A stretch of DNA of 64,000 nucleotides, from assembly GCA_963781585.1 (NCBI GenBank), contig CAWAGQ010000008.1, positions 369,756-433,755 on the forward strand, in the 5' to 3' direction. How positions within the stretch are numbered: position 1 is the stretch's first letter; every line of letters begins with the position of its first letter. Of the stretch, positions 1 to 64,000 are shown piece by piece. The DNA comes from an uncultured Gemmatimonadaceae bacterium (GTDB lineage Bacteria; Gemmatimonadota; Gemmatimonadetes; Gemmatimonadales; Gemmatimonadaceae). The notes beneath the pieces are model-generated. The model was given only the letters and a program-made list of their open reading frames with translations, had not been told where the DNA came from and made no database searches. Position numbers and translations under genes: made by a program.

Positions 1-329
1 TCGGTGGACCTGCGCAGAAACGTGCCGAGGGCGGCCGACGCGAGGAATCCAATTGCGGTGAGGACGGCCGCCTGGCGCAGCGCCAGGCGTGAGACATGGA
101 GCTCGCTGCGGTTCTCCCCGCCGTACAGCCACTGGTACCAGCCATAGAAGGAAAGGACGAGATACACGACCTGGAGTCCCATGTCGGCATACAGCTTCTC
201 GCGGTGGAAGATCAGCGTGTACAGGCCAACGTTGACTATCGCGGTGGGCCAGCTCCAGATATTCTCGCGCGTGCCGAGAAAGACGCTGACCAGGCCGAAT
301 GCAACGGCGCATATCTCGAGCGGGGACAT
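1..329 (-). CDS. pnuC: Nicotinamide riboside/vitamin transporter, PnuC family (runs off window edge)
   Basis: Manual translation from ATG 329: MSPLEICAVAFGLVSVFLGTRENIWSWPTAIVNVGLYTLIFHREKLYADMGLQVVYLVLSFYGWYQW; the NIWxWP, LYADxxLQ and YGWxxW motifs are typical of PnuC. Not in the ORF track. Confidence 0.88.
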   Translation of the reverse strand, partial: MSPLEICAVAFGLVSVFLGTRENIWSWPTAIVNVGLYTLIFHREKLYADMGLQVVYLVLSFYGWYQWLYGGENRSELHVSRLALRQAAVLTAIGFLASAALGTFLRRST

Positions 330-401
330 TGTTGCTGGCAGGATTGTCAGGCGGGCGCGATGCGAAAGTCGTGGAAAGGCGGGGAGGGTGCTGATGTGGG
401 G

Positions 402-890
402 TCAGCGGGGTCCGGTCAGCAGCTGCCGCAGAATGGTTCCGGCGTGCTGCGCTGAATCCGCGAAGTGAACAGCGGCAGTTGCGTCGAGCCGCCGGAAGAA
501 CGAGCGGGTGCCGGCATCGGCAGCCACGAAGACGATCGGACGCCGAGCTCGCAGGGCGTGGGCGGCCTCGACGGCAGTGCCGGGACTCATTCCGCAGACC
601 GCGAGGGCGTCGCTGGAAAGGACAATAACGTTGTTGCGAGCCTGACCCATCGCGGTGACGATGGCCACCGACAGAAAGGGGCTGGCGGCGGCATCGTTTG
701 CATCGGGGAGAATGCCGATCACGGTGCCGCCAGCGGAGCGGGCTCCCCGACTGGCGGCGTCCATCACGCCGCTGGCTACACCACCGTTCACGACAATCCA
801 TCCTTCGCCAGCGGCCAGGGCGCCTAACGTGGCCGCATTTCGCAGGTCGTCGGGACTGGCGCTCTGGCCCGGCCCAACGATGGCCAGCAC
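402..890 (-). CDS. LOG/SLOG-family (TIGR00725-like) nucleotide-binding protein
   Basis: VLAIVGPG...NGG..GVMDAASRGARSAGGTVIGILP...GQARNNVIVLSSDA...PGTAVE. Start placed at GTG 890; the upstream part of the ORF-track call overlaps thx. Confidence 0.8.
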   Translation of the reverse strand: MLAIVGPGQSASPDDLRNAATLGALAAGEGWIVVNGGVASGVMDAASRGARSAGGTVIGILPDANDAAASPFLSVAIVTAMGQARNNVIVLSSDALAVCGMSPGTAVEAAHALRARRPIVFVAADAGTRSFFRRLDATAAVHFADSAQHAGTILRQLLTGPR

Positions 891-933
891 CGGCGCCCGA
901 CCGCGGTCACCCGCGGAACCCGAGGTGGACGCC

Positions 934-1053
934 TCAGGACTTGGGCGGGGGAGTCGGGGGCGCGGGCGCCTTGCGCTTCTTGTGGCGTCTGGTCTTTCCA
1001 TAGCTGCCACGGTTGATCTTTCCACGGCGTGAGCGTTGGTCTCCCTTTCCCAT
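934..1053 (-). CDS. thx: 30S ribosomal protein bTHX (Thx), 39 aa
   Basis: MGKGDQRSRRGKINRGSYGKTRRHKKRKAPAPPTPPPKS matches the Thx pattern MGKGDxxTRRGKIxRGxYGK; GGAG RBS upstream. Confidence 0.88.
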   Translation of the reverse strand: MGKGDQRSRRGKINRGSYGKTRRHKKRKAPAPPTPPPKS

Positions 1054-1399
1054 CGACGAGTCTCCAAGCGGGGGGGGGGTGGGCGAAATTGGCAGCCGCC
1101 TATCGAGTGACTGAGGAACGAGTTGACAAGGTATGGAGTTGAGCGGAAGGCTGGCAGTGGCGATGTCCCGCGCGCGTCTGTTCCATGTTGCGAAACGCGC
1201 GGGAGAAATGTCCTCATTAAAGCGGGCCGCCCGGCTCTCATCGTAAGCGTATGTCATCCAACAAGAAAGACCATGCGGGCCCAGTCGCGGGGTACTACGC
1301 CAGCGGCTGGGACCGTTTTCATGCGGGTGGAATCCCGCCCACGGATCGAACGTGACCGACCCCAGGGTTTCATCAGATCGTGCGCGTCGAACGCCGCCG

Positions 1400-2680
1400 A
1401 TGAATCGGCGGCTCGAGGAGCGCCGCACGCCGGTTGGTGTGCCATCGGCGCCGGTGGGCCACCGGAAGCGAGTGTGCGTGGTGATCGGAACGCGTCCGGA
1501 GGCGATCAAGATGGCCCCGGTGATTACGGAGCTCGAGCGTCACGCCGAGGAATTCGAGACCGTGATCGTCGCCACGGCACAGCATCGAGAGATGCTCGCG
1601 CAGGCGATGTCGGCGTTTCAGCTGCGGCCGCACATCGATCTGGGCCTGATGGCGACCCGTCAGGCGCTGTCGGACTTCACGTCGCGTGCCCTGCTGGCGC
1701 TGTCGAGCTGCTTCACCGAATTGCGGCCGGACCTCGTGCTGGTGCAGGGGGACACGACCACGGTCCTCGCGGCGGCTCTGGCAGCGCGGTATCTGGGCAT
1801 TCCGGTGGGGCATGTCGAAGCGGGGCTACGCTCCGGGAGTCTGCACAATCCATTTCCCGAGGAATTGAATCGTCGGCTGGCGAGCGTGATCGCGGAGCTG
1901 CATTTCGCGCCGACCGAAACGGCGCGCGCCAATCTACTGCGCGAGGGCATTCCGAACGATCGCATTCTGGTGACCGGCAATACCATCGTGGATGCGCTGG
2001 CGCGGATTCCGCGTCGGGCAGGATTTGACGAGCCGCGGCTGAACCTGTTGCCGTGGGTGTCGCAGCGGATGGTGTTGGTCACGGTGCATCGACGGGAGAG
2101 CATCGGAGATCCGCTGCGCGGCATGTGTCGGGCGTTAGGCGCGCTGGCGGATCGATATCGCGACCTGCTGATTCTCTTTCCGGTGCACCTGAATCCGCGG
2201 GTGCGAGAGATCGTGCTCGAGGAGCTGGCGGGGCGGGCGGGTGTCGAGCTGCTGGACCCCCTGAGCTATCCCGACCTGCTCGAAGTCGCACGTCGCAGTC
2301 TGTTTGTGATGACCGACTCGGGCGGGATCCAGGAGGAGTGCCCGTCGCTGCGCAAGCCGGTACTGGTACTCCGCGAAACCACGGAGCGCCCGGAGGTGAT
2401 TCAGGCCGGATACGGGCGTCTGGTGGGGACCGATCCCACGGCGATCGTCTCGGCGGCGTCGCAGCTTCTGGACGATCCTCTGGCACTGGCAGCGATGATT
2501 GATGGGGACAACCCATTTGGCGATGGGCTTGCGGCGGTTCGCATCGTACAGGCGCTGCACCGGTGGGCGCGCGAGGGTGTGACGGCGGGGGCAATTCCAC
2601 GGGTGGTGCCGGGCGTAGGAACCCTGAGTCCGCTGGAGCAGGATCCTGCGGGAGCGGTCCGCAAGGCGACGGCCTTATGA
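1400..2680 (+). CDS. wecB: Non-hydrolysing UDP-N-acetylglucosamine 2-epimerase
   Basis: GTRPEAIKMAP, QGDTTT, GHVEAGLRS, PFPEELNR, VTGNTIVDA, TDSGGIQEE, RETTERPE. Start uncertain (1352-1400). Confidence 0.95.
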   Translation: MNRRLEERRTPVGVPSAPVGHRKRVCVVIGTRPEAIKMAPVITELERHAEEFETVIVATAQHREMLAQAMSAFQLRPHIDLGLMATRQALSDFTSRALLALSSCFTELRPDLVLVQGDTTTVLAAALAARYLGIPVGHVEAGLRSGSLHNPFPEELNRRLASVIAELHFAPTETARANLLREGIPNDRILVTGNTIVDALARIPRRAGFDEPRLNLLPWVSQRMVLVTVHRRESIGDPLRGMCRALGALADRYRDLLILFPVHLNPRVREIVLEELAGRAGVELLDPLSYPDLLEVARRSLFVMTDSGGIQEECPSLRKPVLVLRETTERPEVIQAGYGRLVGTDPTAIVSAASQLLDDPLALAAMIDGDNPFGDGLAAVRIVQALHRWAREGVTAGAIPRVVPGVGTLSPLEQDPAGAVRKATAL

Positions 2681-3495
2681 GAGGGAGGGGACTGGCTGTC
2701 GCTGCCCGACTGGCGATGGTCTCGGCGACGTGTGGCGCGCTCGCCGGGCAGCTGCTTGCCCAGTCGCCCGACAGTTCGTCGGGCCGCAATCGTCGGATCG
2801 ACCTTTCCGTGGACCAGCATCAGGTGAGCCATGGACTGGGAGATTGGCACAGCGCCGAACTGCGTCTGGTAATTCCACAAGCAGCGGGGCGCACCGTGTG
2901 GTATGGGGACGCGTTGTGGCGGCAGGCGTTCCATGACGAGGGTGTGTATGCGTCGGTGGCCGTTCAGCAGGTATTGTCGCGGGACTGGTTCGTCTTCGTG
3001 AGTCTGGGCGGCGGCAGCGGCGATTTCCTCTTTCCGGATCTCCGCGCGGACGCCTCCTTGTCGTACAAGTGGCTCGCCAGCCAGCGACTGGTGACGACGG
3101 TGGGAGGGACGATGGTTGACGCGAAGCGCGGCTATCGTGAAGAGAGCGTCTTTGCGGCGTTCGATGCATATCCAGTGGCGGGGATGGTCCTCGAAGCCGG
3201 AGTCCGTGGGAGCCGGACCTCGCCGGGGGGCGTGGATTCCCAGCGGACGTTTGGCGCACTCACGTTAGGCAGCGAAGGAACCCGCTATGTCACGTTTCGG
3301 GGCTCCACTGGCACCGAGGGATACCAACTACTGGGTCCGAGCACGGTGATAGCCAAGTTCACCAGCCACGAGGGCGCGGTGGGGTGGCGTGAGTGGCTGG
3401 GACGGACATGGGGAGCGCTGGCCCAGGGCGAGTACTACACGAACCCCAGCTATCGGCGGACGGGGGTGACGATCGGTGTCTTCGCGCACTGGTAG
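2677..3495 (+). CDS. YaiO-family outer-membrane beta-barrel protein
   Basis: Signal peptide, alternating amphipathic beta strands, C-terminal YYTNPSYRRTGVTIGVFAHW ending in an aromatic residue; ATGA overlap with the wecB stop. Confidence 0.72.
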   Translation: MRGRGLAVAARLAMVSATCGALAGQLLAQSPDSSSGRNRRIDLSVDQHQVSHGLGDWHSAELRLVIPQAAGRTVWYGDALWRQAFHDEGVYASVAVQQVLSRDWFVFVSLGGGSGDFLFPDLRADASLSYKWLASQRLVTTVGGTMVDAKRGYREESVFAAFDAYPVAGMVLEAGVRGSRTSPGGVDSQRTFGALTLGSEGTRYVTFRGSTGTEGYQLLGPSTVIAKFTSHEGAVGWREWLGRTWGALAQGEYYTNPSYRRTGVTIGVFAHW

Positions 3496-3511
3496 GACGC
3501 CGCCGTATGTG

Positions 3512-4351
3512 ATGATGGCGAAGGGTCGCGAGCGCCTGCTCGCGGAGCTTCGCCGGCGCGGAGCGCGTGGCGGCATCATCGGGCCGCACCGCGCCCTGGT
3601 AAAGGGGCGTCTCACGCCCTGGCGTCTTACGAGCATGGTCCTCATTCCGGTGCTGCTCGCGAGCGGGACGGGATTGCTCCTGGCGCCGCTGAGCGACTGG
3701 TGGACGTGGGTGCTGACACTGCTGCAACGGCCACTGGGTCTGCCCGGCACGGTAGCGCGCGACGCGGTCACGATCGCCGGCCGCTTTTCCTTGGCGGTGC
3801 CGTACTTCACGACAGACGCGCCGCTTCCGGGCCCATCGCACTACTGGCTGGTTGGAGGGATCTGCGCCGTGGCGCTGGGTGCCTCGTTCATCCTGTCGCG
3901 CCGCTTCACACCGCTCATCTATTTCCTGCGCTTCGCGGTGCTGATCCAGCTCACCGCCGTTCTCAATTTCGTGCTCAGGGGAGGCTCCTTTCCCTACGAC
4001 CTCCCCCGATATCTGGTCAGCCTGTTCCACATCGGCGCCGCGGTCCTGATTCTCATGCCACTGGTGCTGGGCTTCACGTACTTCCCGTTCAACATCGCGA
4101 CCTGGCGCAAGGTTCTGGTGACGGCACTCTGCGTGGGCCATATCGCGGTCCTGCTTCCCCTGCAGGTCACGGTGCACGCCTACCTCATCCATCACCTGTC
4201 ACTGCTGGTGATGCCGACCCTGTTCTTCCTCTGGGGGATCCTGCTGCACCTGTTCGTGTTCGTGGCCCTCTACGCTTGGGCGATGAGCTGGCCGGACGTG
4301 ACGCCTCGAGTTTCGGCGCGCGGTATGGCCACATCCACGGGCCGGGTCTGA
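3512..4351 (+). CDS. Polytopic inner-membrane protein of unknown function
   Basis: About 6-7 hydrophobic segments; lies between the barrel and GT2 genes with 16-bp and 2-bp gaps. Confidence 0.75.
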   Translation: MMAKGRERLLAELRRRGARGGIIGPHRALVKGRLTPWRLTSMVLIPVLLASGTGLLLAPLSDWWTWVLTLLQRPLGLPGTVARDAVTIAGRFSLAVPYFTTDAPLPGPSHYWLVGGICAVALGASFILSRRFTPLIYFLRFAVLIQLTAVLNFVLRGGSFPYDLPRYLVSLFHIGAAVLILMPLVLGFTYFPFNIATWRKVLVTALCVGHIAVLLPLQVTVHAYLIHHLSLLVMPTLFFLWGILLHLFVFVALYAWAMSWPDVTPRVSARGMATSTGRV

Positions 4352-4353
4352 CG

Positions 4354-5700
4354 ATGGTCATCACCGTCCTGCTCGTCCTGCTCTACGTTGTGGTCGCGGT
4401 GCTGGTGGCATATACCATCCGCCACTACGTGTTCACGCTCAATCGACTGTTCGGTCGGCAGCGCCAGCCGTACGTGGACGTCACGGAGGCCGATTGGCCG
4501 CAAACGGTGGTGTTCATCCCGTGCCACAACGAGGAGAAGGTCATTGCCGGATCGCTGGATGCGCTTCTGGCGAACGACTATCCGCATGACCGCCTGACGA
4601 TCATCCCGATCGACGACCGGTCGACGGACAGCACCGGTGAGATTCTCCGCGACTTCGCGGAGCGGCACCCGAATCTGGTCAAGCCGGTCTTCCGCAACGA
4701 AGGCCAGGCAGGAAAGGCGGCGGCGCTCGCGGAGACCGGTGCGCGGATTGGTGGCGATGTACATCTGGTGTTCGATGCCGACTACATCCCCGGGCCGCGA
4801 CTGCTCAAGCAACTCGTAGCGCCGTTCTTCGATCCCGAGGTGGGGGCTGTGATGGGGCGTGTCGTCCCACATAACGTGGGTGACGGACTCCTGGTGCGGC
4901 TGCTCGATCTCGAACGGGCCGGCGGATACCAGGTGGATCAGCAAGCCCGCATGAATCTCGGTCTCATTCCGCAGTACGGTGGGACGGTGGGAGGCGTGAG
5001 GCGGGAGGCGCTGGCGAGCGTGGGTGGCTGGCGGACCGATACCCTGGCCGAGGATACGGACATCACCTACCGGCTCTATCTGCGCGGATGGGAGGTCGCC
5101 TACCAGAACCGCTCCGAATGCTATGAGGAGGTGCCGGAGACCTGGAATACGCGCATCCGGCAGATCCGGCGGTGGGCACACGGGCACAATCAGGCGCTGG
5201 GACGCTACCTGGGTGCGCTGTTGCGGAAGCCTCGTCATTTTCCGCTGTCGAGGGCCGCCGATGGCATCCTGCTGCTGGGGGTGTTTGCCGTGGCACCGGT
5301 GCTCCTGTTCGGGTGGGCCGTTGCGATTGCGCTCTACTACCTGGGATACCAGCTGCCTACCGGTGTCCTGGCTGTCCTGATCGTCTCGGCGTTCAGCACG
5401 CTCGGTAATTTCGCGGCGTTCTTCGAGGTGGCGACGGCGACGCGTCTGGACGGCTCGCGGCACCGGGTGCGTCTGCTGCCGTTCCTGTTCTTCGGATTCC
5501 TGGTGAGTCTGATCTCGGTGTCCCAGGAGTCCCTGCGCCAGTTGTTCCGCTGGCCGGGAAAGCGCGCCGTCGTCTGGCACAAGACCGAGCGCTACCGCGC
5601 CAATAACCACGTTGTCTCCGGGAATGGCATGACGAACGGTGCCGTACGGGCGAACGGCGATGCCTTGAAGCGCCGCCCGGACGACGAGGAGAAAGCGTGA
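4354..5700 (+). CDS. Processive GT2 glycosyltransferase (polysaccharide synthase-like)
   Basis: N-terminal TM, IPCHNEE, DDRSTD, GKAAAL, FDAD, LAEDTD, QIRRW (D,D,D,QxxRW), C-terminal TMs and WHKTER tail. Confidence 0.92.
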   Translation: MVITVLLVLLYVVVAVLVAYTIRHYVFTLNRLFGRQRQPYVDVTEADWPQTVVFIPCHNEEKVIAGSLDALLANDYPHDRLTIIPIDDRSTDSTGEILRDFAERHPNLVKPVFRNEGQAGKAAALAETGARIGGDVHLVFDADYIPGPRLLKQLVAPFFDPEVGAVMGRVVPHNVGDGLLVRLLDLERAGGYQVDQQARMNLGLIPQYGGTVGGVRREALASVGGWRTDTLAEDTDITYRLYLRGWEVAYQNRSECYEEVPETWNTRIRQIRRWAHGHNQALGRYLGALLRKPRHFPLSRAADGILLLGVFAVAPVLLFGWAVAIALYYLGYQLPTGVLAVLIVSAFSTLGNFAAFFEVATATRLDGSRHRVRLLPFLFFGFLVSLISVSQESLRQLFRWPGKRAVVWHKTERYRANNHVVSGNGMTNGAVRANGDALKRRPDDEEKA

Positions 5701-6797
5701 GCGCGCTGGTCTTCGCCGTTCTGCTGCTGGGCACCGCGGCGTGGTTCCTTCTGCCACTGACACCGGCGCTCAAGGAACTCCTCCGGCCGAGCGATGCCGA
5801 ACCGCTGACGATGGTCGGGCAGGACTCCGGCGATCTGATGATCTTTGCGGAGGGGTTTCGGAACTATCTGCGGAGCCAGGTTCCGGAAGCAGTCTCGCCG
5901 GGCATGATGATGTCCGGCGCGGCGGATCACCTGCCTGACGGAACGCCGTTCGTCCACGTGAACGGGCGACCCGAAGTGCTTCAGGAGGCAGCAGACGCAC
6001 AGCGGCTCATCTCGCAGCTGGTTCTGGCGAGCGGACCGGTACAACTGCCGGGCGGGGAGACGTTTCTCCTGGAGCTGTACGCCCGCGACACGTTCATGGG
6101 TGGGCCGGGAGCGGTGTACCGCGCGATTCTCGGTGAGAGCGACGTGAGAATCGGCGAAGGATCCACGGTGCTGCGCTGGGTCCACGCCGAGCACGATCTC
6201 ACGATCGGCGACGGGTCGCACCTCTCAAGCCGTGCCAGCGCCGTGGGCGAGATGCGGCTCGGTGAAGGCGTTCGCTTCTCGCGGGTGCGCGCCACACGTA
6301 TCGTCGTGGGCGGTGAGAATCCTCTGCCTCCAGAGATCCCGGCGCCGCTTCTGGCAGGCACCATGAAGATGCCGCGGAGCGCGCGACAGGAGCGGGGATT
6401 CATTCGGGTCGTTGGTGATCTTTCGATTCCTCCTGGTGCATCGGTTCTCGGGACGCTCGTCGTGCGTGGATCGCTGCGGCTCGGCGCGAACGCGCGAATC
6501 TGCGGCAGCGTGAAAGTCCACGGCGCGTGTCATCTGGAGACCGGCGCGATCGTGGACGGGAGTCTTGTCTGTCGTGGTGACATTGATCTCGCGAAGGGTT
6601 GCCGTGTGGTGGGTCCAGTGATTGCCGATGGCGACGTGTGGCTCGGCGAAGGATGTTCGGTCGGCGCACCAGGTCATCCGGCGTCTGTCGTTGGTGCCGA
6701 CGTGGTGTGCGGAACGGGGTCGCAGATCTACGGCGCGGTCACGGCACGGGCGGACGGACAGACCGCCACTGCGCGACCCACCGCGCGCGCTCGCTGA
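5697..6797 (+). CDS. Membrane-anchored beta-helix repeat protein (bactofilin/polymer-forming-like)
   Basis: N-terminal TM, then repeated units of about 17 aa (GDLSIPPGASVLGTLVVR / GSLRLGANARICGSVKVH / GDIDLAKGCRVVGPVIAD); GTGA overlap with the GT2 stop. Confidence 0.68.
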   Translation: MSALVFAVLLLGTAAWFLLPLTPALKELLRPSDAEPLTMVGQDSGDLMIFAEGFRNYLRSQVPEAVSPGMMMSGAADHLPDGTPFVHVNGRPEVLQEAADAQRLISQLVLASGPVQLPGGETFLLELYARDTFMGGPGAVYRAILGESDVRIGEGSTVLRWVHAEHDLTIGDGSHLSSRASAVGEMRLGEGVRFSRVRATRIVVGGENPLPPEIPAPLLAGTMKMPRSARQERGFIRVVGDLSIPPGASVLGTLVVRGSLRLGANARICGSVKVHGACHLETGAIVDGSLVCRGDIDLAKGCRVVGPVIADGDVWLGEGCSVGAPGHPASVVGADVVCGTGSQIYGAVTARADGQTATARPTARAR

Positions 6798-7087
6798 AAC
6801 AACGAACAGCGCGCAGAGCACTGCTCGGCCAGCTCCATCCATGCCCCGCCCGTCGAGTCGTGGACAGGCGGGGGCCACGTCATGGACGCGGATTTGGCGC
6901 GCGGTCACGCGCGACGCACTGGCGCATCCGTCGTGGCATCAGCACCGCAGGAGTTGCGTTGCGTGCGTGCCACACAACGGCGATCACGTTCGCACGCGGT
7001 GAGTTCTGACGCGCAGTCGGGGACTCCATCCGGTGGCGGATTGGTGGTTGCGCATGGCCGCCGGATCATTTGATTTGTCCAATGCCT

Positions 7088-7103
7088 GGGCACAGGGATT
7101 GCG
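7088..7103 (+). promoter_or_regulatory. Putative sigma54 (-24/-12) promoter
   Basis: GGGCAC-AGGGA-TTGCG with GG at 7089-7090 and GC at 7101-7102 (canonical spacing), upstream of the PEP-CTERM gene. Confidence 0.55.
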
Positions 7104-7210
7104 AGCCAGGTCACCGGGTTCGTGTGCGCTTTCGCGTCGAACTCGAGTTGTGTGAGGCGGCGAGGGCGTAAGGCGCGAACAGTCGCCCTGATCGTGCAAT
7201 CGGCACGACC

Positions 7211-8104
7211 GTGATGCGGCACTTGAGGTCTTGTTCCATGCTGACCAAGCGATGTTACCGGGTTGCGCTGTGTGCGACGCTGGTTGCGCCCATCGTCGCG
7301 AGCGCGCAGCGAGTCGTAACGAACGGCGGCCCGTGGGTACCTGACTCACGCGGCTCGTCGGTCTTCGGGCTCATTACCGGCGCGAATCCCCGCTACGGAA
7401 ATGGGTCGCTCCAGCTGAGCCTGACCGGCCAACTGACGGACTGGTCGTGGTTCAACCTGTTTTCGGGGGATCCGTATCTCACTCAGGGGTGGGGGCTGCT
7501 ATCCGACGTCAGCGCCGTGGGCTTTGACTGGTACCGGGTAGGGATGCCGCCGGCTGGTGACGTTCCGTGGCAAGAGCAGACGCCGGCACTCAGGCTCTAC
7601 ATCCGGAGTGGCGATCCGAGCTCCCCGGAATTCTCCGAGCTCGTCTGGGAGCGCTATTACAACGTGGCGAGTCCGACTCCGACCGATCAATGGGTCGTTG
7701 AGAACCTGCTGGCGGACGAGGTTTTCTGGCGATTCGTGACGGGGGAAGGGTACACGATCGCGGACTGCAGCAACCCGTCGACGATCACTCCGGGGATACC
7801 GTTGAAGACGGAGACGCCCGCTGATTGGGGCAACGGGTCGAACTGTTTTCCCTCCAACGCGGTCGTCTACGGGATCGGTGTCGGTCTTGGGAGCAACTGG
7901 CCGTACCCATATGAGGCATTTGTGGACAACGTCCGGCTCGGCTTCGGGGACCAGAATCTGACGGTGTGGGACAACTTCGAGCTGGCGGATGCGAACTCGA
8001 CGCCCGAGCCCGCGTCGCTGGTGCTATTGGCCAGCGCGCTGGTGGGCGTTGGTGGTGGGGCCATGGCCCGGCGTCGGCGTCTCCGGGCGAACGCGCGAGC
8101 GTAG
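7211..8104 (+). CDS. PEP-CTERM sorting-domain surface protein
   Basis: Signal peptide ending ASA-Q; C-terminal TPEPASLVLLASALVGVGGGAMARRRR (PEP motif, TM, basic tail). Start could be ATG 7238. Confidence 0.88.
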   Translation: MMRHLRSCSMLTKRCYRVALCATLVAPIVASAQRVVTNGGPWVPDSRGSSVFGLITGANPRYGNGSLQLSLTGQLTDWSWFNLFSGDPYLTQGWGLLSDVSAVGFDWYRVGMPPAGDVPWQEQTPALRLYIRSGDPSSPEFSELVWERYYNVASPTPTDQWVVENLLADEVFWRFVTGEGYTIADCSNPSTITPGIPLKTETPADWGNGSNCFPSNAVVYGIGVGLGSNWPYPYEAFVDNVRLGFGDQNLTVWDNFELADANSTPEPASLVLLASALVGVGGGAMARRRRLRANARA

Positions 8105-8211
8105 GCCCTTCCGTTCTCATCTCCGCGGCTGGCTCCCGGGCCAGGCTCCGCGCCAGGCTGTCGCGTGCTGCGGAGCGAGCGCTACCGCGCCTAACGATTC
8201 CAGAGACCGAG

Positions 8212-8259
8212 ACGGGCTGCGGCGCCAGGATCCCCGGAGATCCTGGCGCCGCAGCCCGT
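8212..8259. repeat. Perfect 21-bp inverted repeat with 6-nt loop
   Basis: ACGGGCTGCGGCGCCAGGATC-cccgga-GATCCTGGCGCCGCAGCCCGT between convergent genes; no U tract on either side. Confidence 0.9.
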
Positions 8260-8564
8260 GAACGGCGACAACCCAGTCGCCAGCGTACAACGTAAGACGA
8301 ACCACGCATTTGCGCGAGTCCGTGGTGCGGAATCGCGCCGGCATCTCTGCCGTACGGCTGCCACTCTGATGCCGTCCTCCGGTGCGGTGCCCGACCAGCC
8401 GCCGTCGCGATCGCACCGCTACCATGACCAAGGACCTCGGCTGGTGGCGATTTGGTCACCGGTTCACGAGGTGCTCACGACGGTACGCCCCGGCGGCTGG
8501 TCCCGGATGCCCTCCCCGAAGGCAGTGCCTAACGAGGCTGCCGCCAGGCGGGGAGGCGTCGCGT

Positions 8565-9041
8565 CTACTGCAACAAGCTCACCTTGACCGCAAAGGCAAC
8601 CGAATTGACGCCTTGAGCAACCATCGTGGCCGAGATGAAATAGTCGCCTGCAGGGAGACGCTGCGCAGATCCCGGGGGGTAAAAGGCGGAGCCACCTTTC
8701 CAGACAAAGATCTGCTCCACCGTGCCGTTGCTGGGGAGCACCATCTGCGACGGTATCGGAACGCAGTCATATCTGCCGCCCGGTGGCACCACGGTCTGCG
8801 AGGTCGTGTTGCGAATGAACACCTCGATCTGGCACGATGTGGGGAAGAGAATGCGAACCTGATCAGCCGTGGGATTCATGGCGCTCACGGTGATTGTGTC
8901 TGTTGCTCCCGGCGCGAGCTGGCTCGAACTCACACGGATCTGCAGCCCGAATGTCTGTTCCGGCGCTTTCGGAACCGTGCTTTGCTGGACGCAGGCTGCC
9001 GAGACGATAATCAGAGCTGGGACGAACGGACGTCGCGCCAT
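8565..9041 (-). CDS. Lipoprotein with BsuPI-like/Ig-like domain
   Basis: Lipobox VSAAC; ITVSAMNPT...FPTSCQ...C...W...LPAGDY pattern. Confidence 0.62.
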   Translation of the reverse strand: MARRPFVPALIIVSAACVQQSTVPKAPEQTFGLQIRVSSSQLAPGATDTITVSAMNPTADQVRILFPTSCQIEVFIRNTTSQTVVPPGGRYDCVPIPSQMVLPSNGTVEQIFVWKGGSAFYPPGSAQRLPAGDYFISATMVAQGVNSVAFAVKVSLLQ

Positions 9042-9224
9042 GCTTCCATACTACGGTGGATGGGAACGACGCGACACCCATGCGGGGGCCGCACGCACTC
9101 AGGCGCCCCTTGCAACTGCGGGCCCTCGGGGAAAGTTCCGCCAGCAGGACAGGAGGAAGATCCAATTGCTCCCCTCGATGCCTGACACGAGCGCCGAAGG
9201 CCGGCGCGGTAACGCAGGACAGGT

Positions 9225-10040
9225 GTGAACACGGATCGAGCAGGGTCCAACCGTGGCGCGCCGTCAGGTCAGCCGGAGATCCGGCGTCTCTCGCACGACA
9301 GCACCAACCGCAGAATGTTCGAGTTGGCACGTCCCTTCCTTGTCGCAGGGGCGCGGGTTCTCGACCTCGGTGCGGGTGAGGGCTACTTCTCACGGCTGGT
9401 TGGCGACCATCTCCGTCATGGCATCGGCGTGGATCCGTCGGCGGTGCTCTCGGCGTGTGACGCGGTTCCCGGGCAGTTCCGGTACGCCGACGTGGCGTGT
9501 GACGGGATCGGCGATGCCGGCGATCTGCCCTACGCCGACCAGAAGTTCGATCTGGTCTGCAGCCTGGAGGTGATCGAACATGTGGAAGATCAGTTCGCGT
9601 TCCTTCGAGAGGCGCACCGGGTGCTCAAGCCTGGCGGTATGCTGGTCGTGAGCACTCCAAACGTGCTCAACATGAATTCGCGGTGGCGGTATCTGCACTC
9701 GGGGTTCGCGCAGCTGTTCGATCCGCTTCCGCTGGACGAGCGAGACATCGTGCATACGTCCGGTCACATTCATCCGGTGTCGTACTACTATCTGGCGTAC
9801 GCGCTGCGAGCCGCCGGATTCCGTGGAGTCGGCGTGACCTACGATCACTACAAGCGATCGGCTGTTGCGCAGCTGGTGCTGCTGGCGCCGCTGATCGGGC
9901 TTGGACGCCTCGGGTTCCGGCTGCGCATGCGCCGCAAGCGTCGCCGCGAGATGGAGCAGAACCGCGACTTCGTGAAAGCCATGGATTCGTTCGCGATGCT
10001 GACGTCGCGGAGCATCATCGTTTCGGCACGTCGGGCCTGA
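9225..10040 (+). CDS. Class I SAM-dependent methyltransferase
   Basis: [48 protein letters not shown] upstream. Confidence 0.88.
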
Positions 10041-10066
10041 AAGCGCACTCGCGCGCAGATCGATTC

Positions 10067-10948
10067 ATGCCCGAGCTGCCCGACATCACCGTCTATCTGG
10101 AAGCGCTTTCGGCGCGGATTCTGGGCGCGCGGCTGAACGGGATCCGGGTGGTTCGCCCATTCGTGCTGCGATCCGTGGATCCGCCGCTCGCCCGGGTGGC
10201 AGGATGCCGCGTGGAGGGCCTGCGCCGAATCGGGAAGCGCATCGTGCTGGCGTTCGAGGGCGACATCTTTCTGGTAATCCACCTGATGATCGCGGGCCGG
10301 CTGCGCTGGCGCCCGCCGGGCAAGGCGATCCCGCCGTCTCTGGTGCTCGCCTCCTTCGATTTTCCGGACGGCACTCTGGTCCTGACGGAAGCGGGGAAGA
10401 AACGTCGTGCATCGCTGCACGTGGTGAGCGGGGAGGAATCGCTTCGCCAATTCGATCGCGGCGGCCTCGAGGTCTTCGACGCCTCAATGGCGGCGTTCGG
10501 GGCGCGCCTGCGGAGCGAGAACCACACGGTGAAGCGGTCCCTGACGGATCCGCGTCTTTTCAGCGGCATCGGGAACGCGTACTCGGATGAGATCCTGCAT
10601 CGAGCCCGCCTCTCGCCGCTCGTGCTCACGTCTCGACTCACGGATGACGAGATCGCGCGCCTGCAGGCAGCCACAAAGCAGGTACTGGAAGAGTGGACGG
10701 CACTGCTGCGTGAAGAAACAGGCGGCGGTTTTCCGGAGCAGGTGACCGCCTTTCGTGAAGGAATGGCGGTGCATGGTCGTTTCGGGAAACCGTGTCCGGT
10801 ATGCGGCGCGCCCGTGCAGCGGATTCGCTACGCCGACAATGAGACGAACTACTGCGCACGTTGCCAGACTGGCGGACGCCTCCTGGCCGACCGCGGACTT
10901 TCGCGGTTGCTGCGAGCGGACTGGCCGAGGTCGATAGACGATCTGTAG
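10067..10948 (+). CDS. Fpg/Nei-family DNA glycosylase/AP lyase
   Basis: MPELPDI start, RRIGKR, HLMIAG, H2TH motif [12 protein letters not shown], zinc finger CPVC...CARCQ. Confidence 0.93.
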
Positions 10949-10979
10949 GTGCGCCGGCGCGCTGCCGCGACCACGGCGT

Positions 10980-12665
10980 TCACTCCCTGTTCAACATCGA
11001 ATCACGTTTTGCCTTGAACTCCGTTCCGGGCTTCCACTCGGGCCAGGTGGTGCCTTGCGCGACCCGATACCCCACTTCGAACAGCAATCGCGCGTCGTCA
11101 ACCGCACCGCTCAGGTCCCAGTCCGGTTTCACCTCGTCGCCTGGCTTGTGGTAGTCGTTGGCCGTGTATTCATCGCGCTTCGTCCTGCCATAGTCGGCCG
11201 GCTTCCCGATGTAGTCGATTCCGGCGTCGGTGTAGAGCGCGGGAACACCCTGCTTCGCGAACTCGAAGTGATCCGATCGATAGAAGTAGCCCTTTTCGGG
11301 CTCGGGATCGGCAGACAGGGTGCGTTGCTGGGCCTCAGCGGCGGCGCGGAGGTCGTCGTCGAGGGAAGAGTTCCCGAGTCCGATCACCACGATGTCTGAA
11401 GTACGACCCCATTGGTTGATGCCGTCCATGTTGATGTCCGCGAGGGTGCGATTGAGCGGATAGAGTGGATGCTGTGCGTAATACTTCGAGCCCAGCAGTC
11501 CCTTTTCCTCACCGGTCACGGCGAGGAACAGAATGGAGCGTTTCGGAGCCGTGGGGAGGGCCCGGTAGGCCTTGGCGATCTGAAGCAGGGTGGCGACGCC
11601 CGACGCGTTGTCGATGGCGCCGTTGTAGATCTGATCGCCCTTGAGCGAACTGTCCCTGCCGAGATGATCCCAGTGCGCGGTGTAGATCACGTACTGGTCC
11701 TTCAGCGCCGGATCGGAGCCGTCGAGCTTCGCAATCACGTTCCTGGACTGGATCCGGCGGACCCTGTTCCGGAGATGGAAGGTCGCTGTGCCAAAGAGCG
11801 AGAGCGGAACGAAGCTCTTGTCGCGTGCGGCCAGTTTCACAGCACCGAAATCCCGACCGGCTGCGGTGAAGAGCTCCCTGGCCTTGTCGGCGGTGATCCA
11901 GGCTTCAACGAGGACGCGACTGCTGGCGCCATCGTCGACAATGTCGAAGTTCTCCCGTGACCAGCTTCCCTTGACGACCTCGTACGGATATCCGGCGGGA
12001 CCGGTCTCGTGCACGATGATGGCGGCTGCGGCACCATGGCGGCTCGCCTCCTCGTACTTGTACGTCCAGCGTCCGTAGTAGGTCATCGCCCGGCCCTTGA
12101 ACATGGTGGAGTCGAGCGACGACGAATCGTCAGGATCGGGGATGGGCGGGTCGTTGACCAGGATCACGACCGTTTTCCCCTTGACGTCCGCGTCCTTGTA
12201 GTCGTCCCACCCGTACTCGGGCGCGACGACGCCGTAACCGACGAACACGAGATCGGAGTTGACGACATCCACCTGGGGCTGGTCGCGCCGCGAGACCGCG
12301 ACGAAGTCGTCGGGAAAAGACGCGCCGACCTTATAGCCGCGGAAGTTGAACGCCACCGTCGGCGTGCCGGCAAAGCCGATCATCCCCACGTTCTGAATGA
12401 ACGTGCCGTCGGGATTCCCGGGCTGGAGGCCGAGGGCCTGGAACTGCCTGGTGAGGTAGGCAACGCTGCTGTCTTCGCCGACGGTGCCCGGGGCGCGTCC
12501 TTCGTAGCTGTCAGAGGCGAGCACCCTGATATGGCCAAGCAGACCGTTTGTGGAAATGCTGTCGAACCCGGGCTGCAAGGCGTCGCGACTCACTGCGGCT
12601 CGCTCGCATGCCGAGAGTGCACTGACCAGCACGGCGAAGGCGAAGAAGAGGGATGGAGTACGCAT
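10980..12665 (-). CDS. M28 metallopeptidase with PA domain, lipoprotein
   Basis: LSAC lipobox; [53 protein letters not shown]. Confidence 0.92.
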
Positions 12666-12927
12666 GGCTGACATCTGGAACGGGAGGGGTGATGGGTTCA
12701 GGTGGCCCGGGAATCGCACGGCGCATTGTCCCCGGGCCAGCGGGGATGGCGCGAGGACGCAGGTGCACCATGACGCGCTGCGCCGGATTGGCCACTCGAC
12801 GCGTACCCATACTGGTATTGCAATTCCGGCGCGGAGACAACCCGGAGCGGTCTCCAGCAGGCCGCAGCGGCTACATTTCGAGCGGCCGCGGGTTTCCGAT
12901 ACGCCACCATGAGCGGGACAATCACCC

Positions 12928-13392
12928 ATGTACCTTGTCGTCCTCGGGCTGCATAACCTGATGCGCTGGGTGGTGATCATTACCGGCGGCTGGGCGGTGG
13001 CGCTCGCCTGGCGAGGATGGCTGCGGCGCTCGATGTGGTCCGCCAGGGAATCGCGAGCAGCACGGGTGTTCGTGAGTGCGCTGGATCTGCAGCTGCTCCT
13101 GGGGCTGCTCCTGTACGCGGTGCTGAGTCCGTTGACGCGGCGCGGCTTCGCCGATATGGGCGCGGCGATGCGAGACCCCTCTGTTCGGTACTTCCTGGCG
13201 GAGCACGTCGCCATCATGCTGCTTGCCATCATCGTGGCCCACATGGGCGTGGCGAGAGTGAAGCGGGCCGAGGGTGACGCCGCGAAGTTCCAGACGGCGG
13301 CCATCTGGCTCGGCATCGCGCTCGCCGCGATCGTGGGGTTCGTGCCCTGGGCTCGGCCACTCTTGCCGAGCTTCGGAGGGGTTCCGGGGTAG
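12928..13392 (+). CDS. Small 4-TM membrane protein with His residues (cytochrome b-like hypothetical)
   Basis: HNLMRW...[11 protein letters not shown]...RYFLAEH..IM...AH..; hydrophobic segments. Confidence 0.65.
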
Positions 13393-13467
13393 CCGAGGTG
13401 CACCGGGCCCGGCCCGGGGGAAAGGACGTCCGACAGCAGGCCGGCCAGGGTGGGGTATCTTACGGAC

Positions 13468-14967
13468 ATGCGAGGATTGTTCGTGGTGGGCCGGCTTTTT
13501 CCGTTCGTGATCTCGTTTCTGCGAGACCGACGCCGGTGGCTCATTGCGGGGAGCCCGATGGCTCGACCGGCGGCGTTTCACGAAGCACGCGCGGAGCGCC
13601 TGGTTGCTACGATCGCCGAGCTTGGACCTTCGTTCGTGAAGCTCGCGCAGGTCTTTTCCGCCCGTGCGGACCTGATCCCCGAACCCTACGTCAGTGTGCT
13701 CTCGTCGCTGACGGATCAGGTGCCACCGGTCCCCACTCCACTCATCCGGCACGAGGTGGAACGCGCCTACGGCCGCCCGATCGAGGAGGTGTTCGAGCGC
13801 TTCGACAACGAACCGCTCGCGGCGGCGTCACTGGGTCAGGTCCATCGCGCGCGCTATCGCGGCGAGGAAGTGGTGGTCAAGGTGTTGCGCCCCGGTGTGG
13901 AGGCGCTGGTCAGGAAGGATCTCGCAGCGGCGCGGCCGCTCATGCGGTGGCTCGAGCGCTGGTTCCCGAACGCGCACGTGCGAAACGCGCGGGCGGTGAT
14001 CGAAGAATTCGCGGTTCGAATCTGGGAGGAGATGGACTTCGTGCACGAGGCCGCCAATGCCGAAGAGATCCGGCAGAATTTTCGAGGGAATCGGCGGGTG
14101 CTTGTGCCTCGGGTGGTGCACGAACTCGTGCGTCCGCGTGTGCTCGTGCTCGAGTATCTGGAGGGCACGCGTGTGGACCGTCTGACGCCACCTCCTGGGA
14201 ATGGGGCGCATGATCCGTACGGTGTGGTAAGCGGGGTGATGGAGCTGTACCTCGAGATGATGCTGGTGCACGGCTTTTTTCACGCGGATCCGCACCCGGG
14301 GAATCTGCAGGTGTCGGCGGACGGAAGGCGGGTGGTCCTGCTCGATTTCGGCATGGTGGTGCGCGTGCCCCGGGAGATGCGCTGGCATCTGGTAGCAACG
14401 GTCTTCGCGGCCATACGACGAGATGTCGACGGAGTCGTGGCCGGATTCAGGGCGCTAGGCGTAATCGAGCCCGGAGCGGATCCGGAGCAGATTCGCGAGC
14501 TGGCCGTGCGACTCATGGCCATCGCCTACGATCCGTCGTCGATGCAGGAACGGATTCAACTGCTGGCGGATGAGGTGATGGCAACTCTCTACGACTGGCC
14601 GGTGCGGCTGCCGAGCGAACTGGTATACTTTGCCCGAACCACGACGCTGATCGAAGGGCTTGGGGTGCGCTACGATACCCATTTCAACCCGATCACCTTC
14701 GCCGGGCCGATCGCGCTCCGGCTCCGTGGTCGGATCCTCCACTCGTTGGGCCAGGGCGACCCGCCACCGATCGACATGGCAACGGTGGTAGGTGAAGTCC
14801 TGGGCCGAGTGGCCGGGTATATGGTGCGCGCCGGAAGGGACCTGGCTTCGCGGCTATCACGGGAAATCCGTTCAGTGGGAGAGCAGGCCCTTGCTGGATC
14901 GCCGCCAGGTCAAAACGGCGACGGCCGCGGCGCGGACGACATGCCCAAGCTGTTAGCCGGCGACTAG
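13468..14967 (+). CDS. ABC1/AarF/UbiB-family atypical kinase
   Basis: [48 protein letters not shown]. Confidence 0.93.
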
Positions 14968-14970
14968 TGG

Positions 14971-16272
14971 ATGCAGCAGCCCCCGTCGACACCCTCCATG
15001 ACCAGCCTGGCGGCTCCGCGAACACTCTGGCGACGTGCATCGCGACCACTTCTCGCGGCCGCGATCTGTGTCCTGACGGCCGCGCTCCGCGACGCGCCAG
15101 TCGGCCCCACGCCGAGGGAGGGAGCGACGCACGCGCGGGTTCGACTCGGGATCGAGGTGCTGCTGACGGACTCGCTGGATCTGGTGCGGGGGAAACGGGT
15201 AGGCCTCATCACGAATCAGACCAGCGTCACGCCCGATGGCCGGAGTACGATCGACCTGCTGTTTCATGCACCGGGTGTGCGCCTGACCGCGCTGTTCGCC
15301 CCGGAGCATGGCCTGCGTGGCCAGGGGGCCGCGGGCGAGCGAATCGAATCGGGTACGGATTCAGCTACCGGCGTGCCGGTGTATTCGTTGTACGGCGAGA
15401 CTCGCGTTCCCACGCCGGAGATGCTCCGGAACGTGGATGTCCTGGTCTACGACATCCAGGATGTGGGCGCGCGCGTGTACACGTTCGAGTGGACGATGGC
15501 GCTCGCGGCCCAGGCCGGAAAGCGGAAGTTCATCGTACTCGACCGTCCGAATCCGATACGTGGCGATCGAGTGGAAGGCGGCGTGCTGGATACCGCGTTT
15601 CGCTCGTTCGTGGGCCAGTATCCAGTGGCGATGCGTTACGGTCTGACGCCGGGGGAGTTGCTTCGGTATCTGGTCGGTACCGGGCAGGTGGACGCCGATG
15701 TCACAGTCGTGCCGATGCAGGGATGGCATCGCGCGATGTGGTGGGAGGAGACGGGCCTTCCCTGGCACAACCCCTCTCCCAATATCCGTTCGGTGGATGC
15801 AGCCCTGGTGTACAGCGGCACGGTCTTCTTCGAAGGCACCAACCTGAGCGAGGGTCGCGGAACGGCGTTTCCGTTCCAACTCGTCGGAGCCGGGTGGCTT
15901 GGCGATGCCGGCGCGATTGCCCGTGAACTGAACGGCAAGCGCATTCCGGGCGTGGTGTTCGACTCGAGCGTGGTCACGGTTGAGGAAGGGCAGAAGTGGG
16001 GTGGACAGCGGATTCCCATGCTTGTCGTATCGGTGGCAGACCGCACGGCCCTCAGGCCGCATCAAGTCGGCTTGGAAATGCTTCGCGCGATCTATCGGCG
16101 GCACCCCCGGGAATTTCAATGGAATCGAGCGGCGATCGACCGGCTCGCGGGCTCCGATCGAGTGAGGAAGGCTGTCGAGACGGATGGCGGGATCGAGGCG
16201 TTGATACCGCTGCTCGATGCCGAGTCTCGTGAATTTGCGGACAGCGTGCGGCCCTATCTGCTGTACCCGTAG
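14971..16272 (+). CDS. DUF1343 / NamZ-family exo-beta-N-acetylmuramidase
   Basis: GLITNQT, LFAPEHG, VYSLYG, DIQDVGARVYT, VLDRPNP, PSPNI, EGTNLSEGRGT. Confidence 0.92.
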   Translation: MQQPPSTPSMTSLAAPRTLWRRASRPLLAAAICVLTAALRDAPVGPTPREGATHARVRLGIEVLLTDSLDLVRGKRVGLITNQTSVTPDGRSTIDLLFHAPGVRLTALFAPEHGLRGQGAAGERIESGTDSATGVPVYSLYGETRVPTPEMLRNVDVLVYDIQDVGARVYTFEWTMALAAQAGKRKFIVLDRPNPIRGDRVEGGVLDTAFRSFVGQYPVAMRYGLTPGELLRYLVGTGQVDADVTVVPMQGWHRAMWWEETGLPWHNPSPNIRSVDAALVYSGTVFFEGTNLSEGRGTAFPFQLVGAGWLGDAGAIARELNGKRIPGVVFDSSVVTVEEGQKWGGQRIPMLVVSVADRTALRPHQVGLEMLRAIYRRHPREFQWNRAAIDRLAGSDRVRKAVETDGGIEALIPLLDAESREFADSVRPYLLYP

Positions 16273-16614
16273 CAACCCTCGTCCGGCCTGGCGTTGTGCT
16301 GGCCGCACGGGGAGGTGTCGCGTCAGCTCGCCCGGGGCAGTTCCCGCGCCCTCGCATACGGCATGGCGTTGCGATCGACGACGGGCGGTCGGACGAAGTT
16401 GACGTCTGACATGGGTCGAGGGTGAGCAGCGTTTCGGTCCTTGGTATCGGCTCGTCGTTTTGATGACTGGACTTCCGCGGACCGGACACCGAAGATGGGG
16501 TGCTTGGGGTTGGCGTTACGCCGTGGTCCGTGTTAGCAGCCGCCAATATTGCCGGGCCAACGCGCTTGGAGGCCCGGTGTTCTCATTTCCCAGCGTGCGA
16601 CCCGGTCGCCATTC

Positions 16615-17496
16615 GTGAAACTGAGCTTCGTGAGCTTGGCCCCGTGGATCGCGCTGGTGGTCGTCCTCGGCATCACGGGGATGCTGGCGATCGTGCGGCG
16701 CCCGAAGCGCGGGTCGGCTCAGCGCCCCTCGGAGCCGACTGTTGCGGCGACCGAGACAGACGACCGCATGGTCCAGCGTTCATATGCACTGGATGCATTG
16801 GGAGAGGGTGTCCTGATCCTGGATCGTGATGGGCGGGTGAAAGACTGCAACAGCTCGGCGTTGACGCTGTTCGACAGGCATCGGGCGGGCATGGAGGGGC
16901 AGTTCGCGGTCACGCTGCGCCGCTTCGAGGGTCTGGACCAGAGTGATCCGCACCGGGTGGCGTCGGAGCATGCAGTGTGGGCGGGAGAGGCGTGGGCGCG
17001 CCAGCCCGATGGAGGTGTGAAGCTCTGTCTGTCCCGTGTGATCGCGGTGCGCGATGGCCGGGCCCGGGTGACCGGGTACGTTGAGTCATTTCGCGATGTG
17101 ACGGCGGAGCGCGCAGTGAGCGAGGAGTTCCGGGATCTGTTGTATGGGGTACGGGCTTTCGATTCCATTTCGTCAACGCCGCAGGAGTCGGTACGGGCAG
17201 TTCAGGATGAGCTTCGGGTGCTGAGCGAGGCATTTCGCGATCTCGACCTCGTCGTCCGGCAGTATGAGCGGTTGCTGCCGGCCCTGCGCGCCGATGATCC
17301 GCTCACCGAGTCGATCGCGGGGCTGGCTCATGAGGCCCGTGCGGTAGTTGCATCGGTGGGGGTTCCGGCGCTGCTCGAGGAAATCCCTCGCGCGCTCGCC
17401 CGCCTGCGCAGCCACATGCAGCGGGTGGCGCTGGACGCCACGACGCCTGATGCGGAGCCGACCCAGCTGGATGGAGGGGTTCGGGAAGAAGACTGA
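16615..17496 (+). CDS. Membrane-anchored PAS protein with helical C-terminus and no catalytic output
   Basis: N-terminal TM; PAS (ALDALGEGVLILDRDGRVKDCN...GYVESFRDVT); no HATPase, GGDEF or REC domain seen. Confidence 0.72.
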   Translation: MKLSFVSLAPWIALVVVLGITGMLAIVRRPKRGSAQRPSEPTVAATETDDRMVQRSYALDALGEGVLILDRDGRVKDCNSSALTLFDRHRAGMEGQFAVTLRRFEGLDQSDPHRVASEHAVWAGEAWARQPDGGVKLCLSRVIAVRDGRARVTGYVESFRDVTAERAVSEEFRDLLYGVRAFDSISSTPQESVRAVQDELRVLSEAFRDLDLVVRQYERLLPALRADDPLTESIAGLAHEARAVVASVGVPALLEEIPRALARLRSHMQRVALDATTPDAEPTQLDGGVREED

Positions 17497-17573
17497 CCGG
17501 GAGGTGGCTGCCGATTCACCGGAACGGCGCCTAGGTTCCCGGTCTTGCCGCGTCGGCACCTACTTTCCGGCCC

Positions 17574-19274
17574 GTGCTCGCGTCCCTTCCCGAATCTCCG
17601 CAAGCGATTGCCGCGGCCTCCTGGCCCGACCTGGCGCCCTACTACGACGGGCTCGCCACCGTTGGTCTGGGGCCTAACGATGCCGAGTCGTGGCTCCGGA
17701 GCTGGTCGTGCCTGGAGGAGGTGATCGACGAGGCCGGTACGTTGGCGATGATCGCGTACACGTGTGACACGACCGACCTGGAGAAGGAGGCTGCGAATCT
17801 CCGCTGGTCCGCCGAGATCTTTCCCAAGGTCGGAGAGCAGCAGGTACGGCTGGCGAAGCGGCTGATCGCGCTCGGCTACACGCGGCCGGATCTGGAGACC
17901 GTGATCCGCGGTTTTCGCACGGACATCGAGATCTTCCGCGAGGAGAACGTGCCGCTGTTCTCGCAGATCGAGGAATTGGTGGCCGCGTACCAGAAGATCA
18001 CCGGAGGGCTGGAGGTGGAGTGGGACGGCCAGAAGAAGACCGTTCCGCAGCTGCAGCCGTATCTCAAGGAGCGAGATCGCGGGATCCGGGAGCGGGCGTT
18101 TCGGGTGGGGACGGAGGCCTACGCAAGCCGGCGGCAGGAGATGGCCTCGTTGTTCGACCGGATGTACGAGCTGCGGCAGCAGGTTGCGCGCAACGCGGGG
18201 TTCCCGGACTACCAGGCGTATGTGTTCAGGGCCAAGCACCGGTTCGACTATTCGCCCGCGGATTGTGCGACGTTTCACCAGGCGGTCGAGGAGACGGTCG
18301 TCCCTGCAGTGGAGCGGCTGATGGACTACCGTCGGCAGCGACTCGGAGTGGACGCGTTGCGGCCATGGGATACGCAGGTTGAACTGGAGTCGTCACGGCC
18401 GGTGAAGCCTTTCGACTCGATCGGGGGATTCATCGGACCGGCGATCCGGATGTTCCGTGCGCTCGACGGTGAGCTCGGGGCGGCGTTCCAACGCATGGCC
18501 GACGAGGGTCTGCTCGACCTCGAGAGTCGGTCAGGCAAGGCACCTGGCGGATACTGCACAAAACTCGCCTGGCGCGGCGTGCCGTTCATCTTCATGAACG
18601 CGGTGGGGGTTCCGGATGATGTGAACACCCTGGTGCACGAGGCGGGTCATTGCTTCCACGACTTTGCCGCCCACGGCCAACCGTTCATCTGGCAGCGCAG
18701 TGTGGGACATGAAGCCGCCGAGCTGGCCTCGATGAGCATGGAGCTGCTGGCGGCCGCCCATCTGGCAGAGCCAACGGGATATTACACGTCGGATGAGGCG
18801 CGGTCGGTTCAGATCGAGCATCTCGAGGACGTGCTGGTGAGCCTGGCCCACATCGCGAGCGTGGATGCCTACCAGCGGTGGATCTACACCAGCGGACAGG
18901 GAGGCGATGCTGCGGCACGTGACGCGGCATGGCTGGCGATCCGGGCCCGCTTCGAACACGGCGTGGACTGGCGTGGCCTGGAGCGTGAGCGCGTGGCACG
19001 GTGGTATCGGCAGCTGCACATCTTCGAGTATCCGTTCTACTACATCGAGTACGGGATCGCCCAGCTGGGCGCGTTGCAGCTGTGGCGCGCGAGCCTCGGC
19101 GACCCCGGGGGGGTGGTGGAGCGGTACAAGCAGGCACTCGCGTTAGGCGGTACCCGCTCCCTGCCGGAGATCTACCGGACCGCGGGGGCGCGGCTCATTT
19201 TTGACGCCGCCGGCATGGGGGAGCTGGTGGCGCTGGTGGAGCGGCGGATCGCAGAGCTTCGGGCCGCCGGGTAG
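17574..19274 (+). CDS. pepF: M3B oligoendopeptidase F
   Basis: GKAPGGYC, FIFMNAVG, TLVHEAGH (HExxH), AELASMSME, HIFEYPFYYIEYGIA. Confidence 0.92.
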   Translation: MLASLPESPQAIAAASWPDLAPYYDGLATVGLGPNDAESWLRSWSCLEEVIDEAGTLAMIAYTCDTTDLEKEAANLRWSAEIFPKVGEQQVRLAKRLIALGYTRPDLETVIRGFRTDIEIFREENVPLFSQIEELVAAYQKITGGLEVEWDGQKKTVPQLQPYLKERDRGIRERAFRVGTEAYASRRQEMASLFDRMYELRQQVARNAGFPDYQAYVFRAKHRFDYSPADCATFHQAVEETVVPAVERLMDYRRQRLGVDALRPWDTQVELESSRPVKPFDSIGGFIGPAIRMFRALDGELGAAFQRMADEGLLDLESRSGKAPGGYCTKLAWRGVPFIFMNAVGVPDDVNTLVHEAGHCFHDFAAHGQPFIWQRSVGHEAAELASMSMELLAAAHLAEPTGYYTSDEARSVQIEHLEDVLVSLAHIASVDAYQRWIYTSGQGGDAAARDAAWLAIRARFEHGVDWRGLERERVARWYRQLHIFEYPFYYIEYGIAQLGALQLWRASLGDPGGVVERYKQALALGGTRSLPEIYRTAGARLIFDAAGMGELVALVERRIAELRAAG

Positions 19275-19462
19275 GCACGCGATGGTCGTGCCCGAGCGCA
19301 CGGCGATGGTCCTGTGGCTGGAAGAGATGCTTGCCGCAACCGCGGCCGCGTGACAGGCTATCGTGGTGATTGTTCGCTGTGCCGGCCGGTGACGGACCGA
19401 CACAGCACGTTGCCGGCGGACCCGACCCGTCGCCGGAGTCTCAACCTGAGCGCGCATCGTCC

Positions 19463-19972
19463 ATGCTCACCACCACAGTCGCCGGAATGCTGACCCGCGA
19501 GCTCCGCACGTTTCAGCGTGAGTTGGAGGCATACCCGGACGAAGCCCAGATCTGGCAGATGCACCCGGCACTTCCCAATACCACGGGGACACTCGCGCTG
19601 CATGCGGCCGGGAACCTGCTCCACTTTGTCGGAGCGGTGCTGGGGAACACCGGGTACGTCCGGAACCGCGATGGCGAATTTCATCGCCGCGACGTGGCTC
19701 GTGCGGAACTGATCCGCGAACTGGAGCGGGCGGTCGAGGTGGTGCAGCAGTCGCTCGCGTCGGTGACCGATGCAAAGCTCGAGGACTGGTATCCACTTCC
19801 CGTGGCAGGATGCCGGGTACGGACCGGTGAGTTCCTGGTGCATCTGGCGGTGCATCTCGGATATCACCTTGGCCAGGCCGATTTTCATCGCCGCATCATT
19901 ACGGGCGAAGCTCGAGGAACCGGCGCTGTCTCCCCGACTGAGCTTCCGGGCGCGGTTCCGGTTGATGCATGA
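19463..19972 (+). CDS. DinB-superfamily protein
   Basis: NTTGTLALHAAGNLLHFVG...YVRNRDGEF...HLAVHLGYHLGQ. Confidence 0.85.
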   Translation: MLTTTVAGMLTRELRTFQRELEAYPDEAQIWQMHPALPNTTGTLALHAAGNLLHFVGAVLGNTGYVRNRDGEFHRRDVARAELIRELERAVEVVQQSLASVTDAKLEDWYPLPVAGCRVRTGEFLVHLAVHLGYHLGQADFHRRIITGEARGTGAVSPTELPGAVPVDA

Positions 19973-20060
19973 CCATGCCACATGCCACCCCAACATCGCT
20001 CCGGGGTATGTGGCGGGCTCAGGTTGCACGCGTTTTCTCACCACGACAGGATTGGCGGTC

Positions 20061-20516
20061 ATGCGCATGCTGCGGAAAGTCCTGATGCCGGCGCTGGTGC
20101 TGGCCGGCACATCGTGCCTCAACCTCGACAGCCCGCCGGAAGACAACGTCGTGCTGAGTATCGGCGTCTCCAATCAGACGCCTCAGGTGGGAGAGCAGAT
20201 CGACATCACCATCACCGCCACCAACGATGCGAAAGAGGGGGTGACGTTGCAGGGGGCGAGCGACTGCCTTCTGTTCTTCCAGGTACGTGACTCCCGGAAC
20301 GGAGTGCTGATGTACGCGTCGACCGACGGGTGCACGGGCGCCACGACCTCGGAGGCCCTTCCTGCCGGCGGCCACCGATCGGGGACATTGCAATGGGATG
20401 GGCGGACGGGTGCTGGCTCGTTCGTTCCTCCCGGATCGTATATCATCGTTCCCGGCGCCTCGCTCTCGACTGGCGCGATTCTCGGTCTGCCGATCACGGT
20501 GCAGCTGGTGGACTAG
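20061..20516 (+). CDS. Lipoprotein with BsuPI/FlgD-Ig-like domain
   Basis: Lipobox GTSC; ITITATN...C...C...WDGRTGAGSFVPPGSY. Confidence 0.62.
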   Translation: MRMLRKVLMPALVLAGTSCLNLDSPPEDNVVLSIGVSNQTPQVGEQIDITITATNDAKEGVTLQGASDCLLFFQVRDSRNGVLMYASTDGCTGATTSEALPAGGHRSGTLQWDGRTGAGSFVPPGSYIIVPGASLSTGAILGLPITVQLVD

Positions 20517-20677
20517 CGCCCTGTCGGCGGCGTGCAGCTGTCGGGGTGAGGAGGAAGCACGGTTCCGTGCCGGTGGGCCCGCGGCGCGGTGGATGGGGCC
20601 GGCGTCGCCGGCGACGGGCGGATTGCAGCCGGGCTGCGCCCATTTCGGGTCGGCATACCTAACGAGGACAGGAGACG

Positions 20678-21016
20678 ATGCGAGCATCCATGGTGACAAT
20701 GTCGATGTCGCTGGACGGGTACGTGGTGGAGGAGACGCTTGGCGTGGTGCGCGGCATCGTGGTGCGTTCCCGCTCGGTGTTCGGGACGGTGGGGGCGAAG
20801 CTCCAGACGTTGCTGGGCGGGAACATCACGCTGCTGACCGAGCTCTGCGAGCGAACGCGCGCCGACGCCTTCGCCCAGATGATCAGCCACGCCGAGTTGT
20901 TAGGCGCGAACGCGGTGCTCTGTGTGCGGTACGACGCCACGGAGATCATGCAGGGCGTGACCGAGGTGCTGTGCTACGGCACGGCCGTTCGGGCGGCCCC
21001 GGCCCCGGTGCGGTAG
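20678..21016 (+). CDS. YbjQ/UPF0145-family protein
   Basis: LGVVRGIVVRSR...LLGG.IT...A..LGANAV..VRYD...EVLCYGTAV; AGGAG RBS. Confidence 0.92.
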   Translation: MRASMVTMSMSLDGYVVEETLGVVRGIVVRSRSVFGTVGAKLQTLLGGNITLLTELCERTRADAFAQMISHAELLGANAVLCVRYDATEIMQGVTEVLCYGTAVRAAPAPVR

Positions 21017-21245
21017 CGGGGACGGCGGGGGGCGGGGCGGTTCGGGAGCGGCGGTTCCCCGGGCCGGGGGACCTAACGGTGGCGTGCCTCACGAGAGGCG
21101 GCGGCCGGGTTCGCGCGCCAGCCGGGGATGGTGTATACTTGTGCCACACGGATCGGGTCCCGGAGTTGCGGGCCGACAGGCGGTACTCACCTTCACTCGC
21201 CGCTCTGCCGTCGTAAGGCGGAAGCGGCACTTCCGGAGCACTGTC

Positions 21246-21521
21246 ATGGCGAAGCGCAAGGCGAAGGCCGCGAAGCGCGGCACCGGGGCGGCGAAGCGGA
21301 CGACACGCAGGGCCAGGACCGCGTCGATTGCCGGCATCAGCCGGATCGATCAGGTGTCGACTCGCACGCACGGCTACTTCGTCCGCGTCGGCTATCATCG
21401 CACCCGGGACGGCGCCTGGCGGCCCCGCCATCGGGCGTTCTTCGGGGACGCGAGCCACGGCGGCAAGATGAAGGCACTCAAGGCGGCGACCAAGTGGCTC
21501 AAGAGCGTCTCGAAGAAGTAG
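21246..21521 (+). CDS. Small basic protein with Lys/Arg/Ala-rich tail and AP2-like DNA-binding domain
   Basis: MAKRKAKAAKR... followed by GISRIDQ..THGYFVRV...FFGDASHGGKMKALKAA; GGAG RBS. Confidence 0.68.
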   Translation: MAKRKAKAAKRGTGAAKRTTRRARTASIAGISRIDQVSTRTHGYFVRVGYHRTRDGAWRPRHRAFFGDASHGGKMKALKAATKWLKSVSKK

Positions 21522-21634
21522 CGTGATGACCCGCGCGCCCGCCGGATCGCGCGCGGGCGATCGGGATTTTGCGACACCGCCTGATCACGAGTTCTGCCCG
21601 GGCCGCTTCCCCGGCGGCCCGGGGACGTGATGCC

Positions 21635-21958
21635 ATGAGCCTGGAAGGTGGCAGGCCGGTGGACGAGTCGCCCGAACGCCTGCTGGGACGCTGGCGGCTG
21701 CTGCGCGCCGACGCCTCGCTCTCCTTCGCGCCGGACGTGCGGATGGAGTTCCGCAGTGGCGGCCGGTTGCTCTACGAATTCGCGGCGGGGGCGCGACGCC
21801 AGGTGGTGCGGCTGCTCTATCGCGTCGATGGCGAGACGCTGCGCACCGATAACCCCAGCGCCCAGCACGAGCTCAGCACGCACTTCCACTTCGGCGCAGG
21901 CGGGGTTCTGGTATTCGATTTCGCCGGCGCATGCGCCTGGTTCGTACGGGAACTGTAA
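21635..21958 (+). CDS. Hypothetical beta-rich (lipocalin-like) protein
   Basis: LLGRWRL...MEFRSGGRL...YRVDGETL pattern. Confidence 0.55.
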   Translation: MSLEGGRPVDESPERLLGRWRLLRADASLSFAPDVRMEFRSGGRLLYEFAAGARRQVVRLLYRVDGETLRTDNPSAQHELSTHFHFGAGGVLVFDFAGACAWFVREL

Positions 21959-22189
21959 CGACGCGCCAGTCCCTGGCCGCGAGGGGTGATATGCCGTCTC
22001 GCATCGGCGATCCGGGGTCCGGGCTGCGGACAGGATCGGCCGCGGGGGGTCTGCTGGTGCCAACGGGCTCCGGGTAAATTGTGTCGGAGGGCTCCGTGAA
22101 GTGGATGCACGCCGCGGTCTCCCTCCCGCCGTGCCAGCTGGTCCGGGTGACAGTGCGGATCTCCAACAGCCGCCTTCCGCGGTCCATCC

Positions 22190-22411
22190 ATGGCCATCTT
22201 CCGTAAATCGATCTTCAAGACCGAATGCGATGAATGCGGGAAGCCCTTCCCGATCAACAGCGGAGGGGTGTGCGAGCGATGTCGCCGCATTCTCTGCAAC
22301 CAGCACCTGCACGGGTCGGTGGCAAGGCGCGCCGCGATCGCCTTCGGCGCGCCGTACGTCTGCGTTCAGTGCCGGATGGGGGGCGCAGGGGGGCCGGAGC
22401 AGGGTCGATGA
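22190..22411 (+). CDS. Small binuclear zinc-finger protein (73 aa)
   Basis: CxxC-x11-CxxC-x4-CxxH-x18-CxxC; stop overlaps the AlaX start (ATGA). Confidence 0.72.
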   Translation: MAIFRKSIFKTECDECGKPFPINSGGVCERCRRILCNQHLHGSVARRAAIAFGAPYVCVQCRMGGAGGPEQGR

Positions 22412-23577
22412 CCGAGCGGCTGTACTACGGGGATGCGTACCTCGCCGATTTCACCGCAAGCGTGGTGGATCGCGCGGTCGACGGCCGGCGGATCTATCTC
22501 GACCGGACCGCGTTCTACCCGACCTCCGGCGGCCAGCAGCACGACCTGGGCACGCTGTCGGGCGTCGAGGTCATCGATGTTGTCGATGAAGGCGACCGCA
22601 TCGCACATCTCGTGGCGGGGCCCGTGATCGACGCCCTGGCGCATGGCCTGATCGACTGGCCGCGCCGCTTCGATCACATGCAGCAGCACACGGGCCAGCA
22701 CCTGCTCTCGGCGATCTTCTCCGATGCGTTCGGGCACGCGACGGTGAGCGTGCACTTCGGGGAAGAGACGTCCACGCTCGACCTCGACTGTGAGCATGTC
22801 GCGGAGGGGACTCTCCGGGACGTCGAACGGCGCGCCAACGAGATCGTGATCGGAAACCGGGTGGTCCGCGTATCGTTCATCGATGAGGGAGCCGCCACCG
22901 GGCTACGCAAGGCGACCGAGCGGACCGGGACGCTCCGGGTCGTGGAGATAGACGGCATGGATCGAAGCGCGTGCGGTGGTACGCACGTCCGTTCCACGGC
23001 CGAAGTCGGTGTGGTGCTGCTTCGCCGGCAGGAACGGGTTCGGAAGACCGCTCGTGTGGAGTTCGTGTGCGGGCATCGCGCGGTCAGACGGGCCAGGCGG
23101 GATCTCGAGGCCCTGGCACAGGTGGCGCACGATCTCTCCTCGTCGCTCGACGGCGTGCCGGATCTGGTGAGAACGCAGGCGGAACAGCTGCGCGACGCGG
23201 AGGGCCGTATCCGGCGACTCGAGAGCGCCCTGTCGGAGTATCGCGCGCGCGAGCGCTTCCAGACGACGGACCCTGATGAACGCGGCCTGCGTCGCAGCGT
23301 CGAGCGGCAGGCAACGGGTTCGCCTGACGAGTGGCGGGCTCTCGCGACCGCGTACTGTGCGTTACCGAAGACCGCCTTTATCGGTGTATCGGAGGACCCG
23401 CCAGCGATCCTGCTCGCGGTCTCGGACGATAGCGGCATCGATGCCGGGAAGACGCTGCGTGCCGCGCTGCAGGAGGTCGGGGGGCGTGGTGGCGGCTCAC
23501 CCCGACTTGCCCAGGGGTCGGTCCCGTCGCCCGAAGCCCTCGAGCGGGTGCTGCGTTCCCTGGGGGAAGTGGTCTGA
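22408..23577 (+). CDS. AlaX-type alanyl-tRNA editing protein with DHHA1 domain
   Basis: TERLYY.D.Y, DRTAFYPTSGGQ, MQQHTGQHLLS (HxxxH), ACGGTHV, C-terminal GGRGGG. Confidence 0.92.
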   Translation: MTERLYYGDAYLADFTASVVDRAVDGRRIYLDRTAFYPTSGGQQHDLGTLSGVEVIDVVDEGDRIAHLVAGPVIDALAHGLIDWPRRFDHMQQHTGQHLLSAIFSDAFGHATVSVHFGEETSTLDLDCEHVAEGTLRDVERRANEIVIGNRVVRVSFIDEGAATGLRKATERTGTLRVVEIDGMDRSACGGTHVRSTAEVGVVLLRRQERVRKTARVEFVCGHRAVRRARRDLEALAQVAHDLSSSLDGVPDLVRTQAEQLRDAEGRIRRLESALSEYRARERFQTTDPDERGLRRSVERQATGSPDEWRALATAYCALPKTAFIGVSEDPPAILLAVSDDSGIDAGKTLRAALQEVGGRGGGSPRLAQGSVPSPEALERVLRSLGEVV

Positions 23578-23749
23578 TCCCGGAGAATGAGCACGGCGCG
23601 GCCCGGCCACCCTTCCCGGCGACGGCATGGAGGTACTCGCGCGACGCGCCAATTCGCGCTACACTGAGCCGCATCCCGTGCGCTCCCGCTTCGCAGTATT
23701 CCGGGATCGATACCGCTGCAGGAACAGAACTGGCATCAGGAGGTTCGCC

Positions 23750-24085
23750 ATGGCAGCCGTAGTCGTCGAATGGCTGGATCGTATCGGGAAGACTGCCTTC
23801 ACCTACTCGGCGTGGAGCTTTGTCCTCCTCAACGGATTCGGCATCGCGATGGTCGCGCTGAAACGCGACCGTGCGATGGTGAATCGATGGACGTCGCGGT
23901 TTCTGGCGGTGAATGGACTGTTGCTGGGTACCGGGCTTGGCGTTCCCATCGTCACCATGGCGATGCGGAGCGCGATCGTCGCGATTGCACCTGCGCTGCA
24001 CGTCCGGTCGAGTGCTGCCGAGGCGCGGGACAGCAATGGGCCGAACGCTGGCGTGGACCAGGGGGCCGTGCCACTCCGGCCATGA
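23750..24085 (+). CDS. Small membrane protein
   Basis: AGGAGG RBS before ATG 23750; two hydrophobic segments. Confidence 0.65.
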   Translation: MAAVVVEWLDRIGKTAFTYSAWSFVLLNGFGIAMVALKRDRAMVNRWTSRFLAVNGLLLGTGLGVPIVTMAMRSAIVAIAPALHVRSSAAEARDSNGPNAGVDQGAVPLRP

Positions 24086-24632
24086 GCACGGTCCCGACCC
24101 CGGTCCGCGTCGCCTGGGCGACCGGGTTCCGGCTACGCTGACTCTCACGTCGCCGGCGTTTCGGCACGGGGAGGCCATTTCCCCGCAATTCACCTGCGAT
24201 GGGGAAGACCGCAGCCCTCCCCTGGCGTGGCGCGATACGCCGGAGGGAACACAGACGTTTGTCCTGATCATGGACGACCCGGACGCTCCCAATCCCGCTG
24301 CGCCCAGGCGCGTGTATGTGCACTGGGTCCTGTACGACATTCCGGCAGTCACGACGCATCTGGAGCCCGGGTCTGGAAACGGCGCCGCGCAAGCGGGAAG
24401 CCGGGACGGGAAGAACGACGGCGGGCGCACCGGATACACCGGCCCCTGCCCGCCGATCGGGCGTCACCGCTATTTCTTTCACCTGTACGCGCTGGATGCT
24501 GCGTTAGGCGATCGACGGGAGCCGACGAAGGCCGAGGTTCTGAAGGCGATGGACGGCCACATTCTGGCGCAGGCGGAGCTGGTCGGCACCTATGCGCGGG
24601 GCGGGAAACAGTCGCCGCTCGCCTTGCCGTAG
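24036..24632 (+). CDS. YbhB/YbcL (PEBP/Raf-kinase-inhibitor-like) protein; start uncertain
   Basis: LTSPAF..G..I...FTCDG...SPPLAW, MDDPDAP, VHWVLY, YTGPCPPIGRHRYFF. Confidence 0.9.
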   Translation: MGRTLAWTRGPCHSGHEHGPDPGPRRLGDRVPATLTLTSPAFRHGEAISPQFTCDGEDRSPPLAWRDTPEGTQTFVLIMDDPDAPNPAAPRRVYVHWVLYDIPAVTTHLEPGSGNGAAQAGSRDGKNDGGRTGYTGPCPPIGRHRYFFHLYALDAALGDRREPTKAEVLKAMDGHILAQAELVGTYARGGKQSPLALP

Positions 24633-24750
24633 GCCGCGAAATCCTGCATCGTCTGTCGCCGCCGGCGGGCGGCCGGGCGCTCCGCATTCCCGCGTCGCGC
24701 CGGCACGGTGGGCGTGGGGTCCTGCCAATTCGGGAGTTGATGGAGAGCGT

Positions 24751-25710
24751 ATGTCGATACGGTTGATACGGCTGCTGTTCCTCGGTGTGGCGCTGGCAGC
24801 CTGCAACAGGGCGCCGACCACGCGCGCCGGCGAGCCGGACACGGGGATTGCCCTAGCGCGTTCGTCGCGCGCCAAGGACTCGCTCATCCGCGTGAAGGAC
24901 AGCGTGATCGCCGAAAAGTCCCGGCAGCTCAGCGAGCAGAGCCAGCTCATTGGCGACGCGGCCACCAGTGCGCGGCTCGTCTCCGAGATCGACCGTGACC
25001 TTTCGGCGGTGCGCGGGCTACGCGTGAGCGGCGATTCGATGAAGAGCGAGGGAGCGGTCCCGAACGCGTCGGAGCAACTGGCCCGGGTCCAGAAGAAGGT
25101 GACGGCGCTGCTGACCCGGCTGACCGCGAGTGAAGCGCGGGTGCGCCGTATGCGCGCCGACAGCACCACACACGCGTCGCAGGACTCGACGGTCGCGGCG
25201 CAGCTGCGCGACTACGAGCGCCTGATTGCCGATTTGCGTGCCACTGGTGATCGCCAGCGACAGGAGATCGCGGTTCTGACGCAGCAGGTGGACAGCGTGG
25301 CCAAGGTGGCTGCTGAGCTGACGGCACGGAACGAGGCGATCACGGCGCAAAACGAGGCGATGGCGGCGCACGAGGATTCGGTGTTCGTGGTGATCGGCAG
25401 CGAGAAGGAGTTGATTCAACGCGGTGTCGCCCGGAAGGAGGGCGGCAACAAGCTGCTGCTCGGCATGGGCAAGACCCTGGTGCCGGCACGGGCGCTCGAT
25501 CCGGCGGCATTCCGCGCGATTTCGAAGTCGCACGATCTCGAGATCACACTCCCCAGGACTGACAAGAACTACGCGCTGGTTTCGCGTCAGAGCCTCGCCT
25601 ACGTGGATCCGCCCAATCCGAAGGGCGGCGTGGTGCGCGGGACGCTGCGGATCGCGGATGCCGATGCATTCTGGCGGGCCTCGAAGTTCCTGATTCTGGT
25701 GGAGCGGTGA
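24751..25710 (+). CDS. Coiled-coil lipoprotein, Cbp1-like
   Basis: LAAC lipobox, long heptad region, C-terminal VFVVIGSEKEL...KEGG...LRIADADAFWRASKFLILV. Confidence 0.62.
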   Translation: MSIRLIRLLFLGVALAACNRAPTTRAGEPDTGIALARSSRAKDSLIRVKDSVIAEKSRQLSEQSQLIGDAATSARLVSEIDRDLSAVRGLRVSGDSMKSEGAVPNASEQLARVQKKVTALLTRLTASEARVRRMRADSTTHASQDSTVAAQLRDYERLIADLRATGDRQRQEIAVLTQQVDSVAKVAAELTARNEAITAQNEAMAAHEDSVFVVIGSEKELIQRGVARKEGGNKLLLGMGKTLVPARALDPAAFRAISKSHDLEITLPRTDKNYALVSRQSLAYVDPPNPKGGVVRGTLRIADADAFWRASKFLILVER

Positions 25711-26030
25711 CGCCGGGGGCCGGCAGCGGGCTGCCTGACGAGTCCGGTCGGGGGGGCGCCTCCGATCGGGAGACGCGCCTGCGCGAGCTGGCGCGGGCGC
25801 GGTGGAGGGTCGCCGTCACGCTCACGGTGTGCATGGTGGCGGTGTACTTCGGCTTCATCCTGCTGATCGCCTACGACAAGGCATTGCTGGCGACCCTGAT
25901 CACGCCGGGGCTCACCTTGGGGATCCTGCTGGGCGCGCTGGTGATCGTGGTCGCCTGGCTGCTGACGTGGGTGTACGTGCGGTGGGCGAACGCCCATTAC
26001 GATCGGGCGCTCCAGGATCTCGGACAATAG
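25707..26030 (+). CDS. DUF485 (YjcH-like) inner-membrane protein
   Basis: Two TMs, YFGFILLIAY...TWVYVRWANAHYD; directly upstream of actP. Confidence 0.9.
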   Translation: MTPGAGSGLPDESGRGGASDRETRLRELARARWRVAVTLTVCMVAVYFGFILLIAYDKALLATLITPGLTLGILLGALVIVVAWLLTWVYVRWANAHYDRALQDLGQ

Positions 26031-26040
26031 CCGCCCGCTG

Positions 26041-27615
26041 GTGATCGTACTGCTGCAGTCCATCGTGCCCCAGCCGGCAACCCGGATCGGCGAGCCGAAT
26101 CGGGTGGCGATGATCTTCTTCTTCGTGTTCATCGCCATCACCCTGCTGATCACCTACTGGGCGGCGCGGCGCACACGGACCACCGAGGAGTTCTACGCCG
26201 CCGGTCGCACCATCAGTGCCGGACAGAACGGGTTTGCCCTGGCCGGCGACTACATGAGCGCGGCGTCGTTCCTCGGGATCGCGGGGCTGGTATCGACGAA
26301 GGGATTCGACGGGCTGATCTACTCGACCGGATGGTTGGTGGGATGGCCGGTGGTGCTGTTCCTCATCGCCGAGCCGCTGCGCAACCTGGGCCGATATACG
26401 TTCGCGGACGTGGTGGCGGCCCGCCTGCGTCAGGGCCCGGTGCGAATCGCTGCGGCGCTCGGCACGCTGGCCACCGTGTCGCTGTATCTGATCGCGCAGA
26501 TGGTTGGGGCGGGCGGACTGATCAAGCTCATGTTCGGTCTGTCGTACGAGAGTGCGATCGTGATCGTGGGGCTGGCGATGATGGCCTACGTGCTGTTTGG
26601 TGGGATGATCGCGACGACGTGGGTGCAGATCGTCAAGGCGGCGCTGTTGCTGTGCGGCGCGGTGCTGCTGGCGCTGCTGGTGCTGGACCGATTCGGCATG
26701 AACCCGATTGCGCTGTTCCGGGCGGCGGCGGCCTCGTATGGCGATGGCGTGCTGGCGCCCGGCGGGCTGGTGTCGAAACCACTCGATGCGGTGTCGTTAG
26801 GCATGGCGCTGATGTTCGGCACCGCGGGCCTGCCCCACATTCTGATGCGGTTCTACACGGTTCCCGACGCGCGGGCGGCGCGGAAGTCGGTGTTCTACGC
26901 CACCGGGCTGATCGGGTTCTTCTATCTGATGACGTTCGTTCTCGGATTCGGCGCCATGGTCCTGGTCGGGCCGTCGGCGATCACGGCGGTGGACAAGGGT
27001 GGCAACATGGCGGCGCCGCTTCTGGCGGAGGCGCTGGGGGGGACGCCGTTCCTGGGCTTCATCGCGGCGGTGGCGTTCGCGACCATTCTGGCCGTGGTGG
27101 CCGGACTGACCCTTTCCGGGGCCGCGGCCCTGTCGCACGATCTGTGGGTGAGCGTGGTGCGTGGCGGGCGAGCCACGCCGCACGAGCAGCTGCGGGTGGC
27201 GCGCATCGCGACGGTTCTGCTCGGGGGGCTGGCGATCCTGCTGGGGATCACCTTCAAGGGGCAGAACGTGGCATACATGGTGTCGCTGGCGTTTGCCATT
27301 GCCGCCAGCGGCAACTTCCCGGCGCTGGTGCTGTCCATCTTCTGGCGCCGATGCACGACCAGCGGCGTGGTGTCGAGCATGGTCGTGGGCACGGTTGCCT
27401 CGCTCGTCCTGATCTATCTCTCGCCGACGATTCAGGTGGACATCCTCAAACGCGCGGGTGCCGCCTTTCCACTCCGAAATCCAGCGCTGGTGACGATTCC
27501 CTTGTCTTTCCTGACGGCGATTGTCGTGTCGCTCCTCACCGGCAACCGGGCCACCCGCGATGCCTATTCGCGGGTGGAACGGCAAATGCACGTCGGCGTG
27601 AAAGCGGAGGCGTGA
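26041..27615 (+). CDS. actP: Cation/acetate symporter (SSS family)
   Basis: EFYAAGR, NGFALAGDYMSAASFLG, GGMIATTWVQIVKA, FGTAGLPHILMRFYTV. Confidence 0.93.
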   Translation: MIVLLQSIVPQPATRIGEPNRVAMIFFFVFIAITLLITYWAARRTRTTEEFYAAGRTISAGQNGFALAGDYMSAASFLGIAGLVSTKGFDGLIYSTGWLVGWPVVLFLIAEPLRNLGRYTFADVVAARLRQGPVRIAAALGTLATVSLYLIAQMVGAGGLIKLMFGLSYESAIVIVGLAMMAYVLFGGMIATTWVQIVKAALLLCGAVLLALLVLDRFGMNPIALFRAAAASYGDGVLAPGGLVSKPLDAVSLGMALMFGTAGLPHILMRFYTVPDARAARKSVFYATGLIGFFYLMTFVLGFGAMVLVGPSAITAVDKGGNMAAPLLAEALGGTPFLGFIAAVAFATILAVVAGLTLSGAAALSHDLWVSVVRGGRATPHEQLRVARIATVLLGGLAILLGITFKGQNVAYMVSLAFAIAASGNFPALVLSIFWRRCTTSGVVSSMVVGTVASLVLIYLSPTIQVDILKRAGAAFPLRNPALVTIPLSFLTAIVVSLLTGNRATRDAYSRVERQMHVGVKAEA

Positions 27616-27756
27616 GCTTCGCTTCTGCCCGGCGCACCGCGACCTGCGGCGCGCGCCGAACCGGCACCAGGATGATGGCGGACATGTCGCGCGCGTGCTC
27701 TCAGCACGTGACGGGCGTCGCCGTCCTGTCGCGCCTCCATCGTTAACTTCCCCGCC

Positions 27757-29916
27757 ATGGCCGTTGATCGGACAAGGATTCCATACCTCCCGGAGCGCAT
27801 CGAAGGCCTCGCCATCGTCGCCACGAACATCGCGTGGAGCTGGAACAGGGACGTCCGGCGTCTCTTCCAACTCATCGACGACCCGCTGTGGCATCTCACT
27901 CGCCACAATCCGATCGCCATTCTCCGCCGGATCGACCCGCAGCGGCTGAACGACTGTGCGCGGGACCCGGTGTTCCTCGAGCTCTACGACCGCGCGATGG
28001 CGGAGCTGGATCTCATCCGCACAACGCACGGCACGTGGATGGAGCGTGAATACCCGGACATCGATCCGGCCAATCCGGTGGCGTACTTCTGTGCCGAGTT
28101 CGGGCTGCACAACTCGGTGCCCATCTATTCCGGAGGGCTGGGTGTCCTGGCCGGCGATCACTGCAAGAGCGCCTCCGATCTGGGTGTCCCGCTGACCGGC
28201 GTGGGACTGTTTTACACCAAGGGGTACTTCGATCAGCAATTACGACTGGACGGCTGGCAGGAAGACTCGGACGAGCAGTTCGACGTGACGAACGCGCCTC
28301 TCGAACGGGTATACGGCGCCGGACGCGAGGCGCACCTCACGAGTGTGCTCACCAGCGGCCGTGAAGTCTTCATCGGCGCCTGGCGGATGCTGGTGGGGCG
28401 CGTGCCGGTGTACCTGCTCGATACCGATCTCGAGCAGAATCACCCTGACGATCGTGAACTCACGTCGAAGCTGTATGCCGGCGGCCCTGAAGTGCGGCTC
28501 AAGCAGGAGTGGATTCTGGGTGTGGGCGGTGTGCGCGTGCTGCGCGCGATGGGCGTCGCGCCGGCGGCCTGGCATGCCAACGAGGGGCATGCGGCGTTCA
28601 TGATGGTGGAGCGCGCGCGCGAACTCGTGGCCTTGGGCGAGACCTTCGAGGGGGCGATGGGGCAGGTGCGGGCACGCTCGATCTTCACCACGCACACACC
28701 GGTTCCGGCGGGACATGACACGTTTTCGGTGGAACAGGTGGAGCAATGCACGGGGGCGGTATGGGAGACGCTGGGCGTGGGTCGCGAGACGTTCTTCGCG
28801 ATCGGCCGGCACCCGGAGCAGGCGCAGGATCAGTTTCACATGACGGTGGCGGCCATCCGGATGTCGAAGTTCGTGAATGGCGTGTCACGGCGGCACGGTG
28901 AGGTCTCACGCCAACTGTGGGCGCCACTCTGGCCGGGCCGTTCGGTGGAAGAGGTCCCCATCGGGTGCATCACCAACGGCGTGCACCTGGCCACCTGGAT
29001 GACGCGGGACATGATGGGCCTGCTTGATGTCCAGTTCGGGGCCGACTGGGGACAGCAGGTTGACGACGCGCAGTTCTGGGAACGGATGCTGGAGCTGGAC
29101 GACGGGCGGCTATGGTCGTTGCGCACAGCGTTGAAGTCGGCGCTCCTGAACTTTGTGCGCGAGGAAGCACGACGTCGCTGGGCACGACACTGGAAGGAGG
29201 CCACCCACGTCGTCGGTGCGGGGACGCTCCTGAATCCGCATGCGCTCACGATCGGGTTTGCGCGACGATTCGCGACGTACAAGCGCGCGGACCTCATTTT
29301 CCGGGACATCGAACGTCTGCGCGCACTGCTTGTGAACCCCGCGCGCCCGGTGCAGATCATCCTTGCCGGGAAAGCGCACCCGGCCGATACGCCGGGGAAA
29401 GAGGTATTGCGCACCGTATACGGGTTCACGCGCGACCCGCGGTTGGAAGGACGGGTGGCTTTTCTCGAGGACTACGAGCTGCATCTGGCGCATCGCCTGG
29501 TGGAGGGTGTGGACCTGTGGCTCAACCTGCCACGGGTGCCATTCGAAGCGAGTGGGACGAGCGGCATGAAGGCGGGACTCAACGGGGTGCCGCAGGTCTC
29601 CACACTCGATGGCTGGTGGCACGAGGGGTACGAAGGACTCAACGGGTGGGCGATCCCGCCGGCGACGTCGCGGTCAACGCCTGACGAGTGGGACGCCGAT
29701 CACCTGTATCGGCTGCTGGAAGAACAGGTGATTCCGCTCTACTATACGCGAGACGAGCGGGATGTCCCGGTGGGGTGGGTGGAGAAGATGAAGCACGCCA
29801 TCCGCGTCTCGGGCCAGCGATTCACGGCCCGTCGCATGCTCCGGGAGTACGTGACGCGGTGTTATGGGCCGGCCATGCGCGGCAATAACATCCCCGATGA
29901 TCCGCCCGGAGGCTGA
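27757..29916 (+). CDS. glgP: Alpha-glucan (glycogen) phosphorylase, GT35
   Basis: AYFCAEFG, YSGGLGVLAGD, HANEGH, GFARRFATYKR, EASGTSGMK (PLP lysine). Confidence 0.96.
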   Translation: MAVDRTRIPYLPERIEGLAIVATNIAWSWNRDVRRLFQLIDDPLWHLTRHNPIAILRRIDPQRLNDCARDPVFLELYDRAMAELDLIRTTHGTWMEREYPDIDPANPVAYFCAEFGLHNSVPIYSGGLGVLAGDHCKSASDLGVPLTGVGLFYTKGYFDQQLRLDGWQEDSDEQFDVTNAPLERVYGAGREAHLTSVLTSGREVFIGAWRMLVGRVPVYLLDTDLEQNHPDDRELTSKLYAGGPEVRLKQEWILGVGGVRVLRAMGVAPAAWHANEGHAAFMMVERARELVALGETFEGAMGQVRARSIFTTHTPVPAGHDTFSVEQVEQCTGAVWETLGVGRETFFAIGRHPEQAQDQFHMTVAAIRMSKFVNGVSRRHGEVSRQLWAPLWPGRSVEEVPIGCITNGVHLATWMTRDMMGLLDVQFGADWGQQVDDAQFWERMLELDDGRLWSLRTALKSALLNFVREEARRRWARHWKEATHVVGAGTLLNPHALTIGFARRFATYKRADLIFRDIERLRALLVNPARPVQIILAGKAHPADTPGKEVLRTVYGFTRDPRLEGRVAFLEDYELHLAHRLVEGVDLWLNLPRVPFEASGTSGMKAGLNGVPQVSTLDGWWHEGYEGLNGWAIPPATSRSTPDEWDADHLYRLLEEQVIPLYYTRDERDVPVGWVEKMKHAIRVSGQRFTARRMLREYVTRCYGPAMRGNNIPDDPPGG

Positions 29917-29956
29917 CCGGCAGGCGCGATGACCGAGGGTGAGGGGGAGACGGGCG

Positions 29957-31576
29957 ATGCCAGGCAAGCGGAAGACTCCGGGGAACACACCGGGAGCGCC
30001 GGAGCAGCCGCGGCGACAGCGGCGGCCTCGGGAAGTCGTGCCGGTGGCGCCGGTGCCGCGTCCCGCACTTCCTGACGACCCGCCGCTGGTGGCACCATCC
30101 GGCAAGCCGGTTACGATCGTCCACCTTGCGGCCGAGCTCGCCCCCTTCGCGCGGACGGGCGGTCTCGGCGAGGCGGTGTCGAGTCTTGCGCACTATCAGG
30201 CCCTGACCGGACTCACCTCCGTCATCGTGATGCCCCTGTACCGGCAGGTTCGGGAGGTGGCGACCGATCTGGTTCCCGTGGGCGAGCCATTCCCGGTGAC
30301 TGTGGGGCCGAGGACCGAGCTGGCCCGGCTGCACGAGTCGCGCGCGCTGCAGTCGAACCCGGCAGAGGGCAAACCGCGCATCCTGTTCATCGAGAACGCG
30401 GAGTACTTCGACCGGGACCACATCTACGGAACGGCGCAGGGGGACTATCCGGACAACCATCGGCGGTTTGCCTTCTTCTGCTTCGCCGCCCTGAATGCGC
30501 TACCCTCGATCGCCAGCATGCCGGTCATTCTCCACGCGCACGACTGGCATGCGGCCCTCGCGCCGGTGTACCTGCGCGTCTTCGACGGTGGCCCGGGACG
30601 CGAGTTCTATCGTAACACGTCTTCGGTGCTGACCGTTCACAACGCGGGCTTTCAGGGACAATTCGCGCCCGACGTGCTCTCGGATCTCGGGCTGCCGTGG
30701 GATCTGTACAATTTTGCGCAGCTGGAGTGGTACGGACGGGTGAACATCCTGAAAGGTGGCCTGGCGTTCGCTGATGCGGTGTCGACGGTGAGCCCCACGC
30801 ATGCGCACGAGTTGCGCACGCCAGCCGGCGGGTTCGGCCTGCACGACGCTTTCATCAGTCTGCGCGAGCGCTTCGTGGGCATCGTCAACGGCATCGATCA
30901 GCGCGAATGGAACCCCGAGACCGATCCCGTCATTACCGCGCGCTACAGCCGGGACGACCTGTCGGGCAAGAAGCGATGCAAGAGTGCGCTACAGCGGATC
31001 TTCGGGCTGCCGCAGCGGTCGCGCGTGCCGATCTTCGGTATGAGCGCCCGGATGGTGTATCAAAAGGGCCTCGACCTGATCCTGGGCAGCCCCCGGTTTC
31101 TGTCGCTCGACGCACAGTTCCTGTTCCTGGGGCAGGGCGAGAAGCGGTACGTGGATACGCTTACCGAGCTGGCGCGCATGGCCCCGGGACGGATCGGCGT
31201 GCAGACGGATTTCACCAGCGTGCAGGAACATCGATTGATGGCCGGTGCCGATGTGATCATCATGCCTTCCCAGTACGAGCCGTGCGGCCTCACCCAGATG
31301 CGGGCGCAGCGCTATGGCGCGCTGCCGGTGGCGCGGCACGTTGGCGGGCTTGCCGACACCATCGAGGACGGAATCACCGGATTCCTGTTCGATGCCTTCA
31401 GCACCAGCGACTTTCTCACGGCATGCGTGCGCGCGATTGACCATTACCAGGATCCCACCCCCTGGCATCACATGCAGCGGGAAGCGATGTCGCGCGACTT
31501 CGGATGGGAGCGATCCGAGCAGAAGTATCTCGAGCTGTACCGCAAAGTGCTGGCTTCGCCGCGTTTTCGCCGGTGA
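29957..31576 (+). CDS. glgA: Glycogen synthase, GT5
   Basis: ELAPFARTGGLG, HAHDWH, TVHN, GIVNGID, QKGLDL, PSQYEPCGLTQM. Confidence 0.95.
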   Translation: MPGKRKTPGNTPGAPEQPRRQRRPREVVPVAPVPRPALPDDPPLVAPSGKPVTIVHLAAELAPFARTGGLGEAVSSLAHYQALTGLTSVIVMPLYRQVREVATDLVPVGEPFPVTVGPRTELARLHESRALQSNPAEGKPRILFIENAEYFDRDHIYGTAQGDYPDNHRRFAFFCFAALNALPSIASMPVILHAHDWHAALAPVYLRVFDGGPGREFYRNTSSVLTVHNAGFQGQFAPDVLSDLGLPWDLYNFAQLEWYGRVNILKGGLAFADAVSTVSPTHAHELRTPAGGFGLHDAFISLRERFVGIVNGIDQREWNPETDPVITARYSRDDLSGKKRCKSALQRIFGLPQRSRVPIFGMSARMVYQKGLDLILGSPRFLSLDAQFLFLGQGEKRYVDTLTELARMAPGRIGVQTDFTSVQEHRLMAGADVIIMPSQYEPCGLTQMRAQRYGALPVARHVGGLADTIEDGITGFLFDAFSTSDFLTACVRAIDHYQDPTPWHHMQREAMSRDFGWERSEQKYLELYRKVLASPRFRR

Positions 31577-31714
31577 ATGGGCAATGCATCGGTTTCAGGC
31601 CTTTGTTGACCGGTGGCTGACCGCGATTGCCGTCAGCCAAGGTCTCGACGGCGGCGACTGCAGTGCAGGTCCCGCCGTCGGATCCGATGACTTCCTTGAA
31701 CGCGGGACGCCCCC

Positions 31715-32857
31715 ATGAAATGGTCGTGGCGAATCGGCCGCGTGGCGGGGATCGTGATCGAAATCCACGTCACGTTTCTCTTCCTTCTGCTGTGGATCGC
31801 ACTCGTCGAGCAGCAGCGCGGTGGGACGGCGGCGTCGATCGCCGGGGCCCTCCTGTTCACGGTGGCGGTGTTCGCGTCCGTCGTGCTGCACGAGTACGGT
31901 CACTCGCTCACCGCCCGCCGTTTCGGCGTCCGGACCCGCAGCATTACGATCCTTCCCATCGGTGGTGTGTCGTCGCTCGAGCGCATTCCGTCCGAGCCGC
32001 GCCAGGAACTCGCCATTGCCCTCGCGGGACCTGCGGTAACCGTGGGAATCGTGGTGGTGTTGTACCTGCTTCTCGTGATCACCGGACAGCCGGTCGCTGT
32101 GAAGGATCTGAGCTTCGGCGGTGGCCAGTTCCTGGCCCGGCTCATGTGGGTGAACATCGTGCTGGCGGTGTTCAACGTCCTCCCGGCATTCCCGATGGAC
32201 GGTGGGCGGGTGCTACGTGCCGCACTGGCGCTGCGGATGGAGTACGCCCGCGCCACCAGAGTGGCCGCCACGATTGGACGCGCATTCGCGGTCCTGTTCG
32301 CCATCGCAGGGTTGTTCAGCAATCCGTTTCTCGTCTTCATTGCGATCTTTGTCTGGATGGGCGCAACTGGTGAGAACTGGAGCGCTCAGCTGCAGTCGGC
32401 GTTGCGCGGCCTTCCCGTGGAGCGCGTGATGATCAGCGACCTTCGCACGCTCGCACCGAACGACACGCTGGGACGTGCGGTGGAGCATCTCCTGGCCGGT
32501 TTCCAACAGGACTTCCCGGTGCTGGATGGAGAACACCTGGTGGGCGTCTTGCCGCGCACCGACCTGATCAAGGCGTTGGCGCAGCGCGGCCCTGATGCGA
32601 TGGTTCACACGGCGATGCGCTCGGATTTCCCGATCGCGCACCCCGGGGAGCCACTGGACGAGGCATTCAGGCGCCTGCAGCAGGCGAAGTGCCACACGAT
32701 GCCCGTGGTGAAGGGCGACGTGCTGCAGGGGGTGCTGACGCTGGACAACGTGGGTGAGTTCTTCATGGTGCAGGGAGCCGCCGGGAATCAGCACGCGCAT
32801 TCAGAGGGTCGGACGGCAGCGGCCGACCGCCCGCATCCGGCTGTCAGTCACCGGTAG
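31715..32857 (+). CDS. Site-2 (M50) protease with CBS pair
   Basis: LHEYGH, ALAGP, FNVLPAFPMDGGR; two C-terminal CBS motifs. Confidence 0.93.
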   Translation: MKWSWRIGRVAGIVIEIHVTFLFLLLWIALVEQQRGGTAASIAGALLFTVAVFASVVLHEYGHSLTARRFGVRTRSITILPIGGVSSLERIPSEPRQELAIALAGPAVTVGIVVVLYLLLVITGQPVAVKDLSFGGGQFLARLMWVNIVLAVFNVLPAFPMDGGRVLRAALALRMEYARATRVAATIGRAFAVLFAIAGLFSNPFLVFIAIFVWMGATGENWSAQLQSALRGLPVERVMISDLRTLAPNDTLGRAVEHLLAGFQQDFPVLDGEHLVGVLPRTDLIKALAQRGPDAMVHTAMRSDFPIAHPGEPLDEAFRRLQQAKCHTMPVVKGDVLQGVLTLDNVGEFFMVQGAAGNQHAHSEGRTAAADRPHPAVSHR

Positions 32858-32944
32858 GCAGTGATCGGCTGGTTACCGATCAGTGGGCGATCCTTGATCT
32901 TTCGCTCCTGATCACTACGGCCGCTGGTTCTGTGGTTACGGTTC

Positions 32945-33006
32945 CCGACCTCCGACCTCCGACCTCCGACCTCCGACCTCCGACCTCCGACCTCCGACCT
33001 CCGACC
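32945..33006 (+). repeat. Perfect heptamer tandem repeat (CCGACCT) x8 plus a partial unit
   Basis: Read directly; ends 2 nt before the TTG start at 33009. Confidence 0.97.
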
Positions 33007-33008
33007 CA

Positions 33009-35126
33009 TTGGCATCTCTCGTCATTCACGGCCACTTCTATCAGCCGCCGCGCGAGAATCCGTTTCTCGACGAGGTCGAGGCGGAGCCGTCGGCCGCACC
33101 GTATCACGACTGGAACCAGCGGATCGAGCGTGAATGCTATCGGGCAGTCGTTGCCGCTCGCGTAACGGGGAACAACGGCCGGATCGCGCGCATCGTCAAT
33201 ACGCTCGAATGGATCTCCTTCGACTTCGGCCCGACTCTGCTCGAATGGATGGAACGTGAGGCGAACGACACATACCGCTCGATCCTGGCTGCTGATCACG
33301 CGAGCCGAAGTCGGCTCGGGGGTCACGGCAACGCCATAGCCCAGCCATATCATCACACGATCCTTCCACTGGCCTCACGGCGCGACAAGCAGACCGAGGT
33401 GCGGTGGGGCATAGCAGACTTTCGCCGGCGCTACGGTCGCGACCCCGAGGGCATGTGGCTCCCCGAGACCGCGGTCGACGATGAAACGCTGGACGTCCTC
33501 GCCGCCGAAGGAGTCCGCTTCACCATTCTCGCGCCACACCAGCTGGTGCCAGTGCCACCACTGGGTCGCCCGGGCCGGTACCGTACGTCGGGAGGCCGCA
33601 GTATCGCCCTCTTCACCTACGATGGGTCCCTCTCCCACGGGATCGCCTTCGGGGGACTCCTCCACGACGCCGATGCATGGGTGAGCCGGATGGCCATGGC
33701 CGGGGCGCACCTGGCCATGGAAGGCGGAATGGCAGCAGCCACGGCTGAGGCGTTCGAGAGCCGGCAGGGACTCGGCCCGGAAGAAGGCCCGCAGGACGCG
33801 GCCCCGGCCCCGGAGCTGCTGCTCGCCATGGCAACGGATGGCGAAACGTATGGACATCATCACCGATTCGGCGAAATGGCGTTGGCGCATGCACTGGAGA
33901 AGATGGGTGCCGAGCAGTGGCGGGCCGAGAACTTCGCGTTCTTCCTCGCGCGCTCCCCCGCCACCTATGACGTGGCGATCGTCGCACCAAGCGCCTGGAG
34001 CTGTGTGCACGGTGTGGAGCGGTGGCGATCGAACTGTGGCTGCCGGCTCGACGGCGGGCGCAATCCGAGTCAGGCGTGGCGCACACCGCTGCGACAGGGT
34101 CTGGAGAAGGTCGCCGCCGAAGTGCACGCTGTTTTCGATCAGCAGGGGCGGGCGCTGTTCGGGGATCCGTGGCGAGTGCGTGACGCGTACGGTGCGGTCG
34201 TGGCGGGAGGGACAGACGAGCTTGAACGATTCGCGAAAGAGACCATCCCGCATCCGACTTCCGCGGAGCAGCTCGTGCGGGCGCGGGAACTGCTCGAAAT
34301 GGAGCGCGATGCGCTGCGCATGTTCACTTCGTGTGCCTGGTTCTTCGACGACATCGGAGGATTGGAAGCACGGCAAGTTCTCCGGTACGCGGCGCGCGCG
34401 ATCGACCTGGCGGGAGGGGACCGCGGCCGGCTCGAGGCAATGCTCCTGGACGAGCTCTCGATCGCACGCAGCAATGACGTTGCGATCGGAACCGGCAGCG
34501 ACGTGTACCGCACGGCTCTGCTGCCGGCTGTGCCCGCTCCGGTCCGGATTGCCGCCGCGGCGGTGGCCGGATTGCATGCCGGTGCGCAAGCCCTGGTACG
34601 CACCGGGAACGCCGAAGTGGAAATCGCCGGGGACACCGTTCGTGTGACGGAGTCCCGCACGGGTCGCGGGCACCAGGTCCGCGCGTGGGTCGTGCGGTCC
34701 GCACATACCGAGGTCGTGACCGAGGTGGTCGACGAGAGGGGCGCCCGGTACCGACTATCGCTGGCTGACCTGCCGGAGCGCCCGCGCCACGCCATTCGAT
34801 CCCGGTTGAGGCGGTCCATTCTGCCCGGCTGCCTGACGCCGGGCGAAATCGAACTGCTGCTGGCGGGTGACGTGACGCTGGGCGGATTGGTGCGCGTGGC
34901 CCTGGTTCGGACGGTCAGGCGGCTGGAGCACGATCACGATGGGGACGCGCTGCACCTGGTCAACGCGCTCCTCGATCTGATCGAACAGTCCGAGGGCAAG
35001 TTTCCCTTCGACGCGCAGACGGCCTTCTGGCGTATCTGGCAGGGCGCCAACCGGCAGCGACGCGCGGATCTGCACGAGCTCTTCCTGCGTATTGGGTTCG
35101 TGGACAGCGACGCAGCCGGCGACTGA
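33009..35126 (+). CDS. GH57-family glycoside hydrolase with DUF3536
   Basis: IHGHFYQPPRENP, WNQRIERECY, GMWLPET, ATDGETYGHH, WSCVHGVERW, MFTSCAWFFDD. Confidence 0.92.
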   Translation: MASLVIHGHFYQPPRENPFLDEVEAEPSAAPYHDWNQRIERECYRAVVAARVTGNNGRIARIVNTLEWISFDFGPTLLEWMEREANDTYRSILAADHASRSRLGGHGNAIAQPYHHTILPLASRRDKQTEVRWGIADFRRRYGRDPEGMWLPETAVDDETLDVLAAEGVRFTILAPHQLVPVPPLGRPGRYRTSGGRSIALFTYDGSLSHGIAFGGLLHDADAWVSRMAMAGAHLAMEGGMAAATAEAFESRQGLGPEEGPQDAAPAPELLLAMATDGETYGHHHRFGEMALAHALEKMGAEQWRAENFAFFLARSPATYDVAIVAPSAWSCVHGVERWRSNCGCRLDGGRNPSQAWRTPLRQGLEKVAAEVHAVFDQQGRALFGDPWRVRDAYGAVVAGGTDELERFAKETIPHPTSAEQLVRARELLEMERDALRMFTSCAWFFDDIGGLEARQVLRYAARAIDLAGGDRGRLEAMLLDELSIARSNDVAIGTGSDVYRTALLPAVPAPVRIAAAAVAGLHAGAQALVRTGNAEVEIAGDTVRVTESRTGRGHQVRAWVVRSAHTEVVTEVVDERGARYRLSLADLPERPRHAIRSRLRRSILPGCLTPGEIELLLAGDVTLGGLVRVALVRTVRRLEHDHDGDALHLVNALLDLIEQSEGKFPFDAQTAFWRIWQGANRQRRADLHELFLRIGFVDSDAAGD

Positions 35127-35139
35127 AAGGCGCGAGCGG

Positions 35140-37212
35140 ATGACAGCGATCCGGTTCTGCTTCGGGCTGCACCTGCACCAGCCGGTGGGCAACTTCGACC
35201 ACGTGATCGCGCAGCACGTGCGCGATGTGTACCGGCCTTTCCTCGAGCGAATACGTGTGCATGGGTTCGTGCCGGTGGCGCTGCACATCTCGGGACCACT
35301 GCTGGACTGGTTGGAGAGACGCGATCACCGGTTTCTGGACCTCCTGGGTGATCTGACGGCGGATGGGAAGCTCGAGTGGCTTCTGGCCGGCTACGAGGAG
35401 CCGGTGCTGGCATCGCTGCCGCGCGAAGACCGCGTGGAGCAGATCGCGTGGATGCGCGAGGCGCTTCGTACACGCTTCGGAGCCGCGGCCACCGGACTGT
35501 GGCTCACCGAGCGGGTGTGGGAGCCGGACCTGGCCGCCGACCTGCACGACGCCGGTGTGCGCTTTGCGCTGGTCGACGACCGTCACTTCGTGGTCACCGG
35601 TTTCCGGCGCGACCAGCTGCACGCACCGTACTGGACGGAGCACGGAGGCAAGCGGCTGGCGCTCTTTCCGATCGATGAGCGACTGCGCTATCTGATCCCT
35701 TTCGAAGCGGTGGAGGAAACGGGGAACTACCTGCGCGGGCTGCGAGAGGCTGGTCATCGGTTGGCGGTTCTGGCGGATGACGGGGAAAAATTCGGGGGAT
35801 GGCCTGGAACGAAAGAATGGGTCTACGATCGCGGATGGCTGGATCGGTTCCTCGCGGCGATGCGCGAGCAGGTCTCGAATGGCGACGTGGTTCTGTCGAC
35901 CTTCGCCGAGGCGCTCGCGGCGGTGCCGAGCGGCGGCATCGCGTATCTGCCGACCGCGAGTTATCGCGAGATGGAGACGTGGTCGCTGCCGACGACGCAA
36001 GCGCAACGCCTCACGGCGCTCGAGCAGCAGCTCGGCGCAGAGCGCATGGCCGGGCCGGATGGAGCGCTGGTGCGGGGCGCGCACTGGAAGAACTTTTTCG
36101 TCAAGTATCCGGAAGCGAACCGGATGCACAAGAAGATGCTTGCGCTTTCGGCGCTGTGCCGCGAACGGGGCAATCCTGCCACTGCCCGGCGCGCGATTGG
36201 TCGTGCGCAGTGCAATGATGCGTACTGGCACGGAGTCTTTGGCGGCCTCTACCTGCCCTTTCTCCGGGCGGCCGTGTGGCGGAATCTGGCTGAAGCGGAG
36301 CGCCTCCTGCGGGTCGACGAACAGCTGCGGGCGGAGGAGACCGACATCGACGGCGATGGTCACGTGGAGGTGTGGATCCACTCGGCGCATTTTTCGGCGA
36401 TCGTGAGTCCGTATCGTGGCGGGGCGATCGAGGAGCTGACCCGGTTCTCGGTGGAGCCGGAGGTCGTCATGAGTGCGACGCAACGGACCCGGGAGGTTGC
36501 AGCATCCACCGGCAGTGACGGGCGCGACGACGCGCCCGGAGCGGCAGACGGCTCACCGGCAGGCGCGAATCATGCCGATGTACTCACGCGGCGGCGGGAA
36601 GCGTATCACGTGCTGAGCGAGCACGGGCACGAGGCACCGATGAACACCGAGCCATCCGTGGTGGGGGGTGCAACCGCACCCGACGAATCTCTGGTGGCGG
36701 CGGGTACGCCCAGCATCCACGAGCTGGAGCACGGCTTTCGCCTGCGCGCGTTGCCGGCCGCGGACCTGGACGATCGGGCGATCTTCGTCGAACGCGTGAT
36801 CCCGGGCTCGGTGACGCGGGATCAGTTCGCTGGTGCGCAATATCAACCGGTGGCGTCGGCGGCGAGGATCGCGATGACCTGCCGCCTGCGTCAGTCGGAA
36901 TCCCGTGTGGAGGTGGCGCTGGAAGCCCCGGACGGCCGGCTGCGCAAGACCCTCACCTTTCTGCCGGACGGTCGGGTGCGCGCGGAATTCGAGTGGGACG
37001 GGCGGGTGTTTGCGGAGAGCGATTGCTTCACGGTCGAGCTGTCCCTGGACCGTGCGCTCCCCGTGGCGTGCACGCCGGGCGCCGAGCTGTGGGAGTATCC
37101 GATCGAGACGGTATCCAAATCGGAGAAGGGACTGGATCGGGTGCGGCAGGGTGTCGCGCTGGTGGTGCGGTGGCCGGTGGCGCAGGGGCGGGGCAGCGTA
37201 GACCTGGGGTGA
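35140..37212 (+). CDS. GH57 4-alpha-glucanotransferase/alpha-amylase (DUF1925/DUF1926)
   Basis: HLHQPVGNF, HISGPLLDW, GLWLTERVWEP, ADDGEKFGGWP, AQCNDAYWHGVFGGLYLP. Confidence 0.92.
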   Translation: MTAIRFCFGLHLHQPVGNFDHVIAQHVRDVYRPFLERIRVHGFVPVALHISGPLLDWLERRDHRFLDLLGDLTADGKLEWLLAGYEEPVLASLPREDRVEQIAWMREALRTRFGAAATGLWLTERVWEPDLAADLHDAGVRFALVDDRHFVVTGFRRDQLHAPYWTEHGGKRLALFPIDERLRYLIPFEAVEETGNYLRGLREAGHRLAVLADDGEKFGGWPGTKEWVYDRGWLDRFLAAMREQVSNGDVVLSTFAEALAAVPSGGIAYLPTASYREMETWSLPTTQAQRLTALEQQLGAERMAGPDGALVRGAHWKNFFVKYPEANRMHKKMLALSALCRERGNPATARRAIGRAQCNDAYWHGVFGGLYLPFLRAAVWRNLAEAERLLRVDEQLRAEETDIDGDGHVEVWIHSAHFSAIVSPYRGGAIEELTRFSVEPEVVMSATQRTREVAASTGSDGRDDAPGAADGSPAGANHADVLTRRREAYHVLSEHGHEAPMNTEPSVVGGATAPDESLVAAGTPSIHELEHGFRLRALPAADLDDRAIFVERVIPGSVTRDQFAGAQYQPVASAARIAMTCRLRQSESRVEVALEAPDGRLRKTLTFLPDGRVRAEFEWDGRVFAESDCFTVELSLDRALPVACTPGAELWEYPIETVSKSEKGLDRVRQGVALVVRWPVAQGRGSVDLG

Positions 37213-38018
37213 GACAGAATCTGCAATACCTCCGGAAGTGGATTGCACGCCGGCGCGTGCCCCCTGGGGCACTGGACGTGATTCCCGATGTGGAGAGCCG
37301 GGAACTCGGGAACCGGCGCGATGTCCTGGTCTATCGTCCGAGTTCGTATGATCGAACGGATGGAGCCTATCCGGTCATCTACATGCAGGATGGCCAGAAC
37401 CTGTTCGATCCGGCCACCAGTTTCGCGGGCGAATGGGGAGTGGACGTCGCCCTCGACAAGACACCGCGCAAAGGTCGGCGGGCACTCATTGTCGGGATTC
37501 CCAACACCGGAATCGACCGCGTTCGCGAGTACTCGCCGTTCGTGGACCCGCGACACGGCGGCGGGCTGGGCGACGCCTATCTCGACTTCGTGGTGGGGAC
37601 CGTCAAACCGCTGGTCGACGCCCGGTATCGCACGCTCACGGATGCGTACGGAACCGGGATCGCCGGGTCGTCACTGGGTGGTCTGATCAGTCTCCACGGT
37701 TTCTTCCGGCAGCCGTCGCGCTTCGGATTCGCGGGGGTGCTGAGCCCGGCCCTCTGGTTCGCGGATGGAGCCATCTTCCACGCGGTCGAGGCGGCGCCGT
37801 ATGTTCCCGGGCGCATCTACCTCGACGTGGGCGCCCGGGAGGGCGCCACCTCGGTGCACGATGCGCGCCGGATGCGCGACCTGCTGATCACGAAGGGATA
37901 CCGTCCGGGGAGGACACTGCTCTGGCGCGAGGATCGGACCGGGCTGCATAACGAGGCGGCGTGGGGCCGTCGGTTTCGCAGCGCGCTGCCGTTCCTGCTC
38001 AGCGGCGACATCACCTGA
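37209..38018 (+). CDS. Alpha/beta-hydrolase (putative esterase) 1
   Basis: YPVIYMQDGQNLFD, GSSLGG nucleophile elbow, HNEAAW; GTGA overlap with the GH57 stop. Confidence 0.88.
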   Translation: MRQNLQYLRKWIARRRVPPGALDVIPDVESRELGNRRDVLVYRPSSYDRTDGAYPVIYMQDGQNLFDPATSFAGEWGVDVALDKTPRKGRRALIVGIPNTGIDRVREYSPFVDPRHGGGLGDAYLDFVVGTVKPLVDARYRTLTDAYGTGIAGSSLGGLISLHGFFRQPSRFGFAGVLSPALWFADGAIFHAVEAAPYVPGRIYLDVGAREGATSVHDARRMRDLLITKGYRPGRTLLWREDRTGLHNEAAWGRRFRSALPFLLSGDIT

Positions 38019-38019
38019 C

Positions 38020-38754
38020 ATGGGAACACGGCTCCATGGGCAGCATCATGCCTGGTACAGTCCGGTGGTCGGGCGCACGATGCAGGTGCGTTGGTTCGGG
38101 CACGCGGGCGCCCGGGTGATCGCCTTCCCCACGACCCTGGGGAACCACAACGAGTGGCCGGATCGATCGATGCCCGACGTGCTGGGCGAGCAGATCGAAA
38201 AGGGGTGGATTCAGCTCTGGTGCGTGGACCACAATCACGATGCCAGCTGGTATGACAGGACGGCCCATCCGGGACACCGCGCCTGGCTTCACCTGCAGTA
38301 CGATCGCTATCTGTACGAAGAGCTGCTGCCGTTTACCGCGTACATCAACGCAACCCCATTCGTGATCGCCACCGGTGCCAGTTTCGGCGCGTACCACGCC
38401 ATGACATTCGGCTTGCGCCATCCGCACCTGGTACACCGCGTCATCGGGATGAGCGGCTTCTACGACATCAAGGAGATGACAGAGGGATACTCCGACGAGA
38501 ATGTGTATGCCTGCAATCCTTTCGACTTCATGCAGCACGAACACGATCCGGAACGGCTTGACGCCTTCCGGCGGCAGGACATCATCATCGCAACCGGGCG
38601 GGGAGATCCGCACTACGCGGAGAACGCCGACTTCTCGGCGGTGCTTTGGAACCAGGGGGTTGGCAACGCCCTCCGCGTGTGGGACGGCTGGTGCCACGAC
38701 TGGCCGTACTGGGAGCGGATGATCGTGACATACATCGCGGGTGTTCGGCCGTAG
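38020..38754 (+). CDS. Alpha/beta-hydrolase (putative esterase) 2
   Basis: FGHAG..VIAFPT, GASFGAYH, MSGFYD, HDWPYW; starts 1 nt after esterase 1. Confidence 0.88.
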   Translation: MGTRLHGQHHAWYSPVVGRTMQVRWFGHAGARVIAFPTTLGNHNEWPDRSMPDVLGEQIEKGWIQLWCVDHNHDASWYDRTAHPGHRAWLHLQYDRYLYEELLPFTAYINATPFVIATGASFGAYHAMTFGLRHPHLVHRVIGMSGFYDIKEMTEGYSDENVYACNPFDFMQHEHDPERLDAFRRQDIIIATGRGDPHYAENADFSAVLWNQGVGNALRVWDGWCHDWPYWERMIVTYIAGVRP

Positions 38755-38760
38755 GTCGTG

Positions 38761-38816
38761 GCGAGAGGCGAGAGTTCAAAGCCCAGAGGCCAAGGGCCAC
38801 AGTCCAGAGACCACAG
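38761..38816 (+). repeat. Degenerate heptamer array (8 units)
   Basis: gcgagag gcgagag ttcaaag cccagag gccaagg gccacag tccagag accacag. Confidence 0.7.
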
Positions 38817-38858
38817 ATTTTTCACTTCCAACGCACGGTTCACGGAGCCTGACGCCAC

Positions 38859-39824
38859 ATGTCCAAACGCATCGGCCTCTTCGTGGGCAGAGAGTGGTCC
38901 TGGCCGCCCGCCTTCATCGAGGAAGTGGAGAAGCGCGACCAGGGGGTGACCGCCGAATACGCGAAGATCGGCGGCGAGCATCACGACACGCCGGCGCCGT
39001 ACGACGTGCTCATCGACCGGATCTCTCACGAGGTGCCGATGTATCGCTCGTACCTGAAGAAGGCGGTGCTCGACGGTCGGATGGTGGTGAACAACCCCTT
39101 CATGTGGACGGCCGACGACAAGTTCTTCGGCGCGGCGCTGATCCGCCGCCTCGGCGTGGTGTCGCCGAAGACCGTGCTCCTGCCGAACAAGGATTACGTC
39201 GAGGGTATCGTTCCGCACGAGAGTCTGCGAAACCTCCGATATCCGCTCGACTGGAAGGAAATCGTCGCCTGGGTGGGGCTGCCGTGCGTGCTGAAGGATG
39301 CCCACGGCGGGGGGTGGAAGGAGGTGCACGTCTGCCGCTCGCTCGATGAGTTGATCAACCGGTACGATCAGTCCGGCCGTCTGACGATGATCGTGCAGGA
39401 ATTCATCGAATGGGATCAGTTCGTTCGCTGCCTGTGCATCGGCCGGCAGGGGGTACTGCCCATGAAGTACGACCCCGGTTCGCGGAAGTACCTGGTCGAG
39501 CACGAGCACCTCACGCCGGAGCTGGGTGCCCGGGTCGTGAACGATTCGCTGACCATCGTCCGGGCGTTAGGCTACGACATGAACTCGATCGAATGGGCCA
39601 TTCGCGATGGGATTCCCTACGCGATCGATTTCATGAACCCGGCGCCGGACATGGACGTGTATTCGCTGACGCCGATGTACTTCGAGTGGGCGGTGGAGAA
39701 GATGGCGACGATGGCGATTCGCCTGGCGAAGACCCCCCATCCGCAGGTTGCCGAGCTGCACTGGAGCCGGATGTTCAGCCAGGACGCACGTCACGGCGCG
39801 GTGCACTCGCCGGGCGCGCCATGA
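38859..39824 (+). CDS. ATP-grasp amide ligase (RimK-like fold)
   Basis: VLIDRISH, NNPFMWTADDKF, PKTVLLP, LKDAHGGGW, IVQEFI, AIDFMNPAPD. Confidence 0.85.
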   Translation: MSKRIGLFVGREWSWPPAFIEEVEKRDQGVTAEYAKIGGEHHDTPAPYDVLIDRISHEVPMYRSYLKKAVLDGRMVVNNPFMWTADDKFFGAALIRRLGVVSPKTVLLPNKDYVEGIVPHESLRNLRYPLDWKEIVAWVGLPCVLKDAHGGGWKEVHVCRSLDELINRYDQSGRLTMIVQEFIEWDQFVRCLCIGRQGVLPMKYDPGSRKYLVEHEHLTPELGARVVNDSLTIVRALGYDMNSIEWAIRDGIPYAIDFMNPAPDMDVYSLTPMYFEWAVEKMATMAIRLAKTPHPQVAELHWSRMFSQDARHGAVHSPGAP

Positions 39825-39900
39825 TCGGGCGTGGACGAGCCGCGCCGATGCGCGGCCGGCGTGCGGACGTGCCGGCGTGCGGAGCGAATCGGGTCGGAGT

Positions 39901-41283
39901 GTGGATCGCCCCGCCCCTCTCCTGGTGCCCGCCGTGCTGCACGACGCCGTAGCGCGGTACCACGACCTGCTGACGCCGGAACTGGCGGAAGCATCGGCCG
40001 AGCACCTCGACCATGCGCTCCGGAGGCATGGGCTGGTGTTCGGCGACCGGGCGTTGTGCACCGTGCTTCGGCCGCGCCTGCTGACCGGCGATGCCTATCG
40101 GCGCCTCCAGGGGCGCATCGTGCCGCTGCTGCGGGCGTTTCGCGCCGCCCATGAGCGCGCGATGGCCGACCGCGAGTTCCGGGCGCAATTCCGGCTTGGC
40201 GAATGGGAGGAGTCACTCCTCGCCGCGGACCCCAGGTTCGATGCGCCAAGCCCGACGTCGCGGCTGGATTTCTTCTACGCGCCCGATACGGATGTCCTGG
40301 GGCTGACGGAATACAATGCCGAGACGCCGGCTGGTGCGGCCTATAGCGACGCGCTCGCCGAGGTGTTCCTCGATCTGCCGGCGATGCGCGCTTTCGCCGC
40401 CGAATACGAGATCCTGCCAGTGCCCTGTCGGCAGGGTGTGGTCGGCGCATTGCTGGACGCCTACTATCAGTTCGCCGGCTCGCGCGACCGTCCGCGGATC
40501 GCGATCCTCGATTGGCCCGACGTGCCCACGGTGACGGAGTTCGAGTTGTACGCCGAGCACTTCCTGGCCCTTGGAATCGAGTGCCTGATCGGCGACCCGC
40601 GCCAGGCGGATTATCGACAAGGACAATTGTGGATCGGTGGGACCGCGGTCACCCTGATCTACAAGCGCGTGCTGATCAGCGAGCTGGTGACCCGGTGCGG
40701 GCTCGACTCGCCAGTGGTGCGGGCGGTCCGGGACGGCGCGGTGTGCATGGTGGACGGGTTCCGGTGCAAGATCCTGCACAAGAAAGCAAGCCTGGCGGTG
40801 CTGAGCGACGAACGAAACGCGCGTCTGTTCGGAGGCGCCGAGCGGCGGGCGATTGCGGACTGCATTCCCTGGACCCGGGTGGTCGAGGAGCGCCACACGA
40901 CGTACCGGGATGAGTCGGTGGACCTGGTGCCGTTCATCATTCGTGAGCGGGAACGCTTCGTGCTCAAGCCTAACGATGACTACGGCGGGCGGGGAATCAC
41001 CCTGGGCTGGCGCGTGGACGGGAGCCAATGGGAGGCCGCGGTGCGGAATGCGCTGGCCGAACCGTTCATCGTGCAGGAGCAGGTGGCCGTACCATCGGAA
41101 CCGTATCCGGCGTGGGTCGACGGCCGGCTGCAGATTCTGGAACGCCAGTACGACACCGCGCCGTTCATCACCAACGGCGCGTACATGGAGGGCATGCTGG
41201 CACGGCTGTCGACCGACCCGTTGCTCAACGTGACCGCCGGTGGCGGAAGCACGGTACCCATGTTTCTGGTGGAGAAGCGATGA
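39901..41283 (+). CDS. Circularly permuted ATP-grasp ligase (GSP-synthetase-like); start approximate
   Basis: [53 protein letters not shown]. Confidence 0.78.
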
Positions 41284-41293
41284 GGGCATCCGC

Positions 41294-42502
41294 ATGAAAC
41301 GCCCAAGCCTGACGATCGGGGTCGAAGAGGAATATCAGATCATCGATCCCCGCACCCGGGAGCTGCAGTCGTACATCACGCAGATTCTCGAGGCCGATCA
41401 CCTGATCATGGGACAGGTGAAGCCCGAGCTGCATCAGTCGATCGTGGAAGTGGGAACCAAGGTCTGTCACACGCCGGGCGACGTGCGCGACCAGCTGGTC
41501 GCGCTGCGGCGCGGTGTCATGGAACTGGCGGCCAGGAACGGGCTCAAGATCGCAGCTGCCGGAACGCACCCGTTCTCCCACTGGGCCGAGCAGGAGATCA
41601 CGCCGCTGGAACGGTACATCGGGACGCGTGAGGCGATGGCCCAGCTCGCCCAGCAACTGCTGATCTTCGGCACCCACGTCCACATCGGCATCGAGGATCG
41701 CGATTTCCTCATCGACTGCGCGAACGTCTCACGCTACGTGCTCCCTCATATCCTCTGCCTGTCCACCAGCTCGCCCTTCTGGATCGGACGCAACACCGGC
41801 CTCAAGTCGTACCGGAGCGCCATCTTCCGCGCGTTCCCGCGCACCGGCATCCCGCGATTCCTCGCGTCGTGGAACGACTACCAGTCATACGTGCGTACGC
41901 TCGTCGCCACCGGTTGCGTCCCCGACGGGTCGAAGATCTGGTGGGACGTGCGCCCGCATCACCAGTTCCCCACCCTCGAATTCCGGGTCTGCGACGTCTG
42001 CACCCGCGTCGAGGAAGCAGTTTGCATCGCCGCCATCCTGCAGGCCCTGGTCTTCAAGCTGTGGAAGATGCGCCGGGACAACGTCACCTTCCGCATCTAT
42101 CCCGCCGAGCTGATCGAAGAGAACAAGTGGCGCGCCGTGCGCTACGGTCTCGATGGCAAGCTGATCGACTTCGGCCGGGAAACGGAACTGCCGGCGCCGG
42201 CGCTGATTCGCGAGTTCCTCGACTGGTTTCTGGGCGACGTGGTCGATGAGCTGGGGAGCCGGCGGGAGGTGGAATACGCCCAGCACATCCTGGACCACGG
42301 CTCCAGCGCTGATCGCCAACTGGCTACCTTCCGTGAGACGGGGAGTCTGCAGGCGGTCGTGGACCGGCTCATGACCGAGACGGAGGAAGGAGTGCACCCT
42401 CCGGACAAGCCGGCGGGCGCCGTGAAGGACACACACTATCGCGCGGTTTCACAGTCCAGACCGGAAGCGCTGGCCCCGGAGATCGGGCCGCCGCCGAGCT
42501 GA
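41294..42502 (+). CDS. Carboxylate-amine ligase, YbdK/GCS2 family
   Basis: [57 protein letters not shown]. Confidence 0.92.
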
Positions 42503-42516
42503 CGCACACTCAGTTC

Positions 42517-43290
42517 ATGCGACCGATTATCGGAGTCACCACCCAGACCCTCCACGCGATCGACGGCATTCCACCCGGGCTGCCGGCGTCGGTGGTGATG
42601 AATCAGCGATACTATGACGCGGTAGCCGACGCCGGCGGAGCGCCCATCCTCATTCCACTGCTCGACGATGCCACTGAGGCGTTGCGCGGTGTGTACGACG
42701 TGTGCGACGGGATTGTCATCCCCGGGGGTGTGGACATGCACCCGGCCTGCTTCGGGGAAGCGCCGCACGAGCACCTCGGTCGCACGGACGAAGTCAGGGA
42801 TCGCGTGGAGCTGCAGCTCACGCGGTGGGCCATCGACGACGGGAAACCGCTGCTGGGACTGTGTCGGGGACTGCAGGTGATCAATGTGGCGCTCGGAGGC
42901 ACGCTCTATCAGGATCTGGGAACAGAGCGCCCAGGCTCCATTCGCCACGACTACTTCCCGACCCACGGCTACGCGCGCGACTACCTGGCGCATGAGGTCG
43001 CGCTGCACGCGGGGACGCGGCTGTTCGATGCGATGGGTGGTGATCGAATCGCGGTGAACAGCATGCACCACCAGGGCATCAAGGACCTTTCTCCCACGCT
43101 CGTCACGGCGGCCACGGCGCCCGACGGACTGGTGGAGGGGGTGGAGGGCCCGGGCGATCAGTACCTGGTGGGCGTGCAGTGGCACCCCGAGGTGTTCGAG
43201 TCCGCCGACGTACACACACGGCGCCTGTTCGAGAGCTTCCTGGCAGCGGCCCGCAACTTTCGCGATCGGAGCGTCGCACGAACCGCGTAG
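42517..43290 (+). CDS. Peptidase C26 / PuuD-like gamma-glutamyl hydrolase
   Basis: RPIIGVT, PGGVD, LLGLCRGLQ (catalytic Cys), VNSMHHQ, GVQWHPE. Confidence 0.92.
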   Translation: MRPIIGVTTQTLHAIDGIPPGLPASVVMNQRYYDAVADAGGAPILIPLLDDATEALRGVYDVCDGIVIPGGVDMHPACFGEAPHEHLGRTDEVRDRVELQLTRWAIDDGKPLLGLCRGLQVINVALGGTLYQDLGTERPGSIRHDYFPTHGYARDYLAHEVALHAGTRLFDAMGGDRIAVNSMHHQGIKDLSPTLVTAATAPDGLVEGVEGPGDQYLVGVQWHPEVFESADVHTRRLFESFLAAARNFRDRSVARTA

Positions 43291-43404
43291 GGAGCGCGGT
43301 GCTGGTCGGGACGTTCGTGTTGACGCTGCCAGCGTCCCGCTCCCCGGCCTGGTCGAGGATACGGCGACGCAATCGCACGGTGATGATGGAGGCTGGGCCG
43401 GTGT

Positions 43405-45126
43405 CTACCTCGGCCGTCGCGTCCGGAGGGTCCGTGCCGAGATCTCGCCCTCCCCGAGCGTGATCTGCGTGATGTGCACCGTGCGATCGTTGGCACGCAC
43501 CGTCTCCACCTCGATCGGGATTTTGGTGGGGACGTTGCAGAACACCACGATGCCCTTGGCGTCGGTGCGTGATTGCTGCCCGGGGAACCTCACACTCGCG
43601 GGCTCCGACGCGGCCACGTCGGGAACCGTCCAGTGAACCCAGACCCCCATCGTATCGAGCGGCGCATTCCGGTCGGCGTCGATCAGCGTCAGATGCAGCG
43701 TGCCGTGTCCCCGGGCCGGTGTCCTGCCGTCACACAACCGTGCCGCAATTTCGGATGTAGTCGCCGCGTGGAGCGTGATACGCTGCGTTTCCCCCTCGTC
43801 GAGCGAGATCGTCTCGTCCGCCGCCGGCATGCCGAGCGCCGCGTAGGCCGGGTGTTCGGCGATGATCGTGTGACTCCCCGCGGGCAGGCTGTCCAGGCGG
43901 AAACGCCCCCCACTGTCCACCGCGGTGGTAAATGGCGTCCCCGCCAGGCGCACGGTGGCGCCGGTCATCGGCGCTCCGGTGCTGTCGACCACCACACCGG
44001 CGATGGTCGCCGGCTTCTCGAAGATCCGGATGCCCTCGGCGTAGACGTCGCCGCCTTCCTCGATGAGACGGTAGATACCGGGGCGGATCAGGACGGTGGG
44101 CATGCGAGGATCGACTCCCACCGGCGCGTCGCTGTAGTGGGCGAACTGTGGCATGCGAATGAACCACCGCCGCACGATCCAGGCACCGCTCTTGAGGCGG
44201 GCGAAATGCACCTCGCCTCCCACATGCGACGTGTCGCCTGACGTCTGGAGGCGCGTGTAGTGGAACTCCACCAGTCGCAGTTCGAAGGTCTTGGCATCGA
44301 GCCAGATGGTGCCGCGCACATCCGGGAGCTGGCGGGTCTTCACCGGTTCGAACGTGATGCCGACCATTCCACGCCGATCCCGGCCGCCGTTGACCGATGT
44401 ATAGCAGTGATCGTGCAGGAAGGCGTCCGACCTGAGCACGTCGGCGTCTGGCGCATTGAAGATGGTGGAACCGTCCGGCATTTCGCGCCAGTAGCCCACC
44501 TTGGAGAGCGAGTCGCCGCTGATCCCCGAGAATCCCTTGTCCAGGATGCCCTTCATGTCGGAGCGGCTTTCGCTGAGCACACGGAGATTGTGTGGATCCA
44601 GTTCGCGCACATAGCGCGAGATGCGGCCGTTGAAGAGCCGGTCGCGCAGCGAGATCTGGGTCGCGGTGAGCGCGGTATGGGCTTCGTCCCAGAGTGACGC
44701 GACGCGCTCGGCCTGGTTCGAGCGCGTGAGGCAGAGCGAGCTGGCCGCCGAAACGACGACTTCGGGCAGCGTGTACAGCACCGCATCGAGTTCGACGTCG
44801 ATCCGTTGCGTCTCGCCGGAACTGAGGGTGAGGACTGGTGAGACGAAGCGGCGGACCCCGATGCGTTTCGCCGTCACGACGTACTGTCCGGGCCCGGGGG
44901 CTTTCACCGAATACTCACCTCGTTCGTTGGTGAGCACGGATGCCAGAAGGACCGGTGGTGCCTTGGAACCGGCAATCGGCGGGCGTTCCAGCGACACCAG
45001 CACTCCCGAGAGCGCCAGGGTGGAGGTGCGCTCGGTTACCGTGCCGCGCACGAGCTGGGCCGAAGCCGGTGCGGCCGGCGCGCAGAGCGCGAGGATGACG
45101 AGGAGTCTCGGCAACCGCTGGTTCAT
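43405..45126 (-). CDS. Secreted protein with carboxypeptidase-regulatory-like (transthyretin-fold) domains
   Basis: Signal ASA-Q; VRGTVTE...LTNERGEY; IAGVVVDSTG.PM.GATV...VDSGGRF; TDAKG. Confidence 0.75.
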   Translation of the reverse strand: MNQRLPRLLVILALCAPAAPASAQLVRGTVTERTSTLALSGVLVSLERPPIAGSKAPPVLLASVLTNERGEYSVKAPGPGQYVVTAKRIGVRRFVSPVLTLSSGETQRIDVELDAVLYTLPEVVVSAASSLCLTRSNQAERVASLWDEAHTALTATQISLRDRLFNGRISRYVRELDPHNLRVLSESRSDMKGILDKGFSGISGDSLSKVGYWREMPDGSTIFNAPDADVLRSDAFLHDHCYTSVNGGRDRRGMVGITFEPVKTRQLPDVRGTIWLDAKTFELRLVEFHYTRLQTSGDTSHVGGEVHFARLKSGAWIVRRWFIRMPQFAHYSDAPVGVDPRMPTVLIRPGIYRLIEEGGDVYAEGIRIFEKPATIAGVVVDSTGAPMTGATVRLAGTPFTTAVDSGGRFRLDSLPAGSHTIIAEHPAYAALGMPAADETISLDEGETQRITLHAATTSEIAARLCDGRTPARGHGTLHLTLIDADRNAPLDTMGVWVHWTVPDVAASEPASVRFPGQQSRTDAKGIVVFCNVPTKIPIEVETVRANDRTVHITQITLGEGEISARTLRTRRPR

Positions 45127-45505
45127 GAAATCCCGTCGGCCGGCGATGAGGGTCACGACTTTCAGCGGCGGCGCGACGGCGCCGCACAGATCGGCCCATC
45201 GCCGCGTCCACATGGCTCCGCCGCGCACGCCAGCCAATGGGTCACACTGTCCCAAATGGCGGCGGACCGCAAGCAGCAAATCACTTCTTCATCGAGAATT
45301 CATCTTCGTGTAATCCGTTGCTCATGGCCCTCACCTGCCGGGTGAACCATGACGGAAGCGCCGCGGACGCTTGTCTCTGCTCACCCCGGCTTCGGAGGGT
45401 ACCATGCAGCTCCAGTGCGGCCCCGGCTCCTCCGGACGTGGTGCCCATCCAGCTCCCGGTCATCCCGGCGGTACATTGGGGTGAAATCCCTCAGCCATCG
45501 TGCCC

Positions 45506-46465
45506 ATGTTCACGCTCTCGCTTCGCGAATTCGAGGAAACGCGTGCGCGCATCGCGCCGCACATCTACCGGACACCGCTGCTCGGGTCGCGCCAGCTGAG
45601 TGAACTCTCGGGGTACGAGGTGCGTCTCAAGGCGGAGCTGTTCCAGCGTGTGGGGTCGTACAAGATCCGCGGCCCGCTCAACAAGTTCGCCCTCATGCCT
45701 GACGAGCAGAAGCGGCGGGGTGTGGTATGCTCGTCGGCGGGGAACCACGCGCAGGGGGTGGCGCTGGCGGCGCGGATCCACGGCATTCGGGCCGTGGTCT
45801 GCATGGCGGAGAACGCCACGCCCTCGAAGATCGCGGCAACCCGTGGCTACGGCGCCGAGGTCGTGCTCCACGGCACCATCTGGGACGAGGCCAACGAGAA
45901 GGCCAGGGAACTGGTGCGCACCGAGGGTCTGACCTACGTCCACCCGTTCGACGACGAACAACTCATTGCCGGGCAGGGCACGCTGGGACTGGAGATCGTG
46001 CAGGACTGGCCGGAGGTAGACGTGGTGGTGGTGCCGATCGGCGGCGGTGGTCTCATCTCCGGCGTCTCGATGGCCGTGAAAGCCCGCAATCCCGGCGCGC
46101 GAGTGATCGGCGTGGAGTCGTCGGATGGACCAGCCATGAGGGAGAGCATCCGCGCGGGGAAACTCGTGACCATCGACTGCAACACGATCATCGACGGCCT
46201 GCGGGTGAAACGGGTGGGAGAGCTCAACTTCTCGGTGGTGCAGCGCTTCGTCGACGACATCGTCGCGCTTCCCGATCGCGACATCTTCGACGCGATGATC
46301 TGGGTGATGGAACGGTGCAAGCTGGTGGTCGAGGGCGCTGCCGCCGCACCCGTCGCGGCGCTGTTGCACGGTCTGATCAAGTCGCCGCCCGGATCACGGG
46401 TTGCGGTCGTGCTCTCCGGGGGAAACCTGAACCTCGACCAGTTGCGCGGACTGAAGTGGAACTGA
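45506..46465 (+). CDS. PLP-dependent threonine/serine dehydratase (short form, no ACT domain)
   Basis: RTPL, KAELFQRVGSYKIRG, SSAGNHAQG, VHPFDD, GQGTLGLE, IGGGGLISG, LSGGN. Confidence 0.92.
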   Translation: MFTLSLREFEETRARIAPHIYRTPLLGSRQLSELSGYEVRLKAELFQRVGSYKIRGPLNKFALMPDEQKRRGVVCSSAGNHAQGVALAARIHGIRAVVCMAENATPSKIAATRGYGAEVVLHGTIWDEANEKARELVRTEGLTYVHPFDDEQLIAGQGTLGLEIVQDWPEVDVVVVPIGGGGLISGVSMAVKARNPGARVIGVESSDGPAMRESIRAGKLVTIDCNTIIDGLRVKRVGELNFSVVQRFVDDIVALPDRDIFDAMIWVMERCKLVVEGAAAAPVAALLHGLIKSPPGSRVAVVLSGGNLNLDQLRGLKWN

Positions 46466-46568
46466 CGAGGATGACCGGTGGGGGTGGCCGGACCGCGCGC
46501 ACCACGTTGGTCTGAACCGGGATGCTCGCGAATCCGATCCGGTGCAGCACGCAAGTCGCTGAGTCGGC

Positions 46569-46925
46569 CTATCCCGCCGCGGCCGCCGCCTCTGCTGCCT
46601 GGCGCTGCACCTCCGCGGCGACCGTGGCGGCCAGGTTCGACGACGACATTCCGGCCTCGCCCGCCAGCGATGTCAGGCCCAGGCCAAGCCCTTTCAGCGG
46701 ATTCTTCCAGATGAGCGTCCCCGTGCGCGGATCGAGGCAGTAGGCCTCGCCCCCGCAGGTCGCGAACAGGAGATCGGCGTCTCGAAACACACACACGAAC
46801 GCCGTTGAACGCGCCATGGAGCCCCGCAGTGCGGTGCGCCAGATCTCACTGCCGTCACGACGGTCGAGCGCGACGATGGTTCCCTTGATGCCGATGTACA
46901 CGAGGCCGGGAGTGCTTCGCGTCAT
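46569..46925 (-). CDS. Small PQQ-like beta-propeller-repeat protein
   Basis: IVALDRRDGSEIW and AYCLDPRTGTLIW blades; GGAG RBS. Confidence 0.72.
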   Translation of the reverse strand: MTRSTPGLVYIGIKGTIVALDRRDGSEIWRTALRGSMARSTAFVCVFRDADLLFATCGGEAYCLDPRTGTLIWKNPLKGLGLGLTSLAGEAGMSSSNLAATVAAEVQRQAAEAAAAAG

Positions 46926-47094
46926 GGGCGAGTCTCCTTGGTGGGCCGCCAGCAAGTGACGGCAGTGGCATTCGGAATACGTCGCGTGGTGCGACGGGCG
47001 AAGTCGATCGACAGCCGGCGCGCGTCGCCCTCGCGCGAGCGCTGGCCGCGCTCTATCGTATCGTCAGATCCAGGGCTTTCTCCAGAGGGCGGTC

Positions 47095-48496
47095 ATGCAT
47101 GTTCCTTCCGCAGCACCTGTGCCGGAGGCGCTCTCGCGCCGCCAGTTGCTCAAAGGTGCGCTCGCCGTGTCGGCTGCCGCGGTCCTGCCAGCCGTGGCGA
47201 GGGTCGCGGGCGTCTCCCTGGGCGCTGACGGGATCGGAGCTCCGTGGTTCGAACCTGGTCGACACGGCGCTCCGGGCAGAACACTGGATCGCGCGGTTCG
47301 CACAGCGGAGCGAAGGCGGAACAGCGTGGCCGTGGAATCCGGCAGACGCCGCCGGCATCCAGACGAATCTCTACACCGGCATGCCGGGCGTCGTGCTGTT
47401 CTATCTTGAGCTGCACCATGCCACCGGCGACAACCAGGCGCTGGCTCAGGCGGTTGCGGGCGCGAAATGGCTCGCCGCCACGCTGCCCGAAAACGCCAAA
47501 CTCGGTGACGGCGGGTTGTACACGGGGATGGCCGGCATGGCCTACACGCTCGAGATGGTCCATCGCGCCAGTGGTGAGGCACGGCATCGCGAAGCATCGA
47601 TGCGTGCGCTGACCCTGCTGAAGCAGGCGGCGCGGCCGGTTGGCGACGGCGTGGAGTGGTCCGAGAGTACGGACATCATCTCCGGCAGCGCGGGAATCGG
47701 GCTGTTCCTGCTGTGGGCGGAGGCCCGGATGGGCGACGCAGAGTCGCACGATCTCGCCCTGAGAGCGGGGAGACGTCTCATCGAGCGGGGCGTGCCCGAG
47801 CAAGGTGGCATGAAATGGCTCGTCTCACCGCAGATTCCGCGAAATTATCCCAACTTCTCGCATGGCACGGCCGGCGTGTCGTATTTCCTGGCGACGCTCC
47901 ATCACGCCACCGGTGACCGGTCGTTTCTCGATGCCGCCGCGGCCGGCGCCCGCTACCTCGACGCCATCTCGGTGCCGACGCCTAACGATGGCCGGATGGT
48001 CTTCCACAGCGAGCCGGGAAACGAGCAGCTGTTCTACCTCAGCTGGTGCCATGGCCCGGCCGGCACCGCGCGGCTCTATCGCCGCCTGGCGCAGGCGACC
48101 GCCGATCCGGCCTACGAGGCCCGAGTGGGTCAGCTCGCCCAGGCGATCGTCGACATGCACGTTCCCGAGCGCTCGCCTGGATTCTGGAACAACATCAGCC
48201 AGTGCTGCGGGAACTGCGGCGTGGTGGAATTCTTCATCGACCTCCACCGGCACGGCGGCGAACAACGCCACCGGGAATTCGCCGAACGCGTGACCGCCGA
48301 TACCCTCCTCCGCGGCTCGAAGGACGACGACGGAACGAAGTGGACGCAAGCAGAAAACCGCGTCCAGCCCGACGTGCTCATCGCACAGACCGGGCTGATG
48401 CAGGGGGCGGCCGGGGTCGGGATCGCCATGCTGCATCTGGATGGCGTGGGGGCCAACCGCGAGCCATTCGTGGTGCTCCCGGATAACCCGTTTTGA
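47095..48496 (+). CDS. LanC-like protein with Tat signal; one apparent frameshift near 47200-47255
   Basis: Frame 47095 gives SRRQLLKGALAVSAAAVLP; frame 47099 gives LYTGMPGV, FSHGTAG, SWCHGPAG, QCCGNCG, GLMQGAAG. Confidence 0.78.
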
Positions 48497-49950
48497 GCCT
48501 GACGAACGACCGGCTGCAGCTCTCCCCCAGCGTGATGCAGGCGCTGGGGTATCGCGTCGTCGATATCATCGTCGAGCACCTCACGTCGCTCCCGCAGACC
48601 CGGGTTGCCGTGCAACGTACGCGGGCCGACCTGGAACACGCCCTCGGCAGCGGGTTTCCCGATGATCCCACTCCGCCAGGCGACGTGCTGTCTCTGGTCG
48701 AACGCGAAGTCCTGACCGCGATGATGCACGTGGATCATCCACGCTTCTACGCGTTCGTGCCCGGTCCCGGGAATTTCGTGGGTGCCATGGCCGATGCGCT
48801 GGCGTCGGGATTCAATGTCTTCGCCGGACACTGGCTGGCGGCCTCGGGGGCCGGCGCCGTGGAAGTGCAGGCGATCGAGTTCCTGCGACAGGAATGCGGC
48901 CTGCCCGAGGGTGCAGGGGGCCTGTTCGTGAGCGGCGGCTCAATGGCGAATCTGAGCGCCATTGCCACCGCACGGCGCGTACTGCTCGGCGACCCCGATC
49001 CTCGGGCGGTCGTGTACTACAGCGACCAGACGCACAACTCTCTCGCCAAGGCGCTCCGCGTGCTGGGCTTCACCGATTCGCAGCAGTGCATGCTGCCGGC
49101 CGATGAATCGCAGCGGCTCGATCCGCGTGTGCTGGGCGAGGCGGTCGCTGCGGACTGGTCGGCCGGCCGGAGGCCGTTCTGCGTGGTCGCGAACGCGGGT
49201 ACCACGAACACCGGCGCGGTGGACCCGCTGGGCGCTATCGCCGACCTGTGTGCCACGGAGAAGCTCTGGCTCCATGTGGACGGCGCCTACGGCGCGGCCG
49301 CCATGCTCAGCGCCCGTGGCCGGCGCGCCCTGACCGGGATCGAACGCGCCGATTCAATCACGCTCGACCCGCACAAATGGCTGTTCCAGCCGTTCGAGAT
49401 CGGGTGCCTGCTGGTGCGCGACGCGCGGCATCTCCGCGCCACGTTTGCAGTCCATCCCGAGGATCAGGCTTCGTACCTGGGCGACGTGGAGCGGATCGCC
49501 GAGCGGGAGGTCGTCTTCTACGAGAGCGGGGTGCAGCTCACGCGGTCGTTTCGCGCCCTCAAGCTGTGGATGTCGCTACGTGTATTCGGAGTGCGGGCAT
49601 TTCGCGAGGCAGTCGAGCGTGGGATCGCACTGGCCGAGGAAGCGGAGCGACTGCTCCGAGACGACCCGCGATGGGAGGTCGTGACCCCCGCCCAGCTGGC
49701 GGTGGTGACGTTTGCCCCGCGCCTCGAAGGGTTCACGCGGGATGAGCAGCTTGCGGTCATTCAGCGCGTCGTCGAGCGACTCGTCGCGGACGGGTACGCG
49801 ATGGTGACGTCCACCCTGGCTCGCGGGCGCACCGTGCTGCGTTTCTGCCTGATCAATCCTGCGGCCAACATCGAGGACGTGCGAAGCACGCTCGAGCGTC
49901 TGGCGGGTTTCGTGGCCCTCGAAGCCGCGCCCCGCCGGTCAGCTGGCTGA
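48493..49950 (+). CDS. Group II PLP-dependent amino-acid decarboxylase
   Basis: HPRFYAFVP, FVSGGSMANL, AGTTNTGAVD, LHVDGAYG, DSITLDPHKW; TTGA overlap with the LanC-like stop. Confidence 0.92.
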   Translation: MSLTNDRLQLSPSVMQALGYRVVDIIVEHLTSLPQTRVAVQRTRADLEHALGSGFPDDPTPPGDVLSLVEREVLTAMMHVDHPRFYAFVPGPGNFVGAMADALASGFNVFAGHWLAASGAGAVEVQAIEFLRQECGLPEGAGGLFVSGGSMANLSAIATARRVLLGDPDPRAVVYYSDQTHNSLAKALRVLGFTDSQQCMLPADESQRLDPRVLGEAVAADWSAGRRPFCVVANAGTTNTGAVDPLGAIADLCATEKLWLHVDGAYGAAAMLSARGRRALTGIERADSITLDPHKWLFQPFEIGCLLVRDARHLRATFAVHPEDQASYLGDVERIAEREVVFYESGVQLTRSFRALKLWMSLRVFGVRAFREAVERGIALAEEAERLLRDDPRWEVVTPAQLAVVTFAPRLEGFTRDEQLAVIQRVVERLVADGYAMVTSTLARGRTVLRFCLINPAANIEDVRSTLERLAGFVALEAAPRRSAG

Positions 49951-52221
49951 CCCGCCGATCAGGGCGGCCCTGGGATCGACGAGCAATTCGTCGAGCACGA
50001 CGGGATCGACCGGCTTGGTGAGGTGGAGATCGAAGCCGGCTTCGCGCGACCGCCGCTTGTCATCCAGCTGACCCCACCCGGTCATCGCGACCAGGAGGAT
50101 GTCCTTACCCCACGACTCCTCCCGAATCCGACGAGCCACGTCGTATCCGCTGAGCTTCGGCAGGCCGATGTCGAGGAGCACGACTTCGGGGTGATCCACG
50201 GCCGCTGCGGCGAGCGCCTCGAACCCGTCGCTGGCCGCGCGAACGTCATGCGACGTCAGGCGCAGGAGCGTGACCAGGCTCGCGGCCGCATCCTCGTTGT
50301 CCTCGACCACGAGAATCCGGCGCGGCGGGGCGTGGGCAACGGGCTTCGCCGGCTTGATGCGGGGCGCCGCGCGGTCGGCGGTCTCCGCCTCGTAGACGGG
50401 AAGATGCACAACGAACTCGCTCCCGGCCTCGGGTCCCTTGCTCCGCGCCTCGATCCGGCCACCGTGCATCTCGACCAGCAGTTTTGCAATCGTCAGGCCG
50501 ATGCCGAGGCCGTCCGGCGTCCGCTGCGGCAGGGATTCGCCCTGGGTGAACATCTCGAAAATCCGCGGCAGCAATTCGCGCGAAATCCCGACGCCGGTGT
50601 CGCGGACCGTGACCACGATGCCGTCCGGCTCCCGTTCCGCCACCAGCGAAATGGTCCCGCCGGCCGGCGTGAACTTGGCCGCGTTGTTCAGGAGGTTGGC
50701 GAACACCTGCGCCAGACGGGTCGGGTCGGCGTAGACATACAGCGGCTCTGGCGGTGACGATACGTCGAGCGAGTGCTGCGATGCGTCGATCAGAGGGCGA
50801 CTGACTTCGACCGCGTCCTGCAGGACAGTCGCCAGTTCCACGCGCTCGCGTCGCAAGGTGAGCCGGCCACTGGTGATCCGGCTCATGTCCAGCAGATCGT
50901 CGATCAGGTGCACCATCTTCTGCACCTGCCGCTCGATGATGTGGAACGCCTCCTCCCGCAGGGGGTCGCTGTCGGTGCGCTGGATGATCTCGAGCGCATT
51001 GCACACCGGCGCGAGGGGGTTGCGGAGTTCGTGGGCCAGCGTCGCGAGGAACTCGTCCTTTCGCCGATCGGCCCGGCGGAGCTGCTCCTGCAACTTCTTC
51101 TGTTCGTCGATGTCGGTGGTCGCCCCCACCCACGAGACCACGTGGCCGGTTTCATCCTTGAGCGGCAGGGCGCGGGTCACGAACCATCGGTAGACTCCAT
51201 CGTGGCGGCGATACCGCACCTCGATCTCGTACTCCTTTCCCTCCTGCAGGGCGTGTGACCACTGCGCCGTGGCGCGTGGCAGATCGTCCGGATGCGGAAC
51301 CAGCTCGGGCCAGTGAGGCAGCTTTACGCCCGGGGTCAGCCCACAGAACTTGAGCCACTGGTCGTTTACGTAGGTGAGCACGCCATCCGGCGCGGCCGTC
51401 CAGATGATCGAGGGCACCGTGTCGGCCATGACGCGAAAGCGCCGTTCGCTCGCCTGGACCGCCGCGTTCGCTTCGCGCTCGGCGGTCACGTCCGATGCAG
51501 CGCCGTACACCCGCATCAAACGGCCGCGGTCGCTGACCGGTCGCATGCGATACCGGACGCACACCACGCGTGCATCCCTGGCCAGAAAGTGCGACTCCGC
51601 CTCCACCGTTTCGCCGGCCGCCAGACGCGCAGCGATCTTCGCCACCCGGGGGCGATCGTCGGGATGCAGAATACTCTGGCTGGGGAGCAGCGCGTTCAAT
51701 TCTGCGAGCGTGTAACCGAACAGCTTCGTAAAGCCATCGCTGATCGCTTCCACGACTACGGCGCCGCTCTCTTCCACCCGACTCTTGAAGACGAAATCGC
51801 TGCTCAACTCGGCAACGATCTCGTTGAACGCTTCACTTTCGCGGATCTTGGCTTGTTCCTGCTCCAGCAGGCGACGGGCCGCGTGAAGCTCTTCGCTCAG
51901 CGCGCTCGTCAGGACACCAATCACCAGGAAGACGAGGACGGTCACGGCGTGGACTACGTTGCCGCTCGCCGAGGCCCCGGTCGACGGAAGGAGGTAGTAC
52001 GCGGTGAACACGCCACCCAGCACCGTGGCCATCAGGCCGGGCCAGAACCCACCGAACCACGACGCGAAGATGATGGCGATGATGAACGGCAGGTACGTCG
52101 CGAACTCGCCCAGCACCGCGCTCAACTGGTGATGCAGTGCGAACATCAGCGTGGTCATGGCAATGGCCATGACATAGCCGGCCCCGGCGGTGGGGGGTTC
52201 GCGAATTCGCATCCCGTTCAT
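49939..52221 (-). CDS. Hybrid sensor kinase (DUF4118-like TM, two PAS, HisKA, HATPase, REC)
   Basis: FLATLAHELRNPL, NLLNNAAKF, DTGVG, GLGIGL, ILVVEDN, LLDIGLP, HLTKPV. Start approximate. Confidence 0.93.
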   Translation of the reverse strand: MNGMRIREPPTAGAGYVMAIAMTTLMFALHHQLSAVLGEFATYLPFIIAIIFASWFGGFWPGLMATVLGGVFTAYYLLPSTGASASGNVVHAVTVLVFLVIGVLTSALSEELHAARRLLEQEQAKIRESEAFNEIVAELSSDFVFKSRVEESGAVVVEAISDGFTKLFGYTLAELNALLPSQSILHPDDRPRVAKIAARLAAGETVEAESHFLARDARVVCVRYRMRPVSDRGRLMRVYGAASDVTAEREANAAVQASERRFRVMADTVPSIIWTAAPDGVLTYVNDQWLKFCGLTPGVKLPHWPELVPHPDDLPRATAQWSHALQEGKEYEIEVRYRRHDGVYRWFVTRALPLKDETGHVVSWVGATTDIDEQKKLQEQLRRADRRKDEFLATLAHELRNPLAPVCNALEIIQRTDSDPLREEAFHIIERQVQKMVHLIDDLLDMSRITSGRLTLRRERVELATVLQDAVEVSRPLIDASQHSLDVSSPPEPLYVYADPTRLAQVFANLLNNAAKFTPAGGTISLVAEREPDGIVVTVRDTGVGISRELLPRIFEMFTQGESLPQRTPDGLGIGLTIAKLLVEMHGGRIEARSKGPEAGSEFVVHLPVYEAETADRAAPRIKPAKPVAHAPPRRILVVEDNEDAAASLVTLLRLTSHDVRAASDGFEALAAAAVDHPEVVLLDIGLPKLSGYDVARRIREESWGKDILLVAMTGWGQLDDKRRSREAGFDLHLTKPVDPVVLDELLVDPRAALIGGSAS

Positions 52222-52316
52222 CAGCACGCGGGTGCCTTTACGCCGAGCGTCTCTCAACTGTGTTGTCCTGGGGTCCGCGACCGCCACGATCATGTCGGGG
52301 CTGCTGGGTGTCAACA

Positions 52317-52385
52317 GCATAGGCCGCAAGCCAAAGGCCATAGATCAAAGGTGATAGGCCATCGTCAAAGGTCATAGGCCAGGGG
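52317..52385 (+). repeat. Degenerate heptamer array (about 10 units, consensus YCAWAGG)
   Basis: gcatagg ccgcaag ccaaagg ccataga tcaaagg tgatagg ccatcg tcaaagg tcatagg ccagggg. Confidence 0.72.
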
Positions 52386-52450
52386 TCACACGCCCGCCCA
52401 CTGTCCCGTCCGAGACGACGGACTCAGCAATTGTCCGGGACTATTCGCGG

Positions 52451-54474
52451 CTAATGGCTCACGAGCTTCCGCGCGACCTCTACCACATGGTCGGCTGTGA
52501 GCCCGAGCTCCTTGTAGATCCGCTCATATGGAGCCGATGCCCCGAACCGCTCCAGTCCGATTACGGCGCCGTCGTCGCCCACAAAGCGCTGCCACGACAT
52601 CGGATGCGCTGCTTCGATCGCGATTCGTCGCGCGCTCGTCGGAATCACGGCGCGGCGATACTCCGCCGGCTGCGCCAGAAAGAGCTCATGACAGGGCATG
52701 CTGACCACACGAGTCGGCAGGTTCTCCGCCTCCAGCCGCTGCTGAGCCTCGAGCGCGATCTGCACTTCGGAGCCTGACGACATCAACACCACGGTCGGCC
52801 TGCCGCCCCTGGCCTCGGCCAGGACGTAGCCCCCACGGGCCAGCTCGCTTGCCGCGCCGCGACCGGCGCGATCGATGAAGGGGAGCTTCTGCCGGGTGAG
52901 CACGAGCGCCACGGGCCCGTCGCGGTGCAGCAGCGCCACACGCCATGCCTCGGCCACCTCCGACGCATCGGCCGGGCGAATGACCGTGAGATGAGGAATG
53001 GCGCGGAGCGATGAGAGCTGCTCGATGGGTTGATGCGTCGGGCCGTCTTCTCCCAGTCCCACCGAGTCGTGTGTGTAGACATAGATGACGTGCCGGCGCA
53101 TGAGCGCGGCCAGCCGCACGGCCGGTCGCATGTAGTCGGAGAAGATGAGAAAGGTGCCGCCGTACGGAATGATGCCGCCGTGCAGCGACATGCCATTCAT
53201 CATCGCGGCCATGGCGTGCTCCCGGACTCCGAACGGGATGTTTCGCCCGGCGTAGTTCTCGGCGGAAAAGCGCGGCGCGTCCTTGATGGTGGTGAGATTC
53301 GATGTACTGAGGTCCGCGGAACCGCCGATCAGCTCGGGAACCCGCGACGCCACGGCGTTGAGCACGGTGCCTGACGAGGCACGGGTGGCACCGCTGCCGC
53401 TTTCGCGCGTGAACGCGGGGATCGCGCTCTGCCACCCGCCGGGGAGGTCGCCACGCAGGCGGCGTCCGAGCTCCTTCGCTTCGCGCCGGGAAGGCCTTCG
53501 AGTACGCGATGAGTGCGCGGCGCCACGCGTCGTGCACCTCGGCGCCGGTGTCGCGGGTGCGCCGCCAGTGCGTCAGCACTTCCTCCGGCACCGTGAACGG
53601 CTCGCTCGTACGTCCAGCCGAGGTTCTGCTTGGTGAGCGCCACCTCCTCCACGCCTAACGCTTCGCCATGCGCCTTGGCGGTGTCCTGGCGGTGCGGCGA
53701 CCCGTACCCGATGTGCGTTCGCAGGATCACCAGTGACGGTCGCGCTTCCTCGGCCCGCGCCGCGGCAATGGCCTCGTCCAGTGCATCGAGGTCGTTCACG
53801 TCCGGCACGCGCTGAACATGCCAGTGGTACGCCTCGAACCGCCTGGCCACGTCGTCGCTGAACGTCAGGTCGGTGCTGCCGTCGATGGTGATGTGGTTGT
53901 CGTCGTAGAAGCCGACCAGCTTGCCGAGCTTGAAGTGTCCGGCGAAGCTCGCCGCTTCGTGCGAGATGCCTTCCATCAGGTCGCCGTCGCTGCAGATGAA
54001 CCACGTGCGGTGGTCGATGAGGGGGTGTCCGTCGCGATTGAAGACGGCGGCCAGATGCGCCTCCGCTGCCGCCATCCCCACCGCATTCGCGAACCCCTGT
54101 CCCAGGGGACCGGTGGTGGTCTCCACGCCGGGAGTGAGGTCGTGCTCGGGGTGTCCCGGCGTGCGGCTCCCCCACTGCCGGAACTGCTTGATGTCGTCGA
54201 GCGAGAGGTCGTACCCGCTCAGGTACAGCGATGCGTACAGCAGCATCGACGCATGACCATTGGACAGCACGAACCGGTCCCGGTCAGGCCATGTCGGATC
54301 CGAGGGATCGTGCCGCAGGTGGCGCGTGAAGAGCACGTACGCCAGCGGAGCGAGCCCCATCGGGGCGCCCGGATGGCCGCTATCCGCCTTTTGCACGGCG
54401 TCCATCGCCAACGTGCGCACCGTGTTGATGGAGAGCAGGTCGAGGGAGCTGGACGTCTCGGAGGCGTGAACCAC
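52451..54474 (-). CDS. tkt: Transketolase, with two apparent +1 frameshifts (about 53605 and 53483)
   Basis: [37 protein letters not shown]; next frame EPFTVPEE...AFPA; next frame [30 protein letters not shown]. Confidence 0.93.
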
Positions 54475-54591
54475 GGGTCGTTGGATGGAAGGTCGGGGAG
54501 GGTCGAAGTCTGGTCCGGCCCGAGTGAGGGAGGAAAGCGGGGCCGCGAATCGGAAAGTTATCGCGAGACCGGCGGGTGCGCTCCATACTTC

Positions 54592-55581
54592 ATGTGCAGG
54601 CGCACCGCCCGGCGTCGGCCGGGCGGCTCCGCTGCACCACTCCAACCGGAGACTCCAATCGCCATCGAACACATCAGCGACACCGCTCGCTGGGTCGCGG
54701 TCTATCGAGCCATGGAGACCGACCGGCCGGACGCGATTTTCCGGGACCCGTATGCGCGGCGCCTCGCCGGCGAGCGCGGTGAGGCCATCGTCGACCATCT
54801 GAAACGGGGCCGGGCTATGGCCTGGCCCATGATCGTCCGCACCGCCGTGTTCGATGAGCTCATCCTGGCATGCGTGCGTGAGCGCGGCGCCGACATGGTC
54901 ATCAACCTCGCCGCCGGACTCGACGCCCGGCCCTGGCGCATGCCGCTTCCGCGCGAGCTGCGCTGGGTCGACGTGGATCTGCCGGAGATCCTCCAGTACA
55001 AGACCGACATGCTGCGCGATGATGCGCTGGTCTGCCGATACGAGGCGGTCTTCACCGATCTGACCGATGCCGACGCAAGACGATCGCTGTTCGAGCGACT
55101 GGGGGCGGAGTCGAAGCGGACGCTGATTCTCACCGAAGGCCTGCTGGTGTATCTCACTCCGGAACAGGTGAGCGCGCTGGCGACGGATCTGCACGCGCAA
55201 CGTGAATTCCAATGGTGGGTGATCGATCTGGCCAGTCCGCTGCTCCGCAAATTCATCGAGAGGTCGTGGGGATCGGCGCTGGAGAAGGGAAACGCTCCCA
55301 TGCGCTTCTTTCCGGTGGAGGGAACCGACTTCTTCCGTCCACTCGGCTGGCGCGAGGTGGCATTCCGTTCAACCGGAGAAGAGTCGCGCCGTTTGCACCG
55401 CGAGATGAAGGGTGCGTGGCTGTGGCGGATTCTGGGGCTGATGATGTCGAAGGAGCGGCGCGCGGCATATCAGCGCATGTCCGGGCAGGTGCTGCTCGAG
55501 CGCGTCGAGGTTGAGAAGGTGATCAGTGATCGGTTGTCGGTGGTGAGCGCGTACAGCGCCCGGTGCGGGCCGAGCCCGTAG
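54592..55581 (+). CDS. SAM-dependent methyltransferase, LCM/TIGR00027-like
   Basis: [48 protein letters not shown]. Start uncertain. Confidence 0.88.
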
Positions 55582-55991
55582 TCGGCGCGCAGCGATGCCC
55601 ACAGGTCCCCGCGCCGTGGGACGCCAGTAGCGATGTTCATCCATCAGCGCCTATTCGCGACCCCTTGCGACCGGCCTCGCAGGCCGCGATGGCCGGCTGC
55701 TGCGCGAGTGGGACGTCGCGCTCAACCGTCCTGTGACGAGGGATCCCGGGGGCGGCCTGGCGCTGGGCCCGGCGCAACCTCGCTCGCAATGGGCGCCCGC
55801 CCGGGACAGGACGTGCACGTGCACTGCCGGCATGAGACACGCGGCGCACACATATCCTCCCTCCCTAGCCGGGCGCAATCTCAACGTACGAGTCGATTTG
55901 TGCGGGCTGGGAGCGGTCTGTCCTCGCAAAGGCCATCCAGGCGAAAAAGGTCGTGCCTTGGATCTATCGACCCTAGCCACAAATAAACGCC

Positions 55992-56042
55992 TGTTGTAAA
56001 CCCTTTACAACATGCCTAAGCTGTTGTAAAGTTCTTACAACG
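55992..56042. promoter_or_regulatory. Two 21-bp palindromic operators overlapping a sigma70-like promoter
   Basis: TGTTGTAAA-ccc-TTTACAACA (55992-56012) and TGTTGTAAA-gtt-CTTACAACG (56022-56042); TTTACA (56004)-N17-TAAAGT (56027) faces the XRE gene. Confidence 0.8.
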
Positions 56043-56116
56043 GCAAGGGAGGCCCTTGTCGTTAGCGGGCAGGGCTCGCGGCTGCCGGGGGGTCCCCGGC
56101 ATGGAGGTTAGAACCG

Positions 56117-56521
56117 ATGAGACGTATTAAGGCAGTTCCGAAAGCTCGAATAGAGAGCTTCGGGGGATTCTTCGCGAACCAGCGTCGAACCCGCACGAAA
56201 ATGAGCCTTCGCCAGTTCTGTCAGAAACACGGTTTCGACGCAGGAAACCTAAGCAAGCTCGAACGTGGCAGGATGGCCGTGCCGCAATCTCGCGATGTAT
56301 TGGAGCGCTATGCGGAAGCGCTGGGACTCAAGGAAGGTTCGGATGACTGGTATGAGTTCTTCGACCGAGCAGCTGCAGAAAATGGACGGATCCCTTCTGA
56401 TCTGCTCGAGGATGCTGCGCTGGCACCCAAACTGCCTGTTCTTTTTCGCGCGCTCCGAGACGACGATGCTAGCGATGAAGAGAAGCTTAAGGAGCTCATG
56501 GAGATTATTCGGCGAGCTTGA
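56117..56521 (+). CDS. XRE-family HTH transcriptional regulator
   Basis: FGGFF...R...MSLRQFC...GFDAGNLSKLERG...P...L..YAEALGL; GGAGG RBS. Confidence 0.9.
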   Translation: MRRIKAVPKARIESFGGFFANQRRTRTKMSLRQFCQKHGFDAGNLSKLERGRMAVPQSRDVLERYAEALGLKEGSDDWYEFFDRAAAENGRIPSDLLEDAALAPKLPVLFRALRDDDASDEEKLKELMEIIRRA

Positions 56522-56596
56522 CGTTCTGGTCTGTTACCCACGATCAGCCACTCGCTGTGAGCGCGTTGTCATGACGGATTCCTCGAGGCGCGTCCT

Positions 56597-57222
56597 TTGA
56601 CGGCCGAGCGTCGTTACCCTCCGCCTCAATGGCTGTCGGACAACGCGATGCAGGAAGAGGTTGACGCATTCCTTGAGGAGTTCTGGCCAGAACGTACCTG
56701 GCCAATTGACATCGAAGCGATAGTCGATTCACGGGCTGGGCTGGATATTGTCAACGCGCAGGGAATCGTGAGCGCGTATGACATCGATGGCTTTCTGTCG
56801 AACGATATGAGTACGATCTACGTGGATGAGTATTGGCGAGGGGTCCCACACTCCACCGATACCGTTTCACCTTGGCTCACGAAATCGGTCACTGGTATCT
56901 CCATGAGGAACTCTACGCTGCGGCACAGTACAGTGATCCTTCGGAGCTCCTCCGGTTTCGCGCCGAATTACCGGCGGGCGATTTGGCTTCGTACGAGTGG
57001 CAAGCCAGCCAGTTCGCAGGACTGATCTTAGTCCCGCCCCACGCATTGCAAGCGACGCTTAAGCAGGCGATGACTTTGGCGCGCAGGAAGGGTCTGGACC
57101 CGGTGGACCTCTCGAACGACGCTCATCGGGAATACATTGCCGAATGGATCGGCCGGCGACTTGAAGTCTCCCGCGATGTCGTGCGTAGACGCGGTGCCCA
57201 TGATGGACTCTGGGAACGTTGA
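56597..57222 (+). CDS. ImmA/IrrE-family metallopeptidase, one apparent frameshift near 56835
   Basis: Frame 1: WPIDIEAI...DGFLS.D..TIYVD; frame 2: RYRFTLAHEIGHWYLH (HExxH), EWQASQFAGLILVP, LEVS. Confidence 0.85.
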
Positions 57223-57223
57223 C

Positions 57224-58760
57224 CTACTTAGACCTCTCCGGCACCCTGAGCTCCCGTCTCATCGGCACCGGTACCGGCTCATCGAGCTTCCACCGGACCG
57301 TGATTGGCTTGTCACCTTCCCAGCTCACGAACCTGAGCGGTCCCGCATAGACGAACCCCAGCGTCTTGCCCGCCTGCTTCGCAGTGGCCCGAACGAAGAG
57401 ATGCACTCCAATGTTCAACTGCTCGTGCCCCGCTAACCGCTTCCCCGCATCGCTCTCCCGCGCCGTTCGGTTCTGACTCTGCCACTGAAACGTGGAAGGG
57501 TCCAGAAACTCATCGGTGTATTTGTGTTCCTCAGGCTTGCCACTCTTGTCCAGGGTGACGAATAGCAGCACGAGCCCAGGTCGCTCGACCACGCCGGATT
57601 GCGATTCGAACGCCTTGAACTCAAACCCAAACAGCTTCGGCACGTCCGCGCGCGTGTAGCGCTGCCAATAGCGTGGCTGCGAATCGGCTTCTCCCCGGTC
57701 CGGCGATAGTACGTACTCGTCGTTCGAACGCTCAAACATGACGCGATGAGCTGGTGCCTGGTTGGCCCGCCCCTTCGCCGAACCATTTTCGCAGCACATC
57801 GCCGAGCACGTTGGCCTCGGCGCCTTTGCTTGTGCATGACGTTGACAGCGACCTTGACGAAGTTCGCGAGGTACGGCTCTCCATCGGCGGTGACGTCAAC
57901 CCAGCCTTCGGGAATCCCCGCCACCCTGTCGCGCGAGGGGAGAAACAGGATTGGCTGACTGCCGGCATGAGACACTCGGCAGACAATACGCGGCGCACCG
58001 TCCACAATTCCGGTCCGCCTGATGTACTGCGCGAGTCGCCACTCGGTGATCTCGCGAACCAACGCGGCAGTCGCATCACGGAGCGCATCGGGAACCTCGA
58101 GGCGCGCAGCGAACTGCTTGCTCTCGTAGCTGAAGTACTTCTCGCCGGCTGTGCCCTTGCCGCCGACCCACGCGGGAATGGGATGTTCCTCCAGAAGCGC
58201 GATTAGCGCAGCATCGTCGGCCAGTGCATCCGCGAATTCAGTCCGAAGCGCAGCACTTCGCTGAACGATGACTCGCACGCGGGCAACAAGACGCTCGATC
58301 GGGATGGAGCCGGGGAGGGCCTCTTCGGCGAGCATCGCGAGGAGCACGACCATCTTGAAGCTGCGCGTGAGCGGAGTCACCTCGAGCGATTGCAGAAACG
58401 CTCGCAGCCGCGACTCGGCGGCGTCCGCGTTGGCGTCCAAGTCTCCCATGGTGCGCACGAACTGGAACCAGGAGCCGTAACCCTGCCGAGTGGCCCGCGG
58501 ATCGTAGCCGTCGTGGAATGCTTCGGTCGCAGTTGGGCGGACACCGTTTCGGTCGCGGAAGTCGGTGTAGTACGACATGAGAGCCTGAGGCCGGTCCATA
58601 TCGCGTTGCAGAAGCGTCCGCAGTATTTCGATGGCCTCGAGATCGTAGGTGACCGAGCAACCGGGAGGCAGGAGTTCACCAGCGCGGCCTCCGTCGACCA
58701 GCCGGAGCGCGTATGCCGTGCTCGCGGCGCTTCCATCCCAGGCTACTCGTGGACTCAACT
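57224..58760 (-). pseudogene. C-terminal portion of a DUF3427-type helicase-associated protein; 5' part absent, two apparent frameshifts (about 57828 and 57752)
   Basis: LPPGCSVTYDLEAI...RPTA.E...SW..FV..MG...SFKMVVLLAML, ending in YTRADV...LLFVTLDK...YTDEF...FQWQSQ...VHLFVR...FVYAG...DKPITVRW.L. No helicase motifs upstream. Confidence 0.7.
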
Positions 58761-58922
58761 CCTGGTGCCGCTTGTTACCACTGTGAGCCTTCTCACGAGC
58801 TAGCGCGTGTGGATGTGCGATCAAATGATGACGCGCCGTTCAGCCGTAACGCGTATGATGGAGAATACCGAGATACGAAGCCCCGCCGTTTGCGAACGAA
58901 GGTGAATTCGAGGTCACCCACA

Positions 58923-59720
58923 ATGCAGTCAGACACCGTCCGTGTTTTGATTTGGGGTAAAACCTACCCTGAATTGAGCGCCAAGTATGTGGAGACCGTG
59001 TGCACCGGCGGTGTGCGCGAGGACGGCTCTCCCATTCGCCTCTATCCGGTTCCGCTGCGCTATCTCGACACGGGGAATCAGTATCAGCTCTACGACTGGG
59101 TCGAAGCACCGATCCAGAGAAATCTGAAGGACCCTCGTCCAGAAAGCTTCAAAGTATCTGCGGACAGAATCGCCCTCGTCGGGCACATCAATCCGGATAC
59201 GGCCGGCTGGCGCGAGCGCGCTAACCTCATATTTCGCGACCCTTCGTGGCAGTTCGCAAACATCGGCCAACTCAAGGAAGCCCAACGGCGTGACAGGCAG
59301 TCGATCGGGATCGTTACACCCGGCGAGATCGTTGACGTTCGCGCCGTCGCGAAGACTGCGAAGGAGCGTACCGAGTGGGACGAGAAGATGCTCCAAGTCC
59401 AGAGTCAGGGCGACTTATTCCGCCCGGAGTACAAGGAGCTCGAATTCCCGTCGCACGACATCCGGCTCAGATGGCGGTGCCGTGAGCCGTGCGACGAATG
59501 CAGCAGGCACCCTCATGACATGAAGGCCCTCGATTGGGGCCTGCTCAAGCTAGCGCGCCGTGAGGGGTTTGAGAAAGCGCGCGCGAGACTGGAGGTGATC
59601 AGCGACCTCCGCACCCATGACTTCAGGCTGTTCATGGGCAACTTCTTTCTGCATCAGCACATTTTTGGAATCATCGGCATGTGGTACCCGAAGATCCCTG
59701 CCCAGCCGTCTCTTCTCTAA
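58923..59720 (+). CDS. Conserved hypothetical DUF488-neighbour protein (possible OB-fold)
   Basis: VLIWGKTYP..S.KYVETVCTGG...IRLYPVP.RY...DPRPES...C...C...HDM...DW...FMGN...F.IIG.WYP; clean 265-aa ORF. Confidence 0.7.
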   Translation: MQSDTVRVLIWGKTYPELSAKYVETVCTGGVREDGSPIRLYPVPLRYLDTGNQYQLYDWVEAPIQRNLKDPRPESFKVSADRIALVGHINPDTAGWRERANLIFRDPSWQFANIGQLKEAQRRDRQSIGIVTPGEIVDVRAVAKTAKERTEWDEKMLQVQSQGDLFRPEYKELEFPSHDIRLRWRCREPCDECSRHPHDMKALDWGLLKLARREGFEKARARLEVISDLRTHDFRLFMGNFFLHQHIFGIIGMWYPKIPAQPSLL

Positions 59721-60190
59721 ATGGCGAGCAAGCGTGGCGCACCATCGGTCGCGAGATGTTCGACCTTTCGACGGCCGCGCTGCCGCCATGAGTCAGCGAG
59801 AATGCTGCGGTGGCAATCATCGGGGTGTCGCTCGAAGCATGTAAGGCAGACCCGTTTGCCGTGCGCATGCAGCTCTGCGATGAGAGTATCGAACTGGTCC
59901 ACCAGCACTTCTTCCTGTGCAAGGAAGCTGCGGTAGAGCGCCATGCACTCCGCGTGCGTCTGGGCTTTAGCGCGTAAACGCTTGGGGTTACCGGCGAATT
60001 TCGCGTGAACGTAATCGATTCCGGCAGCTGCGAGCGCGTCGGAGAGCGCACCCTTTGAGAACCCGGGCTTGTGGCTCCACGGCGTTTCCCGCACGTCGAC
60101 CAGGACGTTGATCGACGCGGCGCGCAGGAGCTCAATGAACTCCTTCAGGTCGCGCTTCTGGTAGCCGAGCGTAAAGAGCGTCCTAGCCAT
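59717..60190 (-). CDS. DUF488-family protein
   Basis: LFTLGY, LVDVRETPWSHKPGFSK..L...L...GIDYVH...GNP, CLTCFE.HPDDCHR. Confidence 0.9.
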   Translation of the reverse strand: MARTLFTLGYQKRDLKEFIELLRAASINVLVDVRETPWSHKPGFSKGALSDALAAAGIDYVHAKFAGNPKRLRAKAQTHAECMALYRSFLAQEEVLVDQFDTLIAELHAHGKRVCLTCFERHPDDCHRSILADSWRQRGRRKVEHLATDGAPRLLAI

Positions 60191-60250
60191 ATGCACCGGA
60201 AACGATCTCCAGAGACGCGAGCAACATCAAGTGCTCTATTGCTACGCACG

Positions 60251-61273
60251 TTATGCCGCTGCGCGATGATGCTGACCTTGCGAGTCCCGAGGTGCTACCG
60301 GCGCTAGTCGGGCGCTCGCTTCGACAAGCAGGAGGAGTCTCCGGTAGCTGGGCGACTCCGATGAGACGTTTGCCGAGGTGAGGGCAAACTGGGCAGCCAG
60401 CAGGTGTGAACTGACCACGGCCAGCTCGATGGGCTCGTTGAGTCGGTTGGCGGCGCGAACCATATCCTCAGCTGCGTTCATTTCTGCAGTTGCCGCGGCT
60501 ACGTACCGAGACTGCGCGAGGAGCTCCTCAGCAAGCTGGCGCGCTCGGATCCGTGCAGCCCGCGCCTGAAGATCACCGGCGTAAACGTGGTGCCGCGATG
60601 GCTCCGACGGGCGGCCGGCTGCTCGCAGAGGCGGACAGGACAGCGACTGGCCGAAGGAGTACCGGCAGCGTTGCCGCAAATCACGGAAGGTGCTCCAGCC
60701 AGCGGGAAGCCTGCTAAGGTAGATCGGCCAAAGCTGCGCGGCCGCGATGGCATCGGAAGCGGCGCAGTGCGGCATGTCAAGGGTGATGTCGTGGTGCGCA
60801 CATGCGACGTGAAACTGGCAGCAGCCGCCAAGTCGAAGCAGCTGCTGCAGGTGCATGAGGCAAACAAATGGCGGTGAGAACTCCATCCCCAACCGACCGA
60901 ACTCGCGCCGGAGGAAGCGGACATCGAATTGGGCGTTGTAGGCGGCGAGGGCACATCCAGCGAGGATGGCAGTGATATCGGCCGCGATCTCCGGAAAGGA
61001 CGGTGCAAGAGCGAGGTCATCATCGAGGATACCATGAATGTTGGAAGCGGCGACCGGGCGATCCGGGCGCACCAAGGTATGCATGGCCAACCAAGGGAGA
61101 GAGCCCGGATCGAGTCGCGCGATCGCGATTTCGACGATCCGATCGTTCGGAAGGACTCCGGTCGTCTCGATATCAACGATGGCCAGGGGTACAGAATCGA
61201 GCCGCTGGTCGAGGACGCCCTCTGTAGTGGGGACGGGAACGGAACTTGGTTTTGCAAGCCGCACGGTCGGCAT
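60251..61273 (-). CDS. DEDDh (DnaQ-like) 3'-5' exonuclease with helical C-terminal extension
   Basis: IVDIETTG, IVEIA, IHGI, AYNAQFD, HCAASDA; GGAG RBS. Confidence 0.85.
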   Translation of the reverse strand: MPTVRLAKPSSVPVPTTEGVLDQRLDSVPLAIVDIETTGVLPNDRIVEIAIARLDPGSLPWLAMHTLVRPDRPVAASNIHGILDDDLALAPSFPEIAADITAILAGCALAAYNAQFDVRFLRREFGRLGMEFSPPFVCLMHLQQLLRLGGCCQFHVACAHHDITLDMPHCAASDAIAAAQLWPIYLSRLPAGWSTFRDLRQRCRYSFGQSLSCPPLRAAGRPSEPSRHHVYAGDLQARAARIRARQLAEELLAQSRYVAAATAEMNAAEDMVRAANRLNEPIELAVVSSHLLAAQFALTSANVSSESPSYRRLLLLVEASARLAPVAPRDSQGQHHRAAA

Positions 61274-61328
61274 GGCGAGAGTCTCCAGAGTTTTCAGGGT
61301 TTTCGCGGATTATTTCCAGTTTTGGCAG

Positions 61329-61357
61329 AAAAAAAGGCCCCTCATTTCTGAGGAGCC
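61329..61357 (-). terminator. Intrinsic terminator in the exonuclease leader
   Basis: Minus strand GGCTCCTC-agaaat-GAGGGGCC-TTTTTTT. Confidence 0.72.
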
Positions 61358-61833
61358 GGATTCAGAAACGCGGCGATTTGTGAGGAATTCTTCGCCGTTT
61401 TTCTGGATTGTTTTTTCTGCTTTCGTCCTTCACGCGACGGTCCCGTTGCCGCGCTTCGATACGAGCAAGGCGGGTGCCGTCGCCGACGCAGCCTCATGGT
61501 ACAACCGACCTTCGTCCATGGCAAGGGAGCTGGCCCGAGGGGCGCGGTGACGTCGCGACGCTTGAAGGAACCGCGAGGTTGGGCGTCGGCATAACGAAGC
61601 TCGGTTGAAGCCTACAGAAGTGGCTCCGCTTTTCTGTACAGCTTCACGGGGTGAGCCAACTGGATCGGCGAGCGGGGTTAGCCTGCCGCGGGAAGCGACA
61701 GCGGGAGGAAGTAGGCCGCAGCACCCGGTTCACGCATTCCGCACCGAACACTCGGTGTCCGTCCGGGTGAATGACCTCCTCGGATTCGGCGGGGTATGCT
61801 CTGCTTCACGTCTCGAACGGAGGAAGTAGCCTC

Positions 61834-62538
61834 ATGCGACTGCTCACCCCCTTGTTGCTCGTGCTTGCGGCGCCCCTCGCCGGGGCACAGGTCCCGACAG
61901 CGGGAGACAGCGCGCCGGTGACTATTGCGGTCACTGGACAGGGCCAGCACTCCGTGCCTGCCGATGAATTGATCGTGCAGCTGGCGGTCGACACACGCGC
62001 CCGGACCGCGAGTCGCGCCGGTGCGGACAACGCCGATCGGATGACCGCCGTGCAGAAGGCGCTCCGCGAGATCGGCCTCACGGCGGACGAAATCTCGACG
62101 GCGTTCTATACCATTCGCTTCGAGTATGGTCCCCAGATGCGCGACACGCAGTACGTCGCGACCAACTCGGTGCGCGTGGACACGCGGCGACTGGAGCTCG
62201 TGAGTCGGATCATCGATACGGCCTTGCAATCGGGCGCCACTACGGTTGCCGGCGTGCAGTACACTCTTCACGACGACCGGGATGCGACGCGGCAGGCGCT
62301 CACCGACGCCGTGGCCGACGCAAGGCTCCAGGCCGAGGCGGTGGCTGCCGCGGCGGGCGGACGGTTGGGAGACCTCCTGGGGCTCGAGGCGCAGCCCAAT
62401 CGTCCCGGACCGATCCCGTATGGTCAGTTCGCGATGGCATCCGCTGGAATGGCTCGCGCGGAGACCCCGATTTCACCGCGTGACATCACCGTAACGGCGA
62501 TAGTCACGGCGCGCTGGCGGTTCGTCGCGTCCAGATAG
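61834..62538 (+). CDS. SIMPL (DUF541/YggE-like) periplasmic protein
   Basis: Signal peptide; IAVTGQG...PAD...AVADAR.QAEAVAAAAG.RLG...TPISP...V...W. Confidence 0.9.
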   Translation: MRLLTPLLLVLAAPLAGAQVPTAGDSAPVTIAVTGQGQHSVPADELIVQLAVDTRARTASRAGADNADRMTAVQKALREIGLTADEISTAFYTIRFEYGPQMRDTQYVATNSVRVDTRRLELVSRIIDTALQSGATTVAGVQYTLHDDRDATRQALTDAVADARLQAEAVAAAAGGRLGDLLGLEAQPNRPGPIPYGQFAMASAGMARAETPISPRDITVTAIVTARWRFVASR

Positions 62539-62687
62539 AGAATCGATCCGGAGGCGGCCGCCGAAGGAGGGTCGCCGAAGAACCGTGGAGGTCAGGGTTT
62601 CCCTCGCGGCGGACGCCGGCCCGACCGCGCAGCCCGCGCCGGCGCGGCCTTGCATCCGCGGCGGGTCGGGGGCACTATCGCGCGCAG

Positions 62688-63596
62688 ATGACATCCTCCA
62701 GTGATGAACCCAGGCGGTATCGCAGTCTCGACGACCCGGAGACGCTGCGGCTGCTGGCGCGCACCCTGGGTGAGGGGATCTACGTCACCGACCGGGAGGG
62801 GCGCATCCTGGACTGCAATCCCGCGTTCCTCGACATCTTCGGCGTGTCGTCGCTCAAGGGCCTGGAGCAGTTCCACGCGTCCGACCTGCTTGCCGACCCG
62901 GAGCGGCGCCGGATCGAGCTGAAAGAGCTCGAGCGGGAAGGCAGCGTGCGGGACTTCGAGCTCGAAATCGTGCGGCCGGACGGGCAGCGACGGACGGTGC
63001 TCGACACGACCTATCAGGTGCGGGATCCGGGATCCGGTGAGGTGTTCTATCACGGCGTGCTGATCGACATCACGGCGCGCAAGGAGCTGGAGCGCCAGCT
63101 GCGCGAGCAGCTGATACGTGACGCCCTCACCGGCTGCTACAACCGGCGATTTCTCCTCGACCTCGAGGACGACCTGGTGCGTCAGGCCGAGACGCGCTGG
63201 GGGTGCATCTACATCGATATCGATCACTTCAAGGTCTACAACGACCGCCATGGTCATCAGAACGGCGATCAGGTACTGCGGCGGATGGCGCGCTTTCTGA
63301 TGCGCGAGGTTCGCGCCGACGAACCGGTGGTTCGCATGGGCGGAGACGAGTTTGTGATTGCACTCAGCGGCGAGAACGCCGAGCGCACCGAGACGGTGGC
63401 GACGCGGCTGCACCACACCGCGGCGCGCAGCGCGCCGGTGGCATTTTCGTTGGGTTGGGCGAAGCGGGCGGAAGGGGAGACGTTCGAGGAGACGATGGCC
63501 CGCGCCGACAAGAAGCTGATCGGGGTGCGCGTGCTCTCGCGTTCGGGCGAGTGGTCGTCGCTTCCGCCCGAAATGGAACGCCGGCGGCGGCGCTAG
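62688..63596 (+). CDS. PAS-GGDEF diguanylate cyclase
   Basis: PAS (GIYVTDREGRILDCN...DITARK), DALTGCYNRR, DIDHFKVYND.HGH..GD, RMGGDEF. Confidence 0.93.
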   Translation: MTSSSDEPRRYRSLDDPETLRLLARTLGEGIYVTDREGRILDCNPAFLDIFGVSSLKGLEQFHASDLLADPERRRIELKELEREGSVRDFELEIVRPDGQRRTVLDTTYQVRDPGSGEVFYHGVLIDITARKELERQLREQLIRDALTGCYNRRFLLDLEDDLVRQAETRWGCIYIDIDHFKVYNDRHGHQNGDQVLRRMARFLMREVRADEPVVRMGGDEFVIALSGENAERTETVATRLHHTAARSAPVAFSLGWAKRAEGETFEETMARADKKLIGVRVLSRSGEWSSLPPEMERRRRR

Positions 63597-63604
63597 CCTC
63601 GCCC

Positions 63605-64000
63605 ATGCCGCTGCGGCTTCCGGCTCCGTGGCGCGGGCTGCTCGTCGCGGCCGCGCTCATCCTCTCGGGCACCGCCATGTTGCAGGCCACGGCCTACCCG
63701 GATCTCACACGGACCCTCCGGGCGGCAGGACTGGACCGGGCAGCCACGTCAACGCTCGAAGGGCTGTGGCTGATGTTCCCGGTTCATCTGCTGTTCATCG
63801 CGGCCTTCCTCGTCCTGGCCGCTGTCCGCGTGCGCATCGCCGCCGACTCGGGACTGCTGGTGTGCGCGCTCATCCTCGCGGCCGACACGGCGCTGCTCGG
63901 CGGATTCATGGGAATGTTCACCGGCACCGTGCTGGTCGGGGTCTCGACGGGGCTCGTGATCATCGCCCGCCTCATCCGGCAGGCGATGCTCGCCGGTACC
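63605..64000 (+). CDS. Membrane protein (runs off window edge)
   Basis: Open frame from ATG 63605 with about four hydrophobic segments and no stop before the end of the window. Confidence 0.6.
   Translation, partial: MPLRLPAPWRGLLVAAALILSGTAMLQATAYPDLTRTLRAAGLDRAATSTLEGLWLMFPVHLLFIAAFLVLAAVRVRIAADSGLLVCALILAADTALLGGFMGMFTGTVLVGVSTGLVIIARLIRQAMLAGT

Follow-up and report, generated by a model that had tools for sequence, protein, structure and literature searches.

What does a set of ligases, esterases and a C26 hydrolase make when it directly follows the glycogen genes of an uncultured Gemmatimonadaceae bacterium, and does the product have anything to do with glycogen? We examined this locus within a stretch of 64,000 nucleotides (the window). 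The most likely reading, to which we give a rough probability of 0.42, is that the product is a free gamma-glutamyl peptide, stored or made under stress, whose genes would be regulated jointly with those for glycogen. This reading draws on gene identity, intact active-site motifs, conserved gene order, co-occurrence and gene fusions.

The gene row and its enzymes

The gene row from glgP to the C26 gene is complete and its closest homologues are from Gemmatimonadaceae. The features are as follows.

27757-29916, + strand: glgP, alpha-glucan phosphorylase (TIGR02094, E=1e-234)
29939-31576, + strand: glgA, glycogen synthase of family GT5 (TIGR02095 over cut-off; PF08323)
31715-32857, + strand: M50 site-2 peptidase with CBS domains, a variable passenger (PF02163, PF00571)
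32945-33006, no strand: perfect 7-bp tandem repeat of 8.9 copies, immediately 5' of the first GH57 start
33009-35126, + strand: GH57 glycoside hydrolase with DUF3536, TTG start (PF03065, PF12055; nucleophile and acid/base motifs found)
35140-37212, + strand: GH57 of the alpha-amylase/4-alpha-glucanotransferase type (PF03065, PF09094, PF09095; catalytic motifs found)
37209-38018, + strand: esterase 1 (PF00756; Ser154 and His247 motifs)
38020-38754, + strand: esterase 2 (PF00756; profile matches to CE1-type esterases)
38859-39824, + strand: classical RimK-like ATP-grasp ligase (TIGR00768, E=1.5e-8, under cut-off)
39934-41283, + strand: circularly permuted ATP-grasp ligase with the fold of GspS and eukaryotic glutathione synthetase (profile and fold matches)
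41294-42502, + strand: GCS2/YbdK carboxylate-amine ligase (NF010039 and TIGR02050 over cut-off)
42517-43290, + strand: C26 gamma-glutamyl hydrolase of the class I amidotransferase fold (PF07722)

The original prediction described a co-directional row of glgP, glgA, two GH57 genes, two esterases, three ligases and a C26 gene, and all of these are present, unbroken and on the + strand. It was also right that the esterase 1 start overlaps the upstream GH57 stop by 4 nt (GTGA) and that a 1-nt gap separates the two esterase genes. The GH57 genes do follow glgA, but the peptidase gene that lies between glgA and the first of them (31715-32857) had been omitted. The short gaps ascribed to the row are seen at just five of the seven junctions between the first GH57 gene and C26; the two ATP-grasp genes are preceded by longer gaps of 104 and 109 nt. 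Catalytic motifs were found in all eight enzymes submitted to a motif check, and promoter and terminator scans of the region gave results at chance level. The M50 peptidase was rejected as a member of the module since it occurs in only 1 of 38 long related loci.

The assignments of the two ATP-grasp proteins lie below Pfam cut-offs and are supported by profile and fold searches. The classical enzyme matches the RimK Pfam family at E=0.003, under the cut-off; its profile search matches D-Ala-D-Ala ligase and biotin carboxylases, and the ATP-grasp residues are conserved. The permuted enzyme matches CP_ATPgrasp_2 (PF14403) at E=0.0035, with 16.8 bits against a gathering threshold of 32, and some of its close homologues do carry PF14403 in precomputed tables. 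Its profile matches are 3N6X, YgiC/YjfC and GspS, and its structural model (pLDDT 95.8) fits glutathione synthetases at a TM score of about 0.67-0.70 with an identity of just 11-14%. An alternative start lies at 39901, and a 449-aa copy (P0001) favours 39934. The GCS2 ligase scores 515.7 against a cut-off of 371 for NF010039 and 288.8 against 176.4 for TIGR02050, matches YbdK (1R8G) at E=5e-46 and has the metal- and ATP-binding Glu, His and Arg motifs. The C26 protein (PF07722, E=2e-59) has the Cys and His-Pro-Glu motifs and matches PuuD (6VTV) at E=7e-30, its score lying under the PuuD equivalog cut-off (120 against 266).

The whole cluster recurs on another contig of the bin (C5) with 85-97% protein identity. 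A true duplication was rejected; contigs C8 and C5 are collinear across ~357 kb, with 88% identity between their nucleotide sequences, and contamination of the bin stands at 7.2%, so this copy most likely comes from a co-binned relative.

Conservation of the module and its link to glucan genes

The survey covered genomes of Gemmatimonadota, Bacteroidota and Chloroflexota. The module was found in 78 of 301 Gemmatimonadota genomes sampled, and the ATP-grasp gene in 73 of 251 Bacteroidota and 54 of 251 Chloroflexota genomes, about a quarter of the sample in each phylum. All 38 long Gemmatimonadota loci have the ATP-grasp and the permuted ligase, accompanied by GCS2 in 34, C26 in 33, esterase 2 in 32 and esterase 1 in 24. 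The gene order of the module is kept well beyond chance, and the same ligase types were seen again in the Bacteroidota and Chloroflexota samples. A plasmid search with the classical ATP-grasp gave no match.

The link to glucan genes that had been proposed for the module was borne out in about half of the Gemmatimonadota loci, with glucan genes lying within ~10 kb in 18 of the 38 long loci and in none of 14 controls. Bacteroidota were not clearly enriched (6/37 against 2/20 controls), and the corresponding counts in Chloroflexota were 5/16 and 0/6. The module stood without glucan genes in 20 of 38 long Gemmatimonadota, 31 of 37 Bacteroidota and 11 of 16 Chloroflexota loci, and of 70 Bacteroidota genomes read by eye just 3 had glgA at a distance of 10 kb or less. 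Universal linkage was rejected on these proportions, and the linkage across phyla that would mark an obligate glucan-peptide system was not found. On the ligase tree the glucan-linked label clusters, needing six changes over 48 rows against a shuffled mean of 15.8; three loci labelled as unlinked have DUF3536 8-24 kb away, beyond the stretch fetched. This clustering led us to reject the linkage counts as independent events, and the Gemmatimonadota link is consistent with a single ancestral linkage followed by losses.

The putative peptide product

The last six genes make up a conserved module, whose likely role is to assemble, and likely also to recycle, a small gamma-glutamyl oligopeptide in free form. 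The GCS2 ligase is expected to join the gamma-carboxyl of glutamate to an amine, and the permuted and RimK-like ATP-grasp ligases would each add one further residue by an ATP-driven acyl-phosphate route. The C26 enzyme could cleave the gamma-glutamyl bond or supply ammonia from glutamine, and esterase 2 may trim or transfer the product. Esterase 1 is predicted to strip ester groups off alpha-glucans or maltodextrins and would be the meeting point of both pathways. Its place beside the glycogen genes likely reflects a single programme of storage or stress response that the two share and that was passed down jointly in Gemmatimonadales. There is a precedent for such co-regulation in a sigF mutant of Mycobacterium smegmatis, where a carboxylate-amine ligase gene, treS and glgX are all down according to the accessible part of PMC4694148. 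The original prediction of a make-and-break pathway for a glutamate-containing peptide agrees with the enzyme families and with how strongly the module is conserved, and the tie to glycogen that it included is real but partial.

The ligase/hydrolase module is of a known, previously predicted kind, the Pfam CP_ATPgrasp_2 neighbourhood. Iyer, Abhiman, Burroughs and Aravind reportedly predicted this class in 2009 (Mol Biosyst 5:1636) around PF14403, and are said to have combined in it a permuted ATP-grasp, GCS2, alpha/beta-hydrolases, an amidohydrolase and an M20 peptidase for small-peptide synthesis. Their paper may also show a glucanotransferase in some of these neighbourhoods, in which case the glucan link was partly anticipated. 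The window shares the permuted ATP-grasp, GCS2, alpha/beta-hydrolase and amidohydrolase of this list, but its permuted protein scores under the PF14403 cut-off, a scan of 13 proteins starting with that of glgP and ending with that of the gene at 45500 finds no M20 peptidase, and it adds the adjoining glycogen genes and an esterase of a clade fused to GlgX and GH57. Gamma-glutamylation followed by C26 hydrolysis recalls PuuD of the Escherichia coli Puu pathway, and the GspS-like fold of the permuted ligase recalls glutathionylspermidine synthetase/amidase; unlike these systems, the module has no oxidase or dehydrogenase for amine catabolism and unites ligases of three types. Cyanophycin (CphA/CphB) and NAGGN are non-ribosomal peptide stores or osmolytes that are made by ATP-grasp enzymes and degraded by a linked hydrolase. 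In two Bacteroidota loci (L170, L176) the module is flanked by glgC-glgA-glgB on one side and by a cyanophycin synthetase gene on the other, forming a storage island, but the six genes of the window include no Mur-ligase, AsnO or GNAT component. No experimental study of the module or its product was found in the literature searched, which leaves most subscription papers outside.

Some observations sit awkwardly with a free peptide. It poorly explains why esterase 1 is a regular module member yet is fused to GlgX and GH57 elsewhere, and it leaves unaccounted for a subtilase with a glycogen-binding domain that takes the place of esterase 1. The glucan genes glgA (13) and GH57 (12 of the 38 long loci) are retained next to the module more often than the other neighbours in the window (0-3). 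Both esterases resemble ester-cleaving enzymes, not peptidases, by nearest solved relatives and profile matches, and an ester bond may therefore be part of the product. Esterase 2 is the constant partner of an ATP-grasp gene, and S121, D196 and H226 are shared by 90% or more of 61 homologues. In favour of a free peptide, the two genes also form units of their own, away from glucan genes, in Peptoclostridium and Pararhizobium.

Esterase 1 and alternative products

A close second, which we regard as tentative, is that a short glutamyl peptide becomes esterified to the hydroxyls of glycogen or malto-oligosaccharides, through transacylation by esterase 2 or directly by an ATP-grasp ligase. Gemmatimonadota, Chloroflexota and Bacteroidota would then share a peptide-decorated storage glucan. 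Removal of the peptide by esterase 1 would precede debranching and open the glucan to mobilisation by GlgX, GH57 and GlgP, with C26 recycling the released peptide. Such a glucan would hold carbon and nitrogen in one store or be protected by its substituent. The PF00756 family includes transacylases, the antigen-85 acyltransferases, and ester substituents on glucans are found in mycobacterial methylglucose lipopolysaccharides and succinylated periplasmic glucans. However, these glucans bear simple acyl groups and not peptide, and the literature searched yielded no description of a peptide esterified to bacterial glycogen.

Fusions of esterase 1 bear most directly on this possibility. Among the 120 longer homologues listed of 249 found, 30 are fused to GlgX, 2 to GH57+DUF3536 (the same GH57 family as in the window), 6 to other GH13 enzymes and 9 to CBM20, and 27 of the 32 GlgX/GH57 fusions among the matches listed retain both catalytic motifs. 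In a quick tree the esterase 1 of the window falls within a 63-row clade with the GlgX and GH57 fusions (SH-aLRT 97), and a second group of module esterases falls among the CBM20/GH13 fusions. The nearest solved relatives of esterase 1 are siderophore esterases and CE1 carbohydrate esterases. The fusion of its clade to glycogen-processing enzymes is a hint of a possible attachment of the peptide to glycogen. Esterase 1 also co-occurs with the ligase, which is carried by 61 of 64 esterase 1 genomes in Gemmatimonadota and 24 of 25 in Chloroflexota; all eight Chloroflexota genomes with the close type of esterase 1 (three of them GlgX fusions) have the ATP-grasp ligase, whereas in the whole Chloroflexota sample it is found in 54 of 251. 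This tracking of the ligases and the GlgX/GH57 fusions of the clade are new here.

A subtilase with a CBM48/AMPK glycogen-binding domain, apparently intact catalytically, lies directly 5' of esterase 2 in Anaerolineales-type loci (L122, L123, L266, L267) and sometimes occupies the esterase 1 slot. Together with the esterase 1 fusions it gives the peptide-on-glucan idea independent support, although this subtilase is rare (5 of 53 genomes), the CBM is missing from two copies, and CBM48-esterase fusions are already known from xylan esterases. One locus (L157) has on a single strand the order ATP-grasp, permuted ligase, amidotransferase, GH77, GH13, esterase 2 and glgA, the last being cut by the locus end.

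Against an ester-linked glucan, there is no clear glucan enrichment outside Gemmatimonadota, and esterase 1 is absent at E<=1e-40 from 17 of 78 module genomes, including all nine of one genus (g46). DUF3536 is absent from 21 of 80 module genomes, 12 of which are without a true GlgA, and is present in 71 of 223 module-negative genomes. GH13 matches occur in 20 of the 21 DUF3536-negative module genomes, and one draft genome (G013, 99% complete) has phosphorylase only, with no GH13 or GH57 matches. A distant relative of esterase 1 is the last gene of a Vibrio maltodextrin operon, a point in favour of this reading, but no ligases were found near such distant relatives beside glucan genes (G606, Vibrio), so the glucan role may be simple deacylation. 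The accessible part of a 2024 review of prokaryotic alpha-glucan enzymes contains neither 'esterase' nor 'acylat'. If true, a peptide ester-linked to alpha-glucan would be new chemistry and would tie nitrogen to carbon reserves through a novel type of covalent modification on a bacterial storage polymer. If false, soil and freshwater bacteria would still have a putative, abundant peptide metabolite to account for, and GlgX an esterase domain that lacks annotation.

A glutathione-like thiol is an unlikely product. Here GCS2 would supply gamma-Glu-Cys for the permuted ligase to extend by a third residue, hydrolysis of S-acyl adducts would fall to the esterases in the manner of S-formylglutathione hydrolases, and the glucan genes would be mere neighbours. 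The GCS2 protein is a homologue of YbdK, which a title cited in PMC13674229 reports as a gamma-glutamyl:cysteine ligase. The pairing of GCS2 with a ligase folded like glutathione and homoglutathione synthetases does resemble two-step glutathione synthesis, and esterase 2 matches S-formylglutathione hydrolase weakly (E=0.11). However, the permuted ligase is only 11-14% identical to glutathione synthetases, a third, RimK-like ligase is present (often with a fourth and fifth) besides two esterases and C26, no glutathione reductase or transferase family appears among the recurrent neighbours scanned, and the GlgX and GH57 fusions go unexplained.

Least probable is protein tagging, in which RimK- or Pup-like ligases would add glutamyl or peptide tags, possibly to glycogen enzymes, and the hydrolases would remove them: the module has no conserved small carrier or target gene among ORFs of at least 90 aa, and the alpha-E and transglutaminase partners that the accessible text of PMC3597751 gives for the CP_ATPgrasp_1 tagging system are absent from the recurrent neighbours scanned, even though the module has a RimK-like ligase, GCS2-fold ligases include pupylation enzymes (PMC2588565, accessible part), and M50, M17, M29 and S8 peptidases were seen beside it.

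Gene row and source assembly

Eleven genes run in one direction from glgP (starting at 27757) to the C26 hydrolase gene (ending at 43290), as the ORF list and family scans had it, and the co-directional row of the original prediction is thus borne out. As described, the second GH57 gene overlaps esterase 1 at GTGA, and a single nucleotide separates esterase 1 from esterase 2. Its gene list was correct in the genes it named but left out an M50+CBS peptidase, and the gaps are not uniformly short, as 104 and 109 nt separate the two ATP-grasp genes from their preceding genes. The last six genes, which also include a GCS2/YbdK ligase, form the module. The features referred to below are:

31715-32857, + strand, M50+CBS peptidase
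33009-35126, + strand, first GH57 (GH57+DUF3536)
37209-38018, + strand, esterase 1 (PF00756)
38020-38754, + strand, esterase 2 (PF00756)
38859-39824, + strand, classical, RimK-like ATP-grasp
39934-41283, + strand, circularly permuted ATP-grasp (permuted ligase)

Active-site motifs, scanned with patterns picked from family knowledge, were found in both GH57 proteins, both esterases, the three ligases and the C26 protein. A 7-bp perfect repeat (8.9 copies, window 32945-33006) ends 2 bases 5' of the TTG with which the first GH57 gene starts. At window 47099-49950, a gene that encodes a twin-arginine-like leader and has LanC-like relatives precedes what is likely a gene for a PLP-dependent decarboxylase; the LanC-like and IlvA-like genes lie near the module again in three further loci.

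Close homologues bearing names are Gemmatimonadaceae. Three similar contig pairs in the source bin (C5/C8, C2/C6 and C11/C17; 88-91% identity over 62-357 kb), C8 being the contig of the window, indicate a mix of two related organisms, so that copy numbers from this bin are unreliable; a second module copy on C5 is best read as that of a co-binned relative. No convincing glgC was found in the whole bin (best match 22% identity), while glgA is present. The glgC gene may be absent from the assembly, or the glycogen synthase may use another sugar nucleotide.

Distribution and linkage to glucan genes

The permuted ligase has matches in 96 of 301 Gemmatimonadota genomes, 78 of them strong (the tallies take in one row from an unpublished genome, G008, on which no conclusion rests). 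Among 95 Gemmatimonadota loci, two of them duplicates, the 38 of at least 17.5 kb all contain the ATP-grasp, with GCS2 in 34, C26 in 33, esterase 2 in 32 and esterase 1 in 24; a further ATP-grasp family, in pairs, is added in 16 of the 95. The classical ATP-grasp occurs in 73 of 251 genomes of a phylum sample built around a member of the Rubricoccaceae, taken as Bacteroidota, and in 54 of 251 of one centred on a Promineifilaceae genome, taken as Chloroflexota. The usual Bacteroidota order is esterase 2, ATP-grasp, GCS2, a class I amidotransferase and a 393-aa protein, which aligns weakly with the permuted ligase (E=0.0005) and is probably an unannotated ligase subfamily. This protein (L166:12713-13891 and 21 related loci) has no Pfam match. 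Esterase 2 and ATP-grasp form a two-gene unit in Peptoclostridium and Pararhizobium replicons.

Judging from locus counts, controls and tree clustering, the module is strongly linked to glucan genes within a single order, with anecdotal cases elsewhere. In Gemmatimonadota the predicted linkage was partial: 18 of the 38 long loci were glucan-positive, as compared with none of 14 control regions and an own-genome background of 2.8% of 20-kb windows. Bacteroidota showed no clear enrichment (6 of 37 loci against 2 of 20 controls), and the Chloroflexota figure (5 of 16 against 0 of 6) includes four loci that apparently represent one lineage. Five queries of the glucan set were taken from positive loci, a bias toward module loci. 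For the latter two phyla, 40 of the 73 and 20 of the 54 loci were retrieved, with long contigs preferred, and the first 20 loci were trimmed asymmetrically, matching the window. In Bacteroidota, 3 of 70 genomes (three weak ATP-grasp matches left out) have glgA no more than 10 kb from the ATP-grasp, against about 0.7 expected by our own arithmetic.

Among the window's neighbours, glgA persists in 13 of the 38 loci and the first GH57 in 12, the others in 0-3. A search of 80 module genomes found the DUF3536 GH57 in 59. In 31 of these it and the permuted ligase are no more than 25 kb apart (no more than 12 kb in 28), in 4 it is distant on the same contig and in 24 it is on another contig; near cases occur in 11 of 20 genera. 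At least four arrangements of module and glucan genes exist, and the glucan-linked label clusters on the ligase tree, which fits one ancestral link followed by losses.

Other observations argue against obligate coupling. DUF3536 occurs in 58 of 78 module genomes against 71 of 223 others; of 21 module genomes in which it was not found, 12 had no true GlgA match and 20 had GH13 matches. G013, one module genome, gave no GH13, true GlgA or GH57 match; it has just a phosphorylase and an esterase 1 of a more distant type. Esterase 1 was not found at E<=1e-40 in 17 of 78 module genomes, including all nine of genus g46, in which the GH57 nevertheless still adjoins the module. As these are draft assemblies, such misses mean not found rather than absent.

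Locus L157 interleaves the ligases on one strand with GH77, a GH13, esterase 2 and glgA, and in L170 and L176 the module is flanked by glgC-glgA-glgB and a cyanophycin synthetase. Directly 3' of the module, three loci from Bacteroidota (L145:2519-6226, L150 and L157:15085-18729) encode a GH13-like protein of ~1,200 aa; it has only a weak Pfam match (E=3e-9) and no BLAST match to the other GH13 queries at E<=1e-3. In Anaerolineales-type loci the slot before esterase 2 is held by a subtilase that carries a CBM48/AMPK glycogen-recognition domain at its C-terminus. This subtilase type, a candidate glycogen-targeted protease, was seen in only 5 of 53 genomes:

L122:6513-8153, subtilase with CBM48/AMPK domain
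L123:6579-8240, the same
L266, L267 and L269, the same

Fusions and co-occurrence of esterase 1

Esterase 1 is the informative gene of the module. Longer homologues numbered 249, and among the 120 listed were 30 GlgX fusions (48-56% identity), two GH57+DUF3536 fusions (42-45% identity to the first GH57 of the window), six other GH13 fusions, nine with CBM20, four with an MGH1-like/six-hairpin glycosidase, one with GH35, three double esterases and 65 others, many with a secretion tail. Named hosts of GlgX fusions among the matches listed are Chloroflexaceae, Roseiflexaceae and Oscillochloris. The GlgX fusions P0391-P0422, P0441, L199, L202 and L203 are of ~990 aa and from Chloroflexales. The esterase part mostly forms the C-terminus, but in P0392 the N-terminus, which suggests that the fusion arose more than once.

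In a quick tree of 132 rows, which took in 17 GlgX fusions and roughly one third of the 'other' rows, the window's esterase 1 falls in a 63-row clade with GlgX and GH57 fusions (SH-aLRT 97), and twelve further module esterases cluster with CBM20 and neopullulanase fusions (support 92-93). Yet esterase 1 tracks the ligases as well: a strong ligase match is present in 61 of 64 Gemmatimonadota genomes bearing esterase 1. The ATP-grasp is present in 24 of 25 such Chloroflexota genomes, a count inflated by kinship, and the genes are unlinked there. Stand-alone Chloroflexota copies mostly lack glucan neighbours: the query set found these in 4 of 20 esterase 1 regions, three being the fusions themselves, and one further region adjoins GH31. 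The module esterases at L170:4831-5973 and L176:4715-5833 have a ~120-aa N-terminal extension with no Pfam CBM match, which by eye looks like a starch-binding domain.

Ligases and possible products

The three ligase families form amide bonds via acyl-phosphates, and C26 enzymes cut gamma-glutamyl amides or glutamine. On this family knowledge, three ligases and a C26 hydrolase would both make and recycle a small gamma-glutamyl peptide. Neither ATP-grasp protein of the module reached Pfam thresholds. The ATP-grasp residues of the classical ligase are kept across 61 homologues, and a profile of the permuted ligase (80 sequences) matches 3N6X, YgiC/YjfC and GspS.

We tentatively rank first, at a probability of roughly 0.4, a free product whose genes are inherited and regulated together with those for glycogen, because in all but one order the module mostly stands by itself and there is precedent for a shared stress regulon: regulon tables of an M. 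smegmatis study show a carboxylate-amine ligase, treS and glgX all down in a sigF mutant (PMC4694148). Second, though doubtful, comes a module peptide ester-linked to alpha-glucan, placed close behind because it alone explains esterase 1 as both module member and GlgX/GH57 fusion partner. The permuted ligase model (pLDDT 95.8) resembles eukaryotic glutathione synthetases in a structure search, at 11-14% identity; a glutathione-like thiol is an improbable product, and a protein tag is less probable again.

The terms 'esterase', 'acylat', 'DUF3536' and 'succinyl' do not occur in the first 300,000 of the 445,374 characters of a 2024 review of prokaryotic alpha-glucan enzymes (PMC11046441). The module is of an already predicted kind, with one lead that is new and directly testable. 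It belongs to what we take to be the neighbourhood class tied to Pfam CP_ATPgrasp_2, reportedly attached to a study by Iyer et al. from 2009, and the newness of the glucan link could turn on the supplement of that study. PMC5934393 and PMC3597751 cite Iyer et al. 2009, PMC3597751 treats CP_ATPgrasp_1, and PMC13674229 concerns thiohistidine dipeptides, unrelated to the module. The glucan-linked loci L068, L070, L086 and L104 (5598-7124) have, 5' of esterase 2, an IQCH-like ATP-grasp that ends in a PGM1 domain.
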